DNA of 64,000 nucleotides. Source: Ignavibacteria bacterium. GTDB taxonomy: Bacteria > Bacteroidota > Ignavibacteria > Kapaibacteriales > UBA961. The position numbers and the translations under genes are program-made. The stretch is from the NCBI GenBank assembly GCA_016720145.1, contig JADJXV010000002.1, positions 152,279 through 216,278 on the forward strand, read 5' to 3'. Under the pieces are notes generated by a model. It saw only the letters and a list, made by a program, of their open reading frames with translations. It was not told the DNA's origin and searched no databases. This document shows, piece by piece, positions 1 through 64,000 of this stretch. Position 1 is the stretch's first letter. The number at the start of each line of letters is the position of its first letter.

Positions 1-1348
1 ACCGAATGGTACTGCCACGATTAGAGAATTTAATAGCATTGCTGAGAAGATTATCCACGACTTCTTCGATTCGCTGACCGTCAATTTCAGCTTCAGGTAA
101 TTCCATTGGGAGATCGAGAACAATTTCAATTTGTTTGTTTTTTGCAGTTGGGTCGTTTCGGCGATGGACGCTTCTGAGGATATCGCTGATATCCCATGGT
201 TCATAGACAAGGCGCATTTGCCCGGATTCAAGCGCCATAATTTTACATACTTCTTGGGAAAGTGACACAATTTTACGGGAGGTTTCGACGAGGTCATTCA
301 TCACATCGTGCTGTTCATTGGCAGTCAAGTCATACGTTCTGAGGAGTTCGACAAGTCCCTTAACTAATCCGGCAGGATTCTTAATATCGTGAATAACCAT
401 TGCAAAGAGCTCGTCCTTTTGAGTTGCAAGATCTTCAAGCTCTTGCTTTTTAACAGATATACGGTCAATTTTTTCCTCTAACTCTCGGATACGAATTCGC
501 AGATCATCACCTCGCGTTTGCATCGCATCGATTTGCCCGCGTAATGCTGCTATTTCAGCTCTAATTTGACTGTTTTCACCGAGTAATTTATCATAAGCCA
601 CTTGACTGACTGTAAGATCTGTGGACATAACGCCCCCCTTTAGATTTGTACGAGTAAATGTTTTTGAAAAAAATGACTTTTTATAACCTAGTACTATTTG
701 TATTATCTTAGATAACAAAGACTTGGCAGGAATATTACTTTTAGATTTTGATTTTGAACGCAATATAAGGAATGCAGTCCCAATTACAACAACTATTGAG
801 CCAAGTATCCAAAATAAAACACCTGTACCTGATTTGTTTTGAGATTGTGTCGCACTAGAATCTGCAAGCTCGGATTTTTTCTTTTCCAATGCTATTCTAT
901 CACGTTCACGTTTTCTCCGATCTGCTTCGATATTATCCACCCGAAAATCAACAATTATTGCACTCGCTTTCCAATTTCCCGGTGCGATTGCCTGCACATA
1001 AAACGAATAATCATCTTCCGGCAAACCGCTGTACGAGCATTTCGGCGAATTCATTGTTTGCTGACGTTCCTGCTGCTTGAGTTTCCCCGTCAGCCGTGTA
1101 CTGAATAAAAGTGGCGGTCTCTCATCACTGCTTATCCTGCAACCATAGACGAAAAGTATGGTATCCATGCGGCTAAGTACGATACTTGAATTCTTCGCAT
1201 CAGGATTATATTGCACTCCATTGATGACAATTGCCTGTAATTCCGTCGTTCGGCTTACGTATTTTGAGTCAGCCGCATACGCGTGCTGAATTGCACCTGC
1301 TGCCCACAGGAACATTACGAAGACTACTAACCGGAAACAAAACTTCAT
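1..1348 (-). CDS. Sensor histidine kinase, 3' end truncated by the window start. It has an N-terminal signal peptide and periplasmic region, one TM helix, a coiled coil and a HisKA H-box.
   Basis: There is a continuous minus-strand ORF from the ATG at 1348 to the window edge. It is missing from the ORF track only because it runs off the edge. The N-terminus MKFCFRLVVFVMFLWAAGA is signal-like. A TM segment GVLFWILGSIVVVIGTAFLIL follows. A heptad-rich linker follows, then an H-box ...MVIHDIKNPAGLV... and ...DNLLSNAIKF (start of the HATPase N-box). Confidence 0.7.
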   Translation of the reverse strand, partial: MKFCFRLVVFVMFLWAAGAIQHAYAADSKYVSRTTELQAIVINGVQYNPDAKNSSIVLSRMDTILFVYGCRISSDERPPLLFSTRLTGKLKQQERQQTMNSPKCSYSGLPEDDYSFYVQAIAPGNWKASAIIVDFRVDNIEADRRKRERDRIALEKKKSELADSSATQSQNKSGTGVLFWILGSIVVVIGTAFLILRSKSKSKSNIPAKSLLSKIIQIVLGYKKSFFSKTFTRTNLKGGVMSTDLTVSQVAYDKLLGENSQIRAEIAALRGQIDAMQTRGDDLRIRIRELEEKIDRISVKKQELEDLATQKDELFAMVIHDIKNPAGLVKGLVELLRTYDLTANEQHDVMNDLVETSRKIVSLSQEVCKIMALESGQMRLVYEPWDISDILRSVHRRNDPTAKNKQIEIVLDLPMELPEAEIDGQRIEEVVDNLLSNAIKFSNRGSTIR

Positions 1349-1404
1349 AGCAATATAATAGTTTGTCAACATATAACAATATCAACTTCTTAACCAAGAC
1401 ACTC

Positions 1405-2142
1405 TCACTCAATTTCAACTGACTTTTTCCGTAATAATTCTGCCTGACGACGATGTTTTATCTGATTATTCATGACTATTTTTTTGAATATCCTTAACAC
1501 ATCAAAAAAAGTATGAAATGTGTAATGTGGTATTCTATGTTCATTACAGAATGCTGCCAGAGCTCCTTTTGCAAAAATCACATCGGCATGCGACGCTGCG
1601 CATGTGTCCGAAAGTCCATCACCTATATAGACATAGCATGCTTCAGTTTGAGCTGTGGCGAGCATACTATTACGCTTACATGATGCACAAAAACAATTGC
1701 AATTCTCACTAGCATTAGGAAAAATTGGCTCGACACCACTTTTTTGAAAATTCAAATTATTCGCCATAACATGAGCTCTATCTATATTATTAGCAAGTAA
1801 AATCGGCTGGATATACTCCTGAAAACCATCGCTCAATATCATCAAAGGTATATTATGTTCACGACAATAATCAAAGAATACCGGAAAATAAGCATCCATT
1901 TCCATCTCTAACGTAAATTTCTCGATCGTTTCGGGGGTAAAATCAGGTCCGGCTTGCTGTAATGCTTTTCGATAATACTCTGCCACCGTCATTTTTCCTG
2001 CGAGCAGATCTGTATGAAAGGGTTCAAAAATTCCAAAATTCCGGATCATTGCATCACCCACATCGCGTCTGGTAATAGTCCCATCAAAGTCACAAAACAC
2101 CGCAATTGTTGATTCTACAAGTGGATACATGAGGTTTGTCAA
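1405..2142 (-). CDS. HAD-superfamily subfamily IB hydrolase, an MtnX-like phosphatase
   Basis: Motif I is FCDFDGTIT. The C-terminus has ...YIGDGLSDTCAA... (motif IV) and a Cys-rich segment CNCFCASC. It lies 3 nt downstream of the preceding gene, so they are probably co-transcribed. Confidence 0.65.
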   Translation of the reverse strand: MTNLMYPLVESTIAVFCDFDGTITRRDVGDAMIRNFGIFEPFHTDLLAGKMTVAEYYRKALQQAGPDFTPETIEKFTLEMEMDAYFPVFFDYCREHNIPLMILSDGFQEYIQPILLANNIDRAHVMANNLNFQKSGVEPIFPNASENCNCFCASCKRNSMLATAQTEACYVYIGDGLSDTCAASHADVIFAKGALAAFCNEHRIPHYTFHTFFDVLRIFKKIVMNNQIKHRRQAELLRKKSVEIE

Positions 2143-2145
2143 GAA

Positions 2146-3057
2146 TTACGCTATACGTTCCTGCGGAGGATACTCAAAGAATCCACGACCGCTGAACTTA
2201 CCAATACGACCTGCGCGCATCATTTGCTTGAGTAGTACACACGGACGATAGCGTTCTTGACCGTACTCTCGGTGCAGCGCATCGAGAAGCGCGACAATTA
2301 CTTCAATTCCAATCTCATCAGCCCACTCAAGCAGACCTTTCGGATAATTTACGCCAAGCTTCATGGCGGTATCGATATCTTCGGCAGTCGCAACCTTTTC
2401 CAGAACTGCAAAAGCTGCTTCGTTAATAAGCGTAGCCAGTATTCTTGGTGAGCAAAGCCCGACTCTATCTTCGACTGATTCCGTCGTGAATCCAAGTGAA
2501 GTCCAAAATCGTTTTGCAATCGCAATGGACTGTTCGGACGCTGTCATTGCAGGAGCAATTTCCATCATTGAAATATGCTGTGCAAGTGCAATTGCATTAA
2601 ATCCCACAATATTATTCTGAAGTCCAAGCTGTGCGAAGAGTTCGGTAGCTGTGCATCCGATCGACGATGAAAGTATCACCGCATCCGGATATTCATCACT
2701 GACTTCGATTAGCATTTCACTTTTTTCCCTTGCAGGCAATGAAGATGGCTCAATGATGATATCGGGAGGACGCTGCACCTCGGACACATCTCCAACAAAT
2801 TGATGGACATACGCCTGTAAATATGATGGGACTAAGATTGATGAAGCGCCGCCGGGATCGCTGAATCCGAATAAATCATCCAGCATAGGTTCGACGAGTA
2901 TAGAGAAGGGAAACTCAGCTTCCGTAAGCGTTCGTGCAATATCTGCGACCGCCCGTGAGTTGCCGACAATGAGAGTAGAAAATTTATGTGAATCAAGTGA
3001 ATAAACAGCCATGACGGAGGGAATTAGAGAACGAAATAATGTCTTAATTTTCCGCAA
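2146..3057 (-). CDS. 3-hydroxyacyl-CoA dehydrogenase family protein (3-hydroxybutyryl-CoA dehydrogenase-like). The real start is probably the internal Met at about 3009 (MAVYS...).
   Basis: There is clear HBD-like similarity through the C-terminal domain (...GFVVNRIL-like NIVGFNAIAL..., ...LGVNYPKGLLEWADEIGIEV...). The N-terminal dinucleotide-binding motif is degenerate, VGNSRAV instead of GxGxxG. Confidence 0.65.
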   Translation of the reverse strand: MRKIKTLFRSLIPSVMAVYSLDSHKFSTLIVGNSRAVADIARTLTEAEFPFSILVEPMLDDLFGFSDPGGASSILVPSYLQAYVHQFVGDVSEVQRPPDIIIEPSSLPAREKSEMLIEVSDEYPDAVILSSSIGCTATELFAQLGLQNNIVGFNAIALAQHISMMEIAPAMTASEQSIAIAKRFWTSLGFTTESVEDRVGLCSPRILATLINEAAFAVLEKVATAEDIDTAMKLGVNYPKGLLEWADEIGIEVIVALLDALHREYGQERYRPCVLLKQMMRAGRIGKFSGRGFFEYPPQERIA

Positions 3058-3296
3058 AAATACAGAATTTTAGCTTGTCTTCGGCGGATTCGATATGTCA
3101 AATACCGTCAATCATCACCTCAATCAGCGCCATATAGCCGACCGATAGAATGTCAAAATTATAATTCTATTGACACTGACTGCTGAATCGAGCACGATAA
3201 CTTCCGGGAGGTTGTGTATTTTTGCAGGAGGGTATTGTCAATTGAAGTGGACTATAGGTCAAGAGCTACATTTCTCATATCACTAAAAGAGCATTC

Positions 3297-3746
3297 ATGC
3301 AGCGTATAAAGTTCTCAGAATCTATCCTCATCTGCGATTCACCGGAAACGGTATTTGACTTTACACAGGACTATTCCAAGCGTCTGCAATGGGATACTTT
3401 TCTCATTCAAGCAGAATTACTTGGCGGAGCAATTCACGCAAATAAAGGAGTAAAGGCATATTGCGTCTCCAAAAACCGTCTCGGTATGACCACTGAATAC
3501 GTCACCTTTCAACGTCCGCGCTATACAGCAGTTAAAATGACACAAGGTCCATTTCTGTTTAAAGAATGTTTAGGATCGTGGCGATTCAGACAGGTGGCGG
3601 AAAAGTCTACCGAAGTGACATTTCGCTATAGCTTTACCCTTCGCTTTCCATTCACGTTGGTAACATATTTTATTAGAAAAAATTTACAGATCAATGTTCG
3701 TCGGCGACTCATTGACCTAAAAAAAAATCTTGAACATGATTGTTAG
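3297..3746 (+). CDS. SRPBCC (Bet v1 / polyketide cyclase-like) superfamily protein
   Basis: It is about 150 aa, with a length and hydrophobic pattern typical of START/RHO_alpha_C/Bet v1-like proteins. The stop codon is TAG. Confidence 0.45.
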   Translation: MQRIKFSESILICDSPETVFDFTQDYSKRLQWDTFLIQAELLGGAIHANKGVKAYCVSKNRLGMTTEYVTFQRPRYTAVKMTQGPFLFKECLGSWRFRQVAEKSTEVTFRYSFTLRFPFTLVTYFIRKNLQINVRRRLIDLKKNLEHDC

Positions 3747-3838
3747 TTTCAATATTGTTTACATTCGCAAATACATATAGGTTATGTTTAAATTTATATC
3801 TACTAACTAATTTATAATCAATTACTTCCATATTATTC

Positions 3839-4810
3839 ATGAAAATTCTCTACCTCTTCTTCATCGCCTTCCCTCTCTTGATTTCACTTGCAGGAGCCCA
3901 ACAAGAATCATCTGCTGCTAAAGATATTTCGGTGGCTTTTGAAAAAAACTATAATTCTGATGATATTAATGCGGTGTTCGCACTTTTTTCACCGGAAATG
4001 AAACTTGCATTACCACTCAATAAAGCAACGAATTTTCTCAACGGACTTAAAGCACAGGCCGGGAAAATTGTTAAAAGAACTTTTATACGTTACGAAAATG
4101 GAGTCTATGCATCCTACAAGACTCAGTTTGAACAAGGAATATTTTTGCTAAAATTATATATTGATAGCACTTCCATGATCGGAGGACTTTTTATAAAACC
4201 CTACATTGAAATGAATTCACCTCTTCTGGAGCGCAATATCAGCAAGCTCATTCTCCCCATTAAAGGCGAGTGGACCGTGATATGGGGCGGTGACACCAAA
4301 GAACAAAACTATCATGTCGTGAGTACTGCTCAGAAGAATGCTTTCGATCTGGTCGTCACCAACGAAGATGGGAAATCATACAAAACCGACGGGAAAATTA
4401 ATGACGATTATTACGCATTCGGCAAGGATATCGTCGCGCCGTGTGATGGTGAGGTCGTACTGGCTGTAGATGGGATAAAAGATAATTTGCCCGGAGAGAT
4501 GAATCCTATTTTTATGACCGGTAATACGGTAGTTATTCGAACTGCTAATAAAGAATATTTGTTTTTTGCACACTTCAAGCAGAGTACTGTCAACGTAAAA
4601 GAAGGTCAATCGGTGAAGCAAGGTCAGATTTTGGGACAATGCGGGAACTCCGGTAATTCATCAGAAGCTCACCTGCATTTTCACATCCAAAACGTAGAGA
4701 ATATGAATGTTGCGACAGGCGTTAAATGCTATTTTGATAAATTAATTGTCAATGGACAAAGCAAGACGGACTATTCACCAGTACAGAAGGATATTATTCG
4801 GAATAAGTAG
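3839..4810 (+). CDS. Secreted M23-family (LytM-type) metallopeptidase
   Basis: It has a signal peptide MKILYLFFIAFPLLISLAGAQ. The C-terminal M23 motifs are ...GQILGQCGNSGNSSEAHLHFHIQ... (HxH). The stop codon is TAG. Confidence 0.75.
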   Translation: MKILYLFFIAFPLLISLAGAQQESSAAKDISVAFEKNYNSDDINAVFALFSPEMKLALPLNKATNFLNGLKAQAGKIVKRTFIRYENGVYASYKTQFEQGIFLLKLYIDSTSMIGGLFIKPYIEMNSPLLERNISKLILPIKGEWTVIWGGDTKEQNYHVVSTAQKNAFDLVVTNEDGKSYKTDGKINDDYYAFGKDIVAPCDGEVVLAVDGIKDNLPGEMNPIFMTGNTVVIRTANKEYLFFAHFKQSTVNVKEGQSVKQGQILGQCGNSGNSSEAHLHFHIQNVENMNVATGVKCYFDKLIVNGQSKTDYSPVQKDIIRNK

Positions 4811-4825
4811 GGATGTGGCGTTTCC

Positions 4826-6847
4826 TCAGCGCTTATCTTCAATCAGCAAGCGCACGGTGCGGCAGAAATACCGACCTTCCGGCAAATCATTGTTAATAAG
4901 CAACTTACCGTCGAATGCAGAAACATCGGCATTTTTATGATTCAATGATTGTGCGAGTGTACCGCCGCGTCTGAGGGCTAATTTTTTATTATAATCGAGA
5001 TTACCCGAACGGTCAGCAAATCCCACGATACTCACTTTAGAATTCGATTTGATTTGATCTTTTATCATCGATACAACGCGTTTATTGAGCGTCGTCAGCT
5101 CTGACGAATTAAAATCAAAGAGCACGAGGGTGAATTGTTTGCGTTCGACACTTGTATCCTGCACAACACTTACGCCGAGCACATCGGTGGCAGATACGTG
5201 CTTTCCTCGTGTATCGGTCACGTCGAGAAGTATCTGTAAGTCTTTGCCATAACGGGGCGCTGTGGAGTCATTCATTGGAATTGACAGTGTTTTGGGTGGC
5301 ATTCCTGTGCCGCTTGCTTTCCACAATACTTTACCGCCTTGCATGAATTGCACACTCCAATCTTTCACTCCTGCCTCGGCGATAATATCCGGAACGACAT
5401 AGAAATTCGGTTGGCTTGCGGTAAACGACGTATCATTTAAAAACACCGGCACATACAAATCTGTATTCGACGGAATGATTTCGACGCGCCGATTTTCTTC
5501 CTTGCCATCATCGGTTTTGGGATTGGAAAATTGTGACGGTAGATTACGCGCTTCGAGGGTAATGCGCTTAGTATCTATTTTCCAAACACTTGTCAGATAA
5601 TCTTTGATCGTTTGAGCGCGTCCTATGGATAATTGCTTGTTGTTGAGTTCGGATTCTGTATTAGAATTACATCCCACAAGCGTGATACTCGTAGCCGGAA
5701 ATTCATTCAAACGCTTACCAATGATATTCAAAATATGCGAATACCGATCGAGATCGGGTAGATTATCGAGCGCCAAATAGGTAAAATTACGCGCTTCATC
5801 CGCCGTAAGTCGTTTGTAACGAGGAGCAAGAACCGCCGATGAATCATCAAAAAAGATATAGGGAAGCAGCGGGAAAGCCGTATTGGTGGCTTTACTTTTG
5901 AGCGTAAGATTAAATTCTTTCTGACCGTCTTCCTTCATACGCAGCGACACCGAGGCAAGCAATCGAGGTTCGGGTTTCGGTTTGGGCGTCGGTACAGGCG
6001 GCGGCGGCGGCGGCGCAGCAGCAGGCATAATCGTCATATCCCGATGATAATATTCACGATAGAACGACACACCAATACCAAATGATGTAATATTCACCGT
6101 GCCTGTAGCAATCAGACTGCCGAGAGGCAATGCCACTTCAAGCCGGGGCGCAAGCTTCCACTCTCCATCCGGCGACAAGGGTAATGTATAGCCAATTCCG
6201 GCGGTAAGATCAAATCTGGTCGCACGAAACGAAGGAATATCTCCACTGGCATTCAAACGGTCGCGGCGGTTATTTTCATAGACAACTGTCGATGGACTCA
6301 GGATAGTCTCCGCTTGCGTAAATGTAGCAGAAAGCTGGGTTTGCATAGTAATTCCAATCTGAACCGGAAGTCGGTCGATGATCGAATACTCAATAAATGG
6401 AGCGACGATAATATCGCTGACACTCATTGCAATACGATGCTCTATCGTGACATTTTCTTCTACACCCGCATTGATCATTTTTTTTGATTCATTGGCAAGC
6501 AACGTTCCATTAAATATCCCGAAACCCACTCTCCCGCCCACACTCAAGCGTTTACCGAACACAGATTGGTACTCAGCTGCACCTCTAAAGGATAGTCCGT
6601 CGCCTGTTTTGTAGTCCGGACAGCAGCTCGGCACGCCATCTAAACCCTTAATATCCGTTGAGATAGCATTAACAGCGCCCGACACCGATGCCCCCAAGCG
6701 GTCCGTCGCATCACCTCTCGAATATGTCGTATCCTGCGCGCTGAGCGTGAAGGCAGTCATTCCGGTCATGAGGAGCACTATGGACAATACTTCCATCATT
6801 GTACAACGATTCGTTATTCGCATTTTATTCATAAGTCTTGATTTCAT
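4826..6847 (-). CDS. OmpA-family outer membrane protein. It has an N-terminal beta-barrel-like domain, a poly-Pro linker and two OmpA-like C-terminal domains.
   Basis: It has a signal peptide. The linker AAAPPPPPPVPTPKPKPEP is encoded by (GGC)n on the plus strand near 5998-6030. OmpA_C-like segments include ...SITLVGCNSNTESELNNKQLSIGRAQTIKDYL... and ...VSIVGFADRSGNLDYNKKLALRRGGTLAQSL... Confidence 0.7.
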   Translation of the reverse strand: MKSRLMNKMRITNRCTMMEVLSIVLLMTGMTAFTLSAQDTTYSRGDATDRLGASVSGAVNAISTDIKGLDGVPSCCPDYKTGDGLSFRGAAEYQSVFGKRLSVGGRVGFGIFNGTLLANESKKMINAGVEENVTIEHRIAMSVSDIIVAPFIEYSIIDRLPVQIGITMQTQLSATFTQAETILSPSTVVYENNRRDRLNASGDIPSFRATRFDLTAGIGYTLPLSPDGEWKLAPRLEVALPLGSLIATGTVNITSFGIGVSFYREYYHRDMTIMPAAAPPPPPPVPTPKPKPEPRLLASVSLRMKEDGQKEFNLTLKSKATNTAFPLLPYIFFDDSSAVLAPRYKRLTADEARNFTYLALDNLPDLDRYSHILNIIGKRLNEFPATSITLVGCNSNTESELNNKQLSIGRAQTIKDYLTSVWKIDTKRITLEARNLPSQFSNPKTDDGKEENRRVEIIPSNTDLYVPVFLNDTSFTASQPNFYVVPDIIAEAGVKDWSVQFMQGGKVLWKASGTGMPPKTLSIPMNDSTAPRYGKDLQILLDVTDTRGKHVSATDVLGVSVVQDTSVERKQFTLVLFDFNSSELTTLNKRVVSMIKDQIKSNSKVSIVGFADRSGNLDYNKKLALRRGGTLAQSLNHKNADVSAFDGKLLINNDLPEGRYFCRTVRLLIEDKR

Positions 6848-6856
6848 AAGTAGTAC

Positions 6857-8684
6857 TTACTTCCTGATGATGAGTTTTGAAGTAAATAATTCATTAGGCG
6901 TTCTTAGCTGAAGAAAATACTCTCCGTCGCTCAATCCCAAGCTGTTTAAGCGTTGTGTATAATTTCCGAGCGTTGCATCTGCCTCCCACACAGTGAGCAC
7001 CGGCTGCCCTTTCAGGTCGGTAATCGTGAGGGATGTGCAGCCCGATTCGCTGAGCACGAAATCAATATCTGCCGATGCACCAGCTGGATTCGGCCTAATT
7101 GCCACCAAAGTAGCAGGCGCTACTCGTTTGAAGAGGCGTACCGTATCACCTGAACGGCACAAATCTTTGATGAGAATCTCACCGTTTGTTTTATTCACAC
7201 GCAGACCACTTTGATTTTCAATTGTGATCGTGTCGAGCACGAGTGGCGTTCGGTCAGCATTTCCCAACATTACTTTAAAATTCACGGTAGCGAGTATCTG
7301 CGCTGATTGAGTGATTTTGCCGATAATTTCCATAATGGCGTCATTGCCGTCGAAGGTCACGGACTGCGAAGCACCCACCGGCAAGAGGAGCGTGTTGTTG
7401 TAGCGTACTCGGGCGGTAAAGGTTGGTTGAGCGGAAATATCTATTTGATTTGACGAGACTAACGTCAGCGGCACACTCACCGTTTCATCAAGATTTGCTT
7501 CGCTTTTGGGGAGAGTAATTGTGACTACCGGCAATCGGCTATCGTCGACCGTCACTGTTTGCTGTGCTGTCGTTGTATTGCCATGAATATCCTTCACTGT
7601 CCACGTCACTACTGTTACTCCAATAGGGAAATACTGTCGGCGCATCATTAGTAACGCTCGCGATGCTGCAATTATCCGATGTAACGGGCGTGCCTAACAC
7701 AACATTCGTAGCCGTTGAAGAACCGTTATCTGTGGGAATTGATATATTAGCCGGCGCAGTAATAAGCGGGACTTGCGTATCAACGATCGTAACGGTAGCT
7801 GTAGCGATTCGCTTGTTCCCGTTCAAATCTGTGACGGAAAGGGTAACGGTATTCACTCCAACACTACTACAGCCAAATGAATCAGGAGTCACGGTCATGG
7901 AGTCGATACCGCAGATGTCGTTACTTCCATTATCAATTTGACCTACGGTAATTTTTGCTACGCCTTGAGCATCTAATGGCAGCACGATATTCTTGGTAAT
8001 AACTGTCGGCGGTGTATTTTTTACATAGAATGGCTTTCCGTATCCCCAATTAAGTTTATTCGATTCCTGGACATAGAATTGGTACAAACCCTCCGGCACT
8101 TTAGGAGGAATCTGCCATTGATGTGTTCTACTGTTGGCAATCTTTTCGACTACTAATGCTTGGGTAATGAAAGGTGATATTCGTACTAAACTCAGGTCAA
8201 TATTCCATCCGCTGCAGCCGCCGAGCCATTGTATGGTTACGGGCGCACATTCTTCAAGAGTATCGACTATATCCGTCAACACAAACGGGGAATTAACATA
8301 GACCATCACATTGGCTGAACTGGAATTACCGCTTGTATCCCGCACGGTAAAGACAACGGGATTAAAACCTATGTTGCTACAAGTAAAGGTATTAGGCGTT
8401 ACAAGCATAGTATCAATTCCGACATCGTCAGTGCTGCCGAGATCAATTTGGGCGGGGCTAACGATCACACTGTCATTACTTCCAAGCTGTACATAAGCTG
8501 TATCTCTATTGCGTAAAATTGGTGGGGTATTGTCAATGACCTGTGAAAGCTGTATAAAATTATCAGCGGATTGAATAGGTTTTGCCTCCGTCCCTAATGG
8601 TAAATTAGCAGCAGACTTCGGAAGGGCATCTACTCCATAAACAAGCGAAAATATAATCATCACAGTAGTAAGTAGTATTCTCAT
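6857..8684 (-). pseudogene. HYR-domain repeat protein with a T9SS type-A C-terminal sorting domain. It is split into two ORFs (7539..8684 and 6857..7648) by a +1 frameshift inside a HYR domain.
   Basis: The upstream ORF ends ...SVTNDAPTVFP|YWSNSS... The downstream ORF begins ...QYFP|IGVTVVTWTVKDIHGNTT... Removing one C from the ccc run (plus strand ggg at 7626-7628) gives a continuous HYR domain, TVFPIGVTVVTWTVKD. The C-terminus ...YFLQLRT...FTSKLIIRK matches a T9SS CTD. Confidence 0.6.
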
Positions 8685-9038
8685 AGTTTCCTGTCGAGTA
8701 AATGAATTTTTAGTGCCAAACCTCTCTGGTAATAATCCTGCACAAAGTTAACGTTTTAGGCAAAAGTAACAAGCATTCACGCTATATTTTATAAATAAGC
8801 GCTCCCCCAAGCACGAGCGTTACTATTTTTCAGAATATCAACGTGCAGCAAAAAGAACAGTATCCACGCTGCCTTTTTTAAACGTAACTGTGCACTTAAA
8901 CCAAGAAATATGCCCCAAATATCAAACTTCTCCCCCACCCTCAATTTCCCTTTCGTCGAATTTCCCTTTGCCGTGTGTGCTCATTTCCCGAATTTTGAAG
9001 AAATTATTGCGAAATCCAACCATTAAAGGCAAAAAATA

Positions 9039-10043
9039 ATGAATATTGCGGTACTCCTTGGCGGTATTTCTGCCGAACGAAACGTCTCTATAGCAGGTGG
9101 CAAAGCCATTGCTAACGCACTGACAACACGCGGACATACCGTGACGCTCATCGACCCTTCCCGCGGCGCTGATGCCGTTGTCACAGCCAGCATGCTCACC
9201 GAACTCGCCTCCGAACAGGTCAGCGATATCATCCTCGCCACTTCAAAACGTGAACTCATCAATTGTGTAAACTTATCAATCTTTGACTCTATCGACGTGG
9301 CATTTACTGTGCTCCACGGCACAGCAGGCGAAGATGGGATCATGCAGGCACTCCTCGAAGCACGCGGTGTGAAATATACCGGCAGCAAAGTACTCGCAAG
9401 CGCGCTGGCAATGGACAAAGCAGCGTCGAAGGTGATGTTCTCAGCAGCAGGAGTACAGACTCCTCTTTGGAGCGTCCTCCGCGGTGAACAATTAGACGAT
9501 ACCGAGCATCTGCGTGAAATTCTCGATGAAATGCGCGGCATTGTAGTAGTCAAGCCGAATGACCAAGGTTCGACCGTTGGTATGAGTATTATTGACAACG
9601 ACTTAGATCATTTTCACAGCGCAGTGCATCTCGCCGCTAAATTTAGTAACACTGTGCTAGTCGAACAATTTATCGAGGGGCGTGAATTGACGGTTGCAGT
9701 CGTGGGAGATGAGGCATTACCAATTATTGAAATCGTACCCGAAGGTGGGTTTTACGACTACGAACACAAATATACCAAGGGCATGACACGGTATATTTGT
9801 CCGGCGGAGTTGTCGGAGGATATTGTCGATTTCGTTCAAAATCTCGCTCTCACTGCTCATAAAATATTAGGTTGCACTGCTTACAGCAGAGTCGATTTCC
9901 GTTTGGACGAGGATAATGTGCCTTTCTGCCTCGAAGTCAATACTTTGCCAGGATTTACCGAAACGAGTCTCGTGCCAATGGCAGCAGCGGCAGCGGGAAT
10001 TGAATTTGGAGAATTGTGCGAACGGATTATCGAGCTGTCGTAA
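9039..10043 (+). CDS. ddl: D-alanine--D-alanine ligase
   Basis: The N-terminus MNIAVLLGGISAERNVSIAGGKAIANAL is typical. ATP-grasp motifs are present. Confidence 0.9.
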   Translation: MNIAVLLGGISAERNVSIAGGKAIANALTTRGHTVTLIDPSRGADAVVTASMLTELASEQVSDIILATSKRELINCVNLSIFDSIDVAFTVLHGTAGEDGIMQALLEARGVKYTGSKVLASALAMDKAASKVMFSAAGVQTPLWSVLRGEQLDDTEHLREILDEMRGIVVVKPNDQGSTVGMSIIDNDLDHFHSAVHLAAKFSNTVLVEQFIEGRELTVAVVGDEALPIIEIVPEGGFYDYEHKYTKGMTRYICPAELSEDIVDFVQNLALTAHKILGCTAYSRVDFRLDEDNVPFCLEVNTLPGFTETSLVPMAAAAAGIEFGELCERIIELS

Positions 10044-10088
10044 TTTATAATAGTGAACTACTAACCCATTTAACAATAGACTTTACTC

Positions 10089-11075
10089 ATGAAAGATTTA
10101 CAATTATGCGGTCTCGGCAATGCGCTTGTCGATGTGGAATTTCAGCTCTCGGACTCAGACTTTGATGCACTGAATTTGCAGCGCGGCACGATGACCCTCG
10201 TTGACGCAGCAGCGCAGCGTGCCTATATTGACGGACTCGCGGCGCACACTCCTCACCGTTCAAGCGGCGGTTCGGCGGCAAATACGATTATCGCTTTCGG
10301 TCAATTCGGCGGGCGTGGCGCCTACAAAGCTGTGCTCGGGAACGATGAAATGGGACTCTTTTATGCCCGAGAATTTACCGACCTCGGCATTCATTTAGAA
10401 GCGGATTTATTGCCTCATACACACACCGGTACATGCCTTGTGCTTATTACACCTGATGCTGAGCGAACGATGCTGACGGCGCTTGGGGTCAATAGTACGT
10501 TCAGCGCTGAACATGTAATAGAAGCCACGATTGCCCGATCGGAATGGCTCTATATTGAAGGATATAAATTCTCCGAACCCTCAGGACAATCAGCAATTAA
10601 AGAGGCAATTGGTTATGCAAAAAAGCATGGCACCAAGATCGCCGTTTCCTTCTCGGATACATTTATTATTAATTTTTTCAGAGAAGGTTTAGAATCAGCG
10701 CTTGAGCATGCTGACCTTATTTTCTGTAATGAAATGGAGGGATGTGCCTATACGGGAACTGAAGATTTTTCTGATGCATTTGAAAAGTTAAAGAAAAAAT
10801 TTGAGAATATGTGCTTTACTAGGGGTTCGAAGGGTTCACTCGTGCAATGGAATGGCGAAGTCCATGAAATTCCATCCTTTCCCGTAACGCCCATCGACTC
10901 GACCGGCGCTGGTGACATGTACGCAGCCGGCTTTTTGTACGGCATTACTCACGGTTACTCGGCGGATAAAGCAGGACTCCTTGCTTCCTACGCCGCATCA
11001 AAAGTCGTGTCGCAATTCGGCGCCCGACTCAAAGAATCGCATATCGCAGTGCGGGATGAAGTTCTCGGTGCTTGA
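10089..11075 (+). CDS. PfkB-family carbohydrate/nucleoside kinase (adenosine kinase-like)
   Basis: The motifs are GLGNALVD...N-terminal and C-terminal DSTGAGDMYAAGFLYG (PfkB signature 2). Confidence 0.8.
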   Translation: MKDLQLCGLGNALVDVEFQLSDSDFDALNLQRGTMTLVDAAAQRAYIDGLAAHTPHRSSGGSAANTIIAFGQFGGRGAYKAVLGNDEMGLFYAREFTDLGIHLEADLLPHTHTGTCLVLITPDAERTMLTALGVNSTFSAEHVIEATIARSEWLYIEGYKFSEPSGQSAIKEAIGYAKKHGTKIAVSFSDTFIINFFREGLESALEHADLIFCNEMEGCAYTGTEDFSDAFEKLKKKFENMCFTRGSKGSLVQWNGEVHEIPSFPVTPIDSTGAGDMYAAGFLYGITHGYSADKAGLLASYAASKVVSQFGARLKESHIAVRDEVLGA

Positions 11076-11226
11076 TTTTTTACGGAATGGCACGCTGATG
11101 ACGCTGATTACTATGATATTTGCAGATGATCATCCCGAACCTTGATTGGAATTAAACTTCAGGCAAAACCAGTCAGGTTTTCTTCAACCTGACTGGTTTT
11201 AAAACTACTTCGATACATTAACTGCC

Positions 11227-12597
11227 ATGACGACCATTACTTATACGACTACAATTATGAAATTTCTCACGACAGTATTCCTTGTTTTTTGCTGTGCAGC
11301 GCTGCCACTTTGGGCTCAGTCAGGTATGAGCTTTACCGATTTTTCTAAAAAATTAGAACCTTATTTTGACAAAGAATTAATTGAAGATATTCCTTTACAG
11401 TTGCCTCAAGGTTCGGATTATAGAATTTGGAGTTGGGACGTTGGCGACTTCTCCGGCGATGGCTTCAATGATGTTGCATTTGCCGTCAAGATCATGGGTG
11501 ACAAACGTAAGATAATGAATATTTACTTACTTACCGACTTAGAAGGTTATCTGACAACTGTAGCACAATTTCAATATTATTACGTGGATTTACCTCTCGA
11601 AGTTGGCGTGGTGATCAAAGAAAATGCCTGCTATACCACTCGTAAGCGTGAAGAATTCAGTTGGGTAGTGCGTGGGTATCGCTATGATATGGGTTCGGTG
11701 ATTTTGCTTGATGAATTCACCACTGCAAAGGTCGATAAATATACACGTGAGACGTATAAAAATTATCAGACGCTTCAGACTTCCGAACGTTTCCTCAACA
11801 CAAACACCGACGAAACTGCATTTTCTACCAAATACTTATCCATTCCATGTTACCCGCGTGGACGCCAAATGTACCGCGGTTACAGCGGAGATGCCGTCAG
11901 TAAATCAGTCGATTATGTGCCCAAAGGCGCTTTCTTTTGGGGTGGTGAAAATGACTGTTCATATTCTGTACGCTCAGTCTATGACGACGATTTTCTCTAT
12001 ATGACCATTCTCGTTAAGGACGATGAACTCATCATCGGACGATGCGATACGTGTACTGCTGATTACGTCGATATATGGTTCGACACCAATCAGCCCGGCG
12101 ACGATGGTGAACGCTTTGTATCAAAAACCAAACGTTCGCATAAGATGTCGATAAGATCTTCTGCAGACTCCGGTCTCTACTGTATCACCGCACGCTTGGG
12201 TGATTTTTTAGAACGTAAACCTTATATAAAGCTTAAGACTACGGACGAACTCGAAATATCACAGCGTAGTGCTGTCAACCAAGTAAAAGCGGTCGCAGCT
12301 CCCAGAAAAAATGGCTATATGGTAAAGCTCCGCATTCCTTTTTTACTGCTTGGTTACGAGAGTGCACCGGTCGATGACAAAGAAATTACTCAACTCGGGT
12401 GTTCGATTGTCGTGCATGACTCGGATAATGAATTCCGCCTTGAGGAGGAAGCGCTCATCTGCACGTCGCCATTTTCCGAACTCAATCCTGCGACCTATGG
12501 TACAATCCTCTTTATCCCACAAGAACAATGGTACGGAGAAACAACGAATCTCTACACTGATGCATTACTTAAGTACCTTACGGAATTAGGATTTTAA
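11227..12597 (+). CDS. Secreted hypothetical protein with an FG-GAP/VCBS-like DxDGDG motif. The likely start is the internal Met at 11257 (MKFLTTVFLVFCCAALPLWAQ).
   Basis: It has a signal peptide. A WDVGDFSGDGFNDVAF repeat-like motif is present. No other recognisable family. Confidence 0.5.
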   Translation: MTTITYTTTIMKFLTTVFLVFCCAALPLWAQSGMSFTDFSKKLEPYFDKELIEDIPLQLPQGSDYRIWSWDVGDFSGDGFNDVAFAVKIMGDKRKIMNIYLLTDLEGYLTTVAQFQYYYVDLPLEVGVVIKENACYTTRKREEFSWVVRGYRYDMGSVILLDEFTTAKVDKYTRETYKNYQTLQTSERFLNTNTDETAFSTKYLSIPCYPRGRQMYRGYSGDAVSKSVDYVPKGAFFWGGENDCSYSVRSVYDDDFLYMTILVKDDELIIGRCDTCTADYVDIWFDTNQPGDDGERFVSKTKRSHKMSIRSSADSGLYCITARLGDFLERKPYIKLKTTDELEISQRSAVNQVKAVAAPRKNGYMVKLRIPFLLLGYESAPVDDKEITQLGCSIVVHDSDNEFRLEEEALICTSPFSELNPATYGTILFIPQEQWYGETTNLYTDALLKYLTELGF

Positions 12598-12618
12598 AGT
12601 AAATTACAATAACTGCCC

Positions 12619-13491
12619 ATGAAACGCAATCGCCTTCAGACATTTATTCTGCTTCTGCCGTGGCTCTTGACGTTTGCTGTGTTTTGGTTGTATCCTCTGC
12701 TCTATTCGCTCTATTTGAGCTTTACGAAATACTCGACACTTGCTAATACTGCGCAGTTCGTCGGGCTCAAGAATTACTCCACCATCCTCACCGACCACAC
12801 TTTTTGGGATGCCTTGCGAAATACACTCATTTTCACCTTCGGTACGGTGCCCGTGACTACTGCATTTGCGCTGCTTCTTGCGGTCATTCTCCATACTCAA
12901 GTAAAACGCTTTACCGGTTTTTTTCGGGCGGCGTATTTTATGCCATCTGTTACTTCACTCGTGGTAATTGCTTTAATATTCACAAACTTATATGCCAAAG
13001 ACGGATATATAAATCTCCTCCTCGGCATGGTAGGAATACCTCATCCTGATCGGGGGTGGCTCCTCGAACCAAGCACCGCACTTCTTTCGGTAATGGCAAT
13101 GGATGTCTGGATCTCCACCGGCTATTATATGGTACTATTTCTGGCGGGTTTGCAAACAATCCCGAAGGATTTATACGAGGCGGCGCGGCTCTCAGGTGCT
13201 ACTGCATGGCAACAGTTTTGGCGAATTACACTTCCTCTTCTGAGACCGATGATGCTCTTTGTCGTCGTGATAAATACCATCAAATCCTTTTAGGTCTTTG
13301 TTGAAATTTACGTAATGACCAAGGGCGGTCCGACCCCGGGCGATACCACCACGCTCGTCTATGAAGTATTCGTCAATGCGTTTGAAAAATCCGATATGAT
13401 GGGCTATGCGTCGGCACTGGCATATATCATCTTTGCACTTTTGCTCATCTTCTCGCTCTTGCAGATGAAGGTGGTAGGGGAGAAGAAGTAG
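12619..13491 (+). pseudogene. UgpA/MalF-type sugar ABC transporter permease interrupted by an in-frame TAG (13291-13293) at a conserved Gln. It is an orphan, with no ATPase or binding protein nearby.
   Basis: The EAA loop is YEAARLSGATAWQQFWRITLPLLRP. The reading frame continues through ...INTIKSF[TAG]VFVEIYVMTKGGPTPGDTTTLVYEVF... to a TAG stop at 13489-13491. In the family as I recall it, the consensus at that position is SFQVF. Confidence 0.65.
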
Positions 13492-13635
13492 GTTCTCCTC
13501 CTCCTGAGGGTATCACTTCCGAGTGATGCTCTCAGTGAACATGACAAAACATCTAACTTCTTGCACACCAAGTATTTTTTGAGTAATATTGCACCATCAT
13601 TTATTACTTCTTCCCATTTTTCCGAGGATAGCATT

Positions 13636-14283
13636 ATGAAATACTGTTTTTTTGCAATGGTGATTGTTGCGGCATGCGCACTTGCGGCGTGCAAAGATAC
13701 GACGTCGCCGGCTCCTACAACCCCAACATATAAGTATTCGTTCACGGGGAAAATTTCGAACCCGAAGAATATTACGATACCGGATGATGCATATCTCGTG
13801 ACAGCTTGGAGTGTTTCGAGAGGAAGTCCTGATTATGGATATTATTTTGGCGAGGGACATCTTGATAAATCAACTAATTCCTTTACAGTTGGGTTTAATG
13901 CTGATTTACCGGCGGAAGCAATGAATCTGAATTCTGCTATGGACGGAGGATTGGGCGTTGGGTATGTTATGTTGGTTACCTCTCCTACAAAGTTAACAGG
14001 AAAAGATCTTAAATTTCTAACCGACGCAAAGCTTTGGGGCGCCATGGATTGGTCAGGTATGATTTATATTGGCGGAGAACCTTCAAAAGTTGAGTGGCGT
14101 CCGTGGGGTAAAGACTTCAAACAAGGGTATAATTATGCAGTCGGAGTTGATAATCCATCAGGCTTTGACTCTTATACACCTGGTGACGCTAAGGATATTA
14201 TATTACTAATAGATACCACACTTTCAGCTTTTAAATTCCCAAATTGGACAGGAATTAATCCTGATAATCATACGAAAAAGTAA
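13636..14283 (+). CDS. Hypothetical lipoprotein. The ORF track start at 13561 is probably an upstream extension.
   Basis: MKYCFFAMVIVAACALAAC is a lipobox followed by Cys, with a low-complexity TTSPAPTTPT linker after it. Confidence 0.5.
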   Translation: MKYCFFAMVIVAACALAACKDTTSPAPTTPTYKYSFTGKISNPKNITIPDDAYLVTAWSVSRGSPDYGYYFGEGHLDKSTNSFTVGFNADLPAEAMNLNSAMDGGLGVGYVMLVTSPTKLTGKDLKFLTDAKLWGAMDWSGMIYIGGEPSKVEWRPWGKDFKQGYNYAVGVDNPSGFDSYTPGDAKDIILLIDTTLSAFKFPNWTGINPDNHTKK

Positions 14284-14423
14284 TACTTCAGATGTTCATG
14301 TGTTTGATTATCATTTAGCATGATACAAGAATATCCCATGATTAACACTCATGGGATATTTTCTTATTAGGTACTATTGCGCCCTTTGCGCCTTAACCGA
14401 TATAATCACTTTAACCCAAAATA

Positions 14424-14458
14424 AAAGCCGTTCTCTCACCTGAGAACGGCTTTTTATT
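14424..14458. terminator. Bidirectional rho-independent terminator between the lipoprotein gene (+) and rpoC (-)
   Basis: The hairpin is aaagccgttctc...gagaacggcttt, flanked by T/A runs on both strands. Confidence 0.6.
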
Positions 14459-14477
14459 TTCAACCTTGAGGTACAGC

Positions 14478-17400
14478 TTACACCGCGATACGGCGCTTGC
14501 CGAGTCTGCGGTATCCATCTGAACCTTCGGGTTCTTCTTCTTGTGCGTCATCGAGGATTGCATCCGCGCCAAAGATATTACCCACTTGACTTGTGACTAC
14601 CATATCTTGGTATCTGCGTAAGCCGGTACCGGCCGGAATAAGCTGACCGAGAATGATGTTTTCTTTGAGTCCCATGAGGTTATCGGTTTTTGCTGATACT
14701 GACGCGTCTGCAAGAACACGAGTAGTTTCTTGGAACGATGCAGCGGAGAGCCAGCTCTCAGTTTGCAAGGATGCCTGTGTAATTCCAAGCAAGAGCGGAT
14801 CGGCGCTTGCCGGATCTGCGGGGCGGGCTTCTGCCATAATCTTGTCTTTCTTTTTGAGATCGATATTTGCCTCGCGGAAACGTTTTTTAGTAACAAGCTG
14901 TCCGACTTTGAAGCGTGCTTCACCTTTATCAGTGATCACGACATGATTTTTGAGCATTTCGTTTTCATCGTAGAATTTGATCTTATCGATTTGATCATTT
15001 TCGAGGAATGTTGAGTCGCCTGCATCGCTAATTTTAACTTTTTGAAGCATTTGACGCACGATGATTTCGATGTGCTTATCGTTGATTTTCACACCTTGCA
15101 TACGATAGACTTCCTGAATTTCATTCGTCAAATACTCTTGTACGGCATTTGCACCTTTGATACGGAGGATATCGTGCGGATTGATCGACCCATCGCTGAG
15201 TCTATCACCGGCACGTACGAGATCACCCTCCTGCACGAGCAAATACTTACTGGTAGCGACGGCAGATTCGGAACGTGTTTGACCGTCCAAACTAGTAATA
15301 ATCACAGCACGTTGTCCACGTTTTGCTTTGTCGAATGAAATTATACCGTCAATTTCAGCTACAATAGCAGGATTTTGAGGTGCGCGGGCTTCGAATAACT
15401 CGGTAACTCGCGGCAGACCTCCTGTAATATCACGCATACGACCAAGATCCCGTGGAATTTTTACAAGTTTGGTACCTACGCCGACTACTTCCATATTATC
15501 AACAATAATCTGAGCGCGGATTGGAATGATATAGGTCTGTAAAATATTACCAAGTTCATCGACAATTTCAATCGCCGGCATCTTTGTCCGGTCACGAGAT
15601 TCCATCACCACACGTGTAATGTGACCTGTTTGCTCGTCATTTTCCTCACGGAAGGTAACGTTTGCCTGTAAGTCTTTATAGCGAATAGTACCTGGCTTTT
15701 CCGTTATAATCGCCGCATTGTACGGATCCCATTCATAAATTGTCTCACCTTTTGCTACGTGCTGACCGTCCTGGATCTTGAGAAGCGCGCCATAAACGGC
15801 ATCATACTTCGTAAGAATACGGTTACTATCTGATTCTACAAGATTTATCACACCACTTCGGCTAACAACCACATGCATTTTGCCATCACTTTCGTCATCA
15901 TCATAGCTTACGGTTTTGATATTTTCAAATTGAATCACACCGTCAAATTTCGCTGTAATAATTGATTGTGAAGCAACAAGCGATGCTGTACCACCCGTGT
16001 GGAACGTACGCAATGTAAGCTGAGTACCCGGCTCGCCAATTGACTGTGAAGCAATCGTTCCGACGGCTTCACCCACGTCAACTACTTGACCGGTCGCCAT
16101 ATTACGGCCGTAACATCTCACACAAATTCCACGGCGGGATTCGCAGGTAAGTACTGATCGTATAAGAACAGAATCAATAGAAGACTCTGCAATCTTGTGC
16201 GCGATATCTTCGTTGATAATACCGCCTGCTTTAATCATCACTTTATCTGTCAACGGGTTAACTATGTCAACGAGTGCAAAACGTCCTAAAATACGCTCAG
16301 CAAGAGGTTCTTTAATATCTTCACCTTCTTTGAGAGCGCGCATTTCCATACCTCTGATAGTACCGCAGTCCATTTCAGAGATAATCATATCTTGTGCTAC
16401 GTCATGCAAGCGTCGTGTCAAGTAACCTGCATCGGCAGTTTTCAACGCTGTATCGGCAAGACCTTTACGTGCACCGTGCGTAGAAATGAAATACTCAAGA
16501 ATTGTCAGACCTTCTTTGAAGTTGGAAATAATCGGGTTTTCAATCAATTCCGCGCTCGAACCTGTTTGTGACTTCTGCGGCTTTGCCATCAATCCCCGCA
16601 TACCGGCAAGCTGACGGATTTGCTCTTTCGAACCCCGTGCTTGCGAGTCAAGCATCATCCAGAATGGGTTGAAACCTTCGTCCGCTTTTTGGAGATCGAA
16701 GTATAGTCTATCCGCTACACGGTTAGTAGCAGTGGACCACGTATCAATGATCTTATTATAGCGTTCACCGGCTGTAATCACACCATTTTGGTAGTATTCT
16801 TCAATTGTATCAACAGTTTCCTGCGCTTTTTTGATAATGGTTTCTTTTTCTGCCGGGATCACAACGTCGTGAATTCCAACAGAAAGTCCACCTTTAGTCG
16901 CAAATGCAAAACCCATTTCCTTCATTGCATCCAAGAATTCGACTGTCTTCGCAGGACCGGCCTTGCGGAAACACTGCCCGATAATTTGACGGAGTCGGTT
17001 CTTGGTAAGTAATTCATTGAGATAACCCATTGCTTCAGGCACGACTTGATTAAACAATAATCGACCTGTAGTTGTATCGATCATCTTACCTTTAATTCTC
17101 ACAAGAATTTTGGCGTGAAGATCTAATTTCCCTGAGTTATAGGCGATAATCACTTCTGAAGCACAAGAAAACTGCTTATTTTCACCCGGTGCGCCACGAC
17201 GAAGTTTCGTCAAGTAATACGCACCAAGCACCATGTCTTGTGATGGAACTGTAATAGGATCACCGTGTTGCGTGTGCATCACATTATGTGGTGCCAGCAT
17301 GAGGAGCAATGCTTCGAGCTGAGCTTCGTGACTAAGCGGTACGTGAACGGCCATTTGGTCACCGTCAAAGTCGGCATTGAAAGCTGTACACACAAGTGGA

Positions 17401-18773
17401 TGCAATTGCAAAGCTTTACCTTCGATAAGTCGCGGCTGGAATGCTTGAATACCCAATCGGTGAAGAGTAGGAGCACGGTTGAGCATGATTGGGTGACCGT
17501 CGATTACTTTCTCTAAAATATCCCACACTTCATTGGTTTTACGTTCGACTAATTTCTTCGCGCTTTTGACAGTCTTCACATGTCCGCGTTCAATTAACTT
17601 ACGGATAACAAACGGCTTAAACAATTCAACAGCCATGTCTTTCGGCAAACCGCATTCGTGAATTTTGAGTTCAGGTCCGACCACAATAACCGAACGTCCG
17701 GAATAATCAACCCGCTTACCGAGCAAGTTCTGACGGAAACGACCAGTTTTACCCTTGAGCGTATCTGCAAGTGATTTGAGTGCACGCTGTGACTCACTTC
17801 GTACTGAACGTCGGCTATTATCGAATAAGGCATCGACTGATTCCTGTAGCATACGCTTTTCATTACGAAGAATCACTTCCGGCGCTTTGATATCAATTAA
17901 TCGACGTAATCTGTTATTGCGGATTATCACCCGACGATAGAGGTCATTCAAGTCAGAAGTAGCAAATCTTCCGCCTTCGAGAGGTACAAGAGGACGTAAA
18001 TCAGGAGGAATGACCGGCACAACGTCTAGTACCATCCATTCAGGATGGTTAGGGAGTCCGCCGCCATCCGGAGGAAGGAATGATTCTAATATTCTCAAGC
18101 GTTTGAGAAGTTCAGTTTTCTTCGTTTGTGAAGTCTCCTCACGCAATTGATCGCGCATTCTGTAATACGTTGCTTCAGGATCAATTCGCTTAAGTAACTC
18201 TTTAATTGCTTCACCACCAATTAAACATATAAACTTACGATGATCATCATCATCCATATTGCGTTCAGCATTGGAGAGCGAGCCGAGCACTTCGAGGTAT
18301 TGTTCTTCTGTCAATAAATCTTTTACCTGCAAGCCGGTACTCCCCGGCTGAACTACCACATAAGACTCGTAATAGATGATACGCTCAACATCTTTTGTCG
18401 GCATCGCAAGTGAGTGGCTGATCTTACTTGGGAGTGATCGTAAGAACCAAATATGCACGACAGGAACTGCAAGCATGATGTGTCCCATACGCTCACGGCG
18501 AACGGATTTCTGGGTCACTTCCACACCGCATCGATCGCACACAATTCCTTTATATCGAATACGCTTATATTTACCACAAGCGCATTCCCAATCTCGGATT
18601 GGTCCAAATATTTTTTCGCAGAACAGACCATCTTTTTCAGGACGGAATGAACGATAGTTGATAGTTTCTGGTTTTGTCACTTCACCATGAGAGCGGTTAA
18701 GCACTTCATCAGGTGAGGCAATTTTAATCGTAATTCGAGAAAATCCTTTTCTTGGAATAGAATGGGATTGCAT
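14478..18773 (-). CDS. rpoC: DNA-directed RNA polymerase subunit beta'
   Basis: It is 1431 aa. The [16 protein letters not shown] catalytic motif and zinc-binding Cys clusters are present. Confidence 0.97.
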
Positions 18774-18907
18774 GGATTTTTCTCCAATAAAAGTTCGTAA
18801 AGTATATTTTTAATTTTAATGGTTCACTTCTGCAAGTCAAGACCCGTCGCATGCGGTCACACTTGCCGTCCAACTGTTTGATTGATAATGCGTTATAGAA
18901 TAATCAC

Positions 18908-21900
18908 TTATTCAATAACGATATCCAAACAAAGACCTTGCAATTCACGTACAAGTACATTGAACGATTCAGGGATATTCGGATTCGGCATATTCTCGCC
19001 TTTTACGATTGTTTCGTACATTTTTGCACGACCCTGTACATCGTCCGACTTCACGGTAAGCATTTCTTGTAATGTGTGTGCCGCGCCGTATGCTTCGAGC
19101 GCCCAAACTTCCATTTCACCCAACCGTTGACCACCGAACTGAGCTTTACCACCAAGCGGTTGCTGAGTAATGAGAGAGTATGGCCCGATCGACCGTGCGT
19201 GAATCTTATCTTCCACAAGGTGGGAGAGCTTCAGCATATAAATCACACCGACCGTAATCACGTGATCAAATTGATCACCAGTCCGACCATCAAAGAGTAT
19301 AGTCTTTCCGGTACGTGGAAGTCCTGCTTTTTCAAGATAATCGCCGACTTCATCCCAGGTAGCGCCATCAAAAATCGGTGTTGCAAAGTGTACACCTAAT
19401 TTTTTGGCTGCCCATCCAAGTGCTGTCTCATACAATTGACCGAGGTTCATACGTGATGGCACGCCAAGTGGATTGAGGACGATATCAACGGGGGTACCAT
19501 CCGGCAAGAAAGGCATATCTTCAATCGCAACGATTTTCGATACAATTCCTTTATTACCGTGACGACCAGCCATTTTATCGCCTACTTGAAGTTTACGTTT
19601 TTTAGCTACATACACTTTCGCCATTTGTAGAATTCCCGGCTGGAGTTCATCTCCGGCTGCAATTTTATTCCGTTCAGACTTCGCAGTCGCGCTGATATCA
19701 TTTTTATGAATTGCATAATTATGAAGGAGTTGGCGTACAAGTGACATTTTATCATCTTCTGAGAACCAATCAGCATCCATATCGAGCAGCTCTAATTTTA
19801 ATGCGCCATCATCATACTTTGTCATGACATCTTTTGCCGTCAATGCAGTACCACCGCGGAAGACTACTTTGTCATTCGTAAGTCGAATACCCAGTGTAGT
19901 CATACCATCGAGTACTTTTGCAAGGCGGCGAGCTGTATCATCTTCGTGCTGTTTGAGAGTTTTTTGTTCACGTTTTGAGATTTGCTCTTGACGTTTTTTC
20001 TCTTCCTGGCGAATTTGATCATCGCTTGTCATCACACGACGGCTAAAGAGTTTGGTATTTATTACCACGCCTTTAAGTCCTGGTGATGCTTTCATCGAAG
20101 CATCTTTTACATCTCCGGCTTTGTCACCGAAAATAGCACGAAGTAGCTTTTCTTCAGGTGTAGGATCGGTCTCACCTTTTGGAGTAATCTTACCGATGAG
20201 GATATCTCCTTCACGGACTTTAGCGCCCATGCGGATAATTCCAAAATCATCTAAGTCCTTAGTAGCTTCTTCGCTTACATTAGGTATTTCTTTTGTGAAT
20301 TCTTCTTCGCCTCGCTTTGTATCACGAACCTGAAGAGTTGATTCTTCAATATGAATAGAGGTATAAATATCTTCTGCAACAAGTCGCTCTGAGATAATAA
20401 TAGCATCTTCAAAGTTGTATCCACGCCAAGGCATGAATGCTACGAGCACGTTCTGTCCTAGAGCGAGCTCGCCTAATTCAGTCGCTGCACCGTCTGCTAA
20501 CGGCTGACCTTTCTTAACTCGTTGATCAGCAACGACAAGCGGCCGTTGATTGATACAAGTATCTTGATTTGTTCTGAAGAATTTAAGCAGACGATAGGTC
20601 TTGGTATTATCATTGTCAAATGATACTAATTTCTGTACATCTGTTCGGATATCGTCGTATCGTACTCTAATGAAATCAGCGCAAACATACTCGACAATTC
20701 CATCTCCTTCGGCAGCTGTCAGAGCTCTGGAATCATGAGCCACACGAGCTTCCATACCGGTACCGATAAGGGGAGCTTTTGGTTTTAATAGGGGGACGCC
20801 TTGGCGTTGCATATTCGAACCCATAAGCGCACGGTTCGCATCATCATGTTCCAAAAATGGGATCAGTGATGCGGCAGGGCTTGTGATCTGATCTGTCGTT
20901 ATATCCATATATTCGATGTCTTTAGGAGACACCACGAGGAAGTCACCTGACAAACGAGCTTTTACTCTTTCCCCAAGTAGCATACTATCTTTATCTGTTT
21001 CAGTCGAAGCAGGTGCAATCAGCTTTCCTTCTTCTTTTTCAGCTGTAAGATATTCAATTACATCGGTTACTTTACCGTGCTCTACTTTATGATACGGCGT
21101 TTCGATAAAACCAAAATGATTTATTCTCGCATGTATCGAAAGAGAAGAAATAAGACCAATGTTTGGACCTTCCGGTGTTTCAATCGGGCAAAGTCGTCCG
21201 TAGTGAGTATAGTGCACGTCACGAACTTCAAATCCAGCTCGCTCTCGGGTAAGACCTCCGGGTCCGAGTGCAGAAGTACGACGCTTATGAGTTAACTCAG
21301 ACAATGGATTGGTTTGATCCATGAATTGCGACAACTGATTTGTACCGAAAAACTGATTAACTACACTTGTAATTGTCCGTGCATTTACAAGTTCGGCAGG
21401 AGTTGTCGTTTCACCGTCATGTACGCTGAGACGTTCTTTAATAGTTCTTGACATTCTTGAAAGGCCGAGATTAAACTGAGCCGATAACTGTTCACCGACT
21501 GTTCGCACCCGACGATTACCCAAGTGATCGATATCATCGACATTGTGTTTTTGTCCATGCAAATCAATCAGATACTTGATTATTTCAATAATATCGTCAA
21601 TTCGCAATGTTGTATGACTAAGCGGTACATCTTGAATACCTAGTTTGTCATTTATTCTAAACCGACCCACGACACCTAAATCATATCTTTTGGGATTAAA
21701 GAACAATTTATCGAGTAGTGCAGCTGCTGTTTCTACGTCAGGTGCATCGGTTGAGCGGAGCTGACGGTAGATTGCTTCGAGAGCATCTTCTCGTGTTTTG
21801 GTAGTATCTTTAGCAAGTGTTTTTGCGAGGACAGGTTCATCTGCTGCATTCTCATAACTGAAAAATTTGACTTCAGTTAAGTCAGCTGTTTTGATAATAT

Positions 21901-22732
21901 CAAGTAATGCATCATCGATAACCATATCACGAACTGCTAAAATTTCACCGGTTGAAAGGTCAATGACATCTGAGCCTATACGGCGACCTAAATATGCTTC
22001 TGTGATATCTGCAGCTGGCACAGTAACCGACATATTGAAGAGGGTCAGAATTTGTTCGTCAGACGAGAACCCCAAAGCACGAAGCAGTGTAGTAACAGGG
22101 AATTTCTTTTTACGGTCGATATATGCATACATCACATCATGTATATCGGTTGTAAACTCAACCCATGATCCTTTGAACGGAATAATTCTCGCCGTAAATA
22201 TACGTGTACCATTTGGGTGTACAGCATCAGCAAAAAATACTCCCGGGGAACGATGCAACTGTGCGACAATTACTCGCTCAGCACCGTTAATAATAAATGT
22301 TCCGCGAGGTGTCATTGCAGGAATATTACCAAGATAGACTTCCTGTTCGATAGGGTCGATATAATCTTCAGATGAGGGATCTGCTTTACTTGAAAGTCGC
22401 AATTTGGCTTTCAATGCTTTAGCATAGGTCAGCTCACGCTCACGACATTCATCCTCGTTATACTTTGGCTTTTCGATGGAATATTCCAAAAACTCAAGCT
22501 GGAATACTTCAGAATTATCTTCAATTGGAAAATTAGTCACAAAAGCTTGCTGGAGGCCTGCTACAGCTCGCTGAGATGGTGGCACCTCTTCTTGTAAAAA
22601 TTCTTGATAAGAATCTAATTGTAAATTTAGCAAATCTGGATAGCTTGATTCATCAGCGGGACGATGGGCAAAATTTATGCGATTACGCAATCGTACGATT
22701 GTACCCGGATGCGAGAATGGGTTTGTCTTCAC
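18908..22732 (-). CDS. rpoB: DNA-directed RNA polymerase subunit beta
   Basis: It is 1274 aa with canonical rpoB blocks and sits immediately upstream of rpoC. Confidence 0.97.
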   Translation of the reverse strand: MKTNPFSHPGTIVRLRNRINFAHRPADESSYPDLLNLQLDSYQEFLQEEVPPSQRAVAGLQQAFVTNFPIEDNSEVFQLEFLEYSIEKPKYNEDECRERELTYAKALKAKLRLSSKADPSSEDYIDPIEQEVYLGNIPAMTPRGTFIINGAERVIVAQLHRSPGVFFADAVHPNGTRIFTARIIPFKGSWVEFTTDIHDVMYAYIDRKKKFPVTTLLRALGFSSDEQILTLFNMSVTVPAADITEAYLGRRIGSDVIDLSTGEILAVRDMVIDDALLDIIKTADLTEVKFFSYENAADEPVLAKTLAKDTTKTREDALEAIYRQLRSTDAPDVETAAALLDKLFFNPKRYDLGVVGRFRINDKLGIQDVPLSHTTLRIDDIIEIIKYLIDLHGQKHNVDDIDHLGNRRVRTVGEQLSAQFNLGLSRMSRTIKERLSVHDGETTTPAELVNARTITSVVNQFFGTNQLSQFMDQTNPLSELTHKRRTSALGPGGLTRERAGFEVRDVHYTHYGRLCPIETPEGPNIGLISSLSIHARINHFGFIETPYHKVEHGKVTDVIEYLTAEKEEGKLIAPASTETDKDSMLLGERVKARLSGDFLVVSPKDIEYMDITTDQITSPAASLIPFLEHDDANRALMGSNMQRQGVPLLKPKAPLIGTGMEARVAHDSRALTAAEGDGIVEYVCADFIRVRYDDIRTDVQKLVSFDNDNTKTYRLLKFFRTNQDTCINQRPLVVADQRVKKGQPLADGAATELGELALGQNVLVAFMPWRGYNFEDAIIISERLVAEDIYTSIHIEESTLQVRDTKRGEEEFTKEIPNVSEEATKDLDDFGIIRMGAKVREGDILIGKITPKGETDPTPEEKLLRAIFGDKAGDVKDASMKASPGLKGVVINTKLFSRRVMTSDDQIRQEEKKRQEQISKREQKTLKQHEDDTARRLAKVLDGMTTLGIRLTNDKVVFRGGTALTAKDVMTKYDDGALKLELLDMDADWFSEDDKMSLVRQLLHNYAIHKNDISATAKSERNKIAAGDELQPGILQMAKVYVAKKRKLQVGDKMAGRHGNKGIVSKIVAIEDMPFLPDGTPVDIVLNPLGVPSRMNLGQLYETALGWAAKKLGVHFATPIFDGATWDEVGDYLEKAGLPRTGKTILFDGRTGDQFDHVITVGVIYMLKLSHLVEDKIHARSIGPYSLITQQPLGGKAQFGGQRLGEMEVWALEAYGAAHTLQEMLTVKSDDVQGRAKMYETIVKGENMPNPNIPESFNVLVRELQGLCLDIVIE

Positions 22733-22989
22733 GGAAAGACCTCCTTGTGTAAGATTTCTATAACGAAGTAAAAAGATAATATTACGAGCTTGAATATGTT
22801 CAAATAACTCGAAATGCTGCTTTTGACGTATGAAAAAATTAGGATTTCCCGACTATTCCATTGCGATACGGATAGCCAAAAAATCCTTCAATATTGTTGT
22901 GCAAAACAATGTGCATTTTGCAATAATTGTTGTTTTTTATGCGCTTAAGAAATTTTCTCAATACGCTAAAATCAATCGAAAATTTAATC

Positions 22990-23030
22990 CGAAAAAGGAC
23001 GGCTGCGATTTGTAAGCAACCGTCCTTTTA
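22990..23030 (-). promoter_or_regulatory. rplL-rpoB intergenic attenuator or partial terminator hairpin
   Basis: The inverted repeat is aggacggctgc...gcaaccgtcct, followed on the minus strand by a T-run. The position matches the known rplL-rpoB attenuator. Confidence 0.5.
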
Positions 23031-23086
23031 CATTGTAAGTGCTATTGTAATCTAACGATTAGAGTACTAAAACATTTGTGTTAAAA

Positions 23087-23467
23087 TTACTTTAGTGTAA
23101 CTTTAGCACCAACTTCTTCAAGTTTCTTTTTGATAGCATTTGCTTCGTCTTTAGAAGCTTGTTCTTTTACGATTTTTGGAGCGCCTTCTACCAAGTCTTT
23201 AGCTTCTTTCAAGCCTAAACCTGTGATTTCGCGAATAACTTTAATAGCGTTTAATTTTTGTGCGCCACCTTCTGTTAATTCAACGTCAAATTCAGTCTGC
23301 TCTTCAACTACTGCTGCCGGTCCTGCTGCTGCCGGTCCTGCTGCCATCATCATAGGCGCAGATGCTGTGACACCAAATTTTTCTTCAAGTGCTTTTTTTA
23401 GTTCAGATGCTTCTAAAAGAGTAAGATTGCTGATTTTTTCGACTAATTCATCTACAATTGCTGACAT
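23087..23467 (-). CDS. rplL: 50S ribosomal protein L7/L12
   Basis: The sequence is [33 protein letters not shown]... Confidence 0.95.
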
Positions 23468-23541
23468 TGCAGTTCTCCTAATAAGATAAATAAATAATTA
23501 AATTTTATGTTTGAGCACAGTAGTGCTATTTATAAAGCAAG

Positions 23542-24066
23542 TTACGCTGCTTTTTTCTTTGCTACTTCTTCAACTAACGAAGCAACATCACGCATAACTG
23601 CGTTGATTGTACCAACGATACCGGATATTGGAGAGTTTAAGCTGCCCAAAATTGCGGCAATGATGTCTTCTCTAGTTGGAAGTTCTGAAATCTGCTTAAG
23701 TTGTGAACCATCAAAGACTTGGCCTTCAATGACTGCAGCTTTAAGCTGGAGTTTGTTGTTTTTTTCGCTGAACTCCCGTATGATTTTGGCAGGTGCAATC
23801 GGATCGGCATAGCCCAAGGCAAGTCCGGATTGACCTATTACTTTATCTTCAGGTATATCAAATCCACCAACTTCTTTCATTGCACGAAGTATAAGTGTAT
23901 TCTTAGCTACTTTGAACTTTATACCTTTCTTGGTAAGCTCAGAGCGGACTGCATTAGAATCTTTGACTGTCATGCGAGAATAATCAACGAGATACAAACC
24001 CTTCGCACCGCGCAGTAAGCCAACTAATTCATCAACTAATTCCTGTTTTTTTTCTTTTGTAACCAT
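23542..24066 (-). CDS. rplJ: 50S ribosomal protein L10
   Basis: It is a 174 aa L10-like protein located between rplA and rplL. Confidence 0.93.
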   Translation of the reverse strand: MVTKEKKQELVDELVGLLRGAKGLYLVDYSRMTVKDSNAVRSELTKKGIKFKVAKNTLILRAMKEVGGFDIPEDKVIGQSGLALGYADPIAPAKIIREFSEKNNKLQLKAAVIEGQVFDGSQLKQISELPTREDIIAAILGSLNSPISGIVGTINAVMRDVASLVEEVAKKKAA

Positions 24067-24232
24067 AGCTGCGAGAATTTCTATAAATAAAATGATGCTA
24101 AGATAGATAAATCCGTAAAAGTTACGGTAGAAGCTTTATCTATACAAAGCAAGTGCGTAATAGACATTATTGATAATAGTGATGATTTGGATCGATCCTG
24201 TACTTGTAAGCACATCTAATGTAGAGAATTAA
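24067..24232 (-). promoter_or_regulatory. Putative rplJ mRNA leader, an L10(L12) autoregulatory region
   Basis: Inferred from position only, as the 166-nt untranslated spacer upstream of rplJ. No structure was verified. Confidence 0.3.
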
Positions 24233-24934
24233 TTATTCGTGTACACTCAATGATTGCTCTGAAACATGAATACCAGGACCCATTGTGGAGCTAAAAGCAA
24301 TACTTTTAACATATTTACCCTTTGCAGTCTGTGGTTTTGCTCTCATAATACTTGTGAAAAACGTGTGCAAATTATCAGCAAGCTTGGATTCGTCGAAAGA
24401 GCATTTTCCGATAGAAGCGTGAATATTTCCTGTTTTATCGACGCGATACTCAATTTTACCTGCTTTTACCTCTCCTACAGCTTTACCTACATCGAATGTA
24501 ACCGTTCCGCTTTTAGGATTTGGCATCAAACCACGAGGACCAAGCACACGACCAAGCTTTCCAACTTCGCCCATGACATCTGGAGTCGCTATTATGACAT
24601 CGATATCTGCCCATCCGGATTGTAATTTTTCAATATACTCTTGAAACCCAGCATGATCCGCACCTGCTGCAAGTGCTTCCTGATCTTTTGGGGACTTAGC
24701 AAGAACAAGCACACGTACAGTCTTACCTGTCCCGTGAGGTAATGATACTGTACCACGAACCAGTTGATCAGCTTTGCGAGGATCCACACCTAGGCGAATG
24801 GCGATATCGAATGATTCGTCAAATTTCGCAGTAGCGTGTTTTTTAACAGTAGATATTGCTTCTTTAAAAGCAAATTCTTTTGATAAATTCAGAGACTTGA
24901 GAGCAGTTTTAAATCGTTTACCGTGCTTTTTCAT
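24233..24934 (-). CDS. rplA: 50S ribosomal protein L1
   Basis: It is a 233 aa L1 protein. Confidence 0.95.
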
Positions 24935-25018
24935 TATTTTATACTTTCTTGTTCAACAACGGACTTATACAAAGTTGCGGCAATCTTGCATCACGCAAAG
25001 ATTCCGCTGTCATAAAAA

Positions 25019-25444
25019 TTAATCTTCGATTGTCACACCCATACTACGGGCTGTACCACGCACCATACTCATCGCACTCTCAAGCGTATCACAGTTGAGA
25101 TCAGCCATTTTCTGCTTCGCTATTGATTCGACTTGCGCTTTGGTAAGCTTGCCCACTTTTGTGCGGCTAGGCTCGGCTGAACCTTTAGGAATTCCGGTTG
25201 CTTTTATAATAAGCGTCGGTGTTGGTGAGGATTTAAGGATAAACGTAAATGATTTATCAGAGTAGAAGGTAACTACTGCCGGTATTATCGAATCGCCATC
25301 TTTTGCTGTTTTAGCGTTGAATTGCTTGACGAACTCCATACCGCTAAGCCCGCGTTGACCAAATGCAGGCCCTACAGGAGGTGCCATTGTTGCTTGCCCT
25401 GCTTTAAGCTGGAGCTTAAACGATCCCATTACTTTCTTTGCCAT
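25019..25444 (-). CDS. rplK: 50S ribosomal protein L11
   Basis: It is a 141 aa L11 protein. Confidence 0.95.
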
Positions 25445-25499
25445 TGTCGAATTCTAAATAGTGAACAAAATCTGACTTTTTCTTGTGCGTAATATCCGA

Positions 25500-26075
25500 T
25501 TAATGATTTTCCATTTCCACACCACTGAAATCCAGCTCGACGGGGGTTTTTCTACCCAAAATACCTACTTCAACTTTGATTTTTTGCTTTTCATTGTTTA
25601 CTTCTTTTACGGTCCCGCTAAATCCTTCAAATGGCCCTTCGATTACTTTTACAGGATCACCAATAGTAAAGCTTATTTCAATTGTTGCAACGTTTTTACG
25701 TTCTTCTACCCGGCCTAATATTCGATTAACTTCATCAAGTTGGAGTGGAGTAGCTTCGTTTTTCGTACCAACAAAACTCACAATTGACGGCGAAGTTACT
25801 ATGATTTCTTTGAGTTTTTTATCGAGTATCACTTCGACCAGCAAGTATCCCGGAAGAAAATTTTTAATTCGAGTCCGGCGTTTACCGTTACGCACTTCGA
25901 ATACAGTTTCTTGGGGTATTATTATACTACGTATTTTGTCTTCAAGGTGCAATCGCTTGAGTTCCTGTTCTATACCTGTTTTAGCCTTTTGCTCATGACC
26001 GGTATACGTACGGAGTGCGTACCATTTGTAATCACCATTTTCAGTTAGAATCGGTTGTTCAGTAATTTCATCCAT
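25500..26075 (-). CDS. nusG: Transcription termination/antitermination factor NusG
   Basis: It has an NGN domain plus a KOW motif (...GDPVKVIEGPFEGFSGTVKEV...). Confidence 0.95.
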   Translation of the reverse strand: MDEITEQPILTENGDYKWYALRTYTGHEQKAKTGIEQELKRLHLEDKIRSIIIPQETVFEVRNGKRRTRIKNFLPGYLLVEVILDKKLKEIIVTSPSIVSFVGTKNEATPLQLDEVNRILGRVEERKNVATIEISFTIGDPVKVIEGPFEGFSGTVKEVNNEKQKIKVEVGILGRKTPVELDFSGVEMENH

Positions 26076-26182
26076 TATATTTTCTTATAGCTGTAAATTG
26101 TTGAATAGTGGTCGAGATCATTATGTATGAATATTTATTATTGATAATAAATACATTATAATCAATCATCAACACATGCCAA

Positions 26183-26368
26183 TTAGAAAATAACTTTCTT
26201 CATCAAAAAAGCCATCGCAACATCAACTATCCATACAAATACCGTAATAACAGCACAAGTACCAAGAACGACAAGAGTTGACTCACGTAGCTGCTGTTTT
26301 GTAGGCCAAGAAACTTTTTTCATTTCTTTGTTTATATCACTAAAAACTTCTTTGATTTTTGCTATCAT
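26183..26368 (-). CDS. secE: Preprotein translocase subunit SecE
   Basis: It is a 61 aa single-TM protein at the canonical position between tRNA-Trp and nusG. Confidence 0.9.
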   Translation of the reverse strand: MIAKIKEVFSDINKEMKKVSWPTKQQLRESTLVVLGTCAVITVFVWIVDVAMAFLMKKVIF

Positions 26369-26479
26369 AACAGCGAAAAAATATGTGGTAGGAAATCGAA
26401 ATTTAAATTAGTAGATAAATACCGGACACCTAAACTTCTTTTAATGAATTCAACGTCATGAAACTATTGCCCAAATTCG

Positions 26480-26552
26480 CACGGGAGGAGGGACTTGAAC
26501 CCCCAACCTTCGGTTTTGGAGACCGCGACTCTACCAATTGAGCTACACCCGT
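26480..26552 (-). tRNA. tRNA-Trp (anticodon CCA)
   Basis: I folded it by hand. The anticodon loop is CTCCAAA. D- and T-arms are present. There is one apparent T-T mismatch in the acceptor stem. Confidence 0.8.
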
Positions 26553-26568
26553 AGAACGTAATCTTGAG

Positions 26569-26642
<74 letters not shown>

Positions 26643-26665
26643 AGACTTACTCCATCCCCCGTTTG

Positions 26666-26738
<73 letters not shown>

Positions 26739-26788
26739 AGTACTTTTACCTGCTTAGAATACTACCCCTGCCATAGAACTACCCAATG

Positions 26789-26861
26789 AGCGGGAGACGA
26801 GACTCGAACTCGCGACCAACAGCTTGGAAGGCTGTGACTCTACCAACTGAGTTACTCCCGC
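26789..26861 (-). tRNA. tRNA-Gly (anticodon TCC)
   Basis: The acceptor is GCGGGAG/CTCCCGC. The anticodon loop is CTTCCAA. Confidence 0.85.
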
Positions 26862-26884
26862 TTATACTAACTACTTGAAAAATG

Positions 26885-26968
26885 TGGGCAGAGAAGGATT
26901 TGAACCTCCGTAACGCGAAGCGTGACAGATTTACAGTCTGTTGCCATTAACCACTCGGCCATCTGCCC
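26885..26968 (-). tRNA. tRNA-Tyr (anticodon GTA)
   Basis: It is 84 nt with a long variable arm. The anticodon loop is CTGTAAA. Confidence 0.85.
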
Positions 26969-27676
26969 ATTTTCTGGTTCTCTAAACGTCAGAGCTTACA
27001 AAAATACAAAAATGAATGATTTTAGCAACCCTTTTTTTTTTATACATGGATATTTACTTATAAATGCATAAAAATGCAGTGGGTTTTTACTGTCTATTTC
27101 CTTTTCAATTTTTTTCAAATATAATTTTATTGAAACAAATTGAATTGTAGACAGAACATTTATAATTTTTTTAAAACCGTAATACGCCTTATCCTAGAAG
27201 AATACAATTCACAAATTCTTGATATTTAAATCAATTTTTATGCGACTCATTCTACAGCCTATTTGTAAAATTTCAAACTTTAAGTTATTACATTCAGTTT
27301 CGTTAATTCTAATACTGAATTTTGCTTTACAATTCTTACTGAACGATGAGTTCGTTCTTACTATAGTTTTAAATGTTCATACATACTTTGTCATCCAACC
27401 AAATTCATCATTTCAAATTAATATTTTAGCTTTCGGCTACCTTCACAACCATTACATTTCATAAATTGTAAAAAATGTTTATATATCGTTATTTCATATA
27501 ATTAGACTAATCTGACTAATGTCATTTCACACTTCTTTTTGCTCAAACACTAATTTTTCCAGTTAAATTATAGTACAAAAAGAATTCTCATACAATACCA
27601 TTTCGCTTATTTTCCGTTGGTCAAACGGCGCGGGTTTCGTAATTTTAGAGTACTTTAATTAATTACGAGCAAAATT

Positions 27677-28570
27677 ATGTGCCGTTTTGTAGCTTATATT
27701 GGTACGCCCGTTCTGGCGGACGACCTGCTGTACAAGCCGAAATATTCGATTATTACCGCACAAAGCATCAATGCCGGTGAAATGTCTATCGCCGTCAATG
27801 GCGACGGATTCGGCGTGGGCTGGTATGTACCCGAAATTGACAGCGAGCCGTGCGTATTTCGGAGTATCAAGCCCTCGTGGAGCGATCAAAACCTCCGCAA
27901 TATTGCCAAGAAAATCTACTCACCGCTGATTTTTGCTCATATCCGAGCCGCCTCGCCCGGACTCCCCGTCGAAGAATTCAACTCCCACCCGTTTTCCTGC
28001 GGTAAATTGATGTTTATGCACAATGGCATGCTCGGCGGATTCAAAGAAATCCGTCGGAAATTGCTCCGCGAATTGAATGATACGGCGTATGATGCGATTC
28101 TGGGTTCGACCGATTCCGAACACCTTTTTGGCTTATTTCTCAATCACATAGACGACCCGTCAGGTGATGTGACCTGTGATGAAATGGTCTATGCGATGCA
28201 CAAAATGCTTGAGGATGTCAGTAATTTACTTATCGAACATAATATCCGGTCGCACTCCTATCTCAATCTGTGTGTGACCAATGGCAATAGTATCGTAGCC
28301 GTGCGCTACACGACCAATCCAAGCGTGCAGCCTGCCACGCTGTATTATATGTTTGGCAAAGAATATCAATGCCGCGGCGAGCATTGTCAGATGGAGCCGA
28401 CGTTTGGTCGGCCGAATGCGATTGTGATCGCGTCCGAACCCTTTACCTACCGGCGCTCCGACTGGATGAAAGCCGAGCGTAATTCGATGATGATTGTCGA
28501 TGAAACGATGAAAATCAGCTTCCAAAATGTAGAATTGGCGATTGAAAAGGCGATGTTTGAGGAAGTGTGA
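27677..28570 (+). CDS. Class II (Ntn) glutamine amidotransferase domain protein (YafJ/EgtC-like)
   Basis: The N-terminal Met-Cys (MCRFVAYIG) is the catalytic Cys2. It has the GATase_2-like fold length. Confidence 0.7.
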   Translation: MCRFVAYIGTPVLADDLLYKPKYSIITAQSINAGEMSIAVNGDGFGVGWYVPEIDSEPCVFRSIKPSWSDQNLRNIAKKIYSPLIFAHIRAASPGLPVEEFNSHPFSCGKLMFMHNGMLGGFKEIRRKLLRELNDTAYDAILGSTDSEHLFGLFLNHIDDPSGDVTCDEMVYAMHKMLEDVSNLLIEHNIRSHSYLNLCVTNGNSIVAVRYTTNPSVQPATLYYMFGKEYQCRGEHCQMEPTFGRPNAIVIASEPFTYRRSDWMKAERNSMMIVDETMKISFQNVELAIEKAMFEEV

Positions 28571-28684
28571 GCGGGCGAAGTATTCAAACAGTACCGCAAG
28601 TAAATGATAATATATCAGTTACAGCAACTGACCCTAAAAAATGAACAGAACTTATCCATATTTAATGTTGTCGGGGAAAAAAGT

Positions 28685-30646
28685 ATGATAGATTTAATTT
28701 ACCTTGTTCCTTTATTACCGCTTATCGGATTTTTCATTGTAGGGCTTTTTGGTAAAAAGCTCAAGAGTGAGTCGCTTGTCGGCGGGATTGCAAGCGCGGC
28801 AGTCGGCGGCGCGTTCGTGGTGGCGGTTTCGATATTTGTTTCCTTGCTTGGTCATGGCCCCGAAGAGCGTTCGCATGTCGTGCGGCTCTTTACCTGGATG
28901 CAAGCCGGTACTTTCTCGATTGACATATCCTACCAAGTCGATCAGCTCTCGATACTCTACACGCTGATTATCACCGGAATCAGAACGCTGATTCACATCT
29001 ATTCTATCGGCTATATGCATGGCGACAAAGGGTTTCCGAGGTTTTTTGCCTACCTGAACCTCTTTATTTTCATGATGCTTAATCTCGTTCTCGCCAGTAA
29101 TTTCCTGCTCACCTTCCTCGGTTGGGAAGGCGTCGGTCTCTGCTCCTACCTCTTGATTGGCTTCTGGCACGACCGGAAATTCGAAGGGTCAAATATCGTC
29201 TGGACCGGCGACGCAGCGAAAAAAGCATTTATCGTTAATCGTATCGGCGACTTTGGTGTGCTTGTCGCTATGTTTTTGATTTACAGCAACTTCCACACGC
29301 TTGATTATGCTTCTGTTAATTCTCAGGCAGCCGCAGGATTCCCTATCGGCTCGGGATTAATCACCGCAATTACCCTTCTCCTCTTCCTCGGTTGTACCGG
29401 TAAATCCGCGCAAATTCCCCTCGGTATCTGGCTTCCGGATGCTATGGCAGGTCCAACTCCTGTGTCAGCGCTCATTCACGCGGCGACGATGGTCACGGCA
29501 GGTATATTCCTCATCGCGCGGAATGCAACGATGTTTGCTCTCTCGCCGACGACTATGGCTGTGGTCACGGGTATTGGTATTACCACCGCTCTCACGGCAG
29601 CGCTGGTGGGTCTTGTACAGAATGACATTAAGAAAGTCCTTGCATATTCTACGGTTAGTCAACTTGGGTTTATGTTTGTCGCACTTGGTGTCGGTGCGTT
29701 TACGGCCGGTGTATTCCACGTGATGACACATGCATTCTTTAAAGCATTGCTGTTCTTGGGGTCGGGTTCGGTCATCCATGGTATGCACGAAGAACAAGAC
29801 ATTCAGCGCATGGGCGGCTTGAAAAAGTATATGCCGACGACGTACAAAACGTTCTTGATTGGTACAATTGCCATTGCCGGTATATTCCCTTTTGCAGGAT
29901 TTTTCTCGAAAGATGAAATTTTGTGGAATGCGTTCTCGCAGGGTAGTCCGATTTTATGGGGTGTAGGCGTGCTTGCTGCCTTCTGTACTGCCTTTTACAT
30001 GTTCAGATTATTACACTTAACATTTCATGGCAAAGAGCGATTCGACCATCATCATGTGCATCCGCATGAGTCACCGATTTCGATGACCTTCCCGCTGATG
30101 GTGCTCGCTGTTCTGTCTGTTTTGGGTGGATTTTTGGGAATACCGTATGCGTTAAGCTTTGGCGGTTCAATTCCCAATATTTTAGAACATTGGTTAGAAC
30201 CGATTTTTGCGCCTGCGATGGAGATTCTTCATCGTCCGGAAGTGCATGAGGTACATGCAATTGAATATGTACTTATGGCTGCTTCCCTTGGAATTGCAAT
30301 TATAGGTATAATGCTTGCCGGTAAATTCTACAAAACCGAATCCGACAAGCCGCAAGAATTGGCGACTCGATTTTCGGGGATGTACAAGGTATTATGGAAC
30401 AAATGGTTCATTGATGAAATTTACCAAGGACTTTTTGTCAATACCTTTTACACGCTTTCCAATGGATTTTTATGGAAAATTTTCGATGTTAAAATTGTTG
30501 ATGGAATTGTCAATGGTTCGGCACGTGTCGTGGCTGAAAGCGGTGAATTACTTCGCAAGATACAGTCCGGTATCGCACAAAATTACGCGCTGATGATGAT
30601 GGTAGGAATTGTCATGATATTAGTATGGCTTGGGATGGGAAGCTAA
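28685..30646 (+). CDS. nuoL: NADH-quinone oxidoreductase subunit L. The ORF track start at 28604 is an upstream extension.
   Basis: The N-terminus MIDLIYLVPLLPLIGF is typical. It has the NuoL/MrpA antiporter-like core and a C-terminal long helix region. Confidence 0.9.
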   Translation: MIDLIYLVPLLPLIGFFIVGLFGKKLKSESLVGGIASAAVGGAFVVAVSIFVSLLGHGPEERSHVVRLFTWMQAGTFSIDISYQVDQLSILYTLIITGIRTLIHIYSIGYMHGDKGFPRFFAYLNLFIFMMLNLVLASNFLLTFLGWEGVGLCSYLLIGFWHDRKFEGSNIVWTGDAAKKAFIVNRIGDFGVLVAMFLIYSNFHTLDYASVNSQAAAGFPIGSGLITAITLLLFLGCTGKSAQIPLGIWLPDAMAGPTPVSALIHAATMVTAGIFLIARNATMFALSPTTMAVVTGIGITTALTAALVGLVQNDIKKVLAYSTVSQLGFMFVALGVGAFTAGVFHVMTHAFFKALLFLGSGSVIHGMHEEQDIQRMGGLKKYMPTTYKTFLIGTIAIAGIFPFAGFFSKDEILWNAFSQGSPILWGVGVLAAFCTAFYMFRLLHLTFHGKERFDHHHVHPHESPISMTFPLMVLAVLSVLGGFLGIPYALSFGGSIPNILEHWLEPIFAPAMEILHRPEVHEVHAIEYVLMAASLGIAIIGIMLAGKFYKTESDKPQELATRFSGMYKVLWNKWFIDEIYQGLFVNTFYTLSNGFLWKIFDVKIVDGIVNGSARVVAESGELLRKIQSGIAQNYALMMMVGIVMILVWLGMGS

Positions 30647-30650
30647 CGTA

Positions 30651-31217
30651 ATGAATCAATTGGAACAAAAACAATCAGGATTAGCAGCTGTTAGTGAAAA
30701 ATCACTTGCCGTGATCGTCTATTCGCTTACGATTGTCGTAGTTGCACTTGTATCATTTTTGATTTACTTTCCGCAGACGCTGGCCTTAGGACATCTCGAT
30801 GTATCAATGCTTCCGGCGCTCAATGCCTTTATCAACGGTACGTGCGCGGTGCTTCTTTCTGCCGGCTATGTCTTTATCCGCCGGCGGAATTTCAAGGCGC
30901 ACAAGACGATGATGCTGTCGGCGTTTTTGCTTTCGTGCCTTTTTCTCCTCTCGTATGTGACGTATCACTCTCAGGCACCGGCCACGAAATTCGGCGGTGA
31001 AGGGATGATTCGGATGGTGTATTTTACGATATTGCTGACGCATATCGTGCTTGCTGCGGTGATTGTGCCACTGGCGCTATTTACAATTACGCGGTCGTGG
31101 CGCGGAGAATTCGCCAAGCATAAAAAAATAGCGCGGTGGACTCTCCCACTGTGGCTCTATGTGACGATTACCGGCGTGGTGGTGTATTTGATGATTTCGC
31201 CGTATTATGTACATTAA
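30651..31217 (+). CDS. DUF420 family membrane protein (YozB-like). The start could also be 30630, overlapping the end of nuoL.
   Basis: It has four predicted TM helices. The pattern ...FKAHKTMMLSAF...YVTYH...FGGEG...HIVLA...HKKIARWTLPLWLYVTITGVVVYLMI is typical of DUF420. Confidence 0.55.
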   Translation: MNQLEQKQSGLAAVSEKSLAVIVYSLTIVVVALVSFLIYFPQTLALGHLDVSMLPALNAFINGTCAVLLSAGYVFIRRRNFKAHKTMMLSAFLLSCLFLLSYVTYHSQAPATKFGGEGMIRMVYFTILLTHIVLAAVIVPLALFTITRSWRGEFAKHKKIARWTLPLWLYVTITGVVVYLMISPYYVH

Positions 31218-31270
31218 TTATTGATATTTCTTTAGTTAGTTTTTTTGGTAGAACTTAACCTGATATACTT

Positions 31271-32824
31271 ATGGGAATGTTACTTGTTACTCTTTTTCTT
31301 CCTTTAATCGGCTTTTTAGCGACACTTTTTATCGATAAAGAGGAGTCGAAAGGAATTAAATATACGGCGCTCGGTGTTTCATTGATGACGTTTTTTGCGT
31401 CGCTGTTTTTGTATTTTGGGTTCGACCATACGAATTCCGGCTATCAATTTGTGCTCAACCAAGTTTGGATACCGACCTTTGACGCAGGCTTCAGGATCGG
31501 CGCCGATGGTATGTCGCTTTTGATGATACTCCTTACCACCTTCATCACGCCGATTGCGATATTATGTTCCTTCGGGTCTATCCAAAAACGTGAAAAAGAA
31601 TATTATGCCTGGATGCTGATGCTCCAATTCGGAATGCTTGGTGTGTTTGTGGCTATGGATACGTTCTTATTCTATGTATTTTGGGAACTTATCCTCATCC
31701 CAATGTATTTCCTGATTGGTATTTGGGGCGGAAAAGATCGTATTTATGCGGCGGTGAAATTCTTCCTTTACACACTGGTCGGTTCACTCCTGATGCTGAT
31801 CGCCATTGTCTGGCTTGGAATTTACGCGCAAGGTATGGCAGGCGGACACTTTACGGCTGATTTACTCAAGCTCCGTGAAATTGCTCCCACGATTCCCTTC
31901 GAAACTCAAAAATGGCTTTTCCTTGCATTTGCCCTTTCCTTCTGTATTAAAGTTCCGCTCTTTCCTTTCCATACCTGGCTTCCCGATGCGCACGTGCAGG
32001 CTCCCACTGCCGGTTCGGTAATTCTCGCCGGTGTGCTCCTTAAAATGGGTACCTACGGGTTGATTCGCTTCAACTTAGAACTCTTTCCGCAGTCGATGTT
32101 TGAGTATGCTACGCCCATTGCATGGCTGGCGGTGATTGGTATCATTTACGGCGCCCTCGTGGCGATGGTGCAGACGGATGTGAAAAAATTAGTCGCCTAT
32201 TCCTCGGTGAGCCACTTGGGTTTTGTGGTGCTCGGAATTTGCTCGATGACGCCGGAAGGCATTCAAGGCGCGATTATTCAAATGGTCAATCACGGACTCT
32301 CGACAGGTATGCTCTTCCTTTGTGTCGGTGTCCTGTACGAACGTCGTCATACGCGGGAAATATCTGAATTTGGTGGAATTACAAAGGTGATGCCGAAATT
32401 CGCCGTTCTCTTTACGATAGCCATGCTCGCCTCTGTCGGTCTGCCGATGCTTAATGGATTTGTGGGTGAATACTTGACGCTTCTCGGCGCATTTATCTCA
32501 CCATTCTTGAATAATCCTTGGCTGAGCATTATCAGCGCAACGGGTGTGATTTTCGCGGCGGTGTATTTGCTATGGATGTTCCAACGGGTGATGTTCGGCA
32601 CGAATGACAATCCGAAGAACCACGGACTCAAAGACTTAACAACATCGGAATACTGGCAGCTTGTGCCGATTGCAATATTAATTGTCTGGCTCGGCGTTTA
32701 TCCAAAAACATTCATGGTCATTTCCGAACAGTCCACACAGGCATTGGTCGGTAAATTAGAAAAGATCAAATTCGGCAAAACGAATTATCCGCTGATTGAG
32801 AAGAAAGAACAAGCGCTGAAGTAA
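31271..32824 (+). CDS. nuoM: NADH-quinone oxidoreductase subunit M
   Basis: It is 517 aa with NuoM/antiporter-like blocks. Confidence 0.9.
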   Translation: MGMLLVTLFLPLIGFLATLFIDKEESKGIKYTALGVSLMTFFASLFLYFGFDHTNSGYQFVLNQVWIPTFDAGFRIGADGMSLLMILLTTFITPIAILCSFGSIQKREKEYYAWMLMLQFGMLGVFVAMDTFLFYVFWELILIPMYFLIGIWGGKDRIYAAVKFFLYTLVGSLLMLIAIVWLGIYAQGMAGGHFTADLLKLREIAPTIPFETQKWLFLAFALSFCIKVPLFPFHTWLPDAHVQAPTAGSVILAGVLLKMGTYGLIRFNLELFPQSMFEYATPIAWLAVIGIIYGALVAMVQTDVKKLVAYSSVSHLGFVVLGICSMTPEGIQGAIIQMVNHGLSTGMLFLCVGVLYERRHTREISEFGGITKVMPKFAVLFTIAMLASVGLPMLNGFVGEYLTLLGAFISPFLNNPWLSIISATGVIFAAVYLLWMFQRVMFGTNDNPKNHGLKDLTTSEYWQLVPIAILIVWLGVYPKTFMVISEQSTQALVGKLEKIKFGKTNYPLIEKKEQALK

Positions 32825-32831
32825 GTGATAT
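32743..32831. repeat. Direct repeat copy 1. It is the last roughly 27 codons of nuoM plus its stop.
   Basis: Copy 1 is about 92% identical over 89 nt to 33321..33409 by manual alignment (7 mismatches). Confidence 0.8.
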
Positions 32832-32874
32832 TAGCAATTAAAACAATTCTATCTTTATTTATAATCAAAATGTT

Positions 32875-33075
32875 ATGAATTTTCAAGTTGTAATTGAAGA
32901 AGATGAATCCGGTTACTTCGTCGTTGAAGTTCCGGCTCTATCCGGATGTTTTTCTCTGGAAAAATCAATTGAAGAAGCATCTGTAAATATAAAAGAAGCT
33001 ATTATTGGTTGGCTGTCGGTGATGAATGATAGAGCAAAGAAAAGTAAAATGCGGACAATTGAGGTGGCGGTTTGA
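32875..33075 (+). CDS. HicB-like / UPF0150-family antitoxin, short form. It is an orphan, with no HicA seen.
   Basis: The sequence MNFQVVIEEDESGYFVVEVPALSGCFSLEKSIEEASVNIKEAII fits the HicB N-domain pattern (x-DEDGGY-x-VPDLPGC-x-G-T-EEA-NIKEAI). Confidence 0.6.
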   Translation: MNFQVVIEEDESGYFVVEVPALSGCFSLEKSIEEASVNIKEAIIGWLSVMNDRAKKSKMRTIEVAV

Positions 33076-33320
33076 GCCAGCAATTGATACTATGTTCCGG
33101 GCTGAAAGCATCTAAGAAATTTCAGAGACGGTTGGCAGGTTGATAGGCAAGTCGGTTCTCATCTTATGCTTGTGAAAGATGGATTTCCTTATACATTATC
33201 AATTCCTCTGTATAAAGAATTAGGAATCGGAATTCTAAAAAAACTCGTAAATCTATCAGGGCTAACTAACGAAGAATTTAATAATTTGTGAGTCATCTAT
33301 AAGTACTATAATCAACTAAG

Positions 33321-33409
33321 CGTTGGTCGGCAAATTAGAAAAAATCAAATTCGGTAAAACGAATTACCCGCTGCTTGAGAAGAAAGAACAAGCGTCGAAG
33401 TAAGTGATA
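33321..33409. repeat. Direct repeat copy 2, a displaced and diverged duplicate of the nuoM 3' tail. It still encodes *ALVGKLEKIKFGKTNYPLLEKKEQASK*.
   Basis: It begins exactly at an in-frame TAA, so it is not part of any ORF. The differences from copy 1 are mostly synonymous. Confidence 0.8.
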
Positions 33410-33472
33410 AGGGCGAAGTAACACGTTGGTAATCTTGCTATTACAACAAAACTCATTCCGTACAATTCTGCC

Positions 33473-35323
33473 TTGTGCATGAAAAAACAACTACCATATT
33501 CGCTGTCGATTGTTCTCTGTTTCCTCTGGGTGTATTCCGGCTATAGCCAAGCGCCGAAGCCACTGCAGCTTGGAGTGAATCTCGATGACAACGGCGCATT
33601 TGTAAATATGGTCAATCATACTAATCGCTATAATAAAGCATCAGGTTATGATAAGAATGGTTGGCCGACAAGCGACTTTGATCTGACGCTCCTCGACGGA
33701 CGTCCGGCGACAGAATGGACGAATTCCATCGACGATCCGGAGAAATACAGAATCGACTATAGCGGCAGATATGCGGGGAGTTTTGTTGGGTCGGCGACGT
33801 TTCGTGCAACGGGCACAAGCGTTTCGATTGAGAATCTGATGTACGATTCTCTCAAAAACACGACACAATTTGAGCTTGTCGTAGGCGGCTATCCTAATGC
33901 GAATCATGCACTTGTGTTTTTGGGCTTTACGAATACCCGGCGCACGGCACAGGATACGCTCCGCTCCGGTATTACAGAACTTAAAGTACTGCGCCCCGGA
34001 TATGCGATTACTACCAATAAAGTATTTACCGACGAATATATTGCGCTCTGTAAGGCGGCTGATTTTGCTGCGTACCGATACTACAATGTACAGAATATTT
34101 GGGATGGTGAGCCGACGTATCCTGCTAGAACTACATGGGATAAGCGCAAAACACCACAGGATGCTTCGCAGCGAACATTAGCCGGAATCAATGGCAAGCG
34201 CGATGGATGGTGTTGGGAATATATCATCGAATTAGCAAATATTTTGAATAAAGATATCTGGGTGTGTCTGCACATGTCCTGCGACTCAGGATACGTAACG
34301 AGTCTCGCTCAGATGCTCAAGGAAAAGCTTAATCCGGGAATCAATATTTATGTCGAAAACAGCAATGAAGTGTGGAGTCCTACTCAATTGACTCATGGAC
34401 CATACAATCAAGCCGAGGCAACATTCAATAAAATTACTTTTGATGAAAATTATGCCCGACGTTCGGTCGAATTATCAAAATGGTTCGCCCTCGTCTATGG
34501 TCAGCAGGAAATTAACAACAAAATCAGAGTAATTCTCGCAGGACAACACGCATATAACGGCAGGAGTGACAATCACTTAAATTATATCAAGAAAGTTTTT
34601 GGCGCTCCAAAAGATTTTATTTATGCCACAAGTACAGCTTTATATTTCGGCTCAACGAAAGAATCGAATCCCGACCCACGGGTGGTTAATCAGGGAATGG
34701 CAGAGGATATTACGGCGCAGATATCGAACGCACAGAGCGGTTTTTACCGGCTCAATCATATCTCCAAAGCGAAGAACTGGGAATTAAAAGGTGGAGTCAC
34801 ATCGTATGAGGGTGGACCACACATGCCATCCGGTGGTGGTACAGTGAATCTCGCGAGTCAGATTTTGTCGCATCGGACTGAAGAGATGGGAGCAATTACG
34901 AAGCTTAATTATTCAGAAGGTTGGCAGGCGCTTGGTGGTGGTCTTGCGATGTATTTCACGCTTACGTCTGCGTATAACCGCTATGGTTGCTGGGGAATTA
35001 CCGACGATTATACCAAGCCGGACAGAAATTTTAAAATGAAGGCGCTCCGTGAGTTGACAGCGCCGCCGATTGGAGTGAGTGAAGAGGTACCTCAGGAACA
35101 GAATGTAACGATTGGCTACGACTCCAAGAACCAAACAGTGCATATTCAGACACTTACTTCGACGCCTACCATAGCAATATACTCTGTACTCGGAGAAGTA
35201 GTGATGCGTTCGGCCAGCTCAGTAGCATCAGTACGAACATTACCGAGAGGACTCTATACGGTGGTCGTACAAACGGACAATGGGCAGCAATTCGTAAAGA
35301 GTATTCTTCATGGTGGAGAATGA
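33473..35323 (+). CDS. Secreted putative glycoside hydrolase (TIM-barrel-like, NE motif) with a T9SS type-A C-terminal sorting domain
   Basis: It has a signal peptide. ...NIYVENSNEVW... is a candidate catalytic acid/base motif. The C-terminus ...TIAIYSVLGEVVMRS...LPRGLYTVVVQTDNGQQFVKSILH fits a T9SS CTD. Confidence 0.5.
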   Translation: MCMKKQLPYSLSIVLCFLWVYSGYSQAPKPLQLGVNLDDNGAFVNMVNHTNRYNKASGYDKNGWPTSDFDLTLLDGRPATEWTNSIDDPEKYRIDYSGRYAGSFVGSATFRATGTSVSIENLMYDSLKNTTQFELVVGGYPNANHALVFLGFTNTRRTAQDTLRSGITELKVLRPGYAITTNKVFTDEYIALCKAADFAAYRYYNVQNIWDGEPTYPARTTWDKRKTPQDASQRTLAGINGKRDGWCWEYIIELANILNKDIWVCLHMSCDSGYVTSLAQMLKEKLNPGINIYVENSNEVWSPTQLTHGPYNQAEATFNKITFDENYARRSVELSKWFALVYGQQEINNKIRVILAGQHAYNGRSDNHLNYIKKVFGAPKDFIYATSTALYFGSTKESNPDPRVVNQGMAEDITAQISNAQSGFYRLNHISKAKNWELKGGVTSYEGGPHMPSGGGTVNLASQILSHRTEEMGAITKLNYSEGWQALGGGLAMYFTLTSAYNRYGCWGITDDYTKPDRNFKMKALRELTAPPIGVSEEVPQEQNVTIGYDSKNQTVHIQTLTSTPTIAIYSVLGEVVMRSASSVASVRTLPRGLYTVVVQTDNGQQFVKSILHGGE

Positions 35324-35419
35324 TTTTTTAATACATAAGTCATTGAAAATATGACTTGTACAGTATTTATGCAGCATTAATTTTAAAAATTTACTTTAGA
35401 ATTTAGACGGAGAACAATA

Positions 35420-35683
35420 ATGGGTTTTATCAAGAATTTTTTTGCAAAACAGCATAAATGGGTGTTGAATGGACACGACAAAACCGACCAATGGAAATCA
35501 GTCAAAGTCGGTGATACAGTTGAATTTGCGATGACCATGACCGAAGGCGTGACCTATTCTGTCGAGTCGATTAATCAGGAAGCTGCAGAAGCGAAAATTC
35601 GCAGACGCACATCAGATGGGTCTAATGGAGAAGCGTACACGGTGGGCTTGGTAATGCTCCGTCCTATTGCTATCACAAAATAA
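35420..35683 (+). CDS. Hypothetical small protein (87 aa)
   Basis: An RBS-like ggagaacaataATG precedes it. No recognisable domain. Confidence 0.35.
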   Translation: MGFIKNFFAKQHKWVLNGHDKTDQWKSVKVGDTVEFAMTMTEGVTYSVESINQEAAEAKIRRRTSDGSNGEAYTVGLVMLRPIAITK

Positions 35684-35731
35684 CATACAGCTAATTACTT
35701 AGAATATCAAAGACTTTTTAACGGAACTCAC

Positions 35732-37234
35732 ATGCATCCAGATTTCCTCCTTTCGGCTCCATTACTGTTTCTTTCCATCATGGCGACCACCTTGATGGTC
35801 GTAGATGCTTTAATCAAAAAGAGCACAAAAATTACCTTTACCATTAGTTGGGTGACTCTACTAGTGACGGCAATCCTTTCTGCGCTTACCCTCAGTCAAA
35901 GCGGTACTGCGTTCAATGGTATGATTACCCTTGGAAGCTTTGGAGCATTTTTCGATATATTGTTTTGCGGTGCAGGAGTGCTGACTTTGCTGGCAGCGCG
36001 ACCGTTTATGCAGCGCGAAGGACTAGAACAGAATGAATTTCATTCTCTATTACTTTTTGCAATTAGCGGGATGATGCTGATAGCACATGCAAATAATTTA
36101 TTGACTTTGTTCATTGGAATAGAAGTGATGTCTGTTTGTTTTTATGTACTTGCCGGATATACACGTTCGTCCGTTCGCTCCGTCGAGGCGTCCCTAAAGT
36201 ATTTTCTTTTAGGCGCATTTGCTACCGGTTTTTTAGTCTATGGCATGGCATTAATTTATGGTGCGACTGGCAGTATGAATTACAATGAAATTTTTGCTGC
36301 TGCCGGACAACCTCTTCGATTTCCATCACTTATGATGATTGGGATAGGATTGCTTATTATTGGCTTGAGTTTTAAAGCGGCTGCATTTCCCTTTCATCAA
36401 TGGGCTCCGGATGTGTATCAGGGGGCACCAACTGTTGTGACTGCTTTTATGAGTACAGCCGGTAAAATAGCTGCCTTCTCTGCATTTCTGCCAATAGTTG
36501 CTATCGTATCACCTGCCGGTGGTACCAAGCTTCAATTAGTGCTTGCCGTTCTTGCTGCTACTACCATGCTTGTCGGGAATATCAGCGCGCTTGTACAATC
36601 AAATATTAAGCGTATGCTTGCCTATTCTTCGGTAGCTCATGCAGGTTATTTGATGATGGGTTTGGTGGCAGAGTCAACTATGGCTTTTCCTGAAACAAAT
36701 CTCCAGCATCTTTCATTCAACAATTCATTAAATGGTATTCAGTATTATCTAACTGCTTATTTATTTATGCAGCTTGGAGCATTTGTAGTTGTATCGATTC
36801 TGGAGAAAAATGGTGAGAAGAACCTCGAACTAAGTGATTATGCAGGGCTCAGTAAACGCCATCCGATGCTCGCTGCTTTGATGTCTATGTTTATGCTTTC
36901 CCTTGCAGGTATTCCACCTTTTGCAGGATTCTTTGGAAAGTATTATCTGTTTGTCGCAACGATCGAGGCCGGCTATACATGGCTCACCATTATTGCTGTT
37001 CTCTCTTCTATCATATCTGTTTATTTCTATATTGGTTTAATTGTAAAAATGTATTTTACCGACTCAGTTGAGGATAATCAGCCGGTGAGTGAAACGGGAA
37101 TTGCATCAATTTCACTAGTTTTTTCTTCTGTGGCAATTGTCGTACTTGGACTATTTCCTCCTGGATTATTCGAAAAATTGGCACATGTTTCTGATTCTAT
37201 TATAGCTACGTTCAAGATGATATTTGGGCATTAA
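35732..37234 (+). CDS. nuoN: NADH-quinone oxidoreductase subunit N
   Basis: It is a 500 aa polytopic NuoN-like protein. Confidence 0.9.
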   Translation: MHPDFLLSAPLLFLSIMATTLMVVDALIKKSTKITFTISWVTLLVTAILSALTLSQSGTAFNGMITLGSFGAFFDILFCGAGVLTLLAARPFMQREGLEQNEFHSLLLFAISGMMLIAHANNLLTLFIGIEVMSVCFYVLAGYTRSSVRSVEASLKYFLLGAFATGFLVYGMALIYGATGSMNYNEIFAAAGQPLRFPSLMMIGIGLLIIGLSFKAAAFPFHQWAPDVYQGAPTVVTAFMSTAGKIAAFSAFLPIVAIVSPAGGTKLQLVLAVLAATTMLVGNISALVQSNIKRMLAYSSVAHAGYLMMGLVAESTMAFPETNLQHLSFNNSLNGIQYYLTAYLFMQLGAFVVVSILEKNGEKNLELSDYAGLSKRHPMLAALMSMFMLSLAGIPPFAGFFGKYYLFVATIEAGYTWLTIIAVLSSIISVYFYIGLIVKMYFTDSVEDNQPVSETGIASISLVFSSVAIVVLGLFPPGLFEKLAHVSDSIIATFKMIFGH

Positions 37235-37269
37235 ATTCAGAAAACCTTCGCAAGAGGATATATCAATTT

Positions 37270-39594
37270 TTGAATATCATGAAGCATGGAATTACTCTCA
37301 TTTTTCTGATTTTATTGGCTGTAACGACGGCGTTTGCACAGCCGAAAGGTGAGATATTTTATACAAATGATTTTGGTATCCGCTCTGATACTATTGACTT
37401 TGGAATAGTTCTGTTTAAAAATTCAACACCTGTCAAGCGTGCAGTTACACTGAAAAATACCGGGAATGTACCACTTCAAATTGCAGAAAATCTTTATCCT
37501 CATTTCGCTGTTCAAAAAATCAATCCCGCTACCACAGAATTTACCGAATTTGATTATCTGCGTCCTTTCCAATTTCCATTTCGTATTGAGAACGCTTCGA
37601 CAGACTCGATGTATATCGCCTATACGCCGACAATTGATACCGTACAGACCATTCATCCACTTGGAGAAAGAAGTGCAAAGCTCACCATGCAGCTCACACG
37701 ATTTGGTGACACTTCACAAATCGCTACGTTGAAAGATTTTTTTACATTAACTGTACTCAAAACAAAAGATTATATCGCTTCCCGCACCCAAGCTCTTAAT
37801 TTCGATTCTGTTTATATTGGTGCTATTGCCCCTGTGCAGCGAGAGTGGTTACTCCAGAATGTATCGGACTCGGTCGTTACGATATCCACTCAGAATATGA
37901 TATCGCTTACGACAAGATTCAAACAAGAATTTTTCCCACCGATCAATTCTCAGCCACCTTATAATTTTATTCCGAACGATAAATTTCCAATTTCTCTGCG
38001 ATTCAGTCCGCAGGATCCGGGACTTAGTATCGCACGCTATTCCCTGAACTACTCACCAAATATTGATAATCAATCTGATTCTACATCTGTGCTGTTGAGA
38101 GGTATTGGTGTAGAACAAAGAATCGATATTGATAACAAAACGACTGCAATTCCCGGTTCGGCAGTGATTAGTTCTCAAAATGCTATTACCATTAGCAGCA
38201 CCCGTATCGGTGACTCAATTCTCCTCACTTTTGTCATTCGAAATAATGGGAATATTCCATTCGGAATGCTTGGTCAATACTTAGAAGGCGATACTAATCA
38301 ATTTTATATCCTTAAAAAATTCCGTGATAACAAGCATTTACATCCAAAAGTATTTCCTAATGACGAGGGTGAAATCGATACTGCACTTGTTGTTTTCAAG
38401 CCATCACTTCCCGGTAATTTTTCTGTGCAATATATCATGGAAAGTGACATACGATCACGAATTGCAAGCGCTCCGGACTCGGTGAAACGTCGCATAGTCT
38501 CAATTATAGCCAAAGCAGCCAAGCCGTCATTGGCACTCTTAAATGTGACTAATTTCACCATAAATTTTGGTGAAGTATTGCTTCCGTTTGATAAAAGCTG
38601 CAACGCGCCACGTCTGCCATTTACTCTTAGGATGCAGAATATAGGATCATCATCGCTGCGACTGCGGACTGCTATACTTCGACCTACTAAAGGATTTGAA
38701 GTAGATACTCCGGATGCAGAGATTGGTGCAAACCAAGAAAGTTCGTTAATTATTACCTTTGTACCTGATTCTGTGGGAGATTTTACTTCTGAATTACTCA
38801 TCCCTACCAATTCCACTGATAGCTCGAATGAGCAGAGTGATACAATCCGAGTTAGTCTTGTTGCAAAAGCAATTTCTCCACCTCAAATTGTCCTGTCTGT
38901 CCCGAAAAATATATCAGCAAGAGCTGGTAGAACAGTCTGTTTGCCTATTATTTGCAGCGATTCTATATTTCTTGCTACTTCCTTGCAAGCTACTGTAATT
39001 ATTGAGGATACGCTCGGGCTTCTTTTTGTTGACGACTCAATACTCGGTACCGCCTCAGAGGGAGCTCAGGTATCAGCACAGCAAGCCGGCAATATAATTT
39101 CTATCACGATCAATACACCTGTTGGTCGCCAATTCTACCCAAAAGACACCCTTATATGCCTAATGTTCCGTACTTTTCTGAGTCCATTATCAGTTTCTGC
39201 CGTTACATTCGGTTCTGTAAAAATCGGAAGGAATCTCTGTGCGAATGCATTTCCTACTCAACCACAAAACGGAACATTTAGTTTGGATTCTGTCTGCGGA
39301 CAGGCATATCGAGAGATTGTGGGAGCGGGAAATGGATTTAATTTAGAACGAATAGCACCTAATCCTTCTAATGAATTAGTCATTCTTGAATATTCTATAC
39401 CATTTGCAGCACAGGCAAGCATTTCGCTTTATACCTCATTTGGCAAAGAAGTCACCAAAATTGAAGATGGTATTCTATCGCCGGGCATCTATCAGTCTGC
39501 TATTTCTACAGCAGATCTGGCTCCAGGCATGTATTTCTGCGTATTGCAGTCAGGTCTATTCAGACAAATGCAACCTATTGTTGTACAAAGATGA
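37270..39594 (+). CDS. Large secreted hypothetical protein with a T9SS type-A C-terminal sorting domain
   Basis: It has a signal peptide. The C-terminus ...LVILEYSIPF...SISLYTSFGKEVTKIE...GMYFCVLQSG...QPIVVQR fits a T9SS CTD. Confidence 0.55.
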   Translation: MNIMKHGITLIFLILLAVTTAFAQPKGEIFYTNDFGIRSDTIDFGIVLFKNSTPVKRAVTLKNTGNVPLQIAENLYPHFAVQKINPATTEFTEFDYLRPFQFPFRIENASTDSMYIAYTPTIDTVQTIHPLGERSAKLTMQLTRFGDTSQIATLKDFFTLTVLKTKDYIASRTQALNFDSVYIGAIAPVQREWLLQNVSDSVVTISTQNMISLTTRFKQEFFPPINSQPPYNFIPNDKFPISLRFSPQDPGLSIARYSLNYSPNIDNQSDSTSVLLRGIGVEQRIDIDNKTTAIPGSAVISSQNAITISSTRIGDSILLTFVIRNNGNIPFGMLGQYLEGDTNQFYILKKFRDNKHLHPKVFPNDEGEIDTALVVFKPSLPGNFSVQYIMESDIRSRIASAPDSVKRRIVSIIAKAAKPSLALLNVTNFTINFGEVLLPFDKSCNAPRLPFTLRMQNIGSSSLRLRTAILRPTKGFEVDTPDAEIGANQESSLIITFVPDSVGDFTSELLIPTNSTDSSNEQSDTIRVSLVAKAISPPQIVLSVPKNISARAGRTVCLPIICSDSIFLATSLQATVIIEDTLGLLFVDDSILGTASEGAQVSAQQAGNIISITINTPVGRQFYPKDTLICLMFRTFLSPLSVSAVTFGSVKIGRNLCANAFPTQPQNGTFSLDSVCGQAYREIVGAGNGFNLERIAPNPSNELVILEYSIPFAAQASISLYTSFGKEVTKIEDGILSPGIYQSAISTADLAPGMYFCVLQSGLFRQMQPIVVQR

Positions 39595-40379
39595 TACAAA
39601 GAATCATGCACCACGGCTCTATTGGTAAAATACTCACTTTTGTTGGTATTTTTATACTTGTATTATCTCAGAATTCTTTCGCTCAGGGTTTTGATTGGCA
39701 GTATTCTTCTCGATTACCGAGTCCGTATCCACGTCTATTTTTGGGTGGTTCTATCAGTGGAATTTATGCGTTTCATACAGCGGATATTTATTCACTCGGC
39801 GAGGAATACCGTTGCGGCGATTACAAAAAAGGAATCGAAACAGGTATGACATTCTCAGGAGTGGGTGAGTATTGGGTAACGGGTATGGTCGCAGTTCAAG
39901 GAATGATTGGATACAAAACTTCGACTACTCGTTTCACGGCCGAGACAGAACCCGAACCTTTTCGTCGTAATGGAGAAGAATTTGAATTAATACGTGAATT
40001 TGCCATGGATGTTTATCAAAAAGTGCTTTCTATCGAAGCTGTTGTAAAATATAGAATTGAGCGTACACATGCACATCTTGGGGTTGGAATAAAGACTGAT
40101 TTTGTCCTTGCATCCACCGCCGAACAAACAGAGACCATCCTATCACCTGTGGAATTCACACAATCCATAAAAGATCCAAATGGAATTCAACCGTTGAACG
40201 GATTCCAAGGATTACTTTTATCACCTCTTATTTCTGCCGGCTATGATGCCGAGCTAGGCAAAGGTTTCTATGCGACTCCGCGTATTTCTATAAGTCTCCC
40301 GTTGATGAACAAAACTTCGGCAGCAGATTGGACTTCGATTGATATTTCTGGTGGTATCTCTATCTTACTTAGTTTTTAA
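39591..40379 (+). CDS. Hypothetical outer-membrane beta-barrel-like protein. It overlaps the upstream gene by 4 nt (ATGA), so they are likely co-transcribed.
   Basis: It has a signal peptide. Alternating hydrophobic beta-strand patterns are present, with aromatic residues at the C-terminus (ILLSF). Confidence 0.45.
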   Translation: MIQRIMHHGSIGKILTFVGIFILVLSQNSFAQGFDWQYSSRLPSPYPRLFLGGSISGIYAFHTADIYSLGEEYRCGDYKKGIETGMTFSGVGEYWVTGMVAVQGMIGYKTSTTRFTAETEPEPFRRNGEEFELIREFAMDVYQKVLSIEAVVKYRIERTHAHLGVGIKTDFVLASTAEQTETILSPVEFTQSIKDPNGIQPLNGFQGLLLSPLISAGYDAELGKGFYATPRISISLPLMNKTSAADWTSIDISGGISILLSF

Positions 40380-40527
40380 ACCAAGAAGCACTTTATTTTT
40401 ACAAATTTTACAAACAACTAATATTTTTAGCCCAAAGCAAATATTTTATAGTATTTTTGGCGTGAAATTTATCTGAAACAATATTATTTTCTATTATTAC
40501 TTATTTATAACTAAAGGAGTTAGTCCA

Positions 40528-41256
40528 ATGAAGCGTTTTTTTGTAGCAGGTCTCGCACTATTTGGTATGATGACAATTATGATGATAGCTCAGCCAAAGC
40601 TTGAAATCGTCAGCAAAGGTGGAGATACATACGATTGGGGTAAAGTAGGTCCAAAAGATTCCCCATTAAAGGCAACGATTAAGATTAAAAATGTTGGTAC
40701 TGAATTATTGAAAATTACAGATGTTCATCCCGGATGCGGCTGTACAAAAACCGCTGAGCTCGACAAAAAAGAACTCCAACCCGGTGAAGTTGCATCAACA
40801 GAACTTTCACTTGCAGTTGGTAATACGACCGGAGATCTTACCAAAAGTGTCACTATTACCAGCAACGATGCGACTAGCCCAACCAAAATTCTTTATCTCT
40901 AGGCACACATTGTTCGCCCGATTCAGCTCTCATCCCAATATCTTGTGTTTAATGACCTGAAAGTCGGTCTGCAAAGTGAAGCAAAGCTTTCGGTGAAAAA
41001 TTCTACAACTTCTGATATTACTTTATCGGATTTTGAAGTAACAAACGGACTTACGATAAATATGAAAAAGCCGGTTGTCATCAAAGGCGGCTCCGAAGCT
41101 GAAATTATCGCTCATATTACCCCTAAAGAAAAAGGGTATTTTAATGCAATGGTGAAGATGAAAACTTCGAACCCGGAAGTGCCGACGTTAGATATCACAG
41201 CTTACGGTAATGTTTCCGAACAAACCTCACCAGTGTATCCCGGCACAAAACAGTAA
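40528..41256 (+). pseudogene. Two-domain DUF1573 protein interrupted by an in-frame TAG at 40900-40902
   Basis: Domain 1 has the HPGCGCT motif. ORF 40528..40902 and ORF 40945..41256 are in the same frame, separated only by TAG: ...TKILYL[TAG]AHIVRPIQLSSQYLVFNDLKVGLQ... The combined length is about 242 aa, typical for the family. Confidence 0.6.
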
Positions 41257-41281
41257 TTTAAATGATGGTAGTATAATGTAA

Positions 41282-41318
41282 AGCCCTGTAGGTCTCTCCT
41301 GCAGGGCTTTATATTTTT
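41282..41318 (+). terminator. Rho-independent terminator after the DUF1573 gene
   Basis: The hairpin is gccctgtagg tctctcctgcagggc, followed by tttatatttttt. Confidence 0.7.
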
Positions 41319-41887
41319 TAATTTCAGTCTATTGTAAGGGTTATCAACCTAACCAGTTGATATATTAGTGTAACAAAGATAGAGTGAAAAATGAGAATTC
41401 ACTTTGTAAATCTTAATAGTGTTAGTCAAGCAAGAATTCTTCTGTTAATTGTTACGTATTAGTAGAGCATCTATTCAGCTCAGATGGAAGTGTATTATTG
41501 ATAATAACTACAAACAAAGATTATCACTGTGTTTAATTTCTTAAAAATGTACTTATTTTTTGCAAGTCATTATTCTACTAATAATTATCATGTACATATT
41601 CAACATTCTCAGGTTCCAAACTCTCTATGAAATTCCGATACTTCTATGATAAATCGTTATATTGCGTCCCGACGACAGCTTTCTGAACACTAGTTCCGTG
41701 GAAATATTAATATCATTACACATTCTTCAGGACACCCGTTTTATCGTGACTTGTTCCTCCTCTCGTACACTTACATAGATGCTGATGCAGCTTCAGTATA
41801 ATGGGACGTAGTGAGTGTATTTATTCAAAATTAATTATCAGATGCAACTGAGGTAATTTTCTCAGTAGTATATAGTAACGTGTATTT

Positions 41888-43914
41888 ATGAAAATTGTAT
41901 TCTTTGTATTTCTTTGTGTTTTCTCAGTTCTTCCACAATTTGCTCAATCTCAACAAGTACAATGGGCGACAAAAGTACTTAAATATTCATCACAATATTC
42001 GAGTTCTAAAAGCGCAGCCAAGCAAGCGTTAGGCAAGCCTAATTCTCTGCCGATTGGTGGGGATAGTCCAATGGCTTGGGCGGTAGAACAAATTGGTGAA
42101 AATGAGTCTTGGGTAGAGGCTACTTTGAAGCTTGGTTATTCTATTCCAATGAAAATACGACAAGTTGCGATAGCTGAGAATTGTTCTCCTGGAGCAATAA
42201 CACGAGTTATACTCACTGATACTGATGGTGATGAACATGTAATTTATACAGCTGAACCCAAAAAAATAAATGATAAAGCACGGATGCTAAATTTGTTTGT
42301 ACCGCTTACTGATTACAAAGTAGAATCATTGACACTGATACTACAACCAGGGAAAGTGAGTGGATGGAATGAAATTGATGCAGTTGGAATTTCAGACTTG
42401 GAAGATTCGGTGAAAGCTACAATTAAGCTTGCTCCAGCAGTCACTTACATCGGCGTTCCAGAAAATCTGGGGAGTTCTGTCAATTCTACATTCAGCGAAG
42501 CAATCGATGCAATAGCTCCCGATGGCAAGACTCTTTTTTTCAGTAGAGTGAATCACCCGGAAAATGTAGGCGGAGTAAATAGCGGTCGTGATGTATGGTA
42601 CTCGACGATGCGACCTGACAGTACATGGACACCGGCAATGAATATTGGTGCTCCGATAAACAATGAGGGGAATAATTATGTGAATTCCATTTCGCCGGAC
42701 GGCAATAAAATGTTGCTTGGTAATCTCTATAAAGAAGACGGCACAAGTGGTGGACGAGGTCTATCGATGACATATAAAACTCAAAATGGCTGGAGTAAGC
42801 CTGAAAATCTTAAAATCAGGAATTTAGTCAGCAAAAGCAATCATGCTGAATATGCACTGTCTCCTGATGGCAAGACGATATTATTATCAATTGAAGCTGA
42901 TGAAACGTATGGGTTTAATGATTTATACGCTACTTTTCTCATTGAAAATGGCGAATGGAGCGAACCAATTAATCTCGGGGAAAATGTAAATACTGCCGGG
43001 AATGAGAATGGTCCTTTTCTTGCCGCCGACGGAGTAACGCTCTATTATTCTACGAATGGATTGAGCGGTTATGGTAGCAATGATGTATTCATCACACGAC
43101 GATTAGATGATACGTGGACCAAATGGTCAGAACCTGAAAATCTGGGTCCGGGAGTTAATACAGCCAAATTTGATGCAGGATATTCACTCGCAGCATCAGG
43201 TTCGTTTGCTTACTTCACATCGACCGCAAATTCATTGGGAGAAGACGACATTTTTCGAATTGCTCTTCCTAAAGAATCAAAGCCACAGCCGGTTAAGCTC
43301 GTAAAGGGTAAGGTCTTTGACGCGAAAACCAATCTACCTCTCGAGTCTACGATCACCTATATAGCTATTCCCGATAGCTCTCTCTTTCAACGGCTCTACT
43401 ATTTCAAAAATTCACCGGTGAATATACTGTAATTCTACCTGCAGGAAATGAATTCGTTTTGCGTGTCGATGCAAAAAACTATTACGCTCTGACTGAAAGA
43501 ATTACAACTCTTGATCTTACAGAATATCAAGAAATCACGAATGACCTCTATATTTATCCTGTTGAAGTAGGGCAGACATTTAGATTGAATACTGTATTCT
43601 TTGAATTTGCCAAAACAGATCTGAGCCCCGAGTCATTTATCGAACTTGACAATGTCGTAGGATTCATGGTAGCCAATCCTACTGTCGAAATTCAAATCGT
43701 AGGACATACTGATAATGTCGGTAATGATTTGGACAATATTGCACTTTCAGAAAGCAGAGCAAAAGAAGTAATGAAGTATATCACTTCTCATGGAATTGCT
43801 TCCTCCCGTATATCATCACGTGGATATGGCAAGGCAAGACCCGAGTCAACAAATGAAACCGAGAGTGGAAGACAGCTAAATCGTCGTGTGGAATTTACTG
43901 TTGTTAAAGAGTAG
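41888..43914 (+). pseudogene. PD40 (TolB-like beta-propeller), CarboxypepD_reg-like, OmpA_C domain protein. It is split by a 1-nt frameshift in an A5 run at 43406-43410.
   Basis: ORF 41888..43432 ends ...LYYFKNSPVNIL*. The shifted frame reads ...KFTGEYTVILPAGNEFVLRVDAKNYYAL..., continuing into ORF 43459..43914 (OmpA_C: ...IVGHTDNVGNDLDNIALSESRAKEV...NRRVEFTVV). One extra A gives a continuous protein. The stop codon is TAG. Confidence 0.6.
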
Positions 43915-44087
43915 TTCACTTCTAATATCTCTGTAATTTTCAAAAATCAGCTAAAGCAACAACCAATATGGTGCATATTATCTTTTCACAAACTCCACGT
44001 TAAATCTATATAAAATCGTATATTTGGGTAATTGTGATTTGTTTAATGAGCCGCACGTTCTGCATGCGGTGTATTTGATGTAGTTAA

Positions 44088-45162
44088 TTGATGAATACGC
44101 ATCCCCTCCCTCTATCTACACACCTAATTGTTCGTCGATATTTATACCTGAGGATTTCTATTTTTTCGTTAATCATTGCTTTGACATCGGTGTATGTTTT
44201 CAGTTTACCAATGTCAATCCCGATACAAATCTTTCTATTTATCACCCTTACGTTTCTATTAAATTTACTTTTTATAAGTAATTTGGTCAAGTTTCTTAAT
44301 CAAATAAGCGAGACACCGTTTGTTCAAATTACTGAAGCCGCGAAACTCGTCTCCGGCGGAGTAACGACAGCCCGTGCAGTACTTGAGGCCATGCCGACAT
44401 CCGAGGCATTCCGCGCCGCCGAAGCAGTGAATGCTCTTGCCGATAAAGCAGGGAAAGATATAGCCGAAATGAAAAAATTAGAACGGGTACGGTCGGAGTT
44501 TTTGGAATGTATCGCACGAACTCCGCACGCCTATATTCTAGATTCAAGGTTACCTCGAGACTCTCCTAGACGGCGCTTTGGAGGACAAAGACGTGAGCCG
44601 AAAGTTTGTCGAGCGCGCCCATCAAAACACCAAACGTCTCAACATATTACTATCCGATTTAATTGACATTTCCAAGATTGAGTCCGGTGAAATGCGACTG
44701 AGTTTCCGGTATTTTAATCTCTGTGATATTATCCGCGAAACAATTGCATCACTCGAATTTCAGGCCACGTTGAGTGATGTTGAACTCTCATCTAATTGCA
44801 TAAATGAACAAGAACTTATGGTCTATGGCGACAAAGAGCGTCTCGCACAAGTAATTGTCAATATCATGCAGAATGCTATAAAATATAATCGTGAGAAGGG
44901 TACTGTACAGGTCATAGTCGAGACGCGAGCTCAAGACGTAAAAGTAAGGATAATCGACACAGGGATTGGAATTCCCGAGGAACAGAAATCGCGGATTTTT
45001 GAGAGATTTTACAGGGTCGATTCAGGACGTTCGCGGAGTGTTGGCGGTACTGGCTTGGGACTTGCAATCGTTAAGCACATTTTAGAAGCGCATCAAGCAC
45101 CATTTGGCGTCGAGAGTACACTTGGTGTTGGTACGGAGATTTGGCTGGTGTTGAAGAGGTGA
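44088..45162 (+). pseudogene. Membrane sensor histidine kinase carrying both a 1-nt frameshift (about 44497-44510) and an in-frame TAG (44539-44541) inside the HisKA H-box region
   Basis: Frame A reads ...KKLERVRSEF. Frame B reads SFWNVSHELRTPIF[TAG]IQGYLETLLDGALEDKDVSRKFVERAHQNTKRLNILLSDLIDISKIESGE..., then an HATPase_c domain (...IDTGIGIPEEQKSRIFERFYRVD...GGTGLGLAIVK...). Two TM helices are present N-terminally. Confidence 0.6.
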
Positions 45163-45263
45163 TTTATTACAAAAATAGAATCATTGCATTTGAGCAATCC
45201 AGAGTTCGAAACTACACTCTTAAGTGTTTTATTTAAATACATATACCTACAATAATCCTACCT

Positions 45264-45950
45264 TCAATACACCCGCGCTTCATCATTCAATATTTTTATT
45301 CCTTCTCCTGCTTGCGTCAGAACATAGACACCTAATTTTTTGGCGGCTTCGAGCGCATGGTCATCAACGCTCAATCCTGCTACGGAAAGATAAATATCCT
45401 TCGAAGCTTCTTCCGGGAATAGTATGCGGAAGTTCTCAACTTTCCTTTTCGTTAGCTCCTCGATATCATCGCTGCGCAGTCGGTATTTTATCTCTACAAT
45501 TCCGACTGCTTTTTCGCCGTAAAGGATAACATCATATTGATCGCGCAGGGTACGCTGCTTGTTATAGCGCTTTTCATTTCGCTCGGCAAAGTCAAAACTC
45601 ACGCCATTGAGTGACGGCGTTCTCTCGAGTGCCGCCGAAAAAAACTGTTCGGCCGTGAGCCCGTTAGAGTCGGTAACGCCATTGATATGCCGTGATAATT
45701 CCTTGATATATCTGCCGATTTCTTGGAGTTCTGTCGATGTGTTGTGGGTGAGTTCTGTAATTTCAGCACGAGTTTCTGTGCTTGTTTCCTGAAACTTACG
45801 ATCAGTTTCCTGAAATTTACGGTCAGTATCCAGAAACTTACGGTCAGTGTCTTGAAATTTACGATCAGTTTCCTGAAATTTACGATCAGTTTCTTTCTGA
45901 CTCTGAGCGAGTTCTCTGAGGATGAGCTTTACTTCTTCGAGTGTATCCAT
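45264..45950 (-). CDS. Hypothetical protein with an N-terminal tandem heptad repeat (ETDRKFQ x about 6) and a C-terminal PD-(D/E)xK nuclease-like motif
   Basis: The repeat is ...QKETDRKFQETDRKFQDTDRKFLDTDRKFQETDRKFQE... The C-terminus has ...YDVILYGEKAVGIVEIKYRL..., which is D-x(n)-E-x-K. Confidence 0.45.
   Translation of the reverse strand: MDTLEEVKLILRELAQSQKETDRKFQETDRKFQDTDRKFLDTDRKFQETDRKFQETSTETRAEITELTHNTSTELQEIGRYIKELSRHINGVTDSNGLTAEQFFSAALERTPSLNGVSFDFAERNEKRYNKQRTLRDQYDVILYGEKAVGIVEIKYRLRSDDIEELTKRKVENFRILFPEEASKDIYLSVAGLSVDDHALEAAKKLGVYVLTQAGEGIKILNDEARVY
45784..45895. repeat. 21-bp tandem repeat (about 5-6 units, tttcctgaaatttacgatcag-like) inside the coding sequence of 45264..45950
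   Basis: It is visible directly as ...tttcctgaaacttacgatcagtttcctgaaatttacggtcagtatccagaaacttacggtcagtgtcttgaaatttacgatcagtttcctgaaatttacgatcag... Confidence 0.8.
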
Positions 45951-46147
45951 GGTAGTGCTTTCGGGTAATGAATTATGGTGAATTGATTTATGGTGAATTG
46001 ATTTATTGCAAATATATGAATTTGGATGGAATTATATTTAGTGATGGAGAAAAATTTAAAAAAGTGGATTTCCTATTTTGTCGATAAGTGTATTCAGTCA
46101 ATTCCTGTCCAATTTCTAACAAGAGGGATTGTTGCACATAATTCCCA

Positions 46148-46981
46148 TCAAAATATCACCTGAAAGCCAATACCCGAATACGCATCATTTTGGTCATAAA
46201 ACATACCATGCACGCTGCGTCCGCGATAGGCGAAGAAGGTGAGGAGATATCCTTTGTTTTTCGAGGTTTTGAGGAAGAGTCCGGCTTGTGCGGCATGGGT
46301 ACCTTGGTAAGAATTATCCACGCCAATGAGCTTGAAGTCATAGCCAAATTCGAATGAAAGTGATTTGGAAAGTGAGTACGAACCATCAAATCCGAACTCG
46401 GGAATAAATCTATTTGCGCGGCGTGGCTGAGTTGCCCAAAGATAGGTAAATCCTCCATAGACACGCACTTGTTGTGAGAATTCTACCGCTCCAATTAACT
46501 CAACAAACTCGCGGCTATACACAAACGGTTTCTGCCGGACAAAGACACTGTCCGAGGCATAGCCATCGACTAAATGCGAGGAAATATGTGCAATTCTCAG
46601 CCGCACAGACCATTCGGTTGTCGGCGTGAATTGGTGCTTAACAGCTCCATTAATTCCAAAATAAAAATCAGCTGTTTCGACAGGAAATTTGAGTTTACCT
46701 TCGCTTCTTAGTCGTGTGAGAGTAAAGAAATCGGTACCGAGTGAGAGAAGAAGTGAGTCGGTAAGCTTGAGAGTTTGGAGGTCGATGCTGTTACCAATGT
46801 CGAGCCGGAGTTTATTATCATCAAACTGATACATAGTTCCAACACGCGCTTCGAGAGGATTCGCAGTCAGTGGCTTGAAATAATTATCGCCAAGTGAATA
46901 GGCGTGAGACTTAGTGATTACGACAAGATAGCATAACAGGAAGGCAAACAAGCAGCGGAGGGTGAGTCGTTGCAGATGCAT
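46148..46981 (-). CDS. Hypothetical outer-membrane beta-barrel protein
   Basis: It has a signal peptide. Alternating beta-strand patterns are present, with a C-terminal aromatic (...GIGFQVIF). It is adjacent to a polysaccharide sugar transferase gene. Confidence 0.45.
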   Translation of the reverse strand: MHLQRLTLRCLFAFLLCYLVVITKSHAYSLGDNYFKPLTANPLEARVGTMYQFDDNKLRLDIGNSIDLQTLKLTDSLLLSLGTDFFTLTRLRSEGKLKFPVETADFYFGINGAVKHQFTPTTEWSVRLRIAHISSHLVDGYASDSVFVRQKPFVYSREFVELIGAVEFSQQVRVYGGFTYLWATQPRRANRFIPEFGFDGSYSLSKSLSFEFGYDFKLIGVDNSYQGTHAAQAGLFLKTSKNKGYLLTFFAYRGRSVHGMFYDQNDAYSGIGFQVIF

Positions 46982-46995
46982 AGTATCCGGGAAAT

Positions 46996-48576
46996 TTAGT
47001 AACCGCCTTTTCCGATAAGAACTACACCAATTGTACGCGCAAGTATATAGATATCTAAGAACATAGACCAGTTACGGATATAATATATATCTGTATGGAC
47101 ACGTTCTTCAAAGCTCGATTCATTGCGGTCAGTCACCTGCCAGAGACCGGAGATACCGGGATGAATCTTGAGAATCATATCGTCGAGTCCGCTCATTTTA
47201 TACTTCTCGCGTGGCATATAAGCGCGCGGTCCGATTAAACTCATATCGCCTTTGAGCACATTCCAAAATTGGGGTAATTCATCCAAACTAAATTTACGGA
47301 GGAAGCGACCAATGCGGGTCACGCGGGGGTCATTACGGAGCTTGTGGTAGAATTCATACTCGGCGCGGAGCTCTTCGTCTTGCTGTAAGAGATATTCGAG
47401 GCGCTGCTCGGCATCATTGTGCATCGTGCGAAATTTCAATACTTTAAAGCGTTTATCACCACGTCCCATACGTTCCTGCCGGAAAAACACCGATCCGTGA
47501 GATTCTAAAGCAATGAGTGAGGCAATAACCAAAATCAGTGGGAGAGCGGCGAGTCCAAGAATAACCGTGAGAGTAATATCGAGAATGCGTTTGGTAATAT
47601 ACGAGGACTTACGGAGGAGACGCTGCTGCACTTCCAAGCCGAGAATACCGCCCAAATCACGAGTTGATACCCACAAGCTCGACAAACCGAACAAATCGGG
47701 AATAACCGTCAAATGGGTAAAATGCTGTGAAGAATTTTGAATGATTTGATGAATTCTTTCGCGTTTTACACTCGGCATAGCAATAATTGCATGATCTATT
47801 TCAAGCTTATCGCCTAAAACTGCAGCGAGCTCTAGACCTCCTACGACCGGTATTGAATGAATATATCCCCATCGATTAGGGTCGTCATCCAATGCTAATA
47901 TTGGTCGTAATCCAATTTGAATATGTTTTTGAAGTGCGTTGATAATTTCTTCACCGGCTTTTCCTGCACCAATAATCATCACCGGAATCCCCCACCACTG
48001 CTTATCTCCACATAATTTACGGACAAAAGCTCTTCCAAGTGGCACGGCAGGTAGAGCTAAAAGCCATGAAGTAATAAATAACGGTTGGTCATAGAGTATT
48101 GGTTCGTTGACGAGTAAAGTAGCAGCAGCAAGCAGTAAAAACACTATTGAAGTACAATAAGTAAGGCTACGAAGCTCTTCAACGACACCTACGCCGAATC
48201 CGGGGTAGAGTCCTCGAAGAAGATATGAGAAGGGAAACAGGGTAAGAGCGAACGGGAGGATAGAAAAATATCTGTTAAGCGATAACGTGGCCGAGGTATC
48301 TCCGAAGTATTGTAGGAAACCAATAGAAGCAAGGATCGAACAAAATAGAACAGTGATATCCGAAAGTCCAAATAGCAATGAAGCGGCTACTTTACGGAGG
48401 ATTATTTTGATTTTACTATGGGAAGTTGGGGTCGTGTCTTTTACGAGAGCAGTAATATCTTTCAGGTTGAGAGTGTTTGCTTGCTTTATACTCATTGCTG
48501 GAAATATCCCTTTATATATAAGATTTGCGCCTGAATTATACCGTGTAACACGACTTTGATTTTCAAATTTACGCAA
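46996..48576 (-). CDS. Undecaprenyl-phosphate sugar phosphotransferase (WbaP-like bacterial sugar transferase)
   Basis: N-terminal TM helices are present. The C-terminal Bac_transf domain has ...[12 protein letters not shown]...[15 protein letters not shown]... Confidence 0.8.
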
Positions 48577-48593
48577 AATAATTTAACTTTTAC

Positions 48594-49361
48594 TTAACGC
48601 AGAGCGCCTTTTTTCGATGAACGAATAAAATCTATGATTTCCTGCACCTCTACAATTGGTGTGCCGAGTTGTAAAAATTCTGCTATTCCTTCAGTTGTAT
48701 TGTATTTTCCGAGAAAAACCATGTCGAAAAATTTCTCGATTTCTGCAATTGTCTCGTTCGTAAAGCCGCGTCTTCGTAGGCCAATTTTGTTTATACCTTC
48801 AATCTGTGCCGGCTCGCGTCCAACGAGTGAGTAGTGCGGTACATCTTTTGTGATTTTCACGTCAGCGCCAAGCATGACGTGTTTCCCAATACGGCAGAAT
48901 TGAACTACCTTTACCATTCCACCTAGTATTGCCCAATCGTCGATCGAGACATGTCCTGCCAGCTGAGTACCATTTGAAAGAATGACATTATTGCCCACGA
49001 CACAGTCGTGAGCAACGTGCGAATATGCCATTATCAAACAATCGTTACCTACTCTTGCTTCACCTGAAAAGGTTGTTCCACGGTTGACAGTAGCGCATTC
49101 GCGCACTACTGTTCGGTCGCCGATTATTGCCAATGTCGGCTCACCTTTGTATTTCAAGTCTTGTGGTTCTGCACCTATGACTGCATTTGGAAAAATGACT
49201 GCATCCGAACCGATTCTGCTTCCATTACACAATACAGCATGGGTGCGTATATCTGCTCCTTCAGCAATTTCAACGTCGTCTTCGACCACAGCGAAAGGGC
49301 CGATTTTGACGGAGTTACCTATTTTGGCTTTATGTGAAACTACTGCAGTGGAATGGATCAT
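48594..49361 (-). CDS. lpxA: Acyl-ACP--UDP-N-acetylglucosamine O-acyltransferase
   Basis: It has left-handed beta-helix hexapeptide repeats over 255 aa. It sits in the lpxA-lpxC/fabZ-lpxD cluster. Confidence 0.88.
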   Translation of the reverse strand: MIHSTAVVSHKAKIGNSVKIGPFAVVEDDVEIAEGADIRTHAVLCNGSRIGSDAVIFPNAVIGAEPQDLKYKGEPTLAIIGDRTVVRECATVNRGTTFSGEARVGNDCLIMAYSHVAHDCVVGNNVILSNGTQLAGHVSIDDWAILGGMVKVVQFCRIGKHVMLGADVKITKDVPHYSLVGREPAQIEGINKIGLRRRGFTNETIAEIEKFFDMVFLGKYNTTEGIAEFLQLGTPIVEVQEIIDFIRSSKKGALR

Positions 49362-49393
49362 ACGTTCATAATCATGTACATTTTGGTCAATAT

Positions 49394-50791
49394 TTATTTG
49401 TCAACTACAGCAGCAAGAAGCTCGGCTTCGGCCACAAGATTTCCGTCCACATACGCTTTAGCTGCGAGGGTAAACGTGTTGAATCTCTTGCTGACGAGCT
49501 TGACATCCATCACGAGTTGATCGCCTGGTACTACGGGCTTGCGGAAGCGTACTTTGTCCATTCCCATAAAGAACACAAGCTTATTTTCATCGAATGTGCC
49601 ATTATTCAGGAGTAGCATACCACCTGTTTGTCCCATTGCTTCGAGGATAAGTACTCCCGGCATGATAGGTCTTCCCGGGAAATGTCCATTGAAGAAATCT
49701 TCGTTTATCGTCACATTTTTATATCCTCTGATTCGGGAATTCTCCACATCAAATTCGGTAATTCTATCCACTAAAAGAAAAGGATAGCGATGAGGCATAA
49801 TTTTCAAAATTGCATTCACATCAAATATTGCATTTTCTCCTCGCTTGACCTGAAATTTCTTTTGAATTTTCTTTTGTTCGTAAAGTTTCCGGATCTTTCG
49901 TGCAAATTCAATATTTGCAGCGTGTCCGGGTCGTGCTGCAAGAATCTGCGCTTTCATTGGTACACCGACAAGAGCCAAATCACCAAGCATATCAAGTAGC
50001 TTATGACGGGCGGGTTCGTTTTTGAAGCGTAAGTGATTGTTATTGAGAATTCCTGAGTCGCCGAGGACAGTTTTATTCGGATAGCCGATCGATAGTAGCA
50101 TAGCGGAGAGCTCATCCTGAGACAGTTTTTTATCAACGATAACGACGGCATTATCGAGTGAACCGCCTTTGATAAGCCCTTGTTTGTGAAGCATTTCCAC
50201 TTCGGTCAGAAAGCAAAATGTCCTTGCAGGTGCAAATTCCGATAAGAATTCTTTTTCTAAATCGAATAAACCGGTATGCTGAGATCCAAGAGCAGGATTA
50301 TGATAATCGACCATGACCGTAATGCGGAAGTCTTCATTGGGTAACCCAACAATTTCCACACCGCGCGATTCATTGACATACCTTATTGTTGAGTCGATTA
50401 CAAGGTAATCTTTAGGTGCTTTTTGTTCTTCAAATCCTGTCGCAAGGAGAGGTGTAGTAAACGGGAGTGCAGAGCCATCACCTACAGGCGGCTCATTATT
50501 ATCAATTTCAATACGGCAATTGTCTATCTCAAGCCCTACAAGTGCAGCAAGAGTGTGCTCTACTGTATGAACAGAGGCATCATTATGGGTAAGGGTCGTT
50601 CCGCGTGCTATATCGGTGACATAATCGACATTAGCAGGAATTTCCGGTGAATTGGGAATATCAGTTCTGATAAACTTGAAACCATAATTTTCCGGTGCTG
50701 GGCAAAATGTAATTGTACTAACGTTACCGGTGTGGAGTCCTACACCGGAAACTGACACTCTTTCACGCACAGTGCGCTGATTTACAAGCAT
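49394..50791 (-). CDS. lpxC/fabZ: Bifunctional UDP-3-O-acyl-GlcNAc deacetylase / 3-hydroxyacyl-ACP dehydratase (LpxC-FabZ fusion)
   Basis: The N-terminal LpxC is ...VSGVGLHTGN... The C-terminal FabZ hot-dog is ...PHRYPFLLVDRI...GHFPGRPIMPGVLILEAMGQ... Confidence 0.9.
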   Translation of the reverse strand: MLVNQRTVRERVSVSGVGLHTGNVSTITFCPAPENYGFKFIRTDIPNSPEIPANVDYVTDIARGTTLTHNDASVHTVEHTLAALVGLEIDNCRIEIDNNEPPVGDGSALPFTTPLLATGFEEQKAPKDYLVIDSTIRYVNESRGVEIVGLPNEDFRITVMVDYHNPALGSQHTGLFDLEKEFLSEFAPARTFCFLTEVEMLHKQGLIKGGSLDNAVVIVDKKLSQDELSAMLLSIGYPNKTVLGDSGILNNNHLRFKNEPARHKLLDMLGDLALVGVPMKAQILAARPGHAANIEFARKIRKLYEQKKIQKKFQVKRGENAIFDVNAILKIMPHRYPFLLVDRITEFDVENSRIRGYKNVTINEDFFNGHFPGRPIMPGVLILEAMGQTGGMLLLNNGTFDENKLVFFMGMDKVRFRKPVVPGDQLVMDVKLVSKRFNTFTLAAKAYVDGNLVAEAELLAAVVDK

Positions 50792-50869
50792 ATTATTAAC
50801 GATATGAAGAAAATTTTAAAAGCAATTAATATCAAAATTAGGGAAATATCAAGGAAATGCAGCGATTGT

Positions 50870-51913
50870 TTATTCTTTTTTTTGGATGGCTTTTAGTTCA
50901 GTGACATCTCTCAAAATCTGTGGAAGGTGCTTGAGTGCAACTAATATTTTCAACTCTTCGCCATGTGGCTTAGCGGGAGATCCGAAATAATGTCCTTCAG
51001 TCAAAATTGATTTGGCTACACCTGATTGTGCATGAACGATGACATCAGGAACTGTTTCGATATGACCAACTACCCCAACTTGACCGGCAATACGATTCCG
51101 AGCACCAATCTTGGTACTCCCTGAGACACCGGCTTGCGCTGCAATTGCAGTATTTTCACCTATAGTAACATTATGAGCTATATGGACTAAATTATCAACT
51201 TTTACACCATTTTCTAAAATGGTCGCTCCTACAAATGCACGGTCAATAGTTGTATTAGCACCTATCTCGCATTCGTCACCAATTATCACTGTACCAACTT
51301 GCGGAATTTTTTCAAATTTACCGTCTTCTGCTTCATGGAATCCAAACCCATCTGCGCCAAGCACAGCACCGGCGTGAATTATCGTTCGTTTTCCTATAAT
51401 TGTTCCGTTGTAGCATACTGCGTTCGCATGGATGATTGAATTTTGCCCTATTGACACATCATCATAGAGAATTACATTTCCGACGAGTACGACATCATCT
51501 GCAATTTCACATCTATCACTTACAATACAACCTGCTCCTATATAAGCAGTTGCGGCAATCACTGAAGAATCGCCTATCACAACATTTGGATGAATATATC
51601 CTTGAGGATAGCTTTTCTCAGGTACAAATACTCTTAATAGCTTTACAAATGCTGCATAAGGATTTTCATGGCGTATAAATGCCGTAGATTGAATATCATT
51701 TTCAATTACAAAATCATGCGGGATAATAATGCATCCAGCCTGTGAGTTAGAAATATATTTCTTGAATTTAGGATTGGAAAGAAAGGTGATCTCGCCTTCG
51801 AGTGCATATTCGAGTCTATTTACCCCAATAATCGAAATTGCCGCATCACCGATGGGAATACCATCGATGAGAGCGGCAATTTCACCTACTGTTTTGAAAT
51901 TGTTTTTTTTCAC
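50870..51913 (-). CDS. lpxD: UDP-3-O-(3-hydroxymyristoyl)glucosamine N-acyltransferase
   Basis: It is 347 aa with an N-terminal LpxD domain and hexapeptide repeats. Confidence 0.88.
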   Translation of the reverse strand: MKKNNFKTVGEIAALIDGIPIGDAAISIIGVNRLEYALEGEITFLSNPKFKKYISNSQAGCIIIPHDFVIENDIQSTAFIRHENPYAAFVKLLRVFVPEKSYPQGYIHPNVVIGDSSVIAATAYIGAGCIVSDRCEIADDVVLVGNVILYDDVSIGQNSIIHANAVCYNGTIIGKRTIIHAGAVLGADGFGFHEAEDGKFEKIPQVGTVIIGDECEIGANTTIDRAFVGATILENGVKVDNLVHIAHNVTIGENTAIAAQAGVSGSTKIGARNRIAGQVGVVGHIETVPDVIVHAQSGVAKSILTEGHYFGSPAKPHGEELKILVALKHLPQILRDVTELKAIQKKE

Positions 51914-51952
51914 ACTTCTTTTCGCAATACTAAATATTCATCATGAGTTATT

Positions 51953-52645
51953 TTACTGTCTTGGAATCTCTTTTGCGGGTGCGTCTTTTGTAGGAGCGTC
52001 TTTCGGCGGAGGTACTTCATCCGTTCTCGTTTTTGTTCTGCGAGTACCGGTCGCCGGCTTTTCTTTTTCTTTATTTCGAGGATCATTTTTCACAGCAGCT
52101 TCCTGTTGCTTTTCTAAGTCTTCAACCTGTATGCCAAGCTTTTTCATAACCTTAACGGTCATATCATACTTAGGATTAATAAATATAAGAGGTTGCGATG
52201 ATTTATCCCAAACAATATCATATCCTTCGTCGAGCGACACTTCTTGTACTGAAGCAAATATTTTATCTTCCACACCTTTAAACACCAACGTGACAGCTCC
52301 ATCATATTCACCGTTCGGACCAAATTTTTTGGTAGCAAACTCTTCGCGTTCCTTGCGTTTACGCTCCATGAGCATTTCTTTGTCATGGCGTTCCATATCT
52401 GTCCAAACAAGTCTATTCTTTTTGATCTCATTTTCAAGATCAGTAATCGTTTTTTGCTGTTCATCCAGCTCACGTTTCCAATCATCGACCATTGACTGTA
52501 ATCTGAGCTGAGCCTGCTGTGCATCAGGATATTTTTCACGAATTGTCTGGGAAGAGATGTATCCAATTTTCTGTGCTACACTACTATTCGGAAGCACTAT
52601 TACCGCACTTAGAAGTATTAAAAATACTATGAGACATTTTTTCAT
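51953..52645 (-). CDS. OmpH/Skp-family periplasmic chaperone paralog with a Pro/Lys-rich disordered C-terminal tail
   Basis: It has a signal peptide. The coiled-coil is Q/E/K-rich. The tail is ...TRTDEVPPPKDAPTKDAPAKEIPRQ. Confidence 0.7.
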   Translation of the reverse strand: MKKCLIVFLILLSAVIVLPNSSVAQKIGYISSQTIREKYPDAQQAQLRLQSMVDDWKRELDEQQKTITDLENEIKKNRLVWTDMERHDKEMLMERKRKEREEFATKKFGPNGEYDGAVTLVFKGVEDKIFASVQEVSLDEGYDIVWDKSSQPLIFINPKYDMTVKVMKKLGIQVEDLEKQQEAAVKNDPRNKEKEKPATGTRRTKTRTDEVPPPKDAPTKDAPAKEIPRQ

Positions 52646-52723
52646 ATCATCCCTACGTTGTTTAAAGTAATAGAAAACAATTCAGTCAAGGGTAAGCATC
52701 GGTAATAGGCAATCCCTGAAATA

Positions 52724-53248
52724 TTATTTACGTTTAATTTTGTCTATTACTTTGTAGGTAATATCAAATTTTTCTTCTGCAAAAAGGAGACTTGGATTTG
52801 TTTTATCAAACACAAAACTCATTTTCTCTTCCTTCGCCACATCTTTGATAGTTGCAAGGATTTTTTCGCGAATAGGGGTCATAAATATTTCGCGTAAACG
52901 GATGATTTCGCCTTGCTGACCAAATTTATCCTCTTGATAGGCAAGAGCTGTTTGTTGTAATGACTTAAGCGCATCTTCTTCTTTTTTCTTTGCTTCGGCT
53001 GTCATCATCGCTTCTTGCTTTTTATACGATTCAATTTTACCTTTAAAATCTTCTTCGAATTTCCGCAGAGTATCTTGATATTTCGACCCAATATCTTTCA
53101 ATTTTTTGTCTGCATCTAATGCATCCGGTAATTGTTTCAGAATAGTTTCCGTATCGACAAAACCTAATTTAAGGTTTTGAGCCGACGCGGTATGTGATCC
53201 AATAATTCCCACGATACAAAGAGTGAGGAGTGCGAGTATTGTTTTCAT
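52724..53248 (-). CDS. skp: OmpH/Skp-family periplasmic chaperone
   Basis: It is 174 aa with a signal peptide. It sits immediately downstream of bamA. Confidence 0.8.
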   Translation of the reverse strand: MKTILALLTLCIVGIIGSHTASAQNLKLGFVDTETILKQLPDALDADKKLKDIGSKYQDTLRKFEEDFKGKIESYKKQEAMMTAEAKKKEEDALKSLQQTALAYQEDKFGQQGEIIRLREIFMTPIREKILATIKDVAKEEKMSFVFDKTNPSLLFAEEKFDITYKVIDKIKRK

Positions 53249-53305
53249 GTAACTGTACCTTATATAATTAATAATGATAAAATAAATGTTTGAGTTTATA
53301 CTATA

Positions 53306-55687
53306 TTACCGTCCAAACTGGAAGTGGAATTTCCACCCCGACTTTTCGCCGACTTGACCAACGGGATCAAAACCATATCCATAATCAAAACCCAAAAGGC
53401 CGATAGGATTGAGGAGTAAACGTACACCTAAGCCGGCTGAACGCTTCAGGTCAAATGGATCGGCTTGATGTAATCCGTTCCACACATTACCTGCCTCAGC
53501 AAATGCCAGTAAATAAATAGGCATAGGATTGAGCGAAAGTGCGAAACGTAGCTCTAAGTCATGACGCATCATGAATCTACCACCGAGAATCGATCCTCCC
53601 GACGTCACCGGACCAAGGGCATTGTCAGCATAACCGCGTAATGGAGTCACATTAAACCCGCCGAGCCCGTTACCGCCCATAAAGAAGCGTTGATTGGGAG
53701 GAATGTTTGAATCATCCGGTCCAAAATGAGTGACATATCCCATATCTGAAAGCATATAGAGAACCAATCGATTGTTTCCATCAATCTGCATAAGTGGATT
53801 AATAAACTCAAAAGTAAGATTACTTCTCCAAAAATCAGTTGTACCGATACTCATCGATCCAAGCGCAACTTGTGTTGATAATATAAACTTAGATCCGCTG
53901 GTAGGGAACACGATATTATCCAAACTTACTCGCGAAATTGTACCTCCAACGGTAATTTCACTTGAGAGTCCTTCTCTATAAGTCGAAGCACCACGATTAT
54001 TAATACTTTGAATTCGCAAAGAACCATCCACTCGAAAATAATCATCCGGCCATCGTAAGCGCCGTCCAATATTAATTTGTCCGCCTATTTGCTCGAGGTC
54101 AAAATTAAATTGTTGCCTTGTTCTGTAAAGGTTTACACCTAGTGTCGTCGGTTCGTTATTGAGCCAGGGTTCGGTAAATCCAACCGATAATTGCTGATAT
54201 CGGCTACCCTGTCCGAATTCGGCATTTACATTCAATATTTGACCGCCGCCACCACGGAGAGGCTCAGCAAGAGAGAAATTATTAAAAGTAACGCCAACAG
54301 AACCTGTGAGACCAAGTGAACCCGCTATACCAACTGAGGCGTTGAAGGTGTCTGTGGAGCGTTCTTCGACTTTGTAGGCTACATCGACGCGTGTGTTATC
54401 GACAGGATTGACTTTAAGGTCTCGTCCGATTGATTCGGGATTGAAATAATTTAATACACCGAGAGCACGTACACTTCTGATTATAGCCGAACGATTGAAA
54501 TAATCTCCCGGTCTGGTGTATAATTCTCGGCGGATGACTTTATCCTTGGTTTTTGTATTTCCGGTAATTTCTACTCTACGGATCGTAAAGCGGTCTTTTT
54601 CAAACACACGTACGGTGATATCAACTGAATCTTCAGAAACTTTCTTTTCTTCTTTTTGAGATTGGAAGCTAAGATATCCATTATCCATGTAGAGAGACGA
54701 AACGTCTGTTTGGTCTTCATTCGCATTTAAATTTTTATCAAATCTTTCTACATCATAAGGTTCGCCTTTTACTACGCTTAGTCTCTTCACTAAAATTTCT
54801 TCAGGATAGACAGTGTTCCCTTCGAATTTTACATTGCGAAGATAGAACTGTTTACCTTCTCGAACCGAGATTTCGACTCCCACCGTCTCTTCTATTTCAT
54901 TAAAGAGAAGGGTGTCATGTAATATCTCGGCATCAATAAATCCTCGTCGTCTGAATTCGACAATCAGCTTTTTCTTGTCATCCTCATATTTCGACTTATC
55001 AAATTTCGAAGATCTCCAAAATTTCCACCATGGTTTGGAATGTGTATCTTCTAATGCATCTTCCAAATCACCTGATGATATCTTGGAATTGCCTTTAAAT
55101 TCGACATACGAAACATAAAATTCAACTCCTTCTTTGATTTTTAATACGAGGCGGGAATATGCCGAGGTGTCACTTGGTACAATTTCAGGGATGATTTGGG
55201 CATACATCATTCCTTCAGTGTCATAAAGCTTTTTGACTGCATTTTTAGCAAGGTATGCGTCATAAGGTGAAAGTATATCGCCGCGAGATTTGCCGACAGC
55301 TTTTCGAATATCCGAAAGATTCACATTGTCGCTACCTTGTACATCTAGCCAGCTAAAACGTGTAAATTCTTTAACTTTAATAAGAAAGAACACTCCAAGC
55401 GGGGTCGACTTTTCAACAAGAATATCTACGTCGGAGAATTGATTTCTCTGCCAAAGGGATTTAATTGCTTCTTGTAATTCTTTGCCGGGAACGTCAATTT
55501 CACTACCGACACGCAAGCCGGAAAGCGTAATAATAGTCTGCTCATCTGCGAATTGATTACCCTCTACACTCACTCCGGCGATTTTCACTTTACGTGGCTG
55601 CTGCGAAAGTAAAGTACCGAAAGCACTTATCAAAAGTAATGGAAGTACAATAAATCTAAATTGATATTTAACGAGGATTGAATGCAT
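53306..55687 (-). CDS. bamA: Outer membrane protein assembly factor BamA
   Basis: It is 793 aa with POTRA repeats plus a C-terminal Omp85 barrel (...GFDYGYGFDP...HFQFGR). Confidence 0.9.
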   Translation of the reverse strand: MHSILVKYQFRFIVLPLLLISAFGTLLSQQPRKVKIAGVSVEGNQFADEQTIITLSGLRVGSEIDVPGKELQEAIKSLWQRNQFSDVDILVEKSTPLGVFFLIKVKEFTRFSWLDVQGSDNVNLSDIRKAVGKSRGDILSPYDAYLAKNAVKKLYDTEGMMYAQIIPEIVPSDTSAYSRLVLKIKEGVEFYVSYVEFKGNSKISSGDLEDALEDTHSKPWWKFWRSSKFDKSKYEDDKKKLIVEFRRRGFIDAEILHDTLLFNEIEETVGVEISVREGKQFYLRNVKFEGNTVYPEEILVKRLSVVKGEPYDVERFDKNLNANEDQTDVSSLYMDNGYLSFQSQKEEKKVSEDSVDITVRVFEKDRFTIRRVEITGNTKTKDKVIRRELYTRPGDYFNRSAIIRSVRALGVLNYFNPESIGRDLKVNPVDNTRVDVAYKVEERSTDTFNASVGIAGSLGLTGSVGVTFNNFSLAEPLRGGGGQILNVNAEFGQGSRYQQLSVGFTEPWLNNEPTTLGVNLYRTRQQFNFDLEQIGGQINIGRRLRWPDDYFRVDGSLRIQSINNRGASTYREGLSSEITVGGTISRVSLDNIVFPTSGSKFILSTQVALGSMSIGTTDFWRSNLTFEFINPLMQIDGNNRLVLYMLSDMGYVTHFGPDDSNIPPNQRFFMGGNGLGGFNVTPLRGYADNALGPVTSGGSILGGRFMMRHDLELRFALSLNPMPIYLLAFAEAGNVWNGLHQADPFDLKRSAGLGVRLLLNPIGLLGFDYGYGFDPVGQVGEKSGWKFHFQFGR

Positions 55688-56534
55688 CCATTACTCTCTG
55701 AAAATAATTTTTTGGTGAATTTGTATCCGGCTGTTCGGTTAGAATTTGTGCAGAGGTTTTTCCGAAGCGTCGCTCACGACACATATAATTATTGACTGCA
55801 ATATAAAGATCTTCCCGTCGGTAAGCAGGCCAATAACGATCTGTAATAAAGATTTCTGAATACGCTGTCTCCCACAAAAGGAAATTACTAAGACGCATTT
55901 CGCCGCTGGTTCTAATAAGTAAATCAGGATCAGGTATATTATGTGTGACTAAATACGATGCAAATCGCTCTTCAGTAATATCCTCAGGAGACAATTTACC
56001 TCTTCGTACATCGAGCGCTACCATTTGTACTGCTTTTACAATATCCCATCGACCGCTATAGCTTAAAGCAAGCGTGAGAGTGAGACCGGTATTATCTTTT
56101 GTAAGATCAATTGAATACAAGAGTAATTTCTGAATACTTTTAGGGAGGGAATTAAGCTTACCTATGGCAAGCAGGCGGACATTATTATGGTGAAGCTCTT
56201 CGATTTCGTGTTTTAGATAAAACTCGAGTAATTTCATTAAAATATTTACTTCAGTACGCGGACGCTTCCAATTTTCAATGGAGAAAGCATATAAAGTCAG
56301 GAACTGTATTCCAAGCTGGGAGGACGCTTTTACAATATCCCTAACGCTATTAATGCCTTCTTCATGACCTGCTGTACGATTTTTACCATCTTCGACAGCC
56401 CATCTGCCATTTCCATCCATTATTATTGCAATATGACGAGGTAGAATACCTGACATTCGGATGGTATCTTGTGTGTTTTTATCGATAGTAGTCTGATTCT
56501 CAAGCCAATTACGACTCATCGTTGTCCCCTTCAA
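55668..56534 (-). CDS. uppS: Isoprenyl transferase (undecaprenyl diphosphate synthase)
   Basis: The motifs are ...HIAIIMDGNGRWA... and ...LLIRTSGEMRLSNFLLWE... Confidence 0.9.
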   Translation of the reverse strand: MKGTTMSRNWLENQTTIDKNTQDTIRMSGILPRHIAIIMDGNGRWAVEDGKNRTAGHEEGINSVRDIVKASSQLGIQFLTLYAFSIENWKRPRTEVNILMKLLEFYLKHEIEELHHNNVRLLAIGKLNSLPKSIQKLLLYSIDLTKDNTGLTLTLALSYSGRWDIVKAVQMVALDVRRGKLSPEDITEERFASYLVTHNIPDPDLLIRTSGEMRLSNFLLWETAYSEIFITDRYWPAYRREDLYIAVNNYMCRERRFGKTSAQILTEQPDTNSPKNYFQRVMDAFNPR

Positions 56535-56812
56535 TTATATGAAACAAAACTATTATAAAGGGGTATAAATTTTCCATCTATCGCTGGATACTTCAAAAAA
56601 ATTAATTACAGTCGACACCATGAATTTCAACGAATGCTATCGTTGAATTATGATAATTCAAATTTTTATAAAAAATAGAGCGCAAAATTACGCCGAAACG
56701 AGTTAAAATTCAAAAAAAGCAAAAATTTCGCATAAATTTATAGAGTTTAATTTGTTACTTAAATCTGTTTTCGTATTTTTGCAACCCTAAACAGTTATTT
56801 ATATTCATTTTA

Positions 56813-57118
56813 ATGGAAAACAGTACAATGACAAAAGCAGATATCGTCGAAAAAATCGCAGGACAAACAGGATTGACCAAGGTTGAAACCAAAGCAGTCG
56901 TTGAAGGCGTATTTACATCTATCAAAGATGCACTTGCAGCAGGTGATCGAATTGAGCTTCGAGGTTTTGGTGTATTTACCGTTAAAAGTCGTAAATCACG
57001 ACTTGCACGTAATCCTCGCACAGGAGCACCTGTAGCACTCGACAAAAGATATGTTCCGGTTTTCAAAACATCCCCTGAATTCCAAGAGCGTGTCGATGCT
57101 GATATGAAGAAAGCGTAA
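56813..57118 (+). CDS. HU/IHF-family DNA-binding protein. The real start is possibly 56828 (MTKADIV).
   Basis: ...ELRGFGVFTVKSRKSRLARNPRTGAPVALDKRYVPVFK... is the IHF/HU arm. Confidence 0.85.
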   Translation: MENSTMTKADIVEKIAGQTGLTKVETKAVVEGVFTSIKDALAAGDRIELRGFGVFTVKSRKSRLARNPRTGAPVALDKRYVPVFKTSPEFQERVDADMKKA

Positions 57119-57155
57119 TCATACGATATATACGTATGTACTATAACCACATCTC

Positions 57156-57695
57156 GTGAACATGACATCTAAACGCCACCATCAAGCTTCTGAATCTGCG
57201 GGTAATGACAGCACAAAGACAGTAGTAAGATGGTGGCATGTCAGCATTTACTCTACAATCGGGGTAATGGTTTTATTATCAAGCATTTCATTCGGAATTT
57301 CTCGGTATGTCATTGAGCAAGCTAAGCCGGATAAAGAAGAAACATATAGGTTAGCTAATCTGAATTATGACAAGGGTGACTTTGTTACAGCGGCTGGACT
57401 TTATCAGCGCTATCTTGATAAATTTGATTCTGAGAATGTAGCAATGCGTATTGATTATGGCTATGCCTTATTCAGTAGTGGCAAGCAGTTTGAAGGCATT
57501 GAAGTGACAAAAAGTGTGCTAATCGCACATCCCGAGCAAGCGAGTGCAATGTATAATATTGGCGTGATGTACGCAAATCAGGGGAATTTTAGTGAAGCAA
57601 TGCGTTGGCTAAAAAAATGCGCTTCGTCAACTACATACCCTGATATTGCAGCCCAAGCGCAAGATATTATAAACAAGGTTTCTGCAAATCAATAA
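57156..57695 (+). CDS. Membrane-anchored tetratricopeptide-repeat protein
   Basis: It has one TM helix (WWHVSIYSTIGVMVLLSSISFGI). TPR-like helices are present (...GDFVTAAGLYQRYL..., ...AMYNIGVMYANQGNFSEAMRWL...). Confidence 0.6.
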   Translation: MNMTSKRHHQASESAGNDSTKTVVRWWHVSIYSTIGVMVLLSSISFGISRYVIEQAKPDKEETYRLANLNYDKGDFVTAAGLYQRYLDKFDSENVAMRIDYGYALFSSGKQFEGIEVTKSVLIAHPEQASAMYNIGVMYANQGNFSEAMRWLKKCASSTTYPDIAAQAQDIINKVSANQ

Positions 57696-57724
57696 TTTTT
57701 TCACTATCTTAATCGAGGTCAAAT

Positions 57725-57820
57725 ATGCCATGCGGCAAAAAACGCAAACGTCATAAAATGGCGACGCACAAAAGAAAAAAACGTCTTCGTAAGAACAGAC
57801 ATAAAAAGAAGAGTCGGTAG
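57725..57820 (+). CDS. Very basic 31-aa protein (MPCGKKRKRHKMATHKRKKRLRKNRHKKKSR), possibly a bS22-like ribosomal protein. It is absent from the ORF track.
   Basis: An RBS gaggt lies 9 nt upstream. It is followed by a strong terminator. Its composition resembles the AURKAIP1/bS22 family (KRKR...KKKHRK...). Confidence 0.4.
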   Translation: MPCGKKRKRHKMATHKRKKRLRKNRHKKKSR

Positions 57821-57825
57821 TTAAT

Positions 57826-57861
57826 AAACGCGCTTTGGATTATATCCGAAGCGCGTTTTTC
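57826..57861. terminator. Bidirectional rho-independent terminator
   Basis: The hairpin is aaacgcgcttt...aagcgcgttttt. It serves the plus-strand small ORF and the minus-strand gene ending at 57860. Confidence 0.65.
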
Positions 57862-58204
57862 ATTTTATGCCAAAAATCATACTCAGGAACCAAGAAATAC
57901 AACTAATTATTATCGCACCTAATATTGCTGAACCAAACCCACGAATCTCAAATCCATCCAATATCCCTGCACAAATCCAGAGTACCACGCCATTGATAAG
58001 CAGTGAAAACAAACCAAACGTAAGTAGTATAAATGGGAAGGAGAAAAACGCCAGCACGGGCTTTAATACTGCATTAAGCAAACCAAGCACTACAGCCGCC
58101 ATGATTGCTGTGGTGAAATTACGGATGGTGATACCCGGCAAAAGCGCCGCAGTACCAAAAATTGCCACTGAATTGACGAGCCATATCAAGAGTAATCGAA
58201 TCAT
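57860..58204 (-). CDS. Phage_holin_4_2 / DUF360-family small membrane protein. I trimmed the start to MIRLLLIW... because the ORF-track extension to 58285 would overlap the intron 5' end.
   Basis: It has three or four TM helices. The pattern is ...LLPGITI...AAVVLGLLNAVLKPVL...LINGVVLWICAGIL... Confidence 0.55.
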   Translation of the reverse strand: MIRLLLIWLVNSVAIFGTAALLPGITIRNFTTAIMAAVVLGLLNAVLKPVLAFFSFPFILLTFGLFSLLINGVVLWICAGILDGFEIRGFGSAILGAIIISCISWFLSMIFGIK

Positions 58205-58219
58205 GCTAACCTCATTGTA

Positions 58220-60200
58220 GGTGCGCCAAGCGAAGCTTGGTATATTCAGAAGGTGCAAATCCTTCGCGGGAAGGGAGCCACCCACCCGCTACCGCAATCG
58301 TACGCTGTGTGAGGTAACAAGCCCAGTGAAGCTACGACGAGGGAGATATCAGACCGCAACGCAAGTGAAGGTATTGAGCCCCGAAATAGGTCAGGCTATG
58401 ATGGCAGACTGTCTCTACAAACAGGAATGCAATAACAACATGTTCGTATGGCTTGAGCATGTAGTCATCATCGGGGTCTAAGTCCGCAGTATGATATCAA
58501 ACGGATATATCAGGAACTTGGGATATCCACTATACTTGCCATTTGGCATAAGCGCAACCAAATCCGAAAAGGAGTAGAATGCGTAACGGTATAATGGAAG
58601 TCGGATTAGCCCATAGTAGCGTCAAGCTCTGCGAAAGCAGAGGTATGCATGCAGAAGCATTCAATTCTGGTGTAGCGCGAAGGGGCTGACAATTGTATGT
58701 ATTGTATAAAGGAAACGTATATGGCTCATAGAACACAATCAGATACGGCAACGAAACTTATACAACTAAGCAAGGTCTCGAAGGACTCTCCCAAATACAA
58801 GTTTGGCTCATTGGCAAGCTTGCTGAACGAGGAGTACCTTAGAACGTGCTATGCCGAACTTCCCCGTAAGAAGGCACTTGGCATAGACGGAGTGAGTGTA
58901 GAAGAATACGGAGAATCGCTGGAAGCGAATCTTAGTGGATTGGTAGAACGGATGAAAAGCATGTCGTATCGTCCGCAAGCCGTGCGTAAGAAGGAAATAC
59001 CGAAAGAACGAGGAGGAACGCGCACATTGGGCATTCCCTCGACGGAGGACAAGATAGTCCAGAAAGGTATATCCTCAATACTAACGGCACTATTCGACCC
59101 AAGTTTTATCGAGACATCCTACGGTTTTAGAGAAAAGATGGGTTGTCACGATGCGTTGAAGCAGGTACATCAAGAGATAACCCTCAAGCGCGTAAACTAT
59201 ATTATCGATGCAGATATTAAATCGTTTTTCGACAATGTTAACCATGATTGGTTAGTACAGTTTCTGGAACATCGGATAAAAGACAAGAAATTTATTCGAC
59301 TGATTATCAGATTTCTGAAAGCAGGAATCATGGATGAAGGTAGCTTTAGAGCGAGCGACAAGGAACGCCCCAAGGCGGCATCATTAGCCCAATCTTAGCA
59401 AACATATACCTTCATTATGTGCTTGACATTTGGTTCGAGAAAGGATTGAAGAAAGAGCTTCAAGGCTATGCATCGATAGTACGGTATGCAGACGACTTTA
59501 TCATACTTGTAGAACGAGAATCGGACTGCACATTGATATTGGAAGCTTTGCGATTACGGCTTGCGAAGTTCAAGCTTGAATTATCGGAAACCAAGACATC
59601 GGTAGTAAAATTTGGTCGTAATACGGACACAAGCGACGAGCGCAAACATCCGGGAACGTTTGATTTTCTTGGGTTTACGCATTACTGTGGCAAAACCAAA
59701 GCAGGCAAATTCAAGGTATGCAGACGGACAAGCAAGTCCCGCTTCCGCCTTGGCATTCGCAAGGTGAGCGTGTTTCTGAAGGAACACAAGAATACCTATA
59801 CGCTGCAAGAACTCTGGGAAAGTATATCCCAAATGGTACGTGGTCACTATCACTATTATGGTGTAAGTGAAAACAGCAAATCATTATGGAATTACAAAGA
59901 CAAAGTAAAGAAACTTCTTTATAAGTGGCTCAATCGTCGAAGTCAGAAGAAGAGCTACACGTGGGAGAGTTTCAAGCAGTATGTATTCAAGTATCCACTT
60001 CCGGAACCCAAGATATTCGTAAGCTTCTATAATCACTGACAGCGGAATGCAATTGAGGAGCCGTGTGAGGGAAATCCTCAAGCACGGTTCTGTGAGGGGG
60101 AGCAATGCACATCCAAGAAATACACATACTAAGGCACAAAAGCAGAAATGCGGACACGGAGCTACGGTGGAATCTAAAGTATGTGGATTAGCTCTCTACT
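58220..60200 (+). mobile_element. Group II intron, about 2 kb. The 5' end is GUGCG, ORF-less domain I spans about 58220-58690, the IEP sits in domain IV, and domain V is at 60057-60090. The 3' end is approximate.
   Basis: The 5' end is gtgcgccaagcgaag... at 58220. Domain V gagccgtgtgagggaaatcctcaagcacggttc is a 34-nt hairpin with a GAAA loop and an AGC triad. An RT/maturase ORF lies between. Confidence 0.75.
58697..60039 (+). pseudogene. Group II intron reverse transcriptase/maturase (RT domains 0-7 plus X, with no En/HNH domain). It is frameshifted by a 1-nt deletion near 59362, where a gg stands in place of ggg.
   Basis: ORF 1 ends ...ASDKERPKAASLAQS*. The shifted frame reads ...[31 protein letters not shown]..., continuing into ORF 59419..60039 with ...YVRYADDFIILVE... 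(YADD). Confidence 0.75.
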
Positions 60201-60289
60201 CGACAATTCAACAAAATCTTTATATAAAATAAGAAATTATTATTTTATGTTTAAACAGTAATTTACTTCAGAGTTGACGTAGAAACATA

Positions 60290-60322
60290 AAAGCGGACTG
60301 CTCACTCAATGAACAGTCCGCT
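60290..60322 (-). terminator. Rho-independent terminator of the LysM transglycosylase gene
   Basis: The hairpin is gcggactgctcactcaatgaacagtccgc, followed on the minus strand by ttttatgttt. Confidence 0.6.
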
Positions 60323-60348
60323 AGTATAAACAAATGCTTTAATCGATA

Positions 60349-62907
60349 TTACTGTATTCGAAGTGTTTGTCCGGCACGAATGTCTGATTTATTACCGAGC
60401 TTGTTTTTTGTTCGAAGTGTTGCAATTGAAACTCCAAATTTTTCAGCTATTTCTGCAAGAGAGTCTCCGGAACGCACTTTGTAATGCTTTGGTAAATGAG
60501 ATATCTCACGTGATTGAGCCTCAGCACTACCTTTGGATATCTGGCTTCCGAAAACTTTTAGCTGTTCACCTGCAATTATCCTATCCTTTTTAAGTGTTGG
60601 ATTCCAAGAACGAAGTTCATCATCTTTCACACCGTACAAAGCTGCTATTTCACCCAAATTTTCACCTTTTTTTACTTTGTGATATTTCACTGATGATGCA
60701 GCTAACCGCGTATTTTTTTTCTCACTCGATTGAGATGCTGAGTATGATGATGAACTAGATGAAATAGCTGGTATTGTTAGTATTTGACCGGCTACAATCG
60801 AAGATGTGCGCTTAATTCGGTTTGTTTTCTTAAGTGTTTCTACCGTTACATTATAATCATCTGCTATTTGAGCTAGAGTTTCGCCTCTTACTATTTTATG
60901 AGTTAGAGACTTAGCATACTGATTGTTAATATTTTTCTCTGTCGTTTTTTGGCTGGATAAAGTAGTACTTATTTCTTTATCGGGTGCGATTATGAGTTTA
61001 CTGCCTAGCTGAACAATATCATTTCCTATAGATATGTTATTCCAATTCCTCAAGTCAGTTAGTCGAACCCCATACCTTTGTGAAATGCTGTAAAGTGATT
61101 CTCCTGCACGTGTAGTATGTGTGATGGTTTTAGAACGATCTACTTGGATTGCTTCGCTGTCCAAAGTTTTGTCATTTGACTTTTCAGTAGATCTTTCTAA
61201 TTGTTTGTCTTGAGAGTGTTCAAATTGTTTTTCGGCTATATTTCCTGATTGGAGTGCGTTTGATGACTGTCCATTATTTTGAACTGTAACTTGTTCGGAC
61301 TGTGTTGCGCTCTCAACTGATTCAGCTTTGGATTGAATAGTCGACGCTATGAGCACAGGCGCAGCATTATTCGTTGATTCCATCGGTACTCTAAGTGTAG
61401 TACCTCGTTTGAGTTTTGTTTTATATCCGGTAATTTGATTGAGTGAAGCAATTTCTTGTGAAGGTACTCCGTATTGAGTTGCAATAGAAGAAAGCGTTTC
61501 ACCTTTTTTTACTTCATGCATTGTCCAAGGTCGCTTCTCATCATCAGCTAACATTGCAAAACTTGTAGAAAATACATCCTTTTTTCCTATAGGGAGCTTT
61601 AAACTATAGGCACCGGCTGTCGGTGGAGTACAAATACTTACCAATTCTGTATTGAGCATACGAAGCTCTTGAATTGAAAGATCTGCGCATTTTGCTAATG
61701 ATTTAATACTGACAGGTTCCGTAATTGATATAGTTTCATATTGATATTCCGGTTCGAAATTCAGCTCTTCCTGACTAAATCCATAATTTTCAGGATTCAG
61801 TGTAATGAGAGTGGTAGCTATATAAAGTGGTACGTAGCTTCTAGTCTCCCGAGGTAAATTCTCGCGAATATCCCAAAAAGTAGCATGCTCGGATTTTGCT
61901 TTTGCTAATGCTCGTCGAATTGATCCATTCGGACCGCAATTATAGGCAGCAAGAGCTAAATGCCAGTCACCAAATTCATTATATAAGCTGCGAAGATACC
62001 GCATAGCTGCGCGAGTTGATTTTTCTGGATCACGGCGTTCGTCAACCCAGAAATTAACATTAAGGTTATAATCTGTAGCAGCAGCTTGCGTAAACTGCCA
62101 CAATCCTACTGCCTTGGCGCGAGATACAGCATTTGGATTTAATGCACTTTCTATCATCGAAAGATACATAATTTCCTCAGGCATACCTTCTTCTTTTGCA
62201 ATGCGACGCATCATTGGGAACCATTTAGTTCCTCGCTCAAGCCAATGTTTAAAAAATTTACGACCACGTTCTTGTGTTAAAAACGCAAGGCTTTTCTCGA
62301 CAGATTCGTTATTTACTAAAGGGATTGTAAGGGAAGGGAGGGAAGATGTTACCGGAAACTTAAGCGAAGGATACGTTTTGATTGTCGTTACTTCGGGTCG
62401 GCTATCTCGAGAATATGCATCAACTTCGGCGAATAACTTTTCTCTTAAAATAAAAGCTGAAGAATTTTCGGAGAGGTTATCAATATTTTGAATATAACTC
62501 TCATAATCTTCGATAATTGACTGAGCTAAATCTGTAAAGTCTTCATTTTGTTCGATATTAGGATAGCTCACCAACCCGTGAAGTAGTTCTATGGCAGATT
62601 CGAATTGAGTAGTAGCGCCAATCGTATCTTGCTTTTCAATTGAAGTGAGAGCACGTAAATATTTTTGACGTGCTTTTTCTAATTTTTGACTAATTGGACT
62701 CGTTACACCTTTTTGAGTCTTATCATCAAAATCTGAATACTCATCTGGAAAAGTAGGTGCTTTTGTAGCGGTATTGATGTGCGTTGGCTGTAATCTACTC
62801 GTAGCCTGCTGGGCTGAAACCGTTTGCTCACAAACAACAAACGTGCATGCTGAACTGAAGCAGAAAAGTACTGCTAAGAAAACAAGGCGCTGCTTTGATA
62901 TCACCAT
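60349..62907 (-). CDS. Membrane-bound lytic murein transglycosylase D-like protein with an SLT domain plus about five LysM repeats
   Basis: SLT motifs are ...ESALNPNAVSRAKAVGLWQFTQAAA... and ...AAYNCGP... There are multiple LysM units (...YKVKKGENLGEIAALYGV..., ...HKIVRGETLAQIADDYNV..., and others). Confidence 0.85.
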   Translation of the reverse strand: MVISKQRLVFLAVLFCFSSACTFVVCEQTVSAQQATSRLQPTHINTATKAPTFPDEYSDFDDKTQKGVTSPISQKLEKARQKYLRALTSIEKQDTIGATTQFESAIELLHGLVSYPNIEQNEDFTDLAQSIIEDYESYIQNIDNLSENSSAFILREKLFAEVDAYSRDSRPEVTTIKTYPSLKFPVTSSLPSLTIPLVNNESVEKSLAFLTQERGRKFFKHWLERGTKWFPMMRRIAKEEGMPEEIMYLSMIESALNPNAVSRAKAVGLWQFTQAAATDYNLNVNFWVDERRDPEKSTRAAMRYLRSLYNEFGDWHLALAAYNCGPNGSIRRALAKAKSEHATFWDIRENLPRETRSYVPLYIATTLITLNPENYGFSQEELNFEPEYQYETISITEPVSIKSLAKCADLSIQELRMLNTELVSICTPPTAGAYSLKLPIGKKDVFSTSFAMLADDEKRPWTMHEVKKGETLSSIATQYGVPSQEIASLNQITGYKTKLKRGTTLRVPMESTNNAAPVLIASTIQSKAESVESATQSEQVTVQNNGQSSNALQSGNIAEKQFEHSQDKQLERSTEKSNDKTLDSEAIQVDRSKTITHTTRAGESLYSISQRYGVRLTDLRNWNNISIGNDIVQLGSKLIIAPDKEISTTLSSQKTTEKNINNQYAKSLTHKIVRGETLAQIADDYNVTVETLKKTNRIKRTSSIVAGQILTIPAISSSSSSYSASQSSEKKNTRLAASSVKYHKVKKGENLGEIAALYGVKDDELRSWNPTLKKDRIIAGEQLKVFGSQISKGSAEAQSREISHLPKHYKVRSGDSLAEIAEKFGVSIATLRTKNKLGNKSDIRAGQTLRIQ

Positions 62908-63403
62908 GTTATCCTCCTCTTTTAATAATATAAACTGTCAATTTGAAGCCAAACCCTATATGAAGGAATGGCAATATAACCCATCTGAGCCTAAAACACA
63001 ACTTAATTCTTCTTCATAAATAAAAATATTACGCAATCAAAGATAGTGCCAAAAAGCCATTCTATTTAATTTGATATAATATCATAAGTCATTTAGAGAA
63101 AATAAAATACAGAATAATAGTACTTAGATGTTTGTATAATAATACGAATATATTAACCCATCAATCATCAGTTCTCTTTCTCTCTATAATTACGTTGCTC
63201 CAACGACAATACTCAATCTATACATAGTTGTTCAATTGTACTATTTATCTGGAAATCTCATCTATTTCCAGACACAACTTTGACATACCGCAGACATAAC
63301 GCTGACATAAGCCCTCCCCAAGCCCCGTACTTTTGCGACACTTCTTTGTAATAATTCTATTGCAAGGCTCAAATAACTTGTTTAATTATAAAGGTTTAAT
63401 TGC

Positions 63404-64000
63404 ATGGCACATTCTCTGATCTATCTCGATCGCAACGAGAGCAACTATGGTCCGGCTCCCAAATGCTACGACGTACTCCGCACTGCCGGGCTTGAGTCGA
63501 TGAGCTGGTATTCCCGCGAATTCGGCACCGGCTCTAAAAGTATTCTTACAGCACGGCTTGCCGCTGATTTACAAATTGATGAGAGCAGTATCATCCTCGG
63601 CTATGGAGCAGAAGACCTGCTCAAGCAATCAGTGCAATGCTTTCTCACAAAAGATGATACAATACTCATTCCATCCTATTCATGGTGGTACTACAAGCAA
63701 TTAGCCGCTGAAGTCGGATGCAAACAAGCTGAATATCCGCTGGTTATTCGTGAAAACGGTTACGAATACGATATCGATTCTTTCCTTGAAATTTATTCCG
63801 AAGTTAAGCCTTCAATGGTCTTCATTAGTTCTCCCAATAATCCTACCGGTAACGCTATCTCCCCAATCGAACTCCACGAAATCCTCCACCACCTCTCCGA
63901 ATCTATCGTCGTTCTCGACGAAGCTTACTCCTCCAAAAGTACTAATAGCATGATGAAAGAGCTCTTGACTAAGCATCCGAACCTAATCATCATGCGCACC
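63404..64000 (+). CDS. PLP-dependent class I/II aminotransferase (histidinol-phosphate aminotransferase-like), 3' truncated by the window end
   Basis: There is an ATG at 63404. ...LDRNESNYGP... and ...FISSPNNPTGNAIS...VVLDEAY... are aminotransferase motifs. The ORF runs off the window. Confidence 0.65.
   Translation, partial: MAHSLIYLDRNESNYGPAPKCYDVLRTAGLESMSWYSREFGTGSKSILTARLAADLQIDESSIILGYGAEDLLKQSVQCFLTKDDTILIPSYSWWYYKQLAAEVGCKQAEYPLVIRENGYEYDIDSFLEIYSEVKPSMVFISSPNNPTGNAISPIELHEILHHLSESIVVLDEAYSSKSTNSMMKELLTKHPNLIIMRT

Follow-up and report, generated by a model that had tools for sequence, protein, structure and literature searches.

Described systems and the nuoM locus

CIMEs and other ICE remnants, for example at the 3' end of fda in Streptococcus thermophilus, are non-autonomous and flanked by att sites. 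In insertion-duplication, or Campbell-type integration, a circle with one homologous segment is inserted; this is a principle of laboratory mutagenesis, known mainly as an engineered event, and to our knowledge no natural small circles bearing a toxin-antitoxin (TA) pair have been described. At icd, e14 gives a replaced and a displaced 3' end that differ mostly by synonymous changes, according to PMC13626634 (citing Hill et al. 1989). TA pairs are also inserted between cistrons of the chromosome, as in relA-mazEF-mazG, dinB-yafNO-yafP and folA-ccdO157-apaH, by a mechanism of integration that a 2020 review terms 'unelucidated' (PMC7167474).

The locus described here lies in a 64-kb window, the whole stretch of DNA analysed, from a metagenome-assembled genome (MAG) of an Ignavibacteria bacterium (Kapaibacteriales; UBA961; assembly GCA_016720145.1, contig JADJXV010000002.1). 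In this one strain of the uncultured Kapaibacteria/Ignavibacteria, a 579-base insertion is found at the end of nuoM. As with e14 (and phage 21) in icd of E. coli K-12, a gene of central metabolism carries the insertion within its 3' end; the upstream copy preserves the reading frame, and a displaced 3'-end fragment (icdC in e14) lies at the far side. In both cases the two copies differ mainly by synonymous or conservative changes, and if they recombined, one hybrid gene would be restored (for e14/icd, PMC13626634). However, e14 is 15 kb long with its own integrase and excision functions, whereas the nuoM insert is 489 bp, holds a TA pair only and no recombinase, and its target is a Complex I subunit gene. 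The nuoM site shares the repeat, the intact target frame and the empty site with integrase-borne elements of gene 3' ends, but not the element-encoded integrase. Like a CIME, it lacks an integrase, is non-autonomous and lies at a protein gene's 3' end between attL- and attR-like repeats; unlike for CIMEs, no integrase-bearing relative with the same target was found in the viral contigs and loci searched, and the insert is far smaller, with the TA pair only. The arrangement is also exactly the product expected of Campbell-type integration, in which the insert lies between two hybrid homologous copies and the repeat is as long as the homology carried.

Like the intercistronic insertions above, the nuoM insert places a TA pair inside an operon whose genes are contiguous in strains without it (PMC7167474), and the site groups with TA hot spots of the relA-mazG and folA-apaH type. 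At relA-mazG, where parDE is found in Salmonella (PMC7167474), different occupants likewise take one site in different strains. PMC7167474 mentions no flanking duplicate of the upstream gene's end at its loci, whereas nuoM has a 90-nt allelic duplicate, which supplies a mechanistic footprint. Since sister strains are either empty or filled by a different hicBA, the nuoM site is a rare footprint of how TA cassettes enter chromosomes. The features are as follows.

31271..32824, + strand: nuoM, 517 aa, intact reading frame (Pfam Proton_antipo_M, 1.2e-78)
32741..32830, + strand: repeat copy 1 (expressed), final 27 nuoM codons with the TAA stop and a further 6 nt
32831..33319, + strand: hicBA cassette body, 489 bp, GC 34%, missing from empty-site relatives
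32875..33075, + strand: hicB, HicB-like antitoxin, intact, 66 aa (Pfam PF15919, 6.8e-11)
33072..33291, + strand: hicA, putative toxin pseudogene (Pfam PF07927, 3.6e-8 on the 33106-33291 frame)
33320..33409, + strand: repeat copy 2 (silent, displaced nuoM 3' end), no start codon, preceded by an in-frame TAA
33410..33478, + strand: native spacer between nuoM and the GH-like gene; empty-site relatives have a homologous spacer
33479..35323, + strand: GH-like gene, candidate T9SS-sorted clan GH-A-like glycoside hydrolase (Pfam Por_Secre_tail)
35420..35683, + strand: orf87, conserved small protein; 12 orthologues aligned, with strongly conserved motifs
35732..37234, + strand: nuoN, longest reading frame (Pfam, 1.3e-70)

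Anatomy of the insertion and its counterparts in relatives

The two repeat copies are 90 nt long and identical at 82 of the 90 positions (blastn of the two flanks, E = 2e-33), with a longest exact common block of 20 nt; tRNA genes and one tandem array aside, this is the longest dispersed repeat of the window. nuoM reads through copy 1 to its own TAA, and its product is 99% identical to that of the relative L001 (93% at the nucleotide level). The initial annotation had reported the repeat with coordinates 1-2 nt off, and its statement that copy 2 starts at a stop codon holds, as an in-frame TAA (33317-33319) directly precedes it. It had also taken the repeats to flank an inserted element of about 2.9 kb. 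An insertion at the nuoM 3' end stands, but both repeats are at the left end of that stretch, with starts 579 nt apart and 489 bp enclosed containing only hicB and hicA; the inserted unit is 579 bp, that is, hicBA and one repeat. The observation behind that annotation is partly confirmed, and its interpretation is partly supported.

A comparison of nuoM-nuoN regions, as the initial annotation had proposed, finds the site uninterrupted in close relatives. In 12 of them (L001, L002, L003, L168-L173, L174, L175 and L185), one nuoM end is followed directly by the GH-like gene. The single nuoM end of L001 aligns to both copies and continues without a break into the counterpart of the window's spacer after copy 2; window positions 32829-33319 have no counterpart in L001.

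The cassette had been read as an orphan HicB followed by a 23S-rRNA-like fragment. Both readings fail: the fragment (~33095-33150) is the 5' part of hicA, with no rRNA match in Rfam at E<=1, and a HicA frame follows hicB, so HicB is not an orphan. The HicB-like domain and the adjoining HicA domain of the HicAB type II TA family are both present in one operon. HicB is of the short form, lacking the DNA-binding extension, and its closest relative (P0002/L081) is 68% identical. hicA begins with a TTG at 33072, in a 4-nt overlap with the hicB stop that L081 has too; alignment to the intact 73-aa HicA of L081 reveals a 2-nt deletion at ~33129 that shifts the frame, and with an in-frame TGA at 33103 the toxin reading frame is not intact. 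The window carries an antitoxin gene plus a toxin pseudogene. Sequence outside the TA pair amounts to 44 nt before hicB and 28 nt after hicA. As previously noted, there is no recombinase or integrase, either within the insert or among the Pfam-scanned neighbours (nuo genes, rpl genes, nusG, OmpA and T9SS-type proteins). Two other element classes were rejected. An integron gene cassette does not fit, as the cassette ends have no inverted repeat, the flanking repeat is nuoM coding sequence and no integrase is nearby; an IS- or MITE-type element does not fit either, as terminal inverted repeats are missing and the duplication is 90 nt and allelic, against the 2-14 bp expected.

The same nuoM site is occupied by an unrelated hicBA pair (type 2) in six assemblies, L162-L167. 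Flanking this cassette, which has only 6 nt after hicA, 37-44 nt across the nuoM stop codon are duplicated (score 38 in local alignment, against 20.4 +/- 3.2 and a maximum of 33 in 500 shuffles). Thus at the nuoM/GH-like junction, with the GH-like protein at >= 90% identity, three states are found: empty, type-1 hicBA (the window) and type-2 hicBA. The two cassettes overlap in their target, with a common segment from -14 to +6 around the stop codon. Elsewhere, in L089, a hicBA of the same family has on either side a version of the 3' end (at least 9 codons) of a gene for a T9SS-sorted protein.

Origin of the two nuoM ends

The initial annotation described the differences between the copies as mostly synonymous, and indeed, six of the eight leave the amino acid encoded in the nuoM frame unchanged (P = 0.004 for unconstrained changes). 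Copy 1 has four private changes (positions 24, 48, 55 and 76), three synonymous and one Ile/Leu, and none of the four is found in copy 2. Between positions 13 and 85, copy 2 matches the functional nuoM end of L168-L173 at every base; its T36 is the allele of a working nuoM in L162/L165/L168, and its C77, in a Ser codon, that of a working nuoM in L168-L173. Considering the synonymous differences and the working-nuoM alleles in the silent copy, both copies look like pieces of functional nuoM genes. Copy 2 has only two private changes in 90 nt, whereas the neighbouring non-coding spacer is ~17% diverged from L001, which suggests that copy 2 has been silent only briefly. An old, decayed event, as formerly assumed, is therefore doubtful: the insertion is strain-specific and its silent copy carries very few changes. 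The data support an insertion at the nuoM 3' end that left two allelic end copies, the upstream one keeping nuoM intact and the downstream one a dead remnant.

We propose, with about an even chance of being right, that this strain-specific 579-bp insertion-duplication at the nuoM stop arose when hicBA and a nuoM-end copy integrated by a single crossover. A minimal hicB-hicA cassette would have arrived with a ~90-nt copy of the nuoM 3' end from another, related genome, and one reciprocal crossover between this travelling end and the resident one would have followed, as when a small DNA, circular or circularised, integrates in the Campbell manner, through homologous recombination or a recombinase supplied in trans. 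This would leave two direct repeats, of which copy 1 completes nuoM, so that Complex I would be unharmed, and copy 2 is an untranslated leftover before the native spacer and the GH-like gene. In a later step, the 2-nt deletion would have inactivated the toxin gene while the antitoxin stayed intact. The sequences show the anatomy of the insertion, the relatives' empty site, the second, unrelated hicBA there and the allelic, mostly synonymous differences of the copies; we infer both the circular intermediate and the single crossover, as well as which copy is the resident one. The repeat anatomy, the L001 junction and the other empty sites, the type-2 site, L089, the synonymous differences, the functional alleles and few private changes of copy 2, the GC contrast of the cassette and the e14 precedent count for the crossover model. 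Counting against it, neither the insert nor its scanned surroundings hold a recombinase, no circular form or donor was seen, the 37-44 nt of homology at type 2 is short for RecA-mediated recombination, a duplicated gene end is present in only 3 of ~42 hicBA contexts examined, and the type-1 arrangement is known from this single assembly only.

A more general form of the crossover model, which we put forward tentatively and consider rather unlikely, is that minimal hicBA cassettes of these bacteria are recombinase-free mobile units that pass between related genomes as small circles, carry the upstream gene end of a prior host and re-integrate by one crossover at the homologous end. If true, it would explain the two-allele 3'-end footprint at nuoM, twice and with unrelated cassettes, and at the T9SS-protein gene of L089, and it would offer a concrete, testable route by which chromosomal TA modules enter operons.

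Two alternatives to the crossover are unlikely, to a similar degree. First, the target may have been duplicated in situ during an illegitimate insertion, possibly by replication template switching or by staggered-break repair that captured a hicBA fragment, so that the copies were identical at first and diverged later. The absence of a recombinase agrees with this, as do the varying lengths of the duplicates (90 nt, about 40 nt, and 31 nt or more) at three independent insertions. So does position 89, which is T in both type-1 copies and C in relatives; and the type-2 copies share the lineage-specific states TTTT and CTC, which fit in-situ target duplication or a very close donor. However, about four changes in copy 2 would be expected for each change in copy 1, while 2-4 are observed against 4; the copy 2 changes are at third codon positions or equal functional-gene alleles, next to a spacer ~17% diverged from L001. 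The statistics are modest, with P about 0.02-0.08 for the deficit of copy 2 changes by a Poisson/binomial estimate from the change counts.

Second, the locus may be the remnant of a larger integrase-borne element, a prophage or island, for which the nuoM 3' end served as attB and which brought a replacement end, internal deletions having spared only the addictive hicBA module in an attL-hicBA-attR structure that would be CIME-like and cis-mobilisable; this is the model of the initial annotation, reduced to 579 bp. TA modules are often what survives longest when elements decay, and the direct repeats with allelic, mostly synonymous differences, the intact target frame, the relatives with an unoccupied site and the two cassettes that overlap at one target all conform to this origin, for which e14/icd (PMC13626634) is a precedent. 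Yet no other gene can be traced in the few nucleotides that surround either TA pair, and two independent elements would both have to decay to an exact TA pair with both att sites kept. Moreover, 2.9 million viral contigs hold neither nuoM-end sequence nor a related hicBA, no autonomous element using the same att site is found in these contigs or among 183 loci, and none of 15 related loci has a second nuoM-end copy.

It is far less probable that the nuoM-end alleles of two co-occurring strains were stitched in tandem during assembly. The source is indeed a MAG, type 1 occurs in a single assembly, and the related contig L184 breaks within the repeat region. Against such an artefact, neither junction (32830/32831 or 33319/33320) falls in sequence that the copies share, the 20-nt longest shared block is too short for a mis-join at typical metagenome k-mer sizes, and a chimeric path would still require a real molecule in which hicA is followed by nuoM-end sequence. 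An analogous structure is present in the six independent type-2 assemblies.

Older occupants of the nuoM-nuoN junction

A single foreign element spanning all 2.9 kb, with hicB, the GH-like gene and orf87, has virtually no chance, and the comparison with relatives already refutes it. In its favour, nuoN directly adjoins nuoM in the more distant relatives L004 and L011-L047. Against it, the contents differ in age in a nested order, neither the GH-like gene nor orf87 is unusual in composition, and both repeats lie left of the GH-like gene. The foreign look that had been ascribed to the entire stretch is, by composition, limited to the 489-bp cassette (GC 34%, against 42% in the window, 46% in nuoM, 45.9% in the GH-like gene and 43.6% in orf87). 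The GH-like gene, found in L001-L003, L162-L175, L184 and L185, has nuoM on one side and orf87 on the other in all relatives whose nuoM amino-acid identity is at least 91%, and orf87 lies between nuoM and nuoN in relatives down to 77% nuoM identity, a family-level clade; hicBA of type 1 is in this strain only. The GH-like gene and orf87 are older, vertically inherited occupants of the junction, outside the insertion event. The initial annotation would have yielded to a conserved nuo-associated GH-like gene together with an insignificant repeat; the GH-like gene and orf87 are such older conserved residents, but the repeat is significant (E = 2e-33).

Three items of that annotation are real: HicB, the T9SS tail on the 614-aa product and the 87-aa frame. 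The 614 aa of the GH-like protein are counted from an ATG, with an alternative TTG start at 33473. Its AF2 model (pLDDT 84) has Foldseek matches to GH5/GH53/GH10/GH2 barrels and to a T9SS CTD, and the motifs ENSNEVW and SYEGG are invariant; it is predicted to be a clan GH-A-like barrel with a T9SS tail, a glycoside hydrolase candidate. A Pfam search with orf87 gave no match. nuoN starts either at 35732 or at an internal ATG near 35780, and the gene calls of relatives, at 484 aa, match the latter.

The hicBA cassette at the 3' end of nuoM

The following features were called across nuoM, nuoN and the interval between them, the remainder of which consists of short spacers.

Features of the nuoM-nuoN interval (window coordinates)
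31271-32824: nuoM (ORF call)
32741-32830: copy 1 of the direct repeat, the expressed nuoM 3' end
32838-32865: sigma-70-like match
32875-33075: HicB-like ORF, 66 aa (Pfam PF15919, 6.8e-11)
33106-33291: HicA-toxin frame (Pfam PF07927, 3.6e-8)
33320-33409: copy 2 of the direct repeat, a silent, displaced nuoM 3' end
33479-35323: T9SS-tailed GH-like protein, 614 aa from the ATG at 33479 or 616 aa from a TTG at 33473 (ORF call and Pfam)
35420-35683: orf87, 87 aa (ORF call; without a Pfam match)
From 35732: nuoN, longest ORF (ORF call)

A repeat search of the interval gave a single outstanding direct repeat, whose two copies are identical at 82 of 90 nt; with tRNA genes and a 21-nt tandem array set aside, no other dispersed repeat of the 64-kb window is as long, and comparison of the two flanks by blastn returned E = 2e-33. 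The repeat contains exactly the final 27 codons of nuoM, the TAA stop and 6 further nt. The copies differ at positions 3, 12, 24, 36, 48, 55, 76 and 77, and their longest exact block is 20 nt. The initial annotation described this repeat correctly, with coordinates off by 1-2 nt, and was mistaken in letting it flank 2.9 kb of foreign DNA: the interval has both copies at its left end, at a spacing of 579 nt, and they enclose 489 bp.

The HicB gene within these 489 bp is not the orphan it was first taken for, since a HicA frame follows it, in the layout of its nearest relative. That relative, P0002, is 68% identical and encoded on the 1.5-kb contig L081, where hicB precedes an intact hicA of 73 aa that begins at a TTG overlapping the hicB stop. 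Alignment of the two cassettes places the window hicA TTG at 33072 and reveals a 2-nt gap relative to L081 at about 33129, which shifts the frame. The window thus carries an intact antitoxin beside a toxin pseudogene. The stretch formerly read as a 23S rRNA fragment (about 33095-33150) is the 5' part of hicA; Rfam at E<=1 over 32000-36500 gave no rRNA similarity, only a chance snoRNA match. The cassette is AT-rich (GC 34.2%, hicB GC3 0.28), compared with 46.2% and GC3 0.535 for nuoM and 42% for the window; the GC of the GH-like gene (45.9%) and of orf87 (43.6%) is ordinary.

Occupancy of the site and of the nuoM-nuoN junction in relatives

An uninterrupted counterpart of the site, which the initial annotation had suggested seeking in relatives, exists in L001, a contig 93% identical to the window in nucleotides over nuoM. 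Window 30648-32828 matches L001 to the end of nuoM, and window 33320-35079 resumes from the same L001 bases; L001 has a single nuoM end, then a 75-nt spacer, then the GH-like gene. Further contigs were drawn from the 90%-identity cluster of the GH-like protein together with one 81% relative. The site is empty in L174, L175, L185 and L168-L173. In L162-L167, six contigs from independent assemblies, it is filled by 614 nt encoding a different HicB-like protein (UPF0150/HicB_lk) and a 75-aa HicA (PF07927, 2.7e-17), which we call the type-2 cassette, that of the window being type 1. A duplicate of the nuoM end brackets the type-2 cassette as well (L162:4366-4402 and 4903-4946), starting about 14-20 nt ahead of the stop and continuing for about 13-24 nt past it; the left copy has 13 nt after the stop, and the right copy has 24 nt, with extra bases. 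The local alignment score of this duplicate is 38, against 20.4 +/- 3.2 and a maximum of 33 in 500 shuffles. In three of the six contigs (L162-L164), hicA begins with ACG for ATG and its GSH motif reads GRH, the changes lying at about 190-200 nt and 280-290 nt into the filling; toxin decay thus recurs, in the second cassette type too.

Among 15 related loci, an 18-mer of the nuoM end occurs in two copies only in the window, and exact-protein look-ups with HicB and nuoM returned no independent assembly of the type-1 arrangement. Taken together, these comparisons indicate that the hicBA unit is strain-specific and that the nuoM-end site is used repeatedly, so that one site is seen in three states in near-identical strains: empty, type 1 and type 2. 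A contig from another sample (L184:1-110) breaks off inside the nuoM-end repeat, at about 35 nt, just ahead of the GH-like gene, and strain heterogeneity at this slot may have broken the assembly there.

An assembly chimera is unlikely: the junctions lie outside shared sequence, no exact block common to the copies exceeds 20 nt, and the analogous type-2 structure is found in six assemblies, though type 1 itself is known from a single MAG.

The wider interval has an older history. A NuoM scan with one genome per species gave at least 80 loci, each from a MAG. The closer relatives among them, L001-L051, bear the labels Kapaibacteria, Ignavibacteria or Bacteroidota, and the window proteins were mapped onto the 51 closest NuoM loci among those listed. 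In L004 and most of L011-L047, nuoM directly adjoins nuoN. The order nuoM-orf87-nuoN is found in L005-L010 and L044 (nuoM 76-78% identical), and nuoM-GHlike-orf87-nuoN in L002 and L003 (91-92%) and L001 (99%). This nested distribution, together with base composition, rules against the whole 2.9 kb as one island; the GH-like gene and orf87, previously counted as parts of the foreign insert, are old residents of the junction and lie outside the recent insertion. The genes at this position differ in further lineages, thus the junction is not invariant in the phylum: unrelated membrane proteins are encoded there, one of 437 aa at L002:3716-5029 and transporter-like ones of about 455-500 aa at L049:9545-11047, L050:6373-7878 and L051:9530-10897. 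The nuoM-nuoN junction, usually deemed invariant, has therefore accepted genes repeatedly in Ignavibacteriota, with the Complex I genes undisrupted.

The earlier reading of the GH-like protein as a T9SS-secreted hydrolase relative is supported by its predicted fold and T9SS tail. The model (pLDDT 84) comprises a beta-sandwich, a TIM-like barrel and a T9SS C-terminal domain; Foldseek matched clan GH-A hydrolases of GH5, GH53, GH10 and GH2 (E 3e-7 to 1e-4) and a T9SS substrate CTD, and a PDB sequence search gave no matches. ENSNEVW and SYEGG are invariant among 31 aligned homologues and may correspond to the acid/base and nucleophile positions of clan GH-A. An alignment of orf87 over 12 loci is well conserved, with the motifs NGHDxTDQWK, GDTVEFAMT and VGxVMLRP, and the protein matches no Pfam family. 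Its orthologues (L002, L003, L005-L010, L044, L162, L168 and L174) always lie between nuoM and nuoN in the clade, and orf87 could be a lineage-specific Complex I partner.

Origin of the two nuoM ends and possible route of entry

Read in the nuoM frame, six of the eight differences between the copies are synonymous; if a random substitution is taken to be synonymous in 25% of cases, P(>=6 of 8) = 0.004. Both copies were set against 15 close nuoM ends. Copy 1 has the private states G24, T48, A55 and C76, three synonymous and one Ile/Leu, and copy 2 has G3 and C12, both synonymous. The remaining states of copy 2 are alleles of working genes: T36 occurs in the nuoM of L162-L173, and C77, giving the Ser codon TCG, in that of L168-L173. 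Indeed, copy 2 is identical to the L168 allele over positions 13 to 85. None of the four private changes of copy 1 is found in copy 2, and at position 89 both copies have T where relatives have C. Across 1554 nt, the window nuoM carries 44 private sites, and 36 fall at third codon positions; 2.3 are thus expected per 81 nt, and the four of copy 1 are unremarkable.

These counts bear on duplication in place, by illegitimate repair or template switching. In the non-coding spacer that adjoins copy 2, about 17% of sites differ between the window and L001, and by our estimate an in-place duplication would predict roughly four copy 2 changes per copy 1 change, at all codon positions. Copy 2 has 2-4 changes against four in copy 1, at silent positions or as functional alleles, a deficit for which we estimate P at about 0.02-0.08. 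Duplication in place is accordingly disfavoured for type 1, where the substitution pattern speaks against it; type 2 fits it. For type 1, the sequences are most simply read as two copies that belonged, until recently, to functional nuoM genes, which implies that one came with the cassette from another, related genome. The resident copy may be either one, as the counts fit both. We considered locating the crossover by the SNP pattern and rejected this, since the four private changes of copy 1 could also reflect divergence within the window lineage: with a break between positions 12 and 24, the host allele would equal that of L168 and the incoming copy would account for all six private states, and a break near the stop codon explains the data just as well.

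By ORF calls and Pfam, no recombinase was found in the insert or among the scanned neighbours, in keeping with the initial annotation's report that no integrase remains. This means that the crossover must be homologous or catalysed in trans. We propose the following: circular or circularised incoming DNA would bear a nuoM-end segment alongside hicBA, and one reciprocal crossover between this segment and the resident nuoM end would yield a hybrid copy, the cassette and a second hybrid copy, leaving the upstream gene intact; the repeat length would equal the length of homology carried. The anatomy is solid; the mechanism is what we infer from it. Three observations support this model. First, two unrelated hicBA cassettes occupy the same gene end, with repeats of 90 nt and about 40 nt. 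Second, in L089 a hicBA of the window family is enclosed by two variants of the 3' end of a T9SS-protein gene (at least its last 9 codons), which read KILKAVVVK and KILKVVVVK up to the stop. Third, both nuoM-site cassettes are minimal, extending 6-28 nt beyond hicA. Against it, the type-2 homology (37-44 nt) is short for RecA-mediated recombination; the type-2 copies have lineage-specific states in common, suggesting in-situ duplication or a very close donor; and most hicBA contexts examined are without a gene-end duplicate.

The last point comes from a survey of about 37 non-redundant loci of the window's HicB family. Flanking direct repeats are enriched in it (6 vs 0-1 in the reverse-strand control, z>6). 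Most of these repeats, including those of L098, L103, L106, L110, L121 and L133, belong to a hairpin-type interspersed class and do not derive from gene ends. L089 alone resembles the window, and a general rule that hicBA is flanked by gene-end duplicates was rejected. Two type-2 cassette relatives, L176 and L178, have no flanking gene-end duplicate. Many hicBA relatives, including the six metagenome loci just named (L106 together with L107), lie in arrays of small same-strand ORFs with conserved hairpin repeats between them, the repeat unit being 49 nt in L121 and 286 nt at 99% identity in L106; such arrays are reminiscent of REP elements or cassette arrays.

The main alternative to this crossover model is a decayed, CIME-like island that once bore an integrase. 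The geometry of the proposed crossover has a precedent in e14, where prophage-borne sequence completes icd and a displaced icdC fragment lies at the opposite end (PMC13626634), just as the completed nuoM lies upstream and its displaced 3' end beyond; however, e14 is integrase-borne, whereas the nuoM insert is without a recombinase. An island origin also requires two independent elements to have both shrunk to the TA pair alone, and a search of viral contigs found no nuoM-end attP or related hicBA, the genome and metagenome side being judged among the matches listed. A phage or plasmid origin was likewise rejected: viral contigs gave no match to the nuoM-end pattern, the type-1 HicB or the type-2 HicA, and plasmids and phages of Helicobacter and cyanobacteria have only distant (<60%) HicB homologues.

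Chromosomal TA modules are patchy and often lie between genes of otherwise contiguous operons, and their route of integration 'remain[s] unelucidated' (PMC7167474). Known intercistronic pairs, with occupants varying by strain, include relA-mazEF-mazG, dinB-yafNO-yafP and folA-ccd-apaH (PMC7167474). The nuoM site is a variant of these known kinds in its combination of features: a recombinase-less two-gene TA cassette, allelic ends of a Complex I gene, unrelated hicBA occupants and empty sites. It keeps a fresh junction footprint, two allelic target-gene ends that purifying selection has shaped, and such copies point to a crossover with a carried target-gene fragment, not to transposition. Its main use is as a footprint open to testing.

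The surrounding operon and chromosome

In several close relatives, nuoL and the DUF420 gene are separated by a PD-(D/E)XK 'transposase'/Rpn-like gene (Pfam PDDEXK_2, about 1e-68), a second presence/absence polymorphism of the same operon.

PDDEXK_2 gene in three relatives' contigs (Pfam)
L001:307-1209
L162:1190-2200
L168:1823-2737

The window is without it, and its nuoL stop overlaps the DUF420 start (30630-30646); in L001 no duplication was seen flanking this gene. The DUF420 membrane-protein gene (30630-31217, Pfam 1.5e-46) lies between nuoL and nuoM and keeps this place in relatives whose NuoM is as little as about 77% identical. The window nuoL-M-N follow a class-II glutamine amidotransferase gene (27677-28570), not nuoA-K.

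The end of copy 2 (33392-33406, GCGTCGAAGTAAGTG) and a site in the T9SS tail of the GH-like gene (35151-35165) form a perfect 15-nt inverted repeat; chance alone would give about 0.02 such pairs in the 6.5-kb region. The GH-side arm is conserved in L162, L165 and L174 and differs in L168 without a compensating change, and for this lack of covariation functional long-range pairing was rejected and the repeat regarded as probable chance.

The neighbourhood is core chromosome, not an island. Five tRNA genes (Trp, Thr, Gly-CCC, Gly-UCC and Tyr; minus strand, 26479-26968) lie downstream of nusG, rplK, rplA, rplJ and rplL, and the two large ORFs beyond this tRNA/rpl cluster are presumably rpoB and rpoC. 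The 21-nt tandem array, about six copies of GTTTCCTGAAAYTTACGRTCA, lies at 45784-45914 inside a minus-strand ORF (45264-45950).

Follow-up and report, generated by a model that had tools for sequence, protein, structure and literature searches.

A full-length, class E-like group II intron with an interrupted maturase reading frame, inserted just upstream of a DUF360 gene in an Ignavibacteria contig

Introduction

Two overlapping plus-strand open reading frames that resemble the halves of one reverse transcriptase (RT) lie between two minus-strand genes of an Ignavibacteria contig from a metagenome-assembled genome (MAG), and the question raised by this locus is whether they are orphan RT fragments or the remains of a mobile element, and in the latter case of which kind, with which boundaries and in what state. 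A first-pass annotation of the 64,000-nt stretch that we analysed (hereafter, the window) had read the locus as a group II intron with a frameshifted intron-encoded protein (IEP). Here we conclude with high confidence that the element is a full-length mobile group II intron of a class E-like (IIB-type) lineage, lacking an endonuclease domain (En-minus), that arrived by reverse splicing. Its exact boundaries, 58221-60204, and its class allow the locus to be labelled as a mobile intron instead of as two orphan RT fragments. Beyond annotation the importance is little; the element is an ordinary and well understood one, a new example of a known intron type.

Results

A complete group II intron occupies the intergenic gap

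RNA, protein and boundary evidence agree on a full-length bacterial group II intron of 1984 nt on the plus strand, and we found no evidence against this identity. Its main parts are as follows.

58221..60204, + strand: complete group II intron, 5' GUGCG ... CUACUCGAC 3', from Rfam matches, ends of homology and empty sites
58256..58486, + strand: core of domain I (Rfam group-II-D1D4-6, RF02005), full-length model match 1-225
58721..59362, + strand: N-terminal 214 codons of the IEP (RT blocks 0-4), from translation, ORF list and RVT_1 match
59362..59363, + strand: frameshift site, GG in the window and GGG in all relatives
59362..60039, + strand: C-terminal 225 codons of the IEP in the -1 frame, with GTPQGG, YADD, thumb/X domain and a stop at 60037-60039
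60058..60090, + strand: domain V, 33 nt, with AGC triad, GAAAU loop and 2-nt bulge, from RF00029 and the predicted fold
60093..60202, + strand: domain VI, 110 nt, with a basal 10-bp helix and a bulged branch-point A at 60198
60142..60151, + strand: GAAA-capped hairpin inside domain VI

The domain I model RF02005 matches 58256-58486 with 112.3 bits (gathering score 49, E=5e-31), and the domain V/VI model RF00029 matches 60056-60204 with 56 bits (gathering score 40). Homology to seven intact relatives, 88-98% identical to the window intron at the nucleotide level, breaks off exactly at 58221 and 60204, beyond which the flanks are unrelated. In addition, two syntenic Ignavibacteria contigs (L123 and L124) carry intron-free, empty-site alleles that are continuous across ...GTAG / AATTCAACAAAA (GTAG / AATTC, the slash marking the insertion point). 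The ends of homology and the empty sites together fix the boundaries, and the termini, GUGCG at 58221-58225 and AC at 60203-60204, are of the GUGYG / AY form. The first-pass annotation was thus right about the GUGCG end and one base off in its position, G58220 being the last exon base; its 3' end at 60200 has to be moved to 60204. In the fold, the bulged A60198 is at position -7 from this end. The roughly 480 nt that it had assigned to domain I before the IEP are about 500 nt comprising domains I-III and the 5' part of domain IV.

The encoded protein is a group II RT/maturase without an endonuclease domain

For the protein tests, the ORFs 58721-59398 and 59362-60039 were joined by restoring one G, giving an IEP of 439 aa. 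The repaired protein matches RVT_1 over residues 93-320 (E=1e-37) and the maturase domain GIIM over residues 347-416, carries YADD at 59485-59496, and passes the NCBIfam group II RT/maturase equivalog TIGR04416 with 365 bits against a cutoff of 300. Neither an HNH/endonuclease domain nor a C..C motif was found in these 439 aa; the protein ends 23 residues past GIIM, and the longer relatives (517-553 aa) are extended N-terminally, not C-terminally. The domain content described in the first-pass annotation (RT blocks, YADD, maturase X, no HNH/En) is therefore borne out. Among solved structures the best matches are group II intron RTs, with GsI-IIC RT at the top by sequence.

Could the RT instead belong to a retron, a diversity-generating retroelement (DGR) or an anti-phage defence system, with a fortuitous likeness of the surrounding RNA to an intron? 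Models of Drt3a, Drt2 and retron St85 and the RT models of PADLOC do match the IEP weakly, all of them below threshold, as is expected from shared RT motifs. However, these scores are far under the cutoffs (Drt3a 73 bits against 200, retron St85 66 against 235), while TIGR04416 is passed, and the GIIM domain, the full ribozyme matches to domains I, V and VI and the precise insertion with exon pairing all speak against such an origin. The model scores, GIIM and the ribozyme matches refute this reading, to which we give practically no chance, and we proceed with a group II intron.

The intron is class E-like by its boundary sequences

The lack of an endonuclease domain and the intergenic site had led the first-pass annotation to propose class C, D or E, and En is indeed absent in classes C, D, E and F (PMC4424553). 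We narrowed the choice with the published class consensus sequences for the 5' boundary, domain V, linker and 3' boundary (PMC4028801, Additional file 1). By this class-specific boundary consensus the intron is class E-like and neither class C nor class D. The class E consensus is matched at 14 of 17 positions of the 5' segment, in full in the second segment, and at 33 of 35 positions of domain V plus linker, including the 13+5+15 architecture of domain V and the UGUGnGGGGGn linker. The 3' consensus of this class is followed with two exceptions: the tail is shorter by one base, and one purine-preferred (r) position is C. An IEP without D/En, as found here, also belongs to the class E description.

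Another En-minus class, be it C, D, F or one of the unclassified 'g' groups, is unlikely to us, and the points in its favour concern classes D and F. The branch A is followed by a tail of 6 nt (CUCGAC), the length found in the class D consensus, where class E has 7 nt; the string CU-A-CUCGAC agrees fully with the class D consensus CU-A-CUCr-nC, and class D is reported from Chlorobi and Bacteroidetes. Against class D stand the absence of its C-terminal motif LX3AX3PXLF[V/A]HW from the IEP (searched by regular expression), a 5' end GUGCG (GUGCGCC) and not GUGUG (GUGUGCC), and the lack of both the AGAUG segment and the GAGA domain V loop. In a crude ungapped consensus count class F (0.89) is about level with class E (0.86), and the two are told apart only by the linker and by the second 5' segment that is specific to class E; class F is structurally like E and has weak support as a separate class (PMC3552965). 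Yet the second 5' segment of class F, yyAGyrGG, is missing from the window intron, and its GAyGAGGG linker is matched with two mismatches. As for class C, domain V of the window intron begins with GAGCC, not CCGCC, an EBS2 loop is present, and the plus strand carries neither a hairpin nor a terminator immediately before the intron, the nearest terminator on that strand lying 362 nt upstream.

Domain V is regular and domain VI is long

Domain V reads GAGCCGUGUGAGG-GAAAU-CCUCAAGCACGGUUC, and all 14 of its pairs are kept in 7 sequences. It merits the word textbook used in the first-pass annotation; the loop given there as GAAA had lost its final U.

In the predicted fold of domain VI, 60093-60103 pair with 60191-60202 to form the basal helix. 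The minimum-free-energy fold has z=-3.1, and the consensus fold contains 6 pairs with compensatory changes. Compared with about 60 related introns this domain VI is unusually long, although one other lineage (L069) also has long ones, and its 110 nt fall within the published class E range, at its top. The length is shared by relatives with IEP identity of at least 62%, mostly on short metagenome contigs, with named members in Ignavibacteria and Ca. Kapaibacterium MAGs. We considered whether domain V and the 3' end are separated by some 70 extra nt because of a novel insertion or a 'domain VII', and rejected this; the extra nt lie inside the domain VI helix, whose length is of class E range. 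The distal part of domain VI is better conserved than the ORF and includes the GAAA-capped hairpin at 60142-60151. We regard it as unlikely that this expansion, beyond being tolerated, forms a new functional RNA module, such as a tertiary docking element of an alternative kind that controls the branch-site helix, or a site where the IEP or a host factor binds.

Target recognition is imprinted in domain I

The pairing elements of the intron and its target are these.

58208..58212, + strand: probable IBS2 AACCU, 4/5 positions pairing with EBS2
58215..58220, + strand: IBS1 UUGUAG, the 6 nt with which the 5' exon ends, fully complementary to the EBS1 loop
58310..58317, + strand: conserved GUAA-capped hairpin tip in domain I (UGAGGUAA), where the Rfam consensus has a GNRA-capped stem
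58388..58392, + strand: probable EBS2 AGGUC, hypervariable internal loop 5' of the EBS1 hairpin
58415..58420, + strand: EBS1 CUACAA, terminal loop of a domain I hairpin

EBS1 and IBS1 pair at 6/6 positions in the window, and the loop covaries with the 5' exon in four relatives inserted elsewhere (L036, L041, L038 and L039). The EBS2 loop is the sole hypervariable stretch in its part of domain I and fits each relative's own 5' exon. We borrowed the IBS2 register from L037, L038 and L039, the three relatives in which EBS2/IBS2 covaries, with the variable loop pairing over 5-7 bp with exon positions -13..-7. In the window this second pairing is partial (4/5) and offset by 2 nt, which we count against our explanation. 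A contiguous 12-bp IBS2-IBS1 match that would use UGAGGU (58310-58315) as EBS2 was rejected, because GAGGUAAC is invariant across relatives with unrelated targets and forms the GUAA-capped hairpin; the complementarity of this tip at 58310-58317 to the exon sequence ACCUCA is judged to be a coincidence.

The insertion splits the leader of the DUF360 gene

The surroundings of the intron, which is antisense to both neighbouring genes, are as the first-pass annotation had described them.

57860..58204, - strand: DUF360/Phage_holin_4_2 gene (Pfam, E=2e-32), with its ATG 16 nt from the intron 5' end on the opposite strand
60205..60348, - strand: displaced native upstream region of the DUF360 gene, from the empty-site alignment
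60292-60322, - strand: terminator of the LysM gene, from a terminator scan
60349..62907, - strand: lytic transglycosylase gene with SLT and 5xLysM (Pfam; exact match to MBK9247111.1)

The intergenic gap measures 168-175 bp in L123 and L124, where the DUF360 orthologue has 114 aa, against 2144 bp in the window, with flanks that are 81% identical. The statement that no coding sequence is interrupted stands, but the conserved leader is split 16 nt upstream of the DUF360 start codon, within the block TTTTGTTGAATTCT directly upstream of the gene. The DUF360 gene is thereby cut off from its native upstream region, now 2 kb away, and its expression may be affected. The intron itself is probably poorly transcribed, judging from its position downstream of a plus-strand terminator.

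Has the intron then been co-opted to regulate the DUF360 gene from 16 nt upstream, for instance through an internal outward promoter or an antisense RNA? The splitting of a conserved block next to the gene would fit, and outward promoters have been described for group IIC-attC introns (PMC3001079). However, promoter-like matches inside the intron number 6, compared to 6.2 expected from shuffled sequence, the closest syntenic relatives do without the intron, and its own relatives occupy unrelated contexts. We consider co-option very improbable, and return to the intron as a mobile element that happens to lie in this leader.

The break in the IEP frame is either a lesion or an assembly error

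Where all seven intact relatives (L036, L037, L038, L039, L040, L041 and L042) read ...ATGGGAACG, the window reads ...AAGGAACG; the single-base loss in a G run near 59362 noted in the first-pass annotation is thus confirmed as one missing G, and the N-terminal frame as sequenced continues to a stop at 59396-59398. No other position shows a gap in the window against a base in three or more of the five close relatives. Programmed frameshifting was rejected, as no relative changes frame there and the site is not slippery.

Whether the lesion is real or an assembly error is, in our view, about an even question. The reading as an assembly or consensus error, by which the real genome has GGG at 59362 and the intron is intact and autonomous, has close to an even chance. 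The lesion consists in the loss of one base in a G run, in a copy that is otherwise pristine; at positions invariant in the other copies the window has 2 private substitutions in 1984 nt, none of them in the ribozyme part, where no lesion is seen, compared to 11-18 in the full-length intact close relatives L036, L037 and L041. Three window-specific amino-acid changes (S208, F209 and K214) cluster within 20 nt of the lesion, which resembles a locally poor consensus. The histidine kinase gene at 44088-45162 of the window has a frame break too, and a second near-identical copy of the IEP, MBK9248321.1, probably of the same MAG, has its break elsewhere. The window comes from a contig of 429,628 nt, in an accession range that we take to be one of long-read MAGs from activated sludge, and no sequence is harder to polish than multi-copy repeats. 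On the other side, the histidine kinase gene also has an in-frame TAG, atypical for an indel error, and 12 kb of neighbouring genes have lengths equal to those in L123 and L124, so that indels are rare overall; at about 3 lesions per 64 kb, a 1.3-kb ORF would be expected to have roughly 0.05. Defective group II intron copies are moreover common in bacteria, the majority being truncated (PMC4028801).

If the lesion is real, the window copy would make no RT/maturase of its own, and its splicing and movement would perhaps proceed only with the help in trans of a 96%-identical intact IEP encoded elsewhere, probably in the same genome. Should the missing base be an assembly error instead, the window copy would be fully autonomous. 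Of the first-pass view that the IEP should be non-functional, the frame break therefore holds, and non-function is uncertain, as the lesion may be an artefact and the intact IEP is probably present in the same MAG. The frameshift should not be taken as biology before a check of the reads, and the indel lesions in two of three copies, probably of the same MAG, and in one housekeeping-type window gene are a warning on assembly quality.

Discussion

A model for arrival and spread

We propose that the intron RNA reverse-spliced into the DNA site ...AACCUCAUUGUAG / A..., which it would have recognized mainly by EBS1-IBS1 (6 bp) and in part by EBS2-IBS2 (4/5), and that cDNA was then made by an RT of the intron's own type. 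Because the IEP is without an endonuclease domain, the primer would likely be the nascent DNA strand at a replication fork. Priming by fork strands has been shown for the class D intron RmInt1, and En-minus class D introns have a lagging-strand-template bias (PMC4615759). GC skew in the window tracks gene orientation and is uninformative for the direction of replication at this locus.

The insertion site is polymorphic for presence and absence, L123 and L124 being empty, and multiple near-identical copies, found as proteins through cluster membership, occur in related MAGs; both are indirect signs of splicing and retromobility. Probably in the same MAG are both the differently broken second copy and the intact, 96%-identical one; the window itself contains neither a further copy or fragment of the intron nor a repeat of the target sequence. 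In MAGs of Ignavibacteria/Kapaibacteria the intron family seems to exist in multiple copies and to have been active recently.

Comparison with known systems

With class E introns, compared here by boundary consensus, the window intron shares the 5' GUGCGCCrrG... and ...rnnyArnnGGUGnAA segments, a 33-nt domain V with a 5-nt nAAnn loop, the UGUGnGGGGG linker into domain VI and an RT+X protein without D/En; introns on Sinorhizobium meliloti accessory plasmids also belong to its Rfam subfamily, RF02005. Domain VI is variable in size in class E, whose consensus leaves 3-96 nt unshown against 89 nt in the window intron, which differs in standing at the top of the published length range, with a distal part conserved in sequence. 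Its tail after the branch A also differs, CUCGAC compared to the 7-nt CCnCGAy.

Among En-minus introns, RmInt1 of Sinorhizobium meliloti (class D / IIB3) has been studied by experiment; it has in common with the window intron an RT/maturase-only IEP, target recognition of the EBS1, EBS2 and EBS3 type, multiple copies in the host, the expected use of replication-fork primers and the decay of copies by point mutation (PMC5894124, PMC4615759). In contrast to RmInt1, whose IEP has 419 aa, the window intron encodes 439 aa and has neither the class D C-terminal motif nor the class D boundary sequences. The class C (IIC) introns, GsI-IIC and B.h.I1 among them, are likewise En-minus and usually intergenic. 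They sit just past terminator hairpins, are without EBS2 and have a domain V of the form CCGCC...; the window intron shows none of these features. Finally, class B introns of the B.c.I4 type carry a 3' extension (domain VII) of about 55 extra nt after domain VI and a shifted splice site (PMC2691827, PMC4424553), whereas in the window intron the extra RNA is part of the domain VI helix itself, and the distance between the branch A and the 3' end is the normal one.

Identity and ends of the intron

The group II intron that the first-pass annotation had placed on the plus strand at 58220-60200, in the intergenic gap between the start of the DUF360 gene and the end of the LysM transglycosylase gene, both on the minus strand, is confirmed, and its interpretation is supported with minor corrections.

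Features of the intron locus, with a broken gene elsewhere in the window (coordinates, strand, description)
44088-45162, plus, broken histidine kinase (frame change and in-frame TAG)
57826-57858, plus, strong terminator of the nearest upstream plus-strand unit (terminator scan)
57860-58204, minus, DUF360/Phage_holin_4_2 gene, start facing the intron (Pfam)
58206-58220 and 60205-60218, minus, split block TTTTGTTGAATTCT, upstream of DUF360 at 16-30 nt from its start codon
58221-60204, plus, complete group II intron, 1984 nt (Rfam, intron-encoded protein, homology ends, empty sites)
58388-58392, plus, window copy of the hypervariable loop (AGGUC), 4/5 pairs with AACCU
58415-58420, plus, EBS1 (CUACAA), terminal loop of a domain I hairpin, complementary to exon UUGUAG
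60058-60090, plus, domain V, GAGCCGUGUGAGG-GAAAU-CCUCAAGCACGGUUC (RF00029)
60093-60202, plus, domain VI, 10-bp basal helix and bulged A60198
60142-60151, plus, GAAA-capped hairpin within distal domain VI (consensus fold)
60322-60292, minus, terminator of the LysM gene (terminator scan)
60349-62907, minus, SLT-LysM gene, end facing the intron (Pfam)

At gathering thresholds, the Rfam scan of the whole window gave two matches beyond the five tRNAs, both to intron RNA: the domain I model RF02005 (group-II-D1D4-6) at 58256-58486, over its full length (112.3 bits, threshold 49), and RF00029 (domains V/VI) at 60056-60204 (56 bits, threshold 40). When 57800-60700 was scanned permissively, the one addition was a sub-threshold domain V model overlapping the same domain V bases. 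The five tRNA genes (26480-26968, minus) adjoin the ribosomal-protein/rpoB-rpoC region (14478-26075, minus), an ordinary arrangement.

Two plus-strand ORFs, 58697/58721-59398 and 59419-60039, are the halves of one protein; joining 58721-59362 to 59362-60039 yields a 439-residue intron-encoded reverse transcriptase/maturase (IEP) with RVT_1 (E=1e-37) and GIIM domains. Only 23 residues follow GIIM, which bears out the earlier reading that the endonuclease (En) domain is lacking; in longer IEP relatives (517-553 aa) the extra length is N-terminal, again with no En domain, and none of classes C-F has one (PMC4424553). The repaired IEP passes TIGR04416, the NCBIfam group II RT/maturase equivalog (365 bits, cutoff 300), all retron and defence-RT models fall far below their cutoffs, and PADLOC returns generic RT similarity only, so the RT is that of a group II intron and not of a retron. 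Among solved structures, too, the protein sequence best matches RTs of group II introns (GsI-IIC, the E. rectale IIC RT, LtrA and T.el4h).

The ends are fixed by two kinds of comparison. Intact relatives occur on seven metagenome contigs, five at 88-98% nucleotide identity (L036, L037, L040, L041, L042) and two at 65-69% (L038, L039), and those that retain an intron end align to the window from GTGCGCC... to ...CTCTACTCGAC, with unrelated flanks beyond (L040, internal only, and L042, without a 5' end, are excepted). Their insertion sites are unrelated, that of L039 being intergenic and that of L038 lying in an ORF, 16 codons from its end. On L038, at 6979-7606 (minus), thymidylate kinase is called as neighbouring ORFs of 85 and 125 aa, probably through another frameshift in assembled sequence that has no connection with the window. 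The second comparison is with two syntenic Ignavibacteria contigs, L123 and L124, in which the intron is absent, the flanks are ~81% identical to the window, the gene order LpxD -> LysM transglycosylase is shared, and the DUF360-LysM spacer measures 168-175 bp versus 2144 bp in the window. Because both run uninterrupted across ...(A/G)GTAG|AATTCAACAAAA..., G58220 is the final 5' exon base and A60205 the initial 3' exon base. The location given at first thus stands, and the exact ends move by 1 and 4 nt, to 58221 and 60204. Within the window we found no further intron copy, fragment or second target site.

The intron is inserted upstream of DUF360, 16 nt from its ATG, and splits the minus-strand block TTTTGTTGAATTCT, common to the window, L123 (7399-7430) and L124 (7400-7431), the other intergenic DNA having diverged; at the split, TAcTTTTG (L123) and TAtTTTTG (L124) stand against AGATTTTG in the window. 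Since the LysM gene ends in a terminator of its own, DUF360 probably used a promoter in 60205-60290, which would now be 2 kb away. The intron itself is probably weakly transcribed, given the strong plus-strand terminator at 57826-57858 upstream of it; promoter-like matches within the intron are at chance level. Just before that terminator is a 31-codon, extremely basic ORF, MPCGKKRKRHKMATHKRKKRLRKNRHKKKSR (57726-57821, plus), without a Pfam match, whose protein is 100% conserved in L123 and L124 although the DNA is only ~81% identical, which makes it a real small gene.

Ribozyme anatomy and target pairing

The domain V hairpin described earlier is present, its loop being GAAAU and not GAAA, from which the U had been omitted. 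In domain VI the branch A60198 is bulged at position -7, and AC terminates the intron. The CUACAA loop of EBS1 pairs exactly with UUGUAG, the last six 5' exon bases, and in relatives at other sites this loop fits the exons found there (CAGGAG/CUCCUG in L038, UCUGAA/UUCAGA in L039; in L036 and L041, GUUACAA pairs with UUGUAGC). These matches are direct covariation evidence for target recognition. Just 5' of the EBS1 hairpin, a hypervariable internal loop pairs with exon positions -13 to -7, by 7 bp in L038, 6 bp in L039 and 5 bp in L037; in the window, four of its five bases pair with AACCU at 58208-58212. A perfect match of UGAGGU (58310-58315) to ACCUCA was also considered as an exon pairing and is regarded as coincidence, because UGAGGU belongs to a conserved GUAA-capped hairpin tip that does not vary among introns with different targets.

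Class assignment and the long domain VI

The initial assignment to class C, D or E was compared with the class-specific boundary consensus of the Zimmerly laboratory (PMC4028801, Additional file 1). The first 5' segment fits class E GUGCGCCrrG..., the E-specific second segment rnnyArnnGGUGnAA is found as AUUCAGAAGGUGCAA at intron positions 24-38, and the 13+5+15 domain V architecture and the linker UGUGnGGGGGn are matched, 33 of the 35 positions of domain V plus linker fitting class E. The second 5' segments of classes D and F are not in the window intron, and the motif LX3AX3PXLF[V/A]HW at the C terminus of class D proteins (PMC4615759) is not in the repaired IEP; nor did we find the class C traits checked (a CCGCC domain V, missing EBS2, a terminator directly upstream). 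Classes C and D thus fall away, and we call the intron class E-like, a placement made by boundary consensus; the wording also reflects an ungapped consensus count that is nearly equal for class F (0.89 versus 0.86 for class E) and a tail beyond the branch A one base short of the class E consensus. Distant relatives (40-50% IEP identity, many phyla), plasmid-borne introns of Sinorhizobium and Bacillaceae among them, belong to the same Rfam subfamily and likewise end in CUACUCGAC.

Domain VI is 110 nt long, two to three times the usual length. In 60 related introns with a locatable 3' end, linker plus domain VI spans 40-81 nt in 51, 96 nt in one, 172 nt in one and 113-117 nt in seven, the last group comprising the clade of the window intron and an unrelated lineage (L069). 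Its consensus fold is held in seven sequences, with compensatory changes at six pairs. Between the copies of 65-69% identity, the distal part (60104-60190 and its equivalents in L036-L042) shows higher sequence conservation than the ORF, with conserved blocks GAAAUACACAU, GAGGCACA, GCAGAAAUGC and GGAAUCUAA, and matches no Rfam family. A domain-VII-type 3' extension was rejected, the extra RNA sitting inside domain VI and within the published class E range: the consensus permits 3-96 unshown nt there (PMC4028801) and the window has 89, so the long domain VI is a zone of known variability and not a new feature.

The frameshift and its origin

The window IEP is one base short relative to all seven relatives, and the single-base deletion reported near 59362 is upheld. 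Where 7/7 relatives have GGG the window has GG (59362-59363), with an adjoining T-to-A change, GAC AAG GAA CG standing against GAC/GCA ATG GGA ACG (S-D/A-M-G-T-P-Q-G-G). The further claim, that the IEP is broken and should be non-functional unless the base call is a sequencing error, holds as regards the missing base; as to its origin, we consider recent biological inactivation and a residual consensus error, of the kind that in long-read assembly is worst in repeats, to be about equally probable. Apart from this lesion the copy is very well preserved. The deletion is the sole intron position gapped in the window where three or more of the five close relatives carry a base, and where the other copies do not vary the window has only two private substitutions, both in the ORF, against 11-18 each in the full-length intact L036, L037 and L041. 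The repaired IEP shares 97.3% identity with P0144 and 95.9% with P0141, both IEP relatives, and its window-only residues S208, F209 and K214 lie within the 20 nt upstream of the lost G (59343-59362).

The 90% cluster of the IEP holds two more 'Ignavibacteria bacterium' NCBI proteins with accessions near those of the window (IHF, MBK9247107.1; LysM, MBK9247111.1; contig of 429,628 nt): MBK9249436.1 (P0141), an intact 439-aa IEP on a 31,288-nt contig, and MBK9248321.1 (P0138), a 120-aa product on a 279,923-nt contig, which equals the window IEP over residues 1-100 save one and loses frame past residue 101, not where the window copy does. The accession numbering suggests that both come from the MAG of the window; if so, it holds at least three intron copies, two of them broken by different indels. 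Elsewhere in the window, a histidine kinase is split into an N-terminal ORF (44088-44666) and a HisKA/HATPase_c ORF (44578-45162) in different frames, with the frame change just ahead of the H-box (NVSHELRTPIF*IQGYLE) and a TAG inside it, near 44539-44541; this lesion could be either a pseudogene or poor local consensus. The remaining large genes of the window appear intact, and in the 12 kb around the intron gene lengths equal those in L123 and L124.

In a Candidatus Kapaibacterium MAG, an IEP 85% identical to that of the window is present in four or more intact, identical copies and one truncated copy (P0146: MFN8360191.1, MFN8360192.1, MFN8360414.1, MFN8361152.1; P0002 cluster). Such multiple identical IEPs make the family look multi-copy and recently active in the group.

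Mobility and comparison with known introns

The window intron combines an intact-looking ribozyme and an En-minus RT/maturase with target pairing, precise insertion and a presence/absence polymorphism. A real frameshift would leave this copy dependent, for splicing and mobility, on the near-identical IEP made by another one; in experiments, ORF-deleted introns are known to be supported by IEPs supplied in trans. In practice, the interest is mainly in annotating the locus and in the warning it gives about assembly quality. The intron is a further case of a well-known type of element, and by analogy with RmInt1, the class D, En-minus model for reverse splicing and fork priming (PMC5894124, PMC4615759), its RNP may reverse-splice into single- or double-stranded DNA, with the nascent strand at the replication fork perhaps serving as primer.
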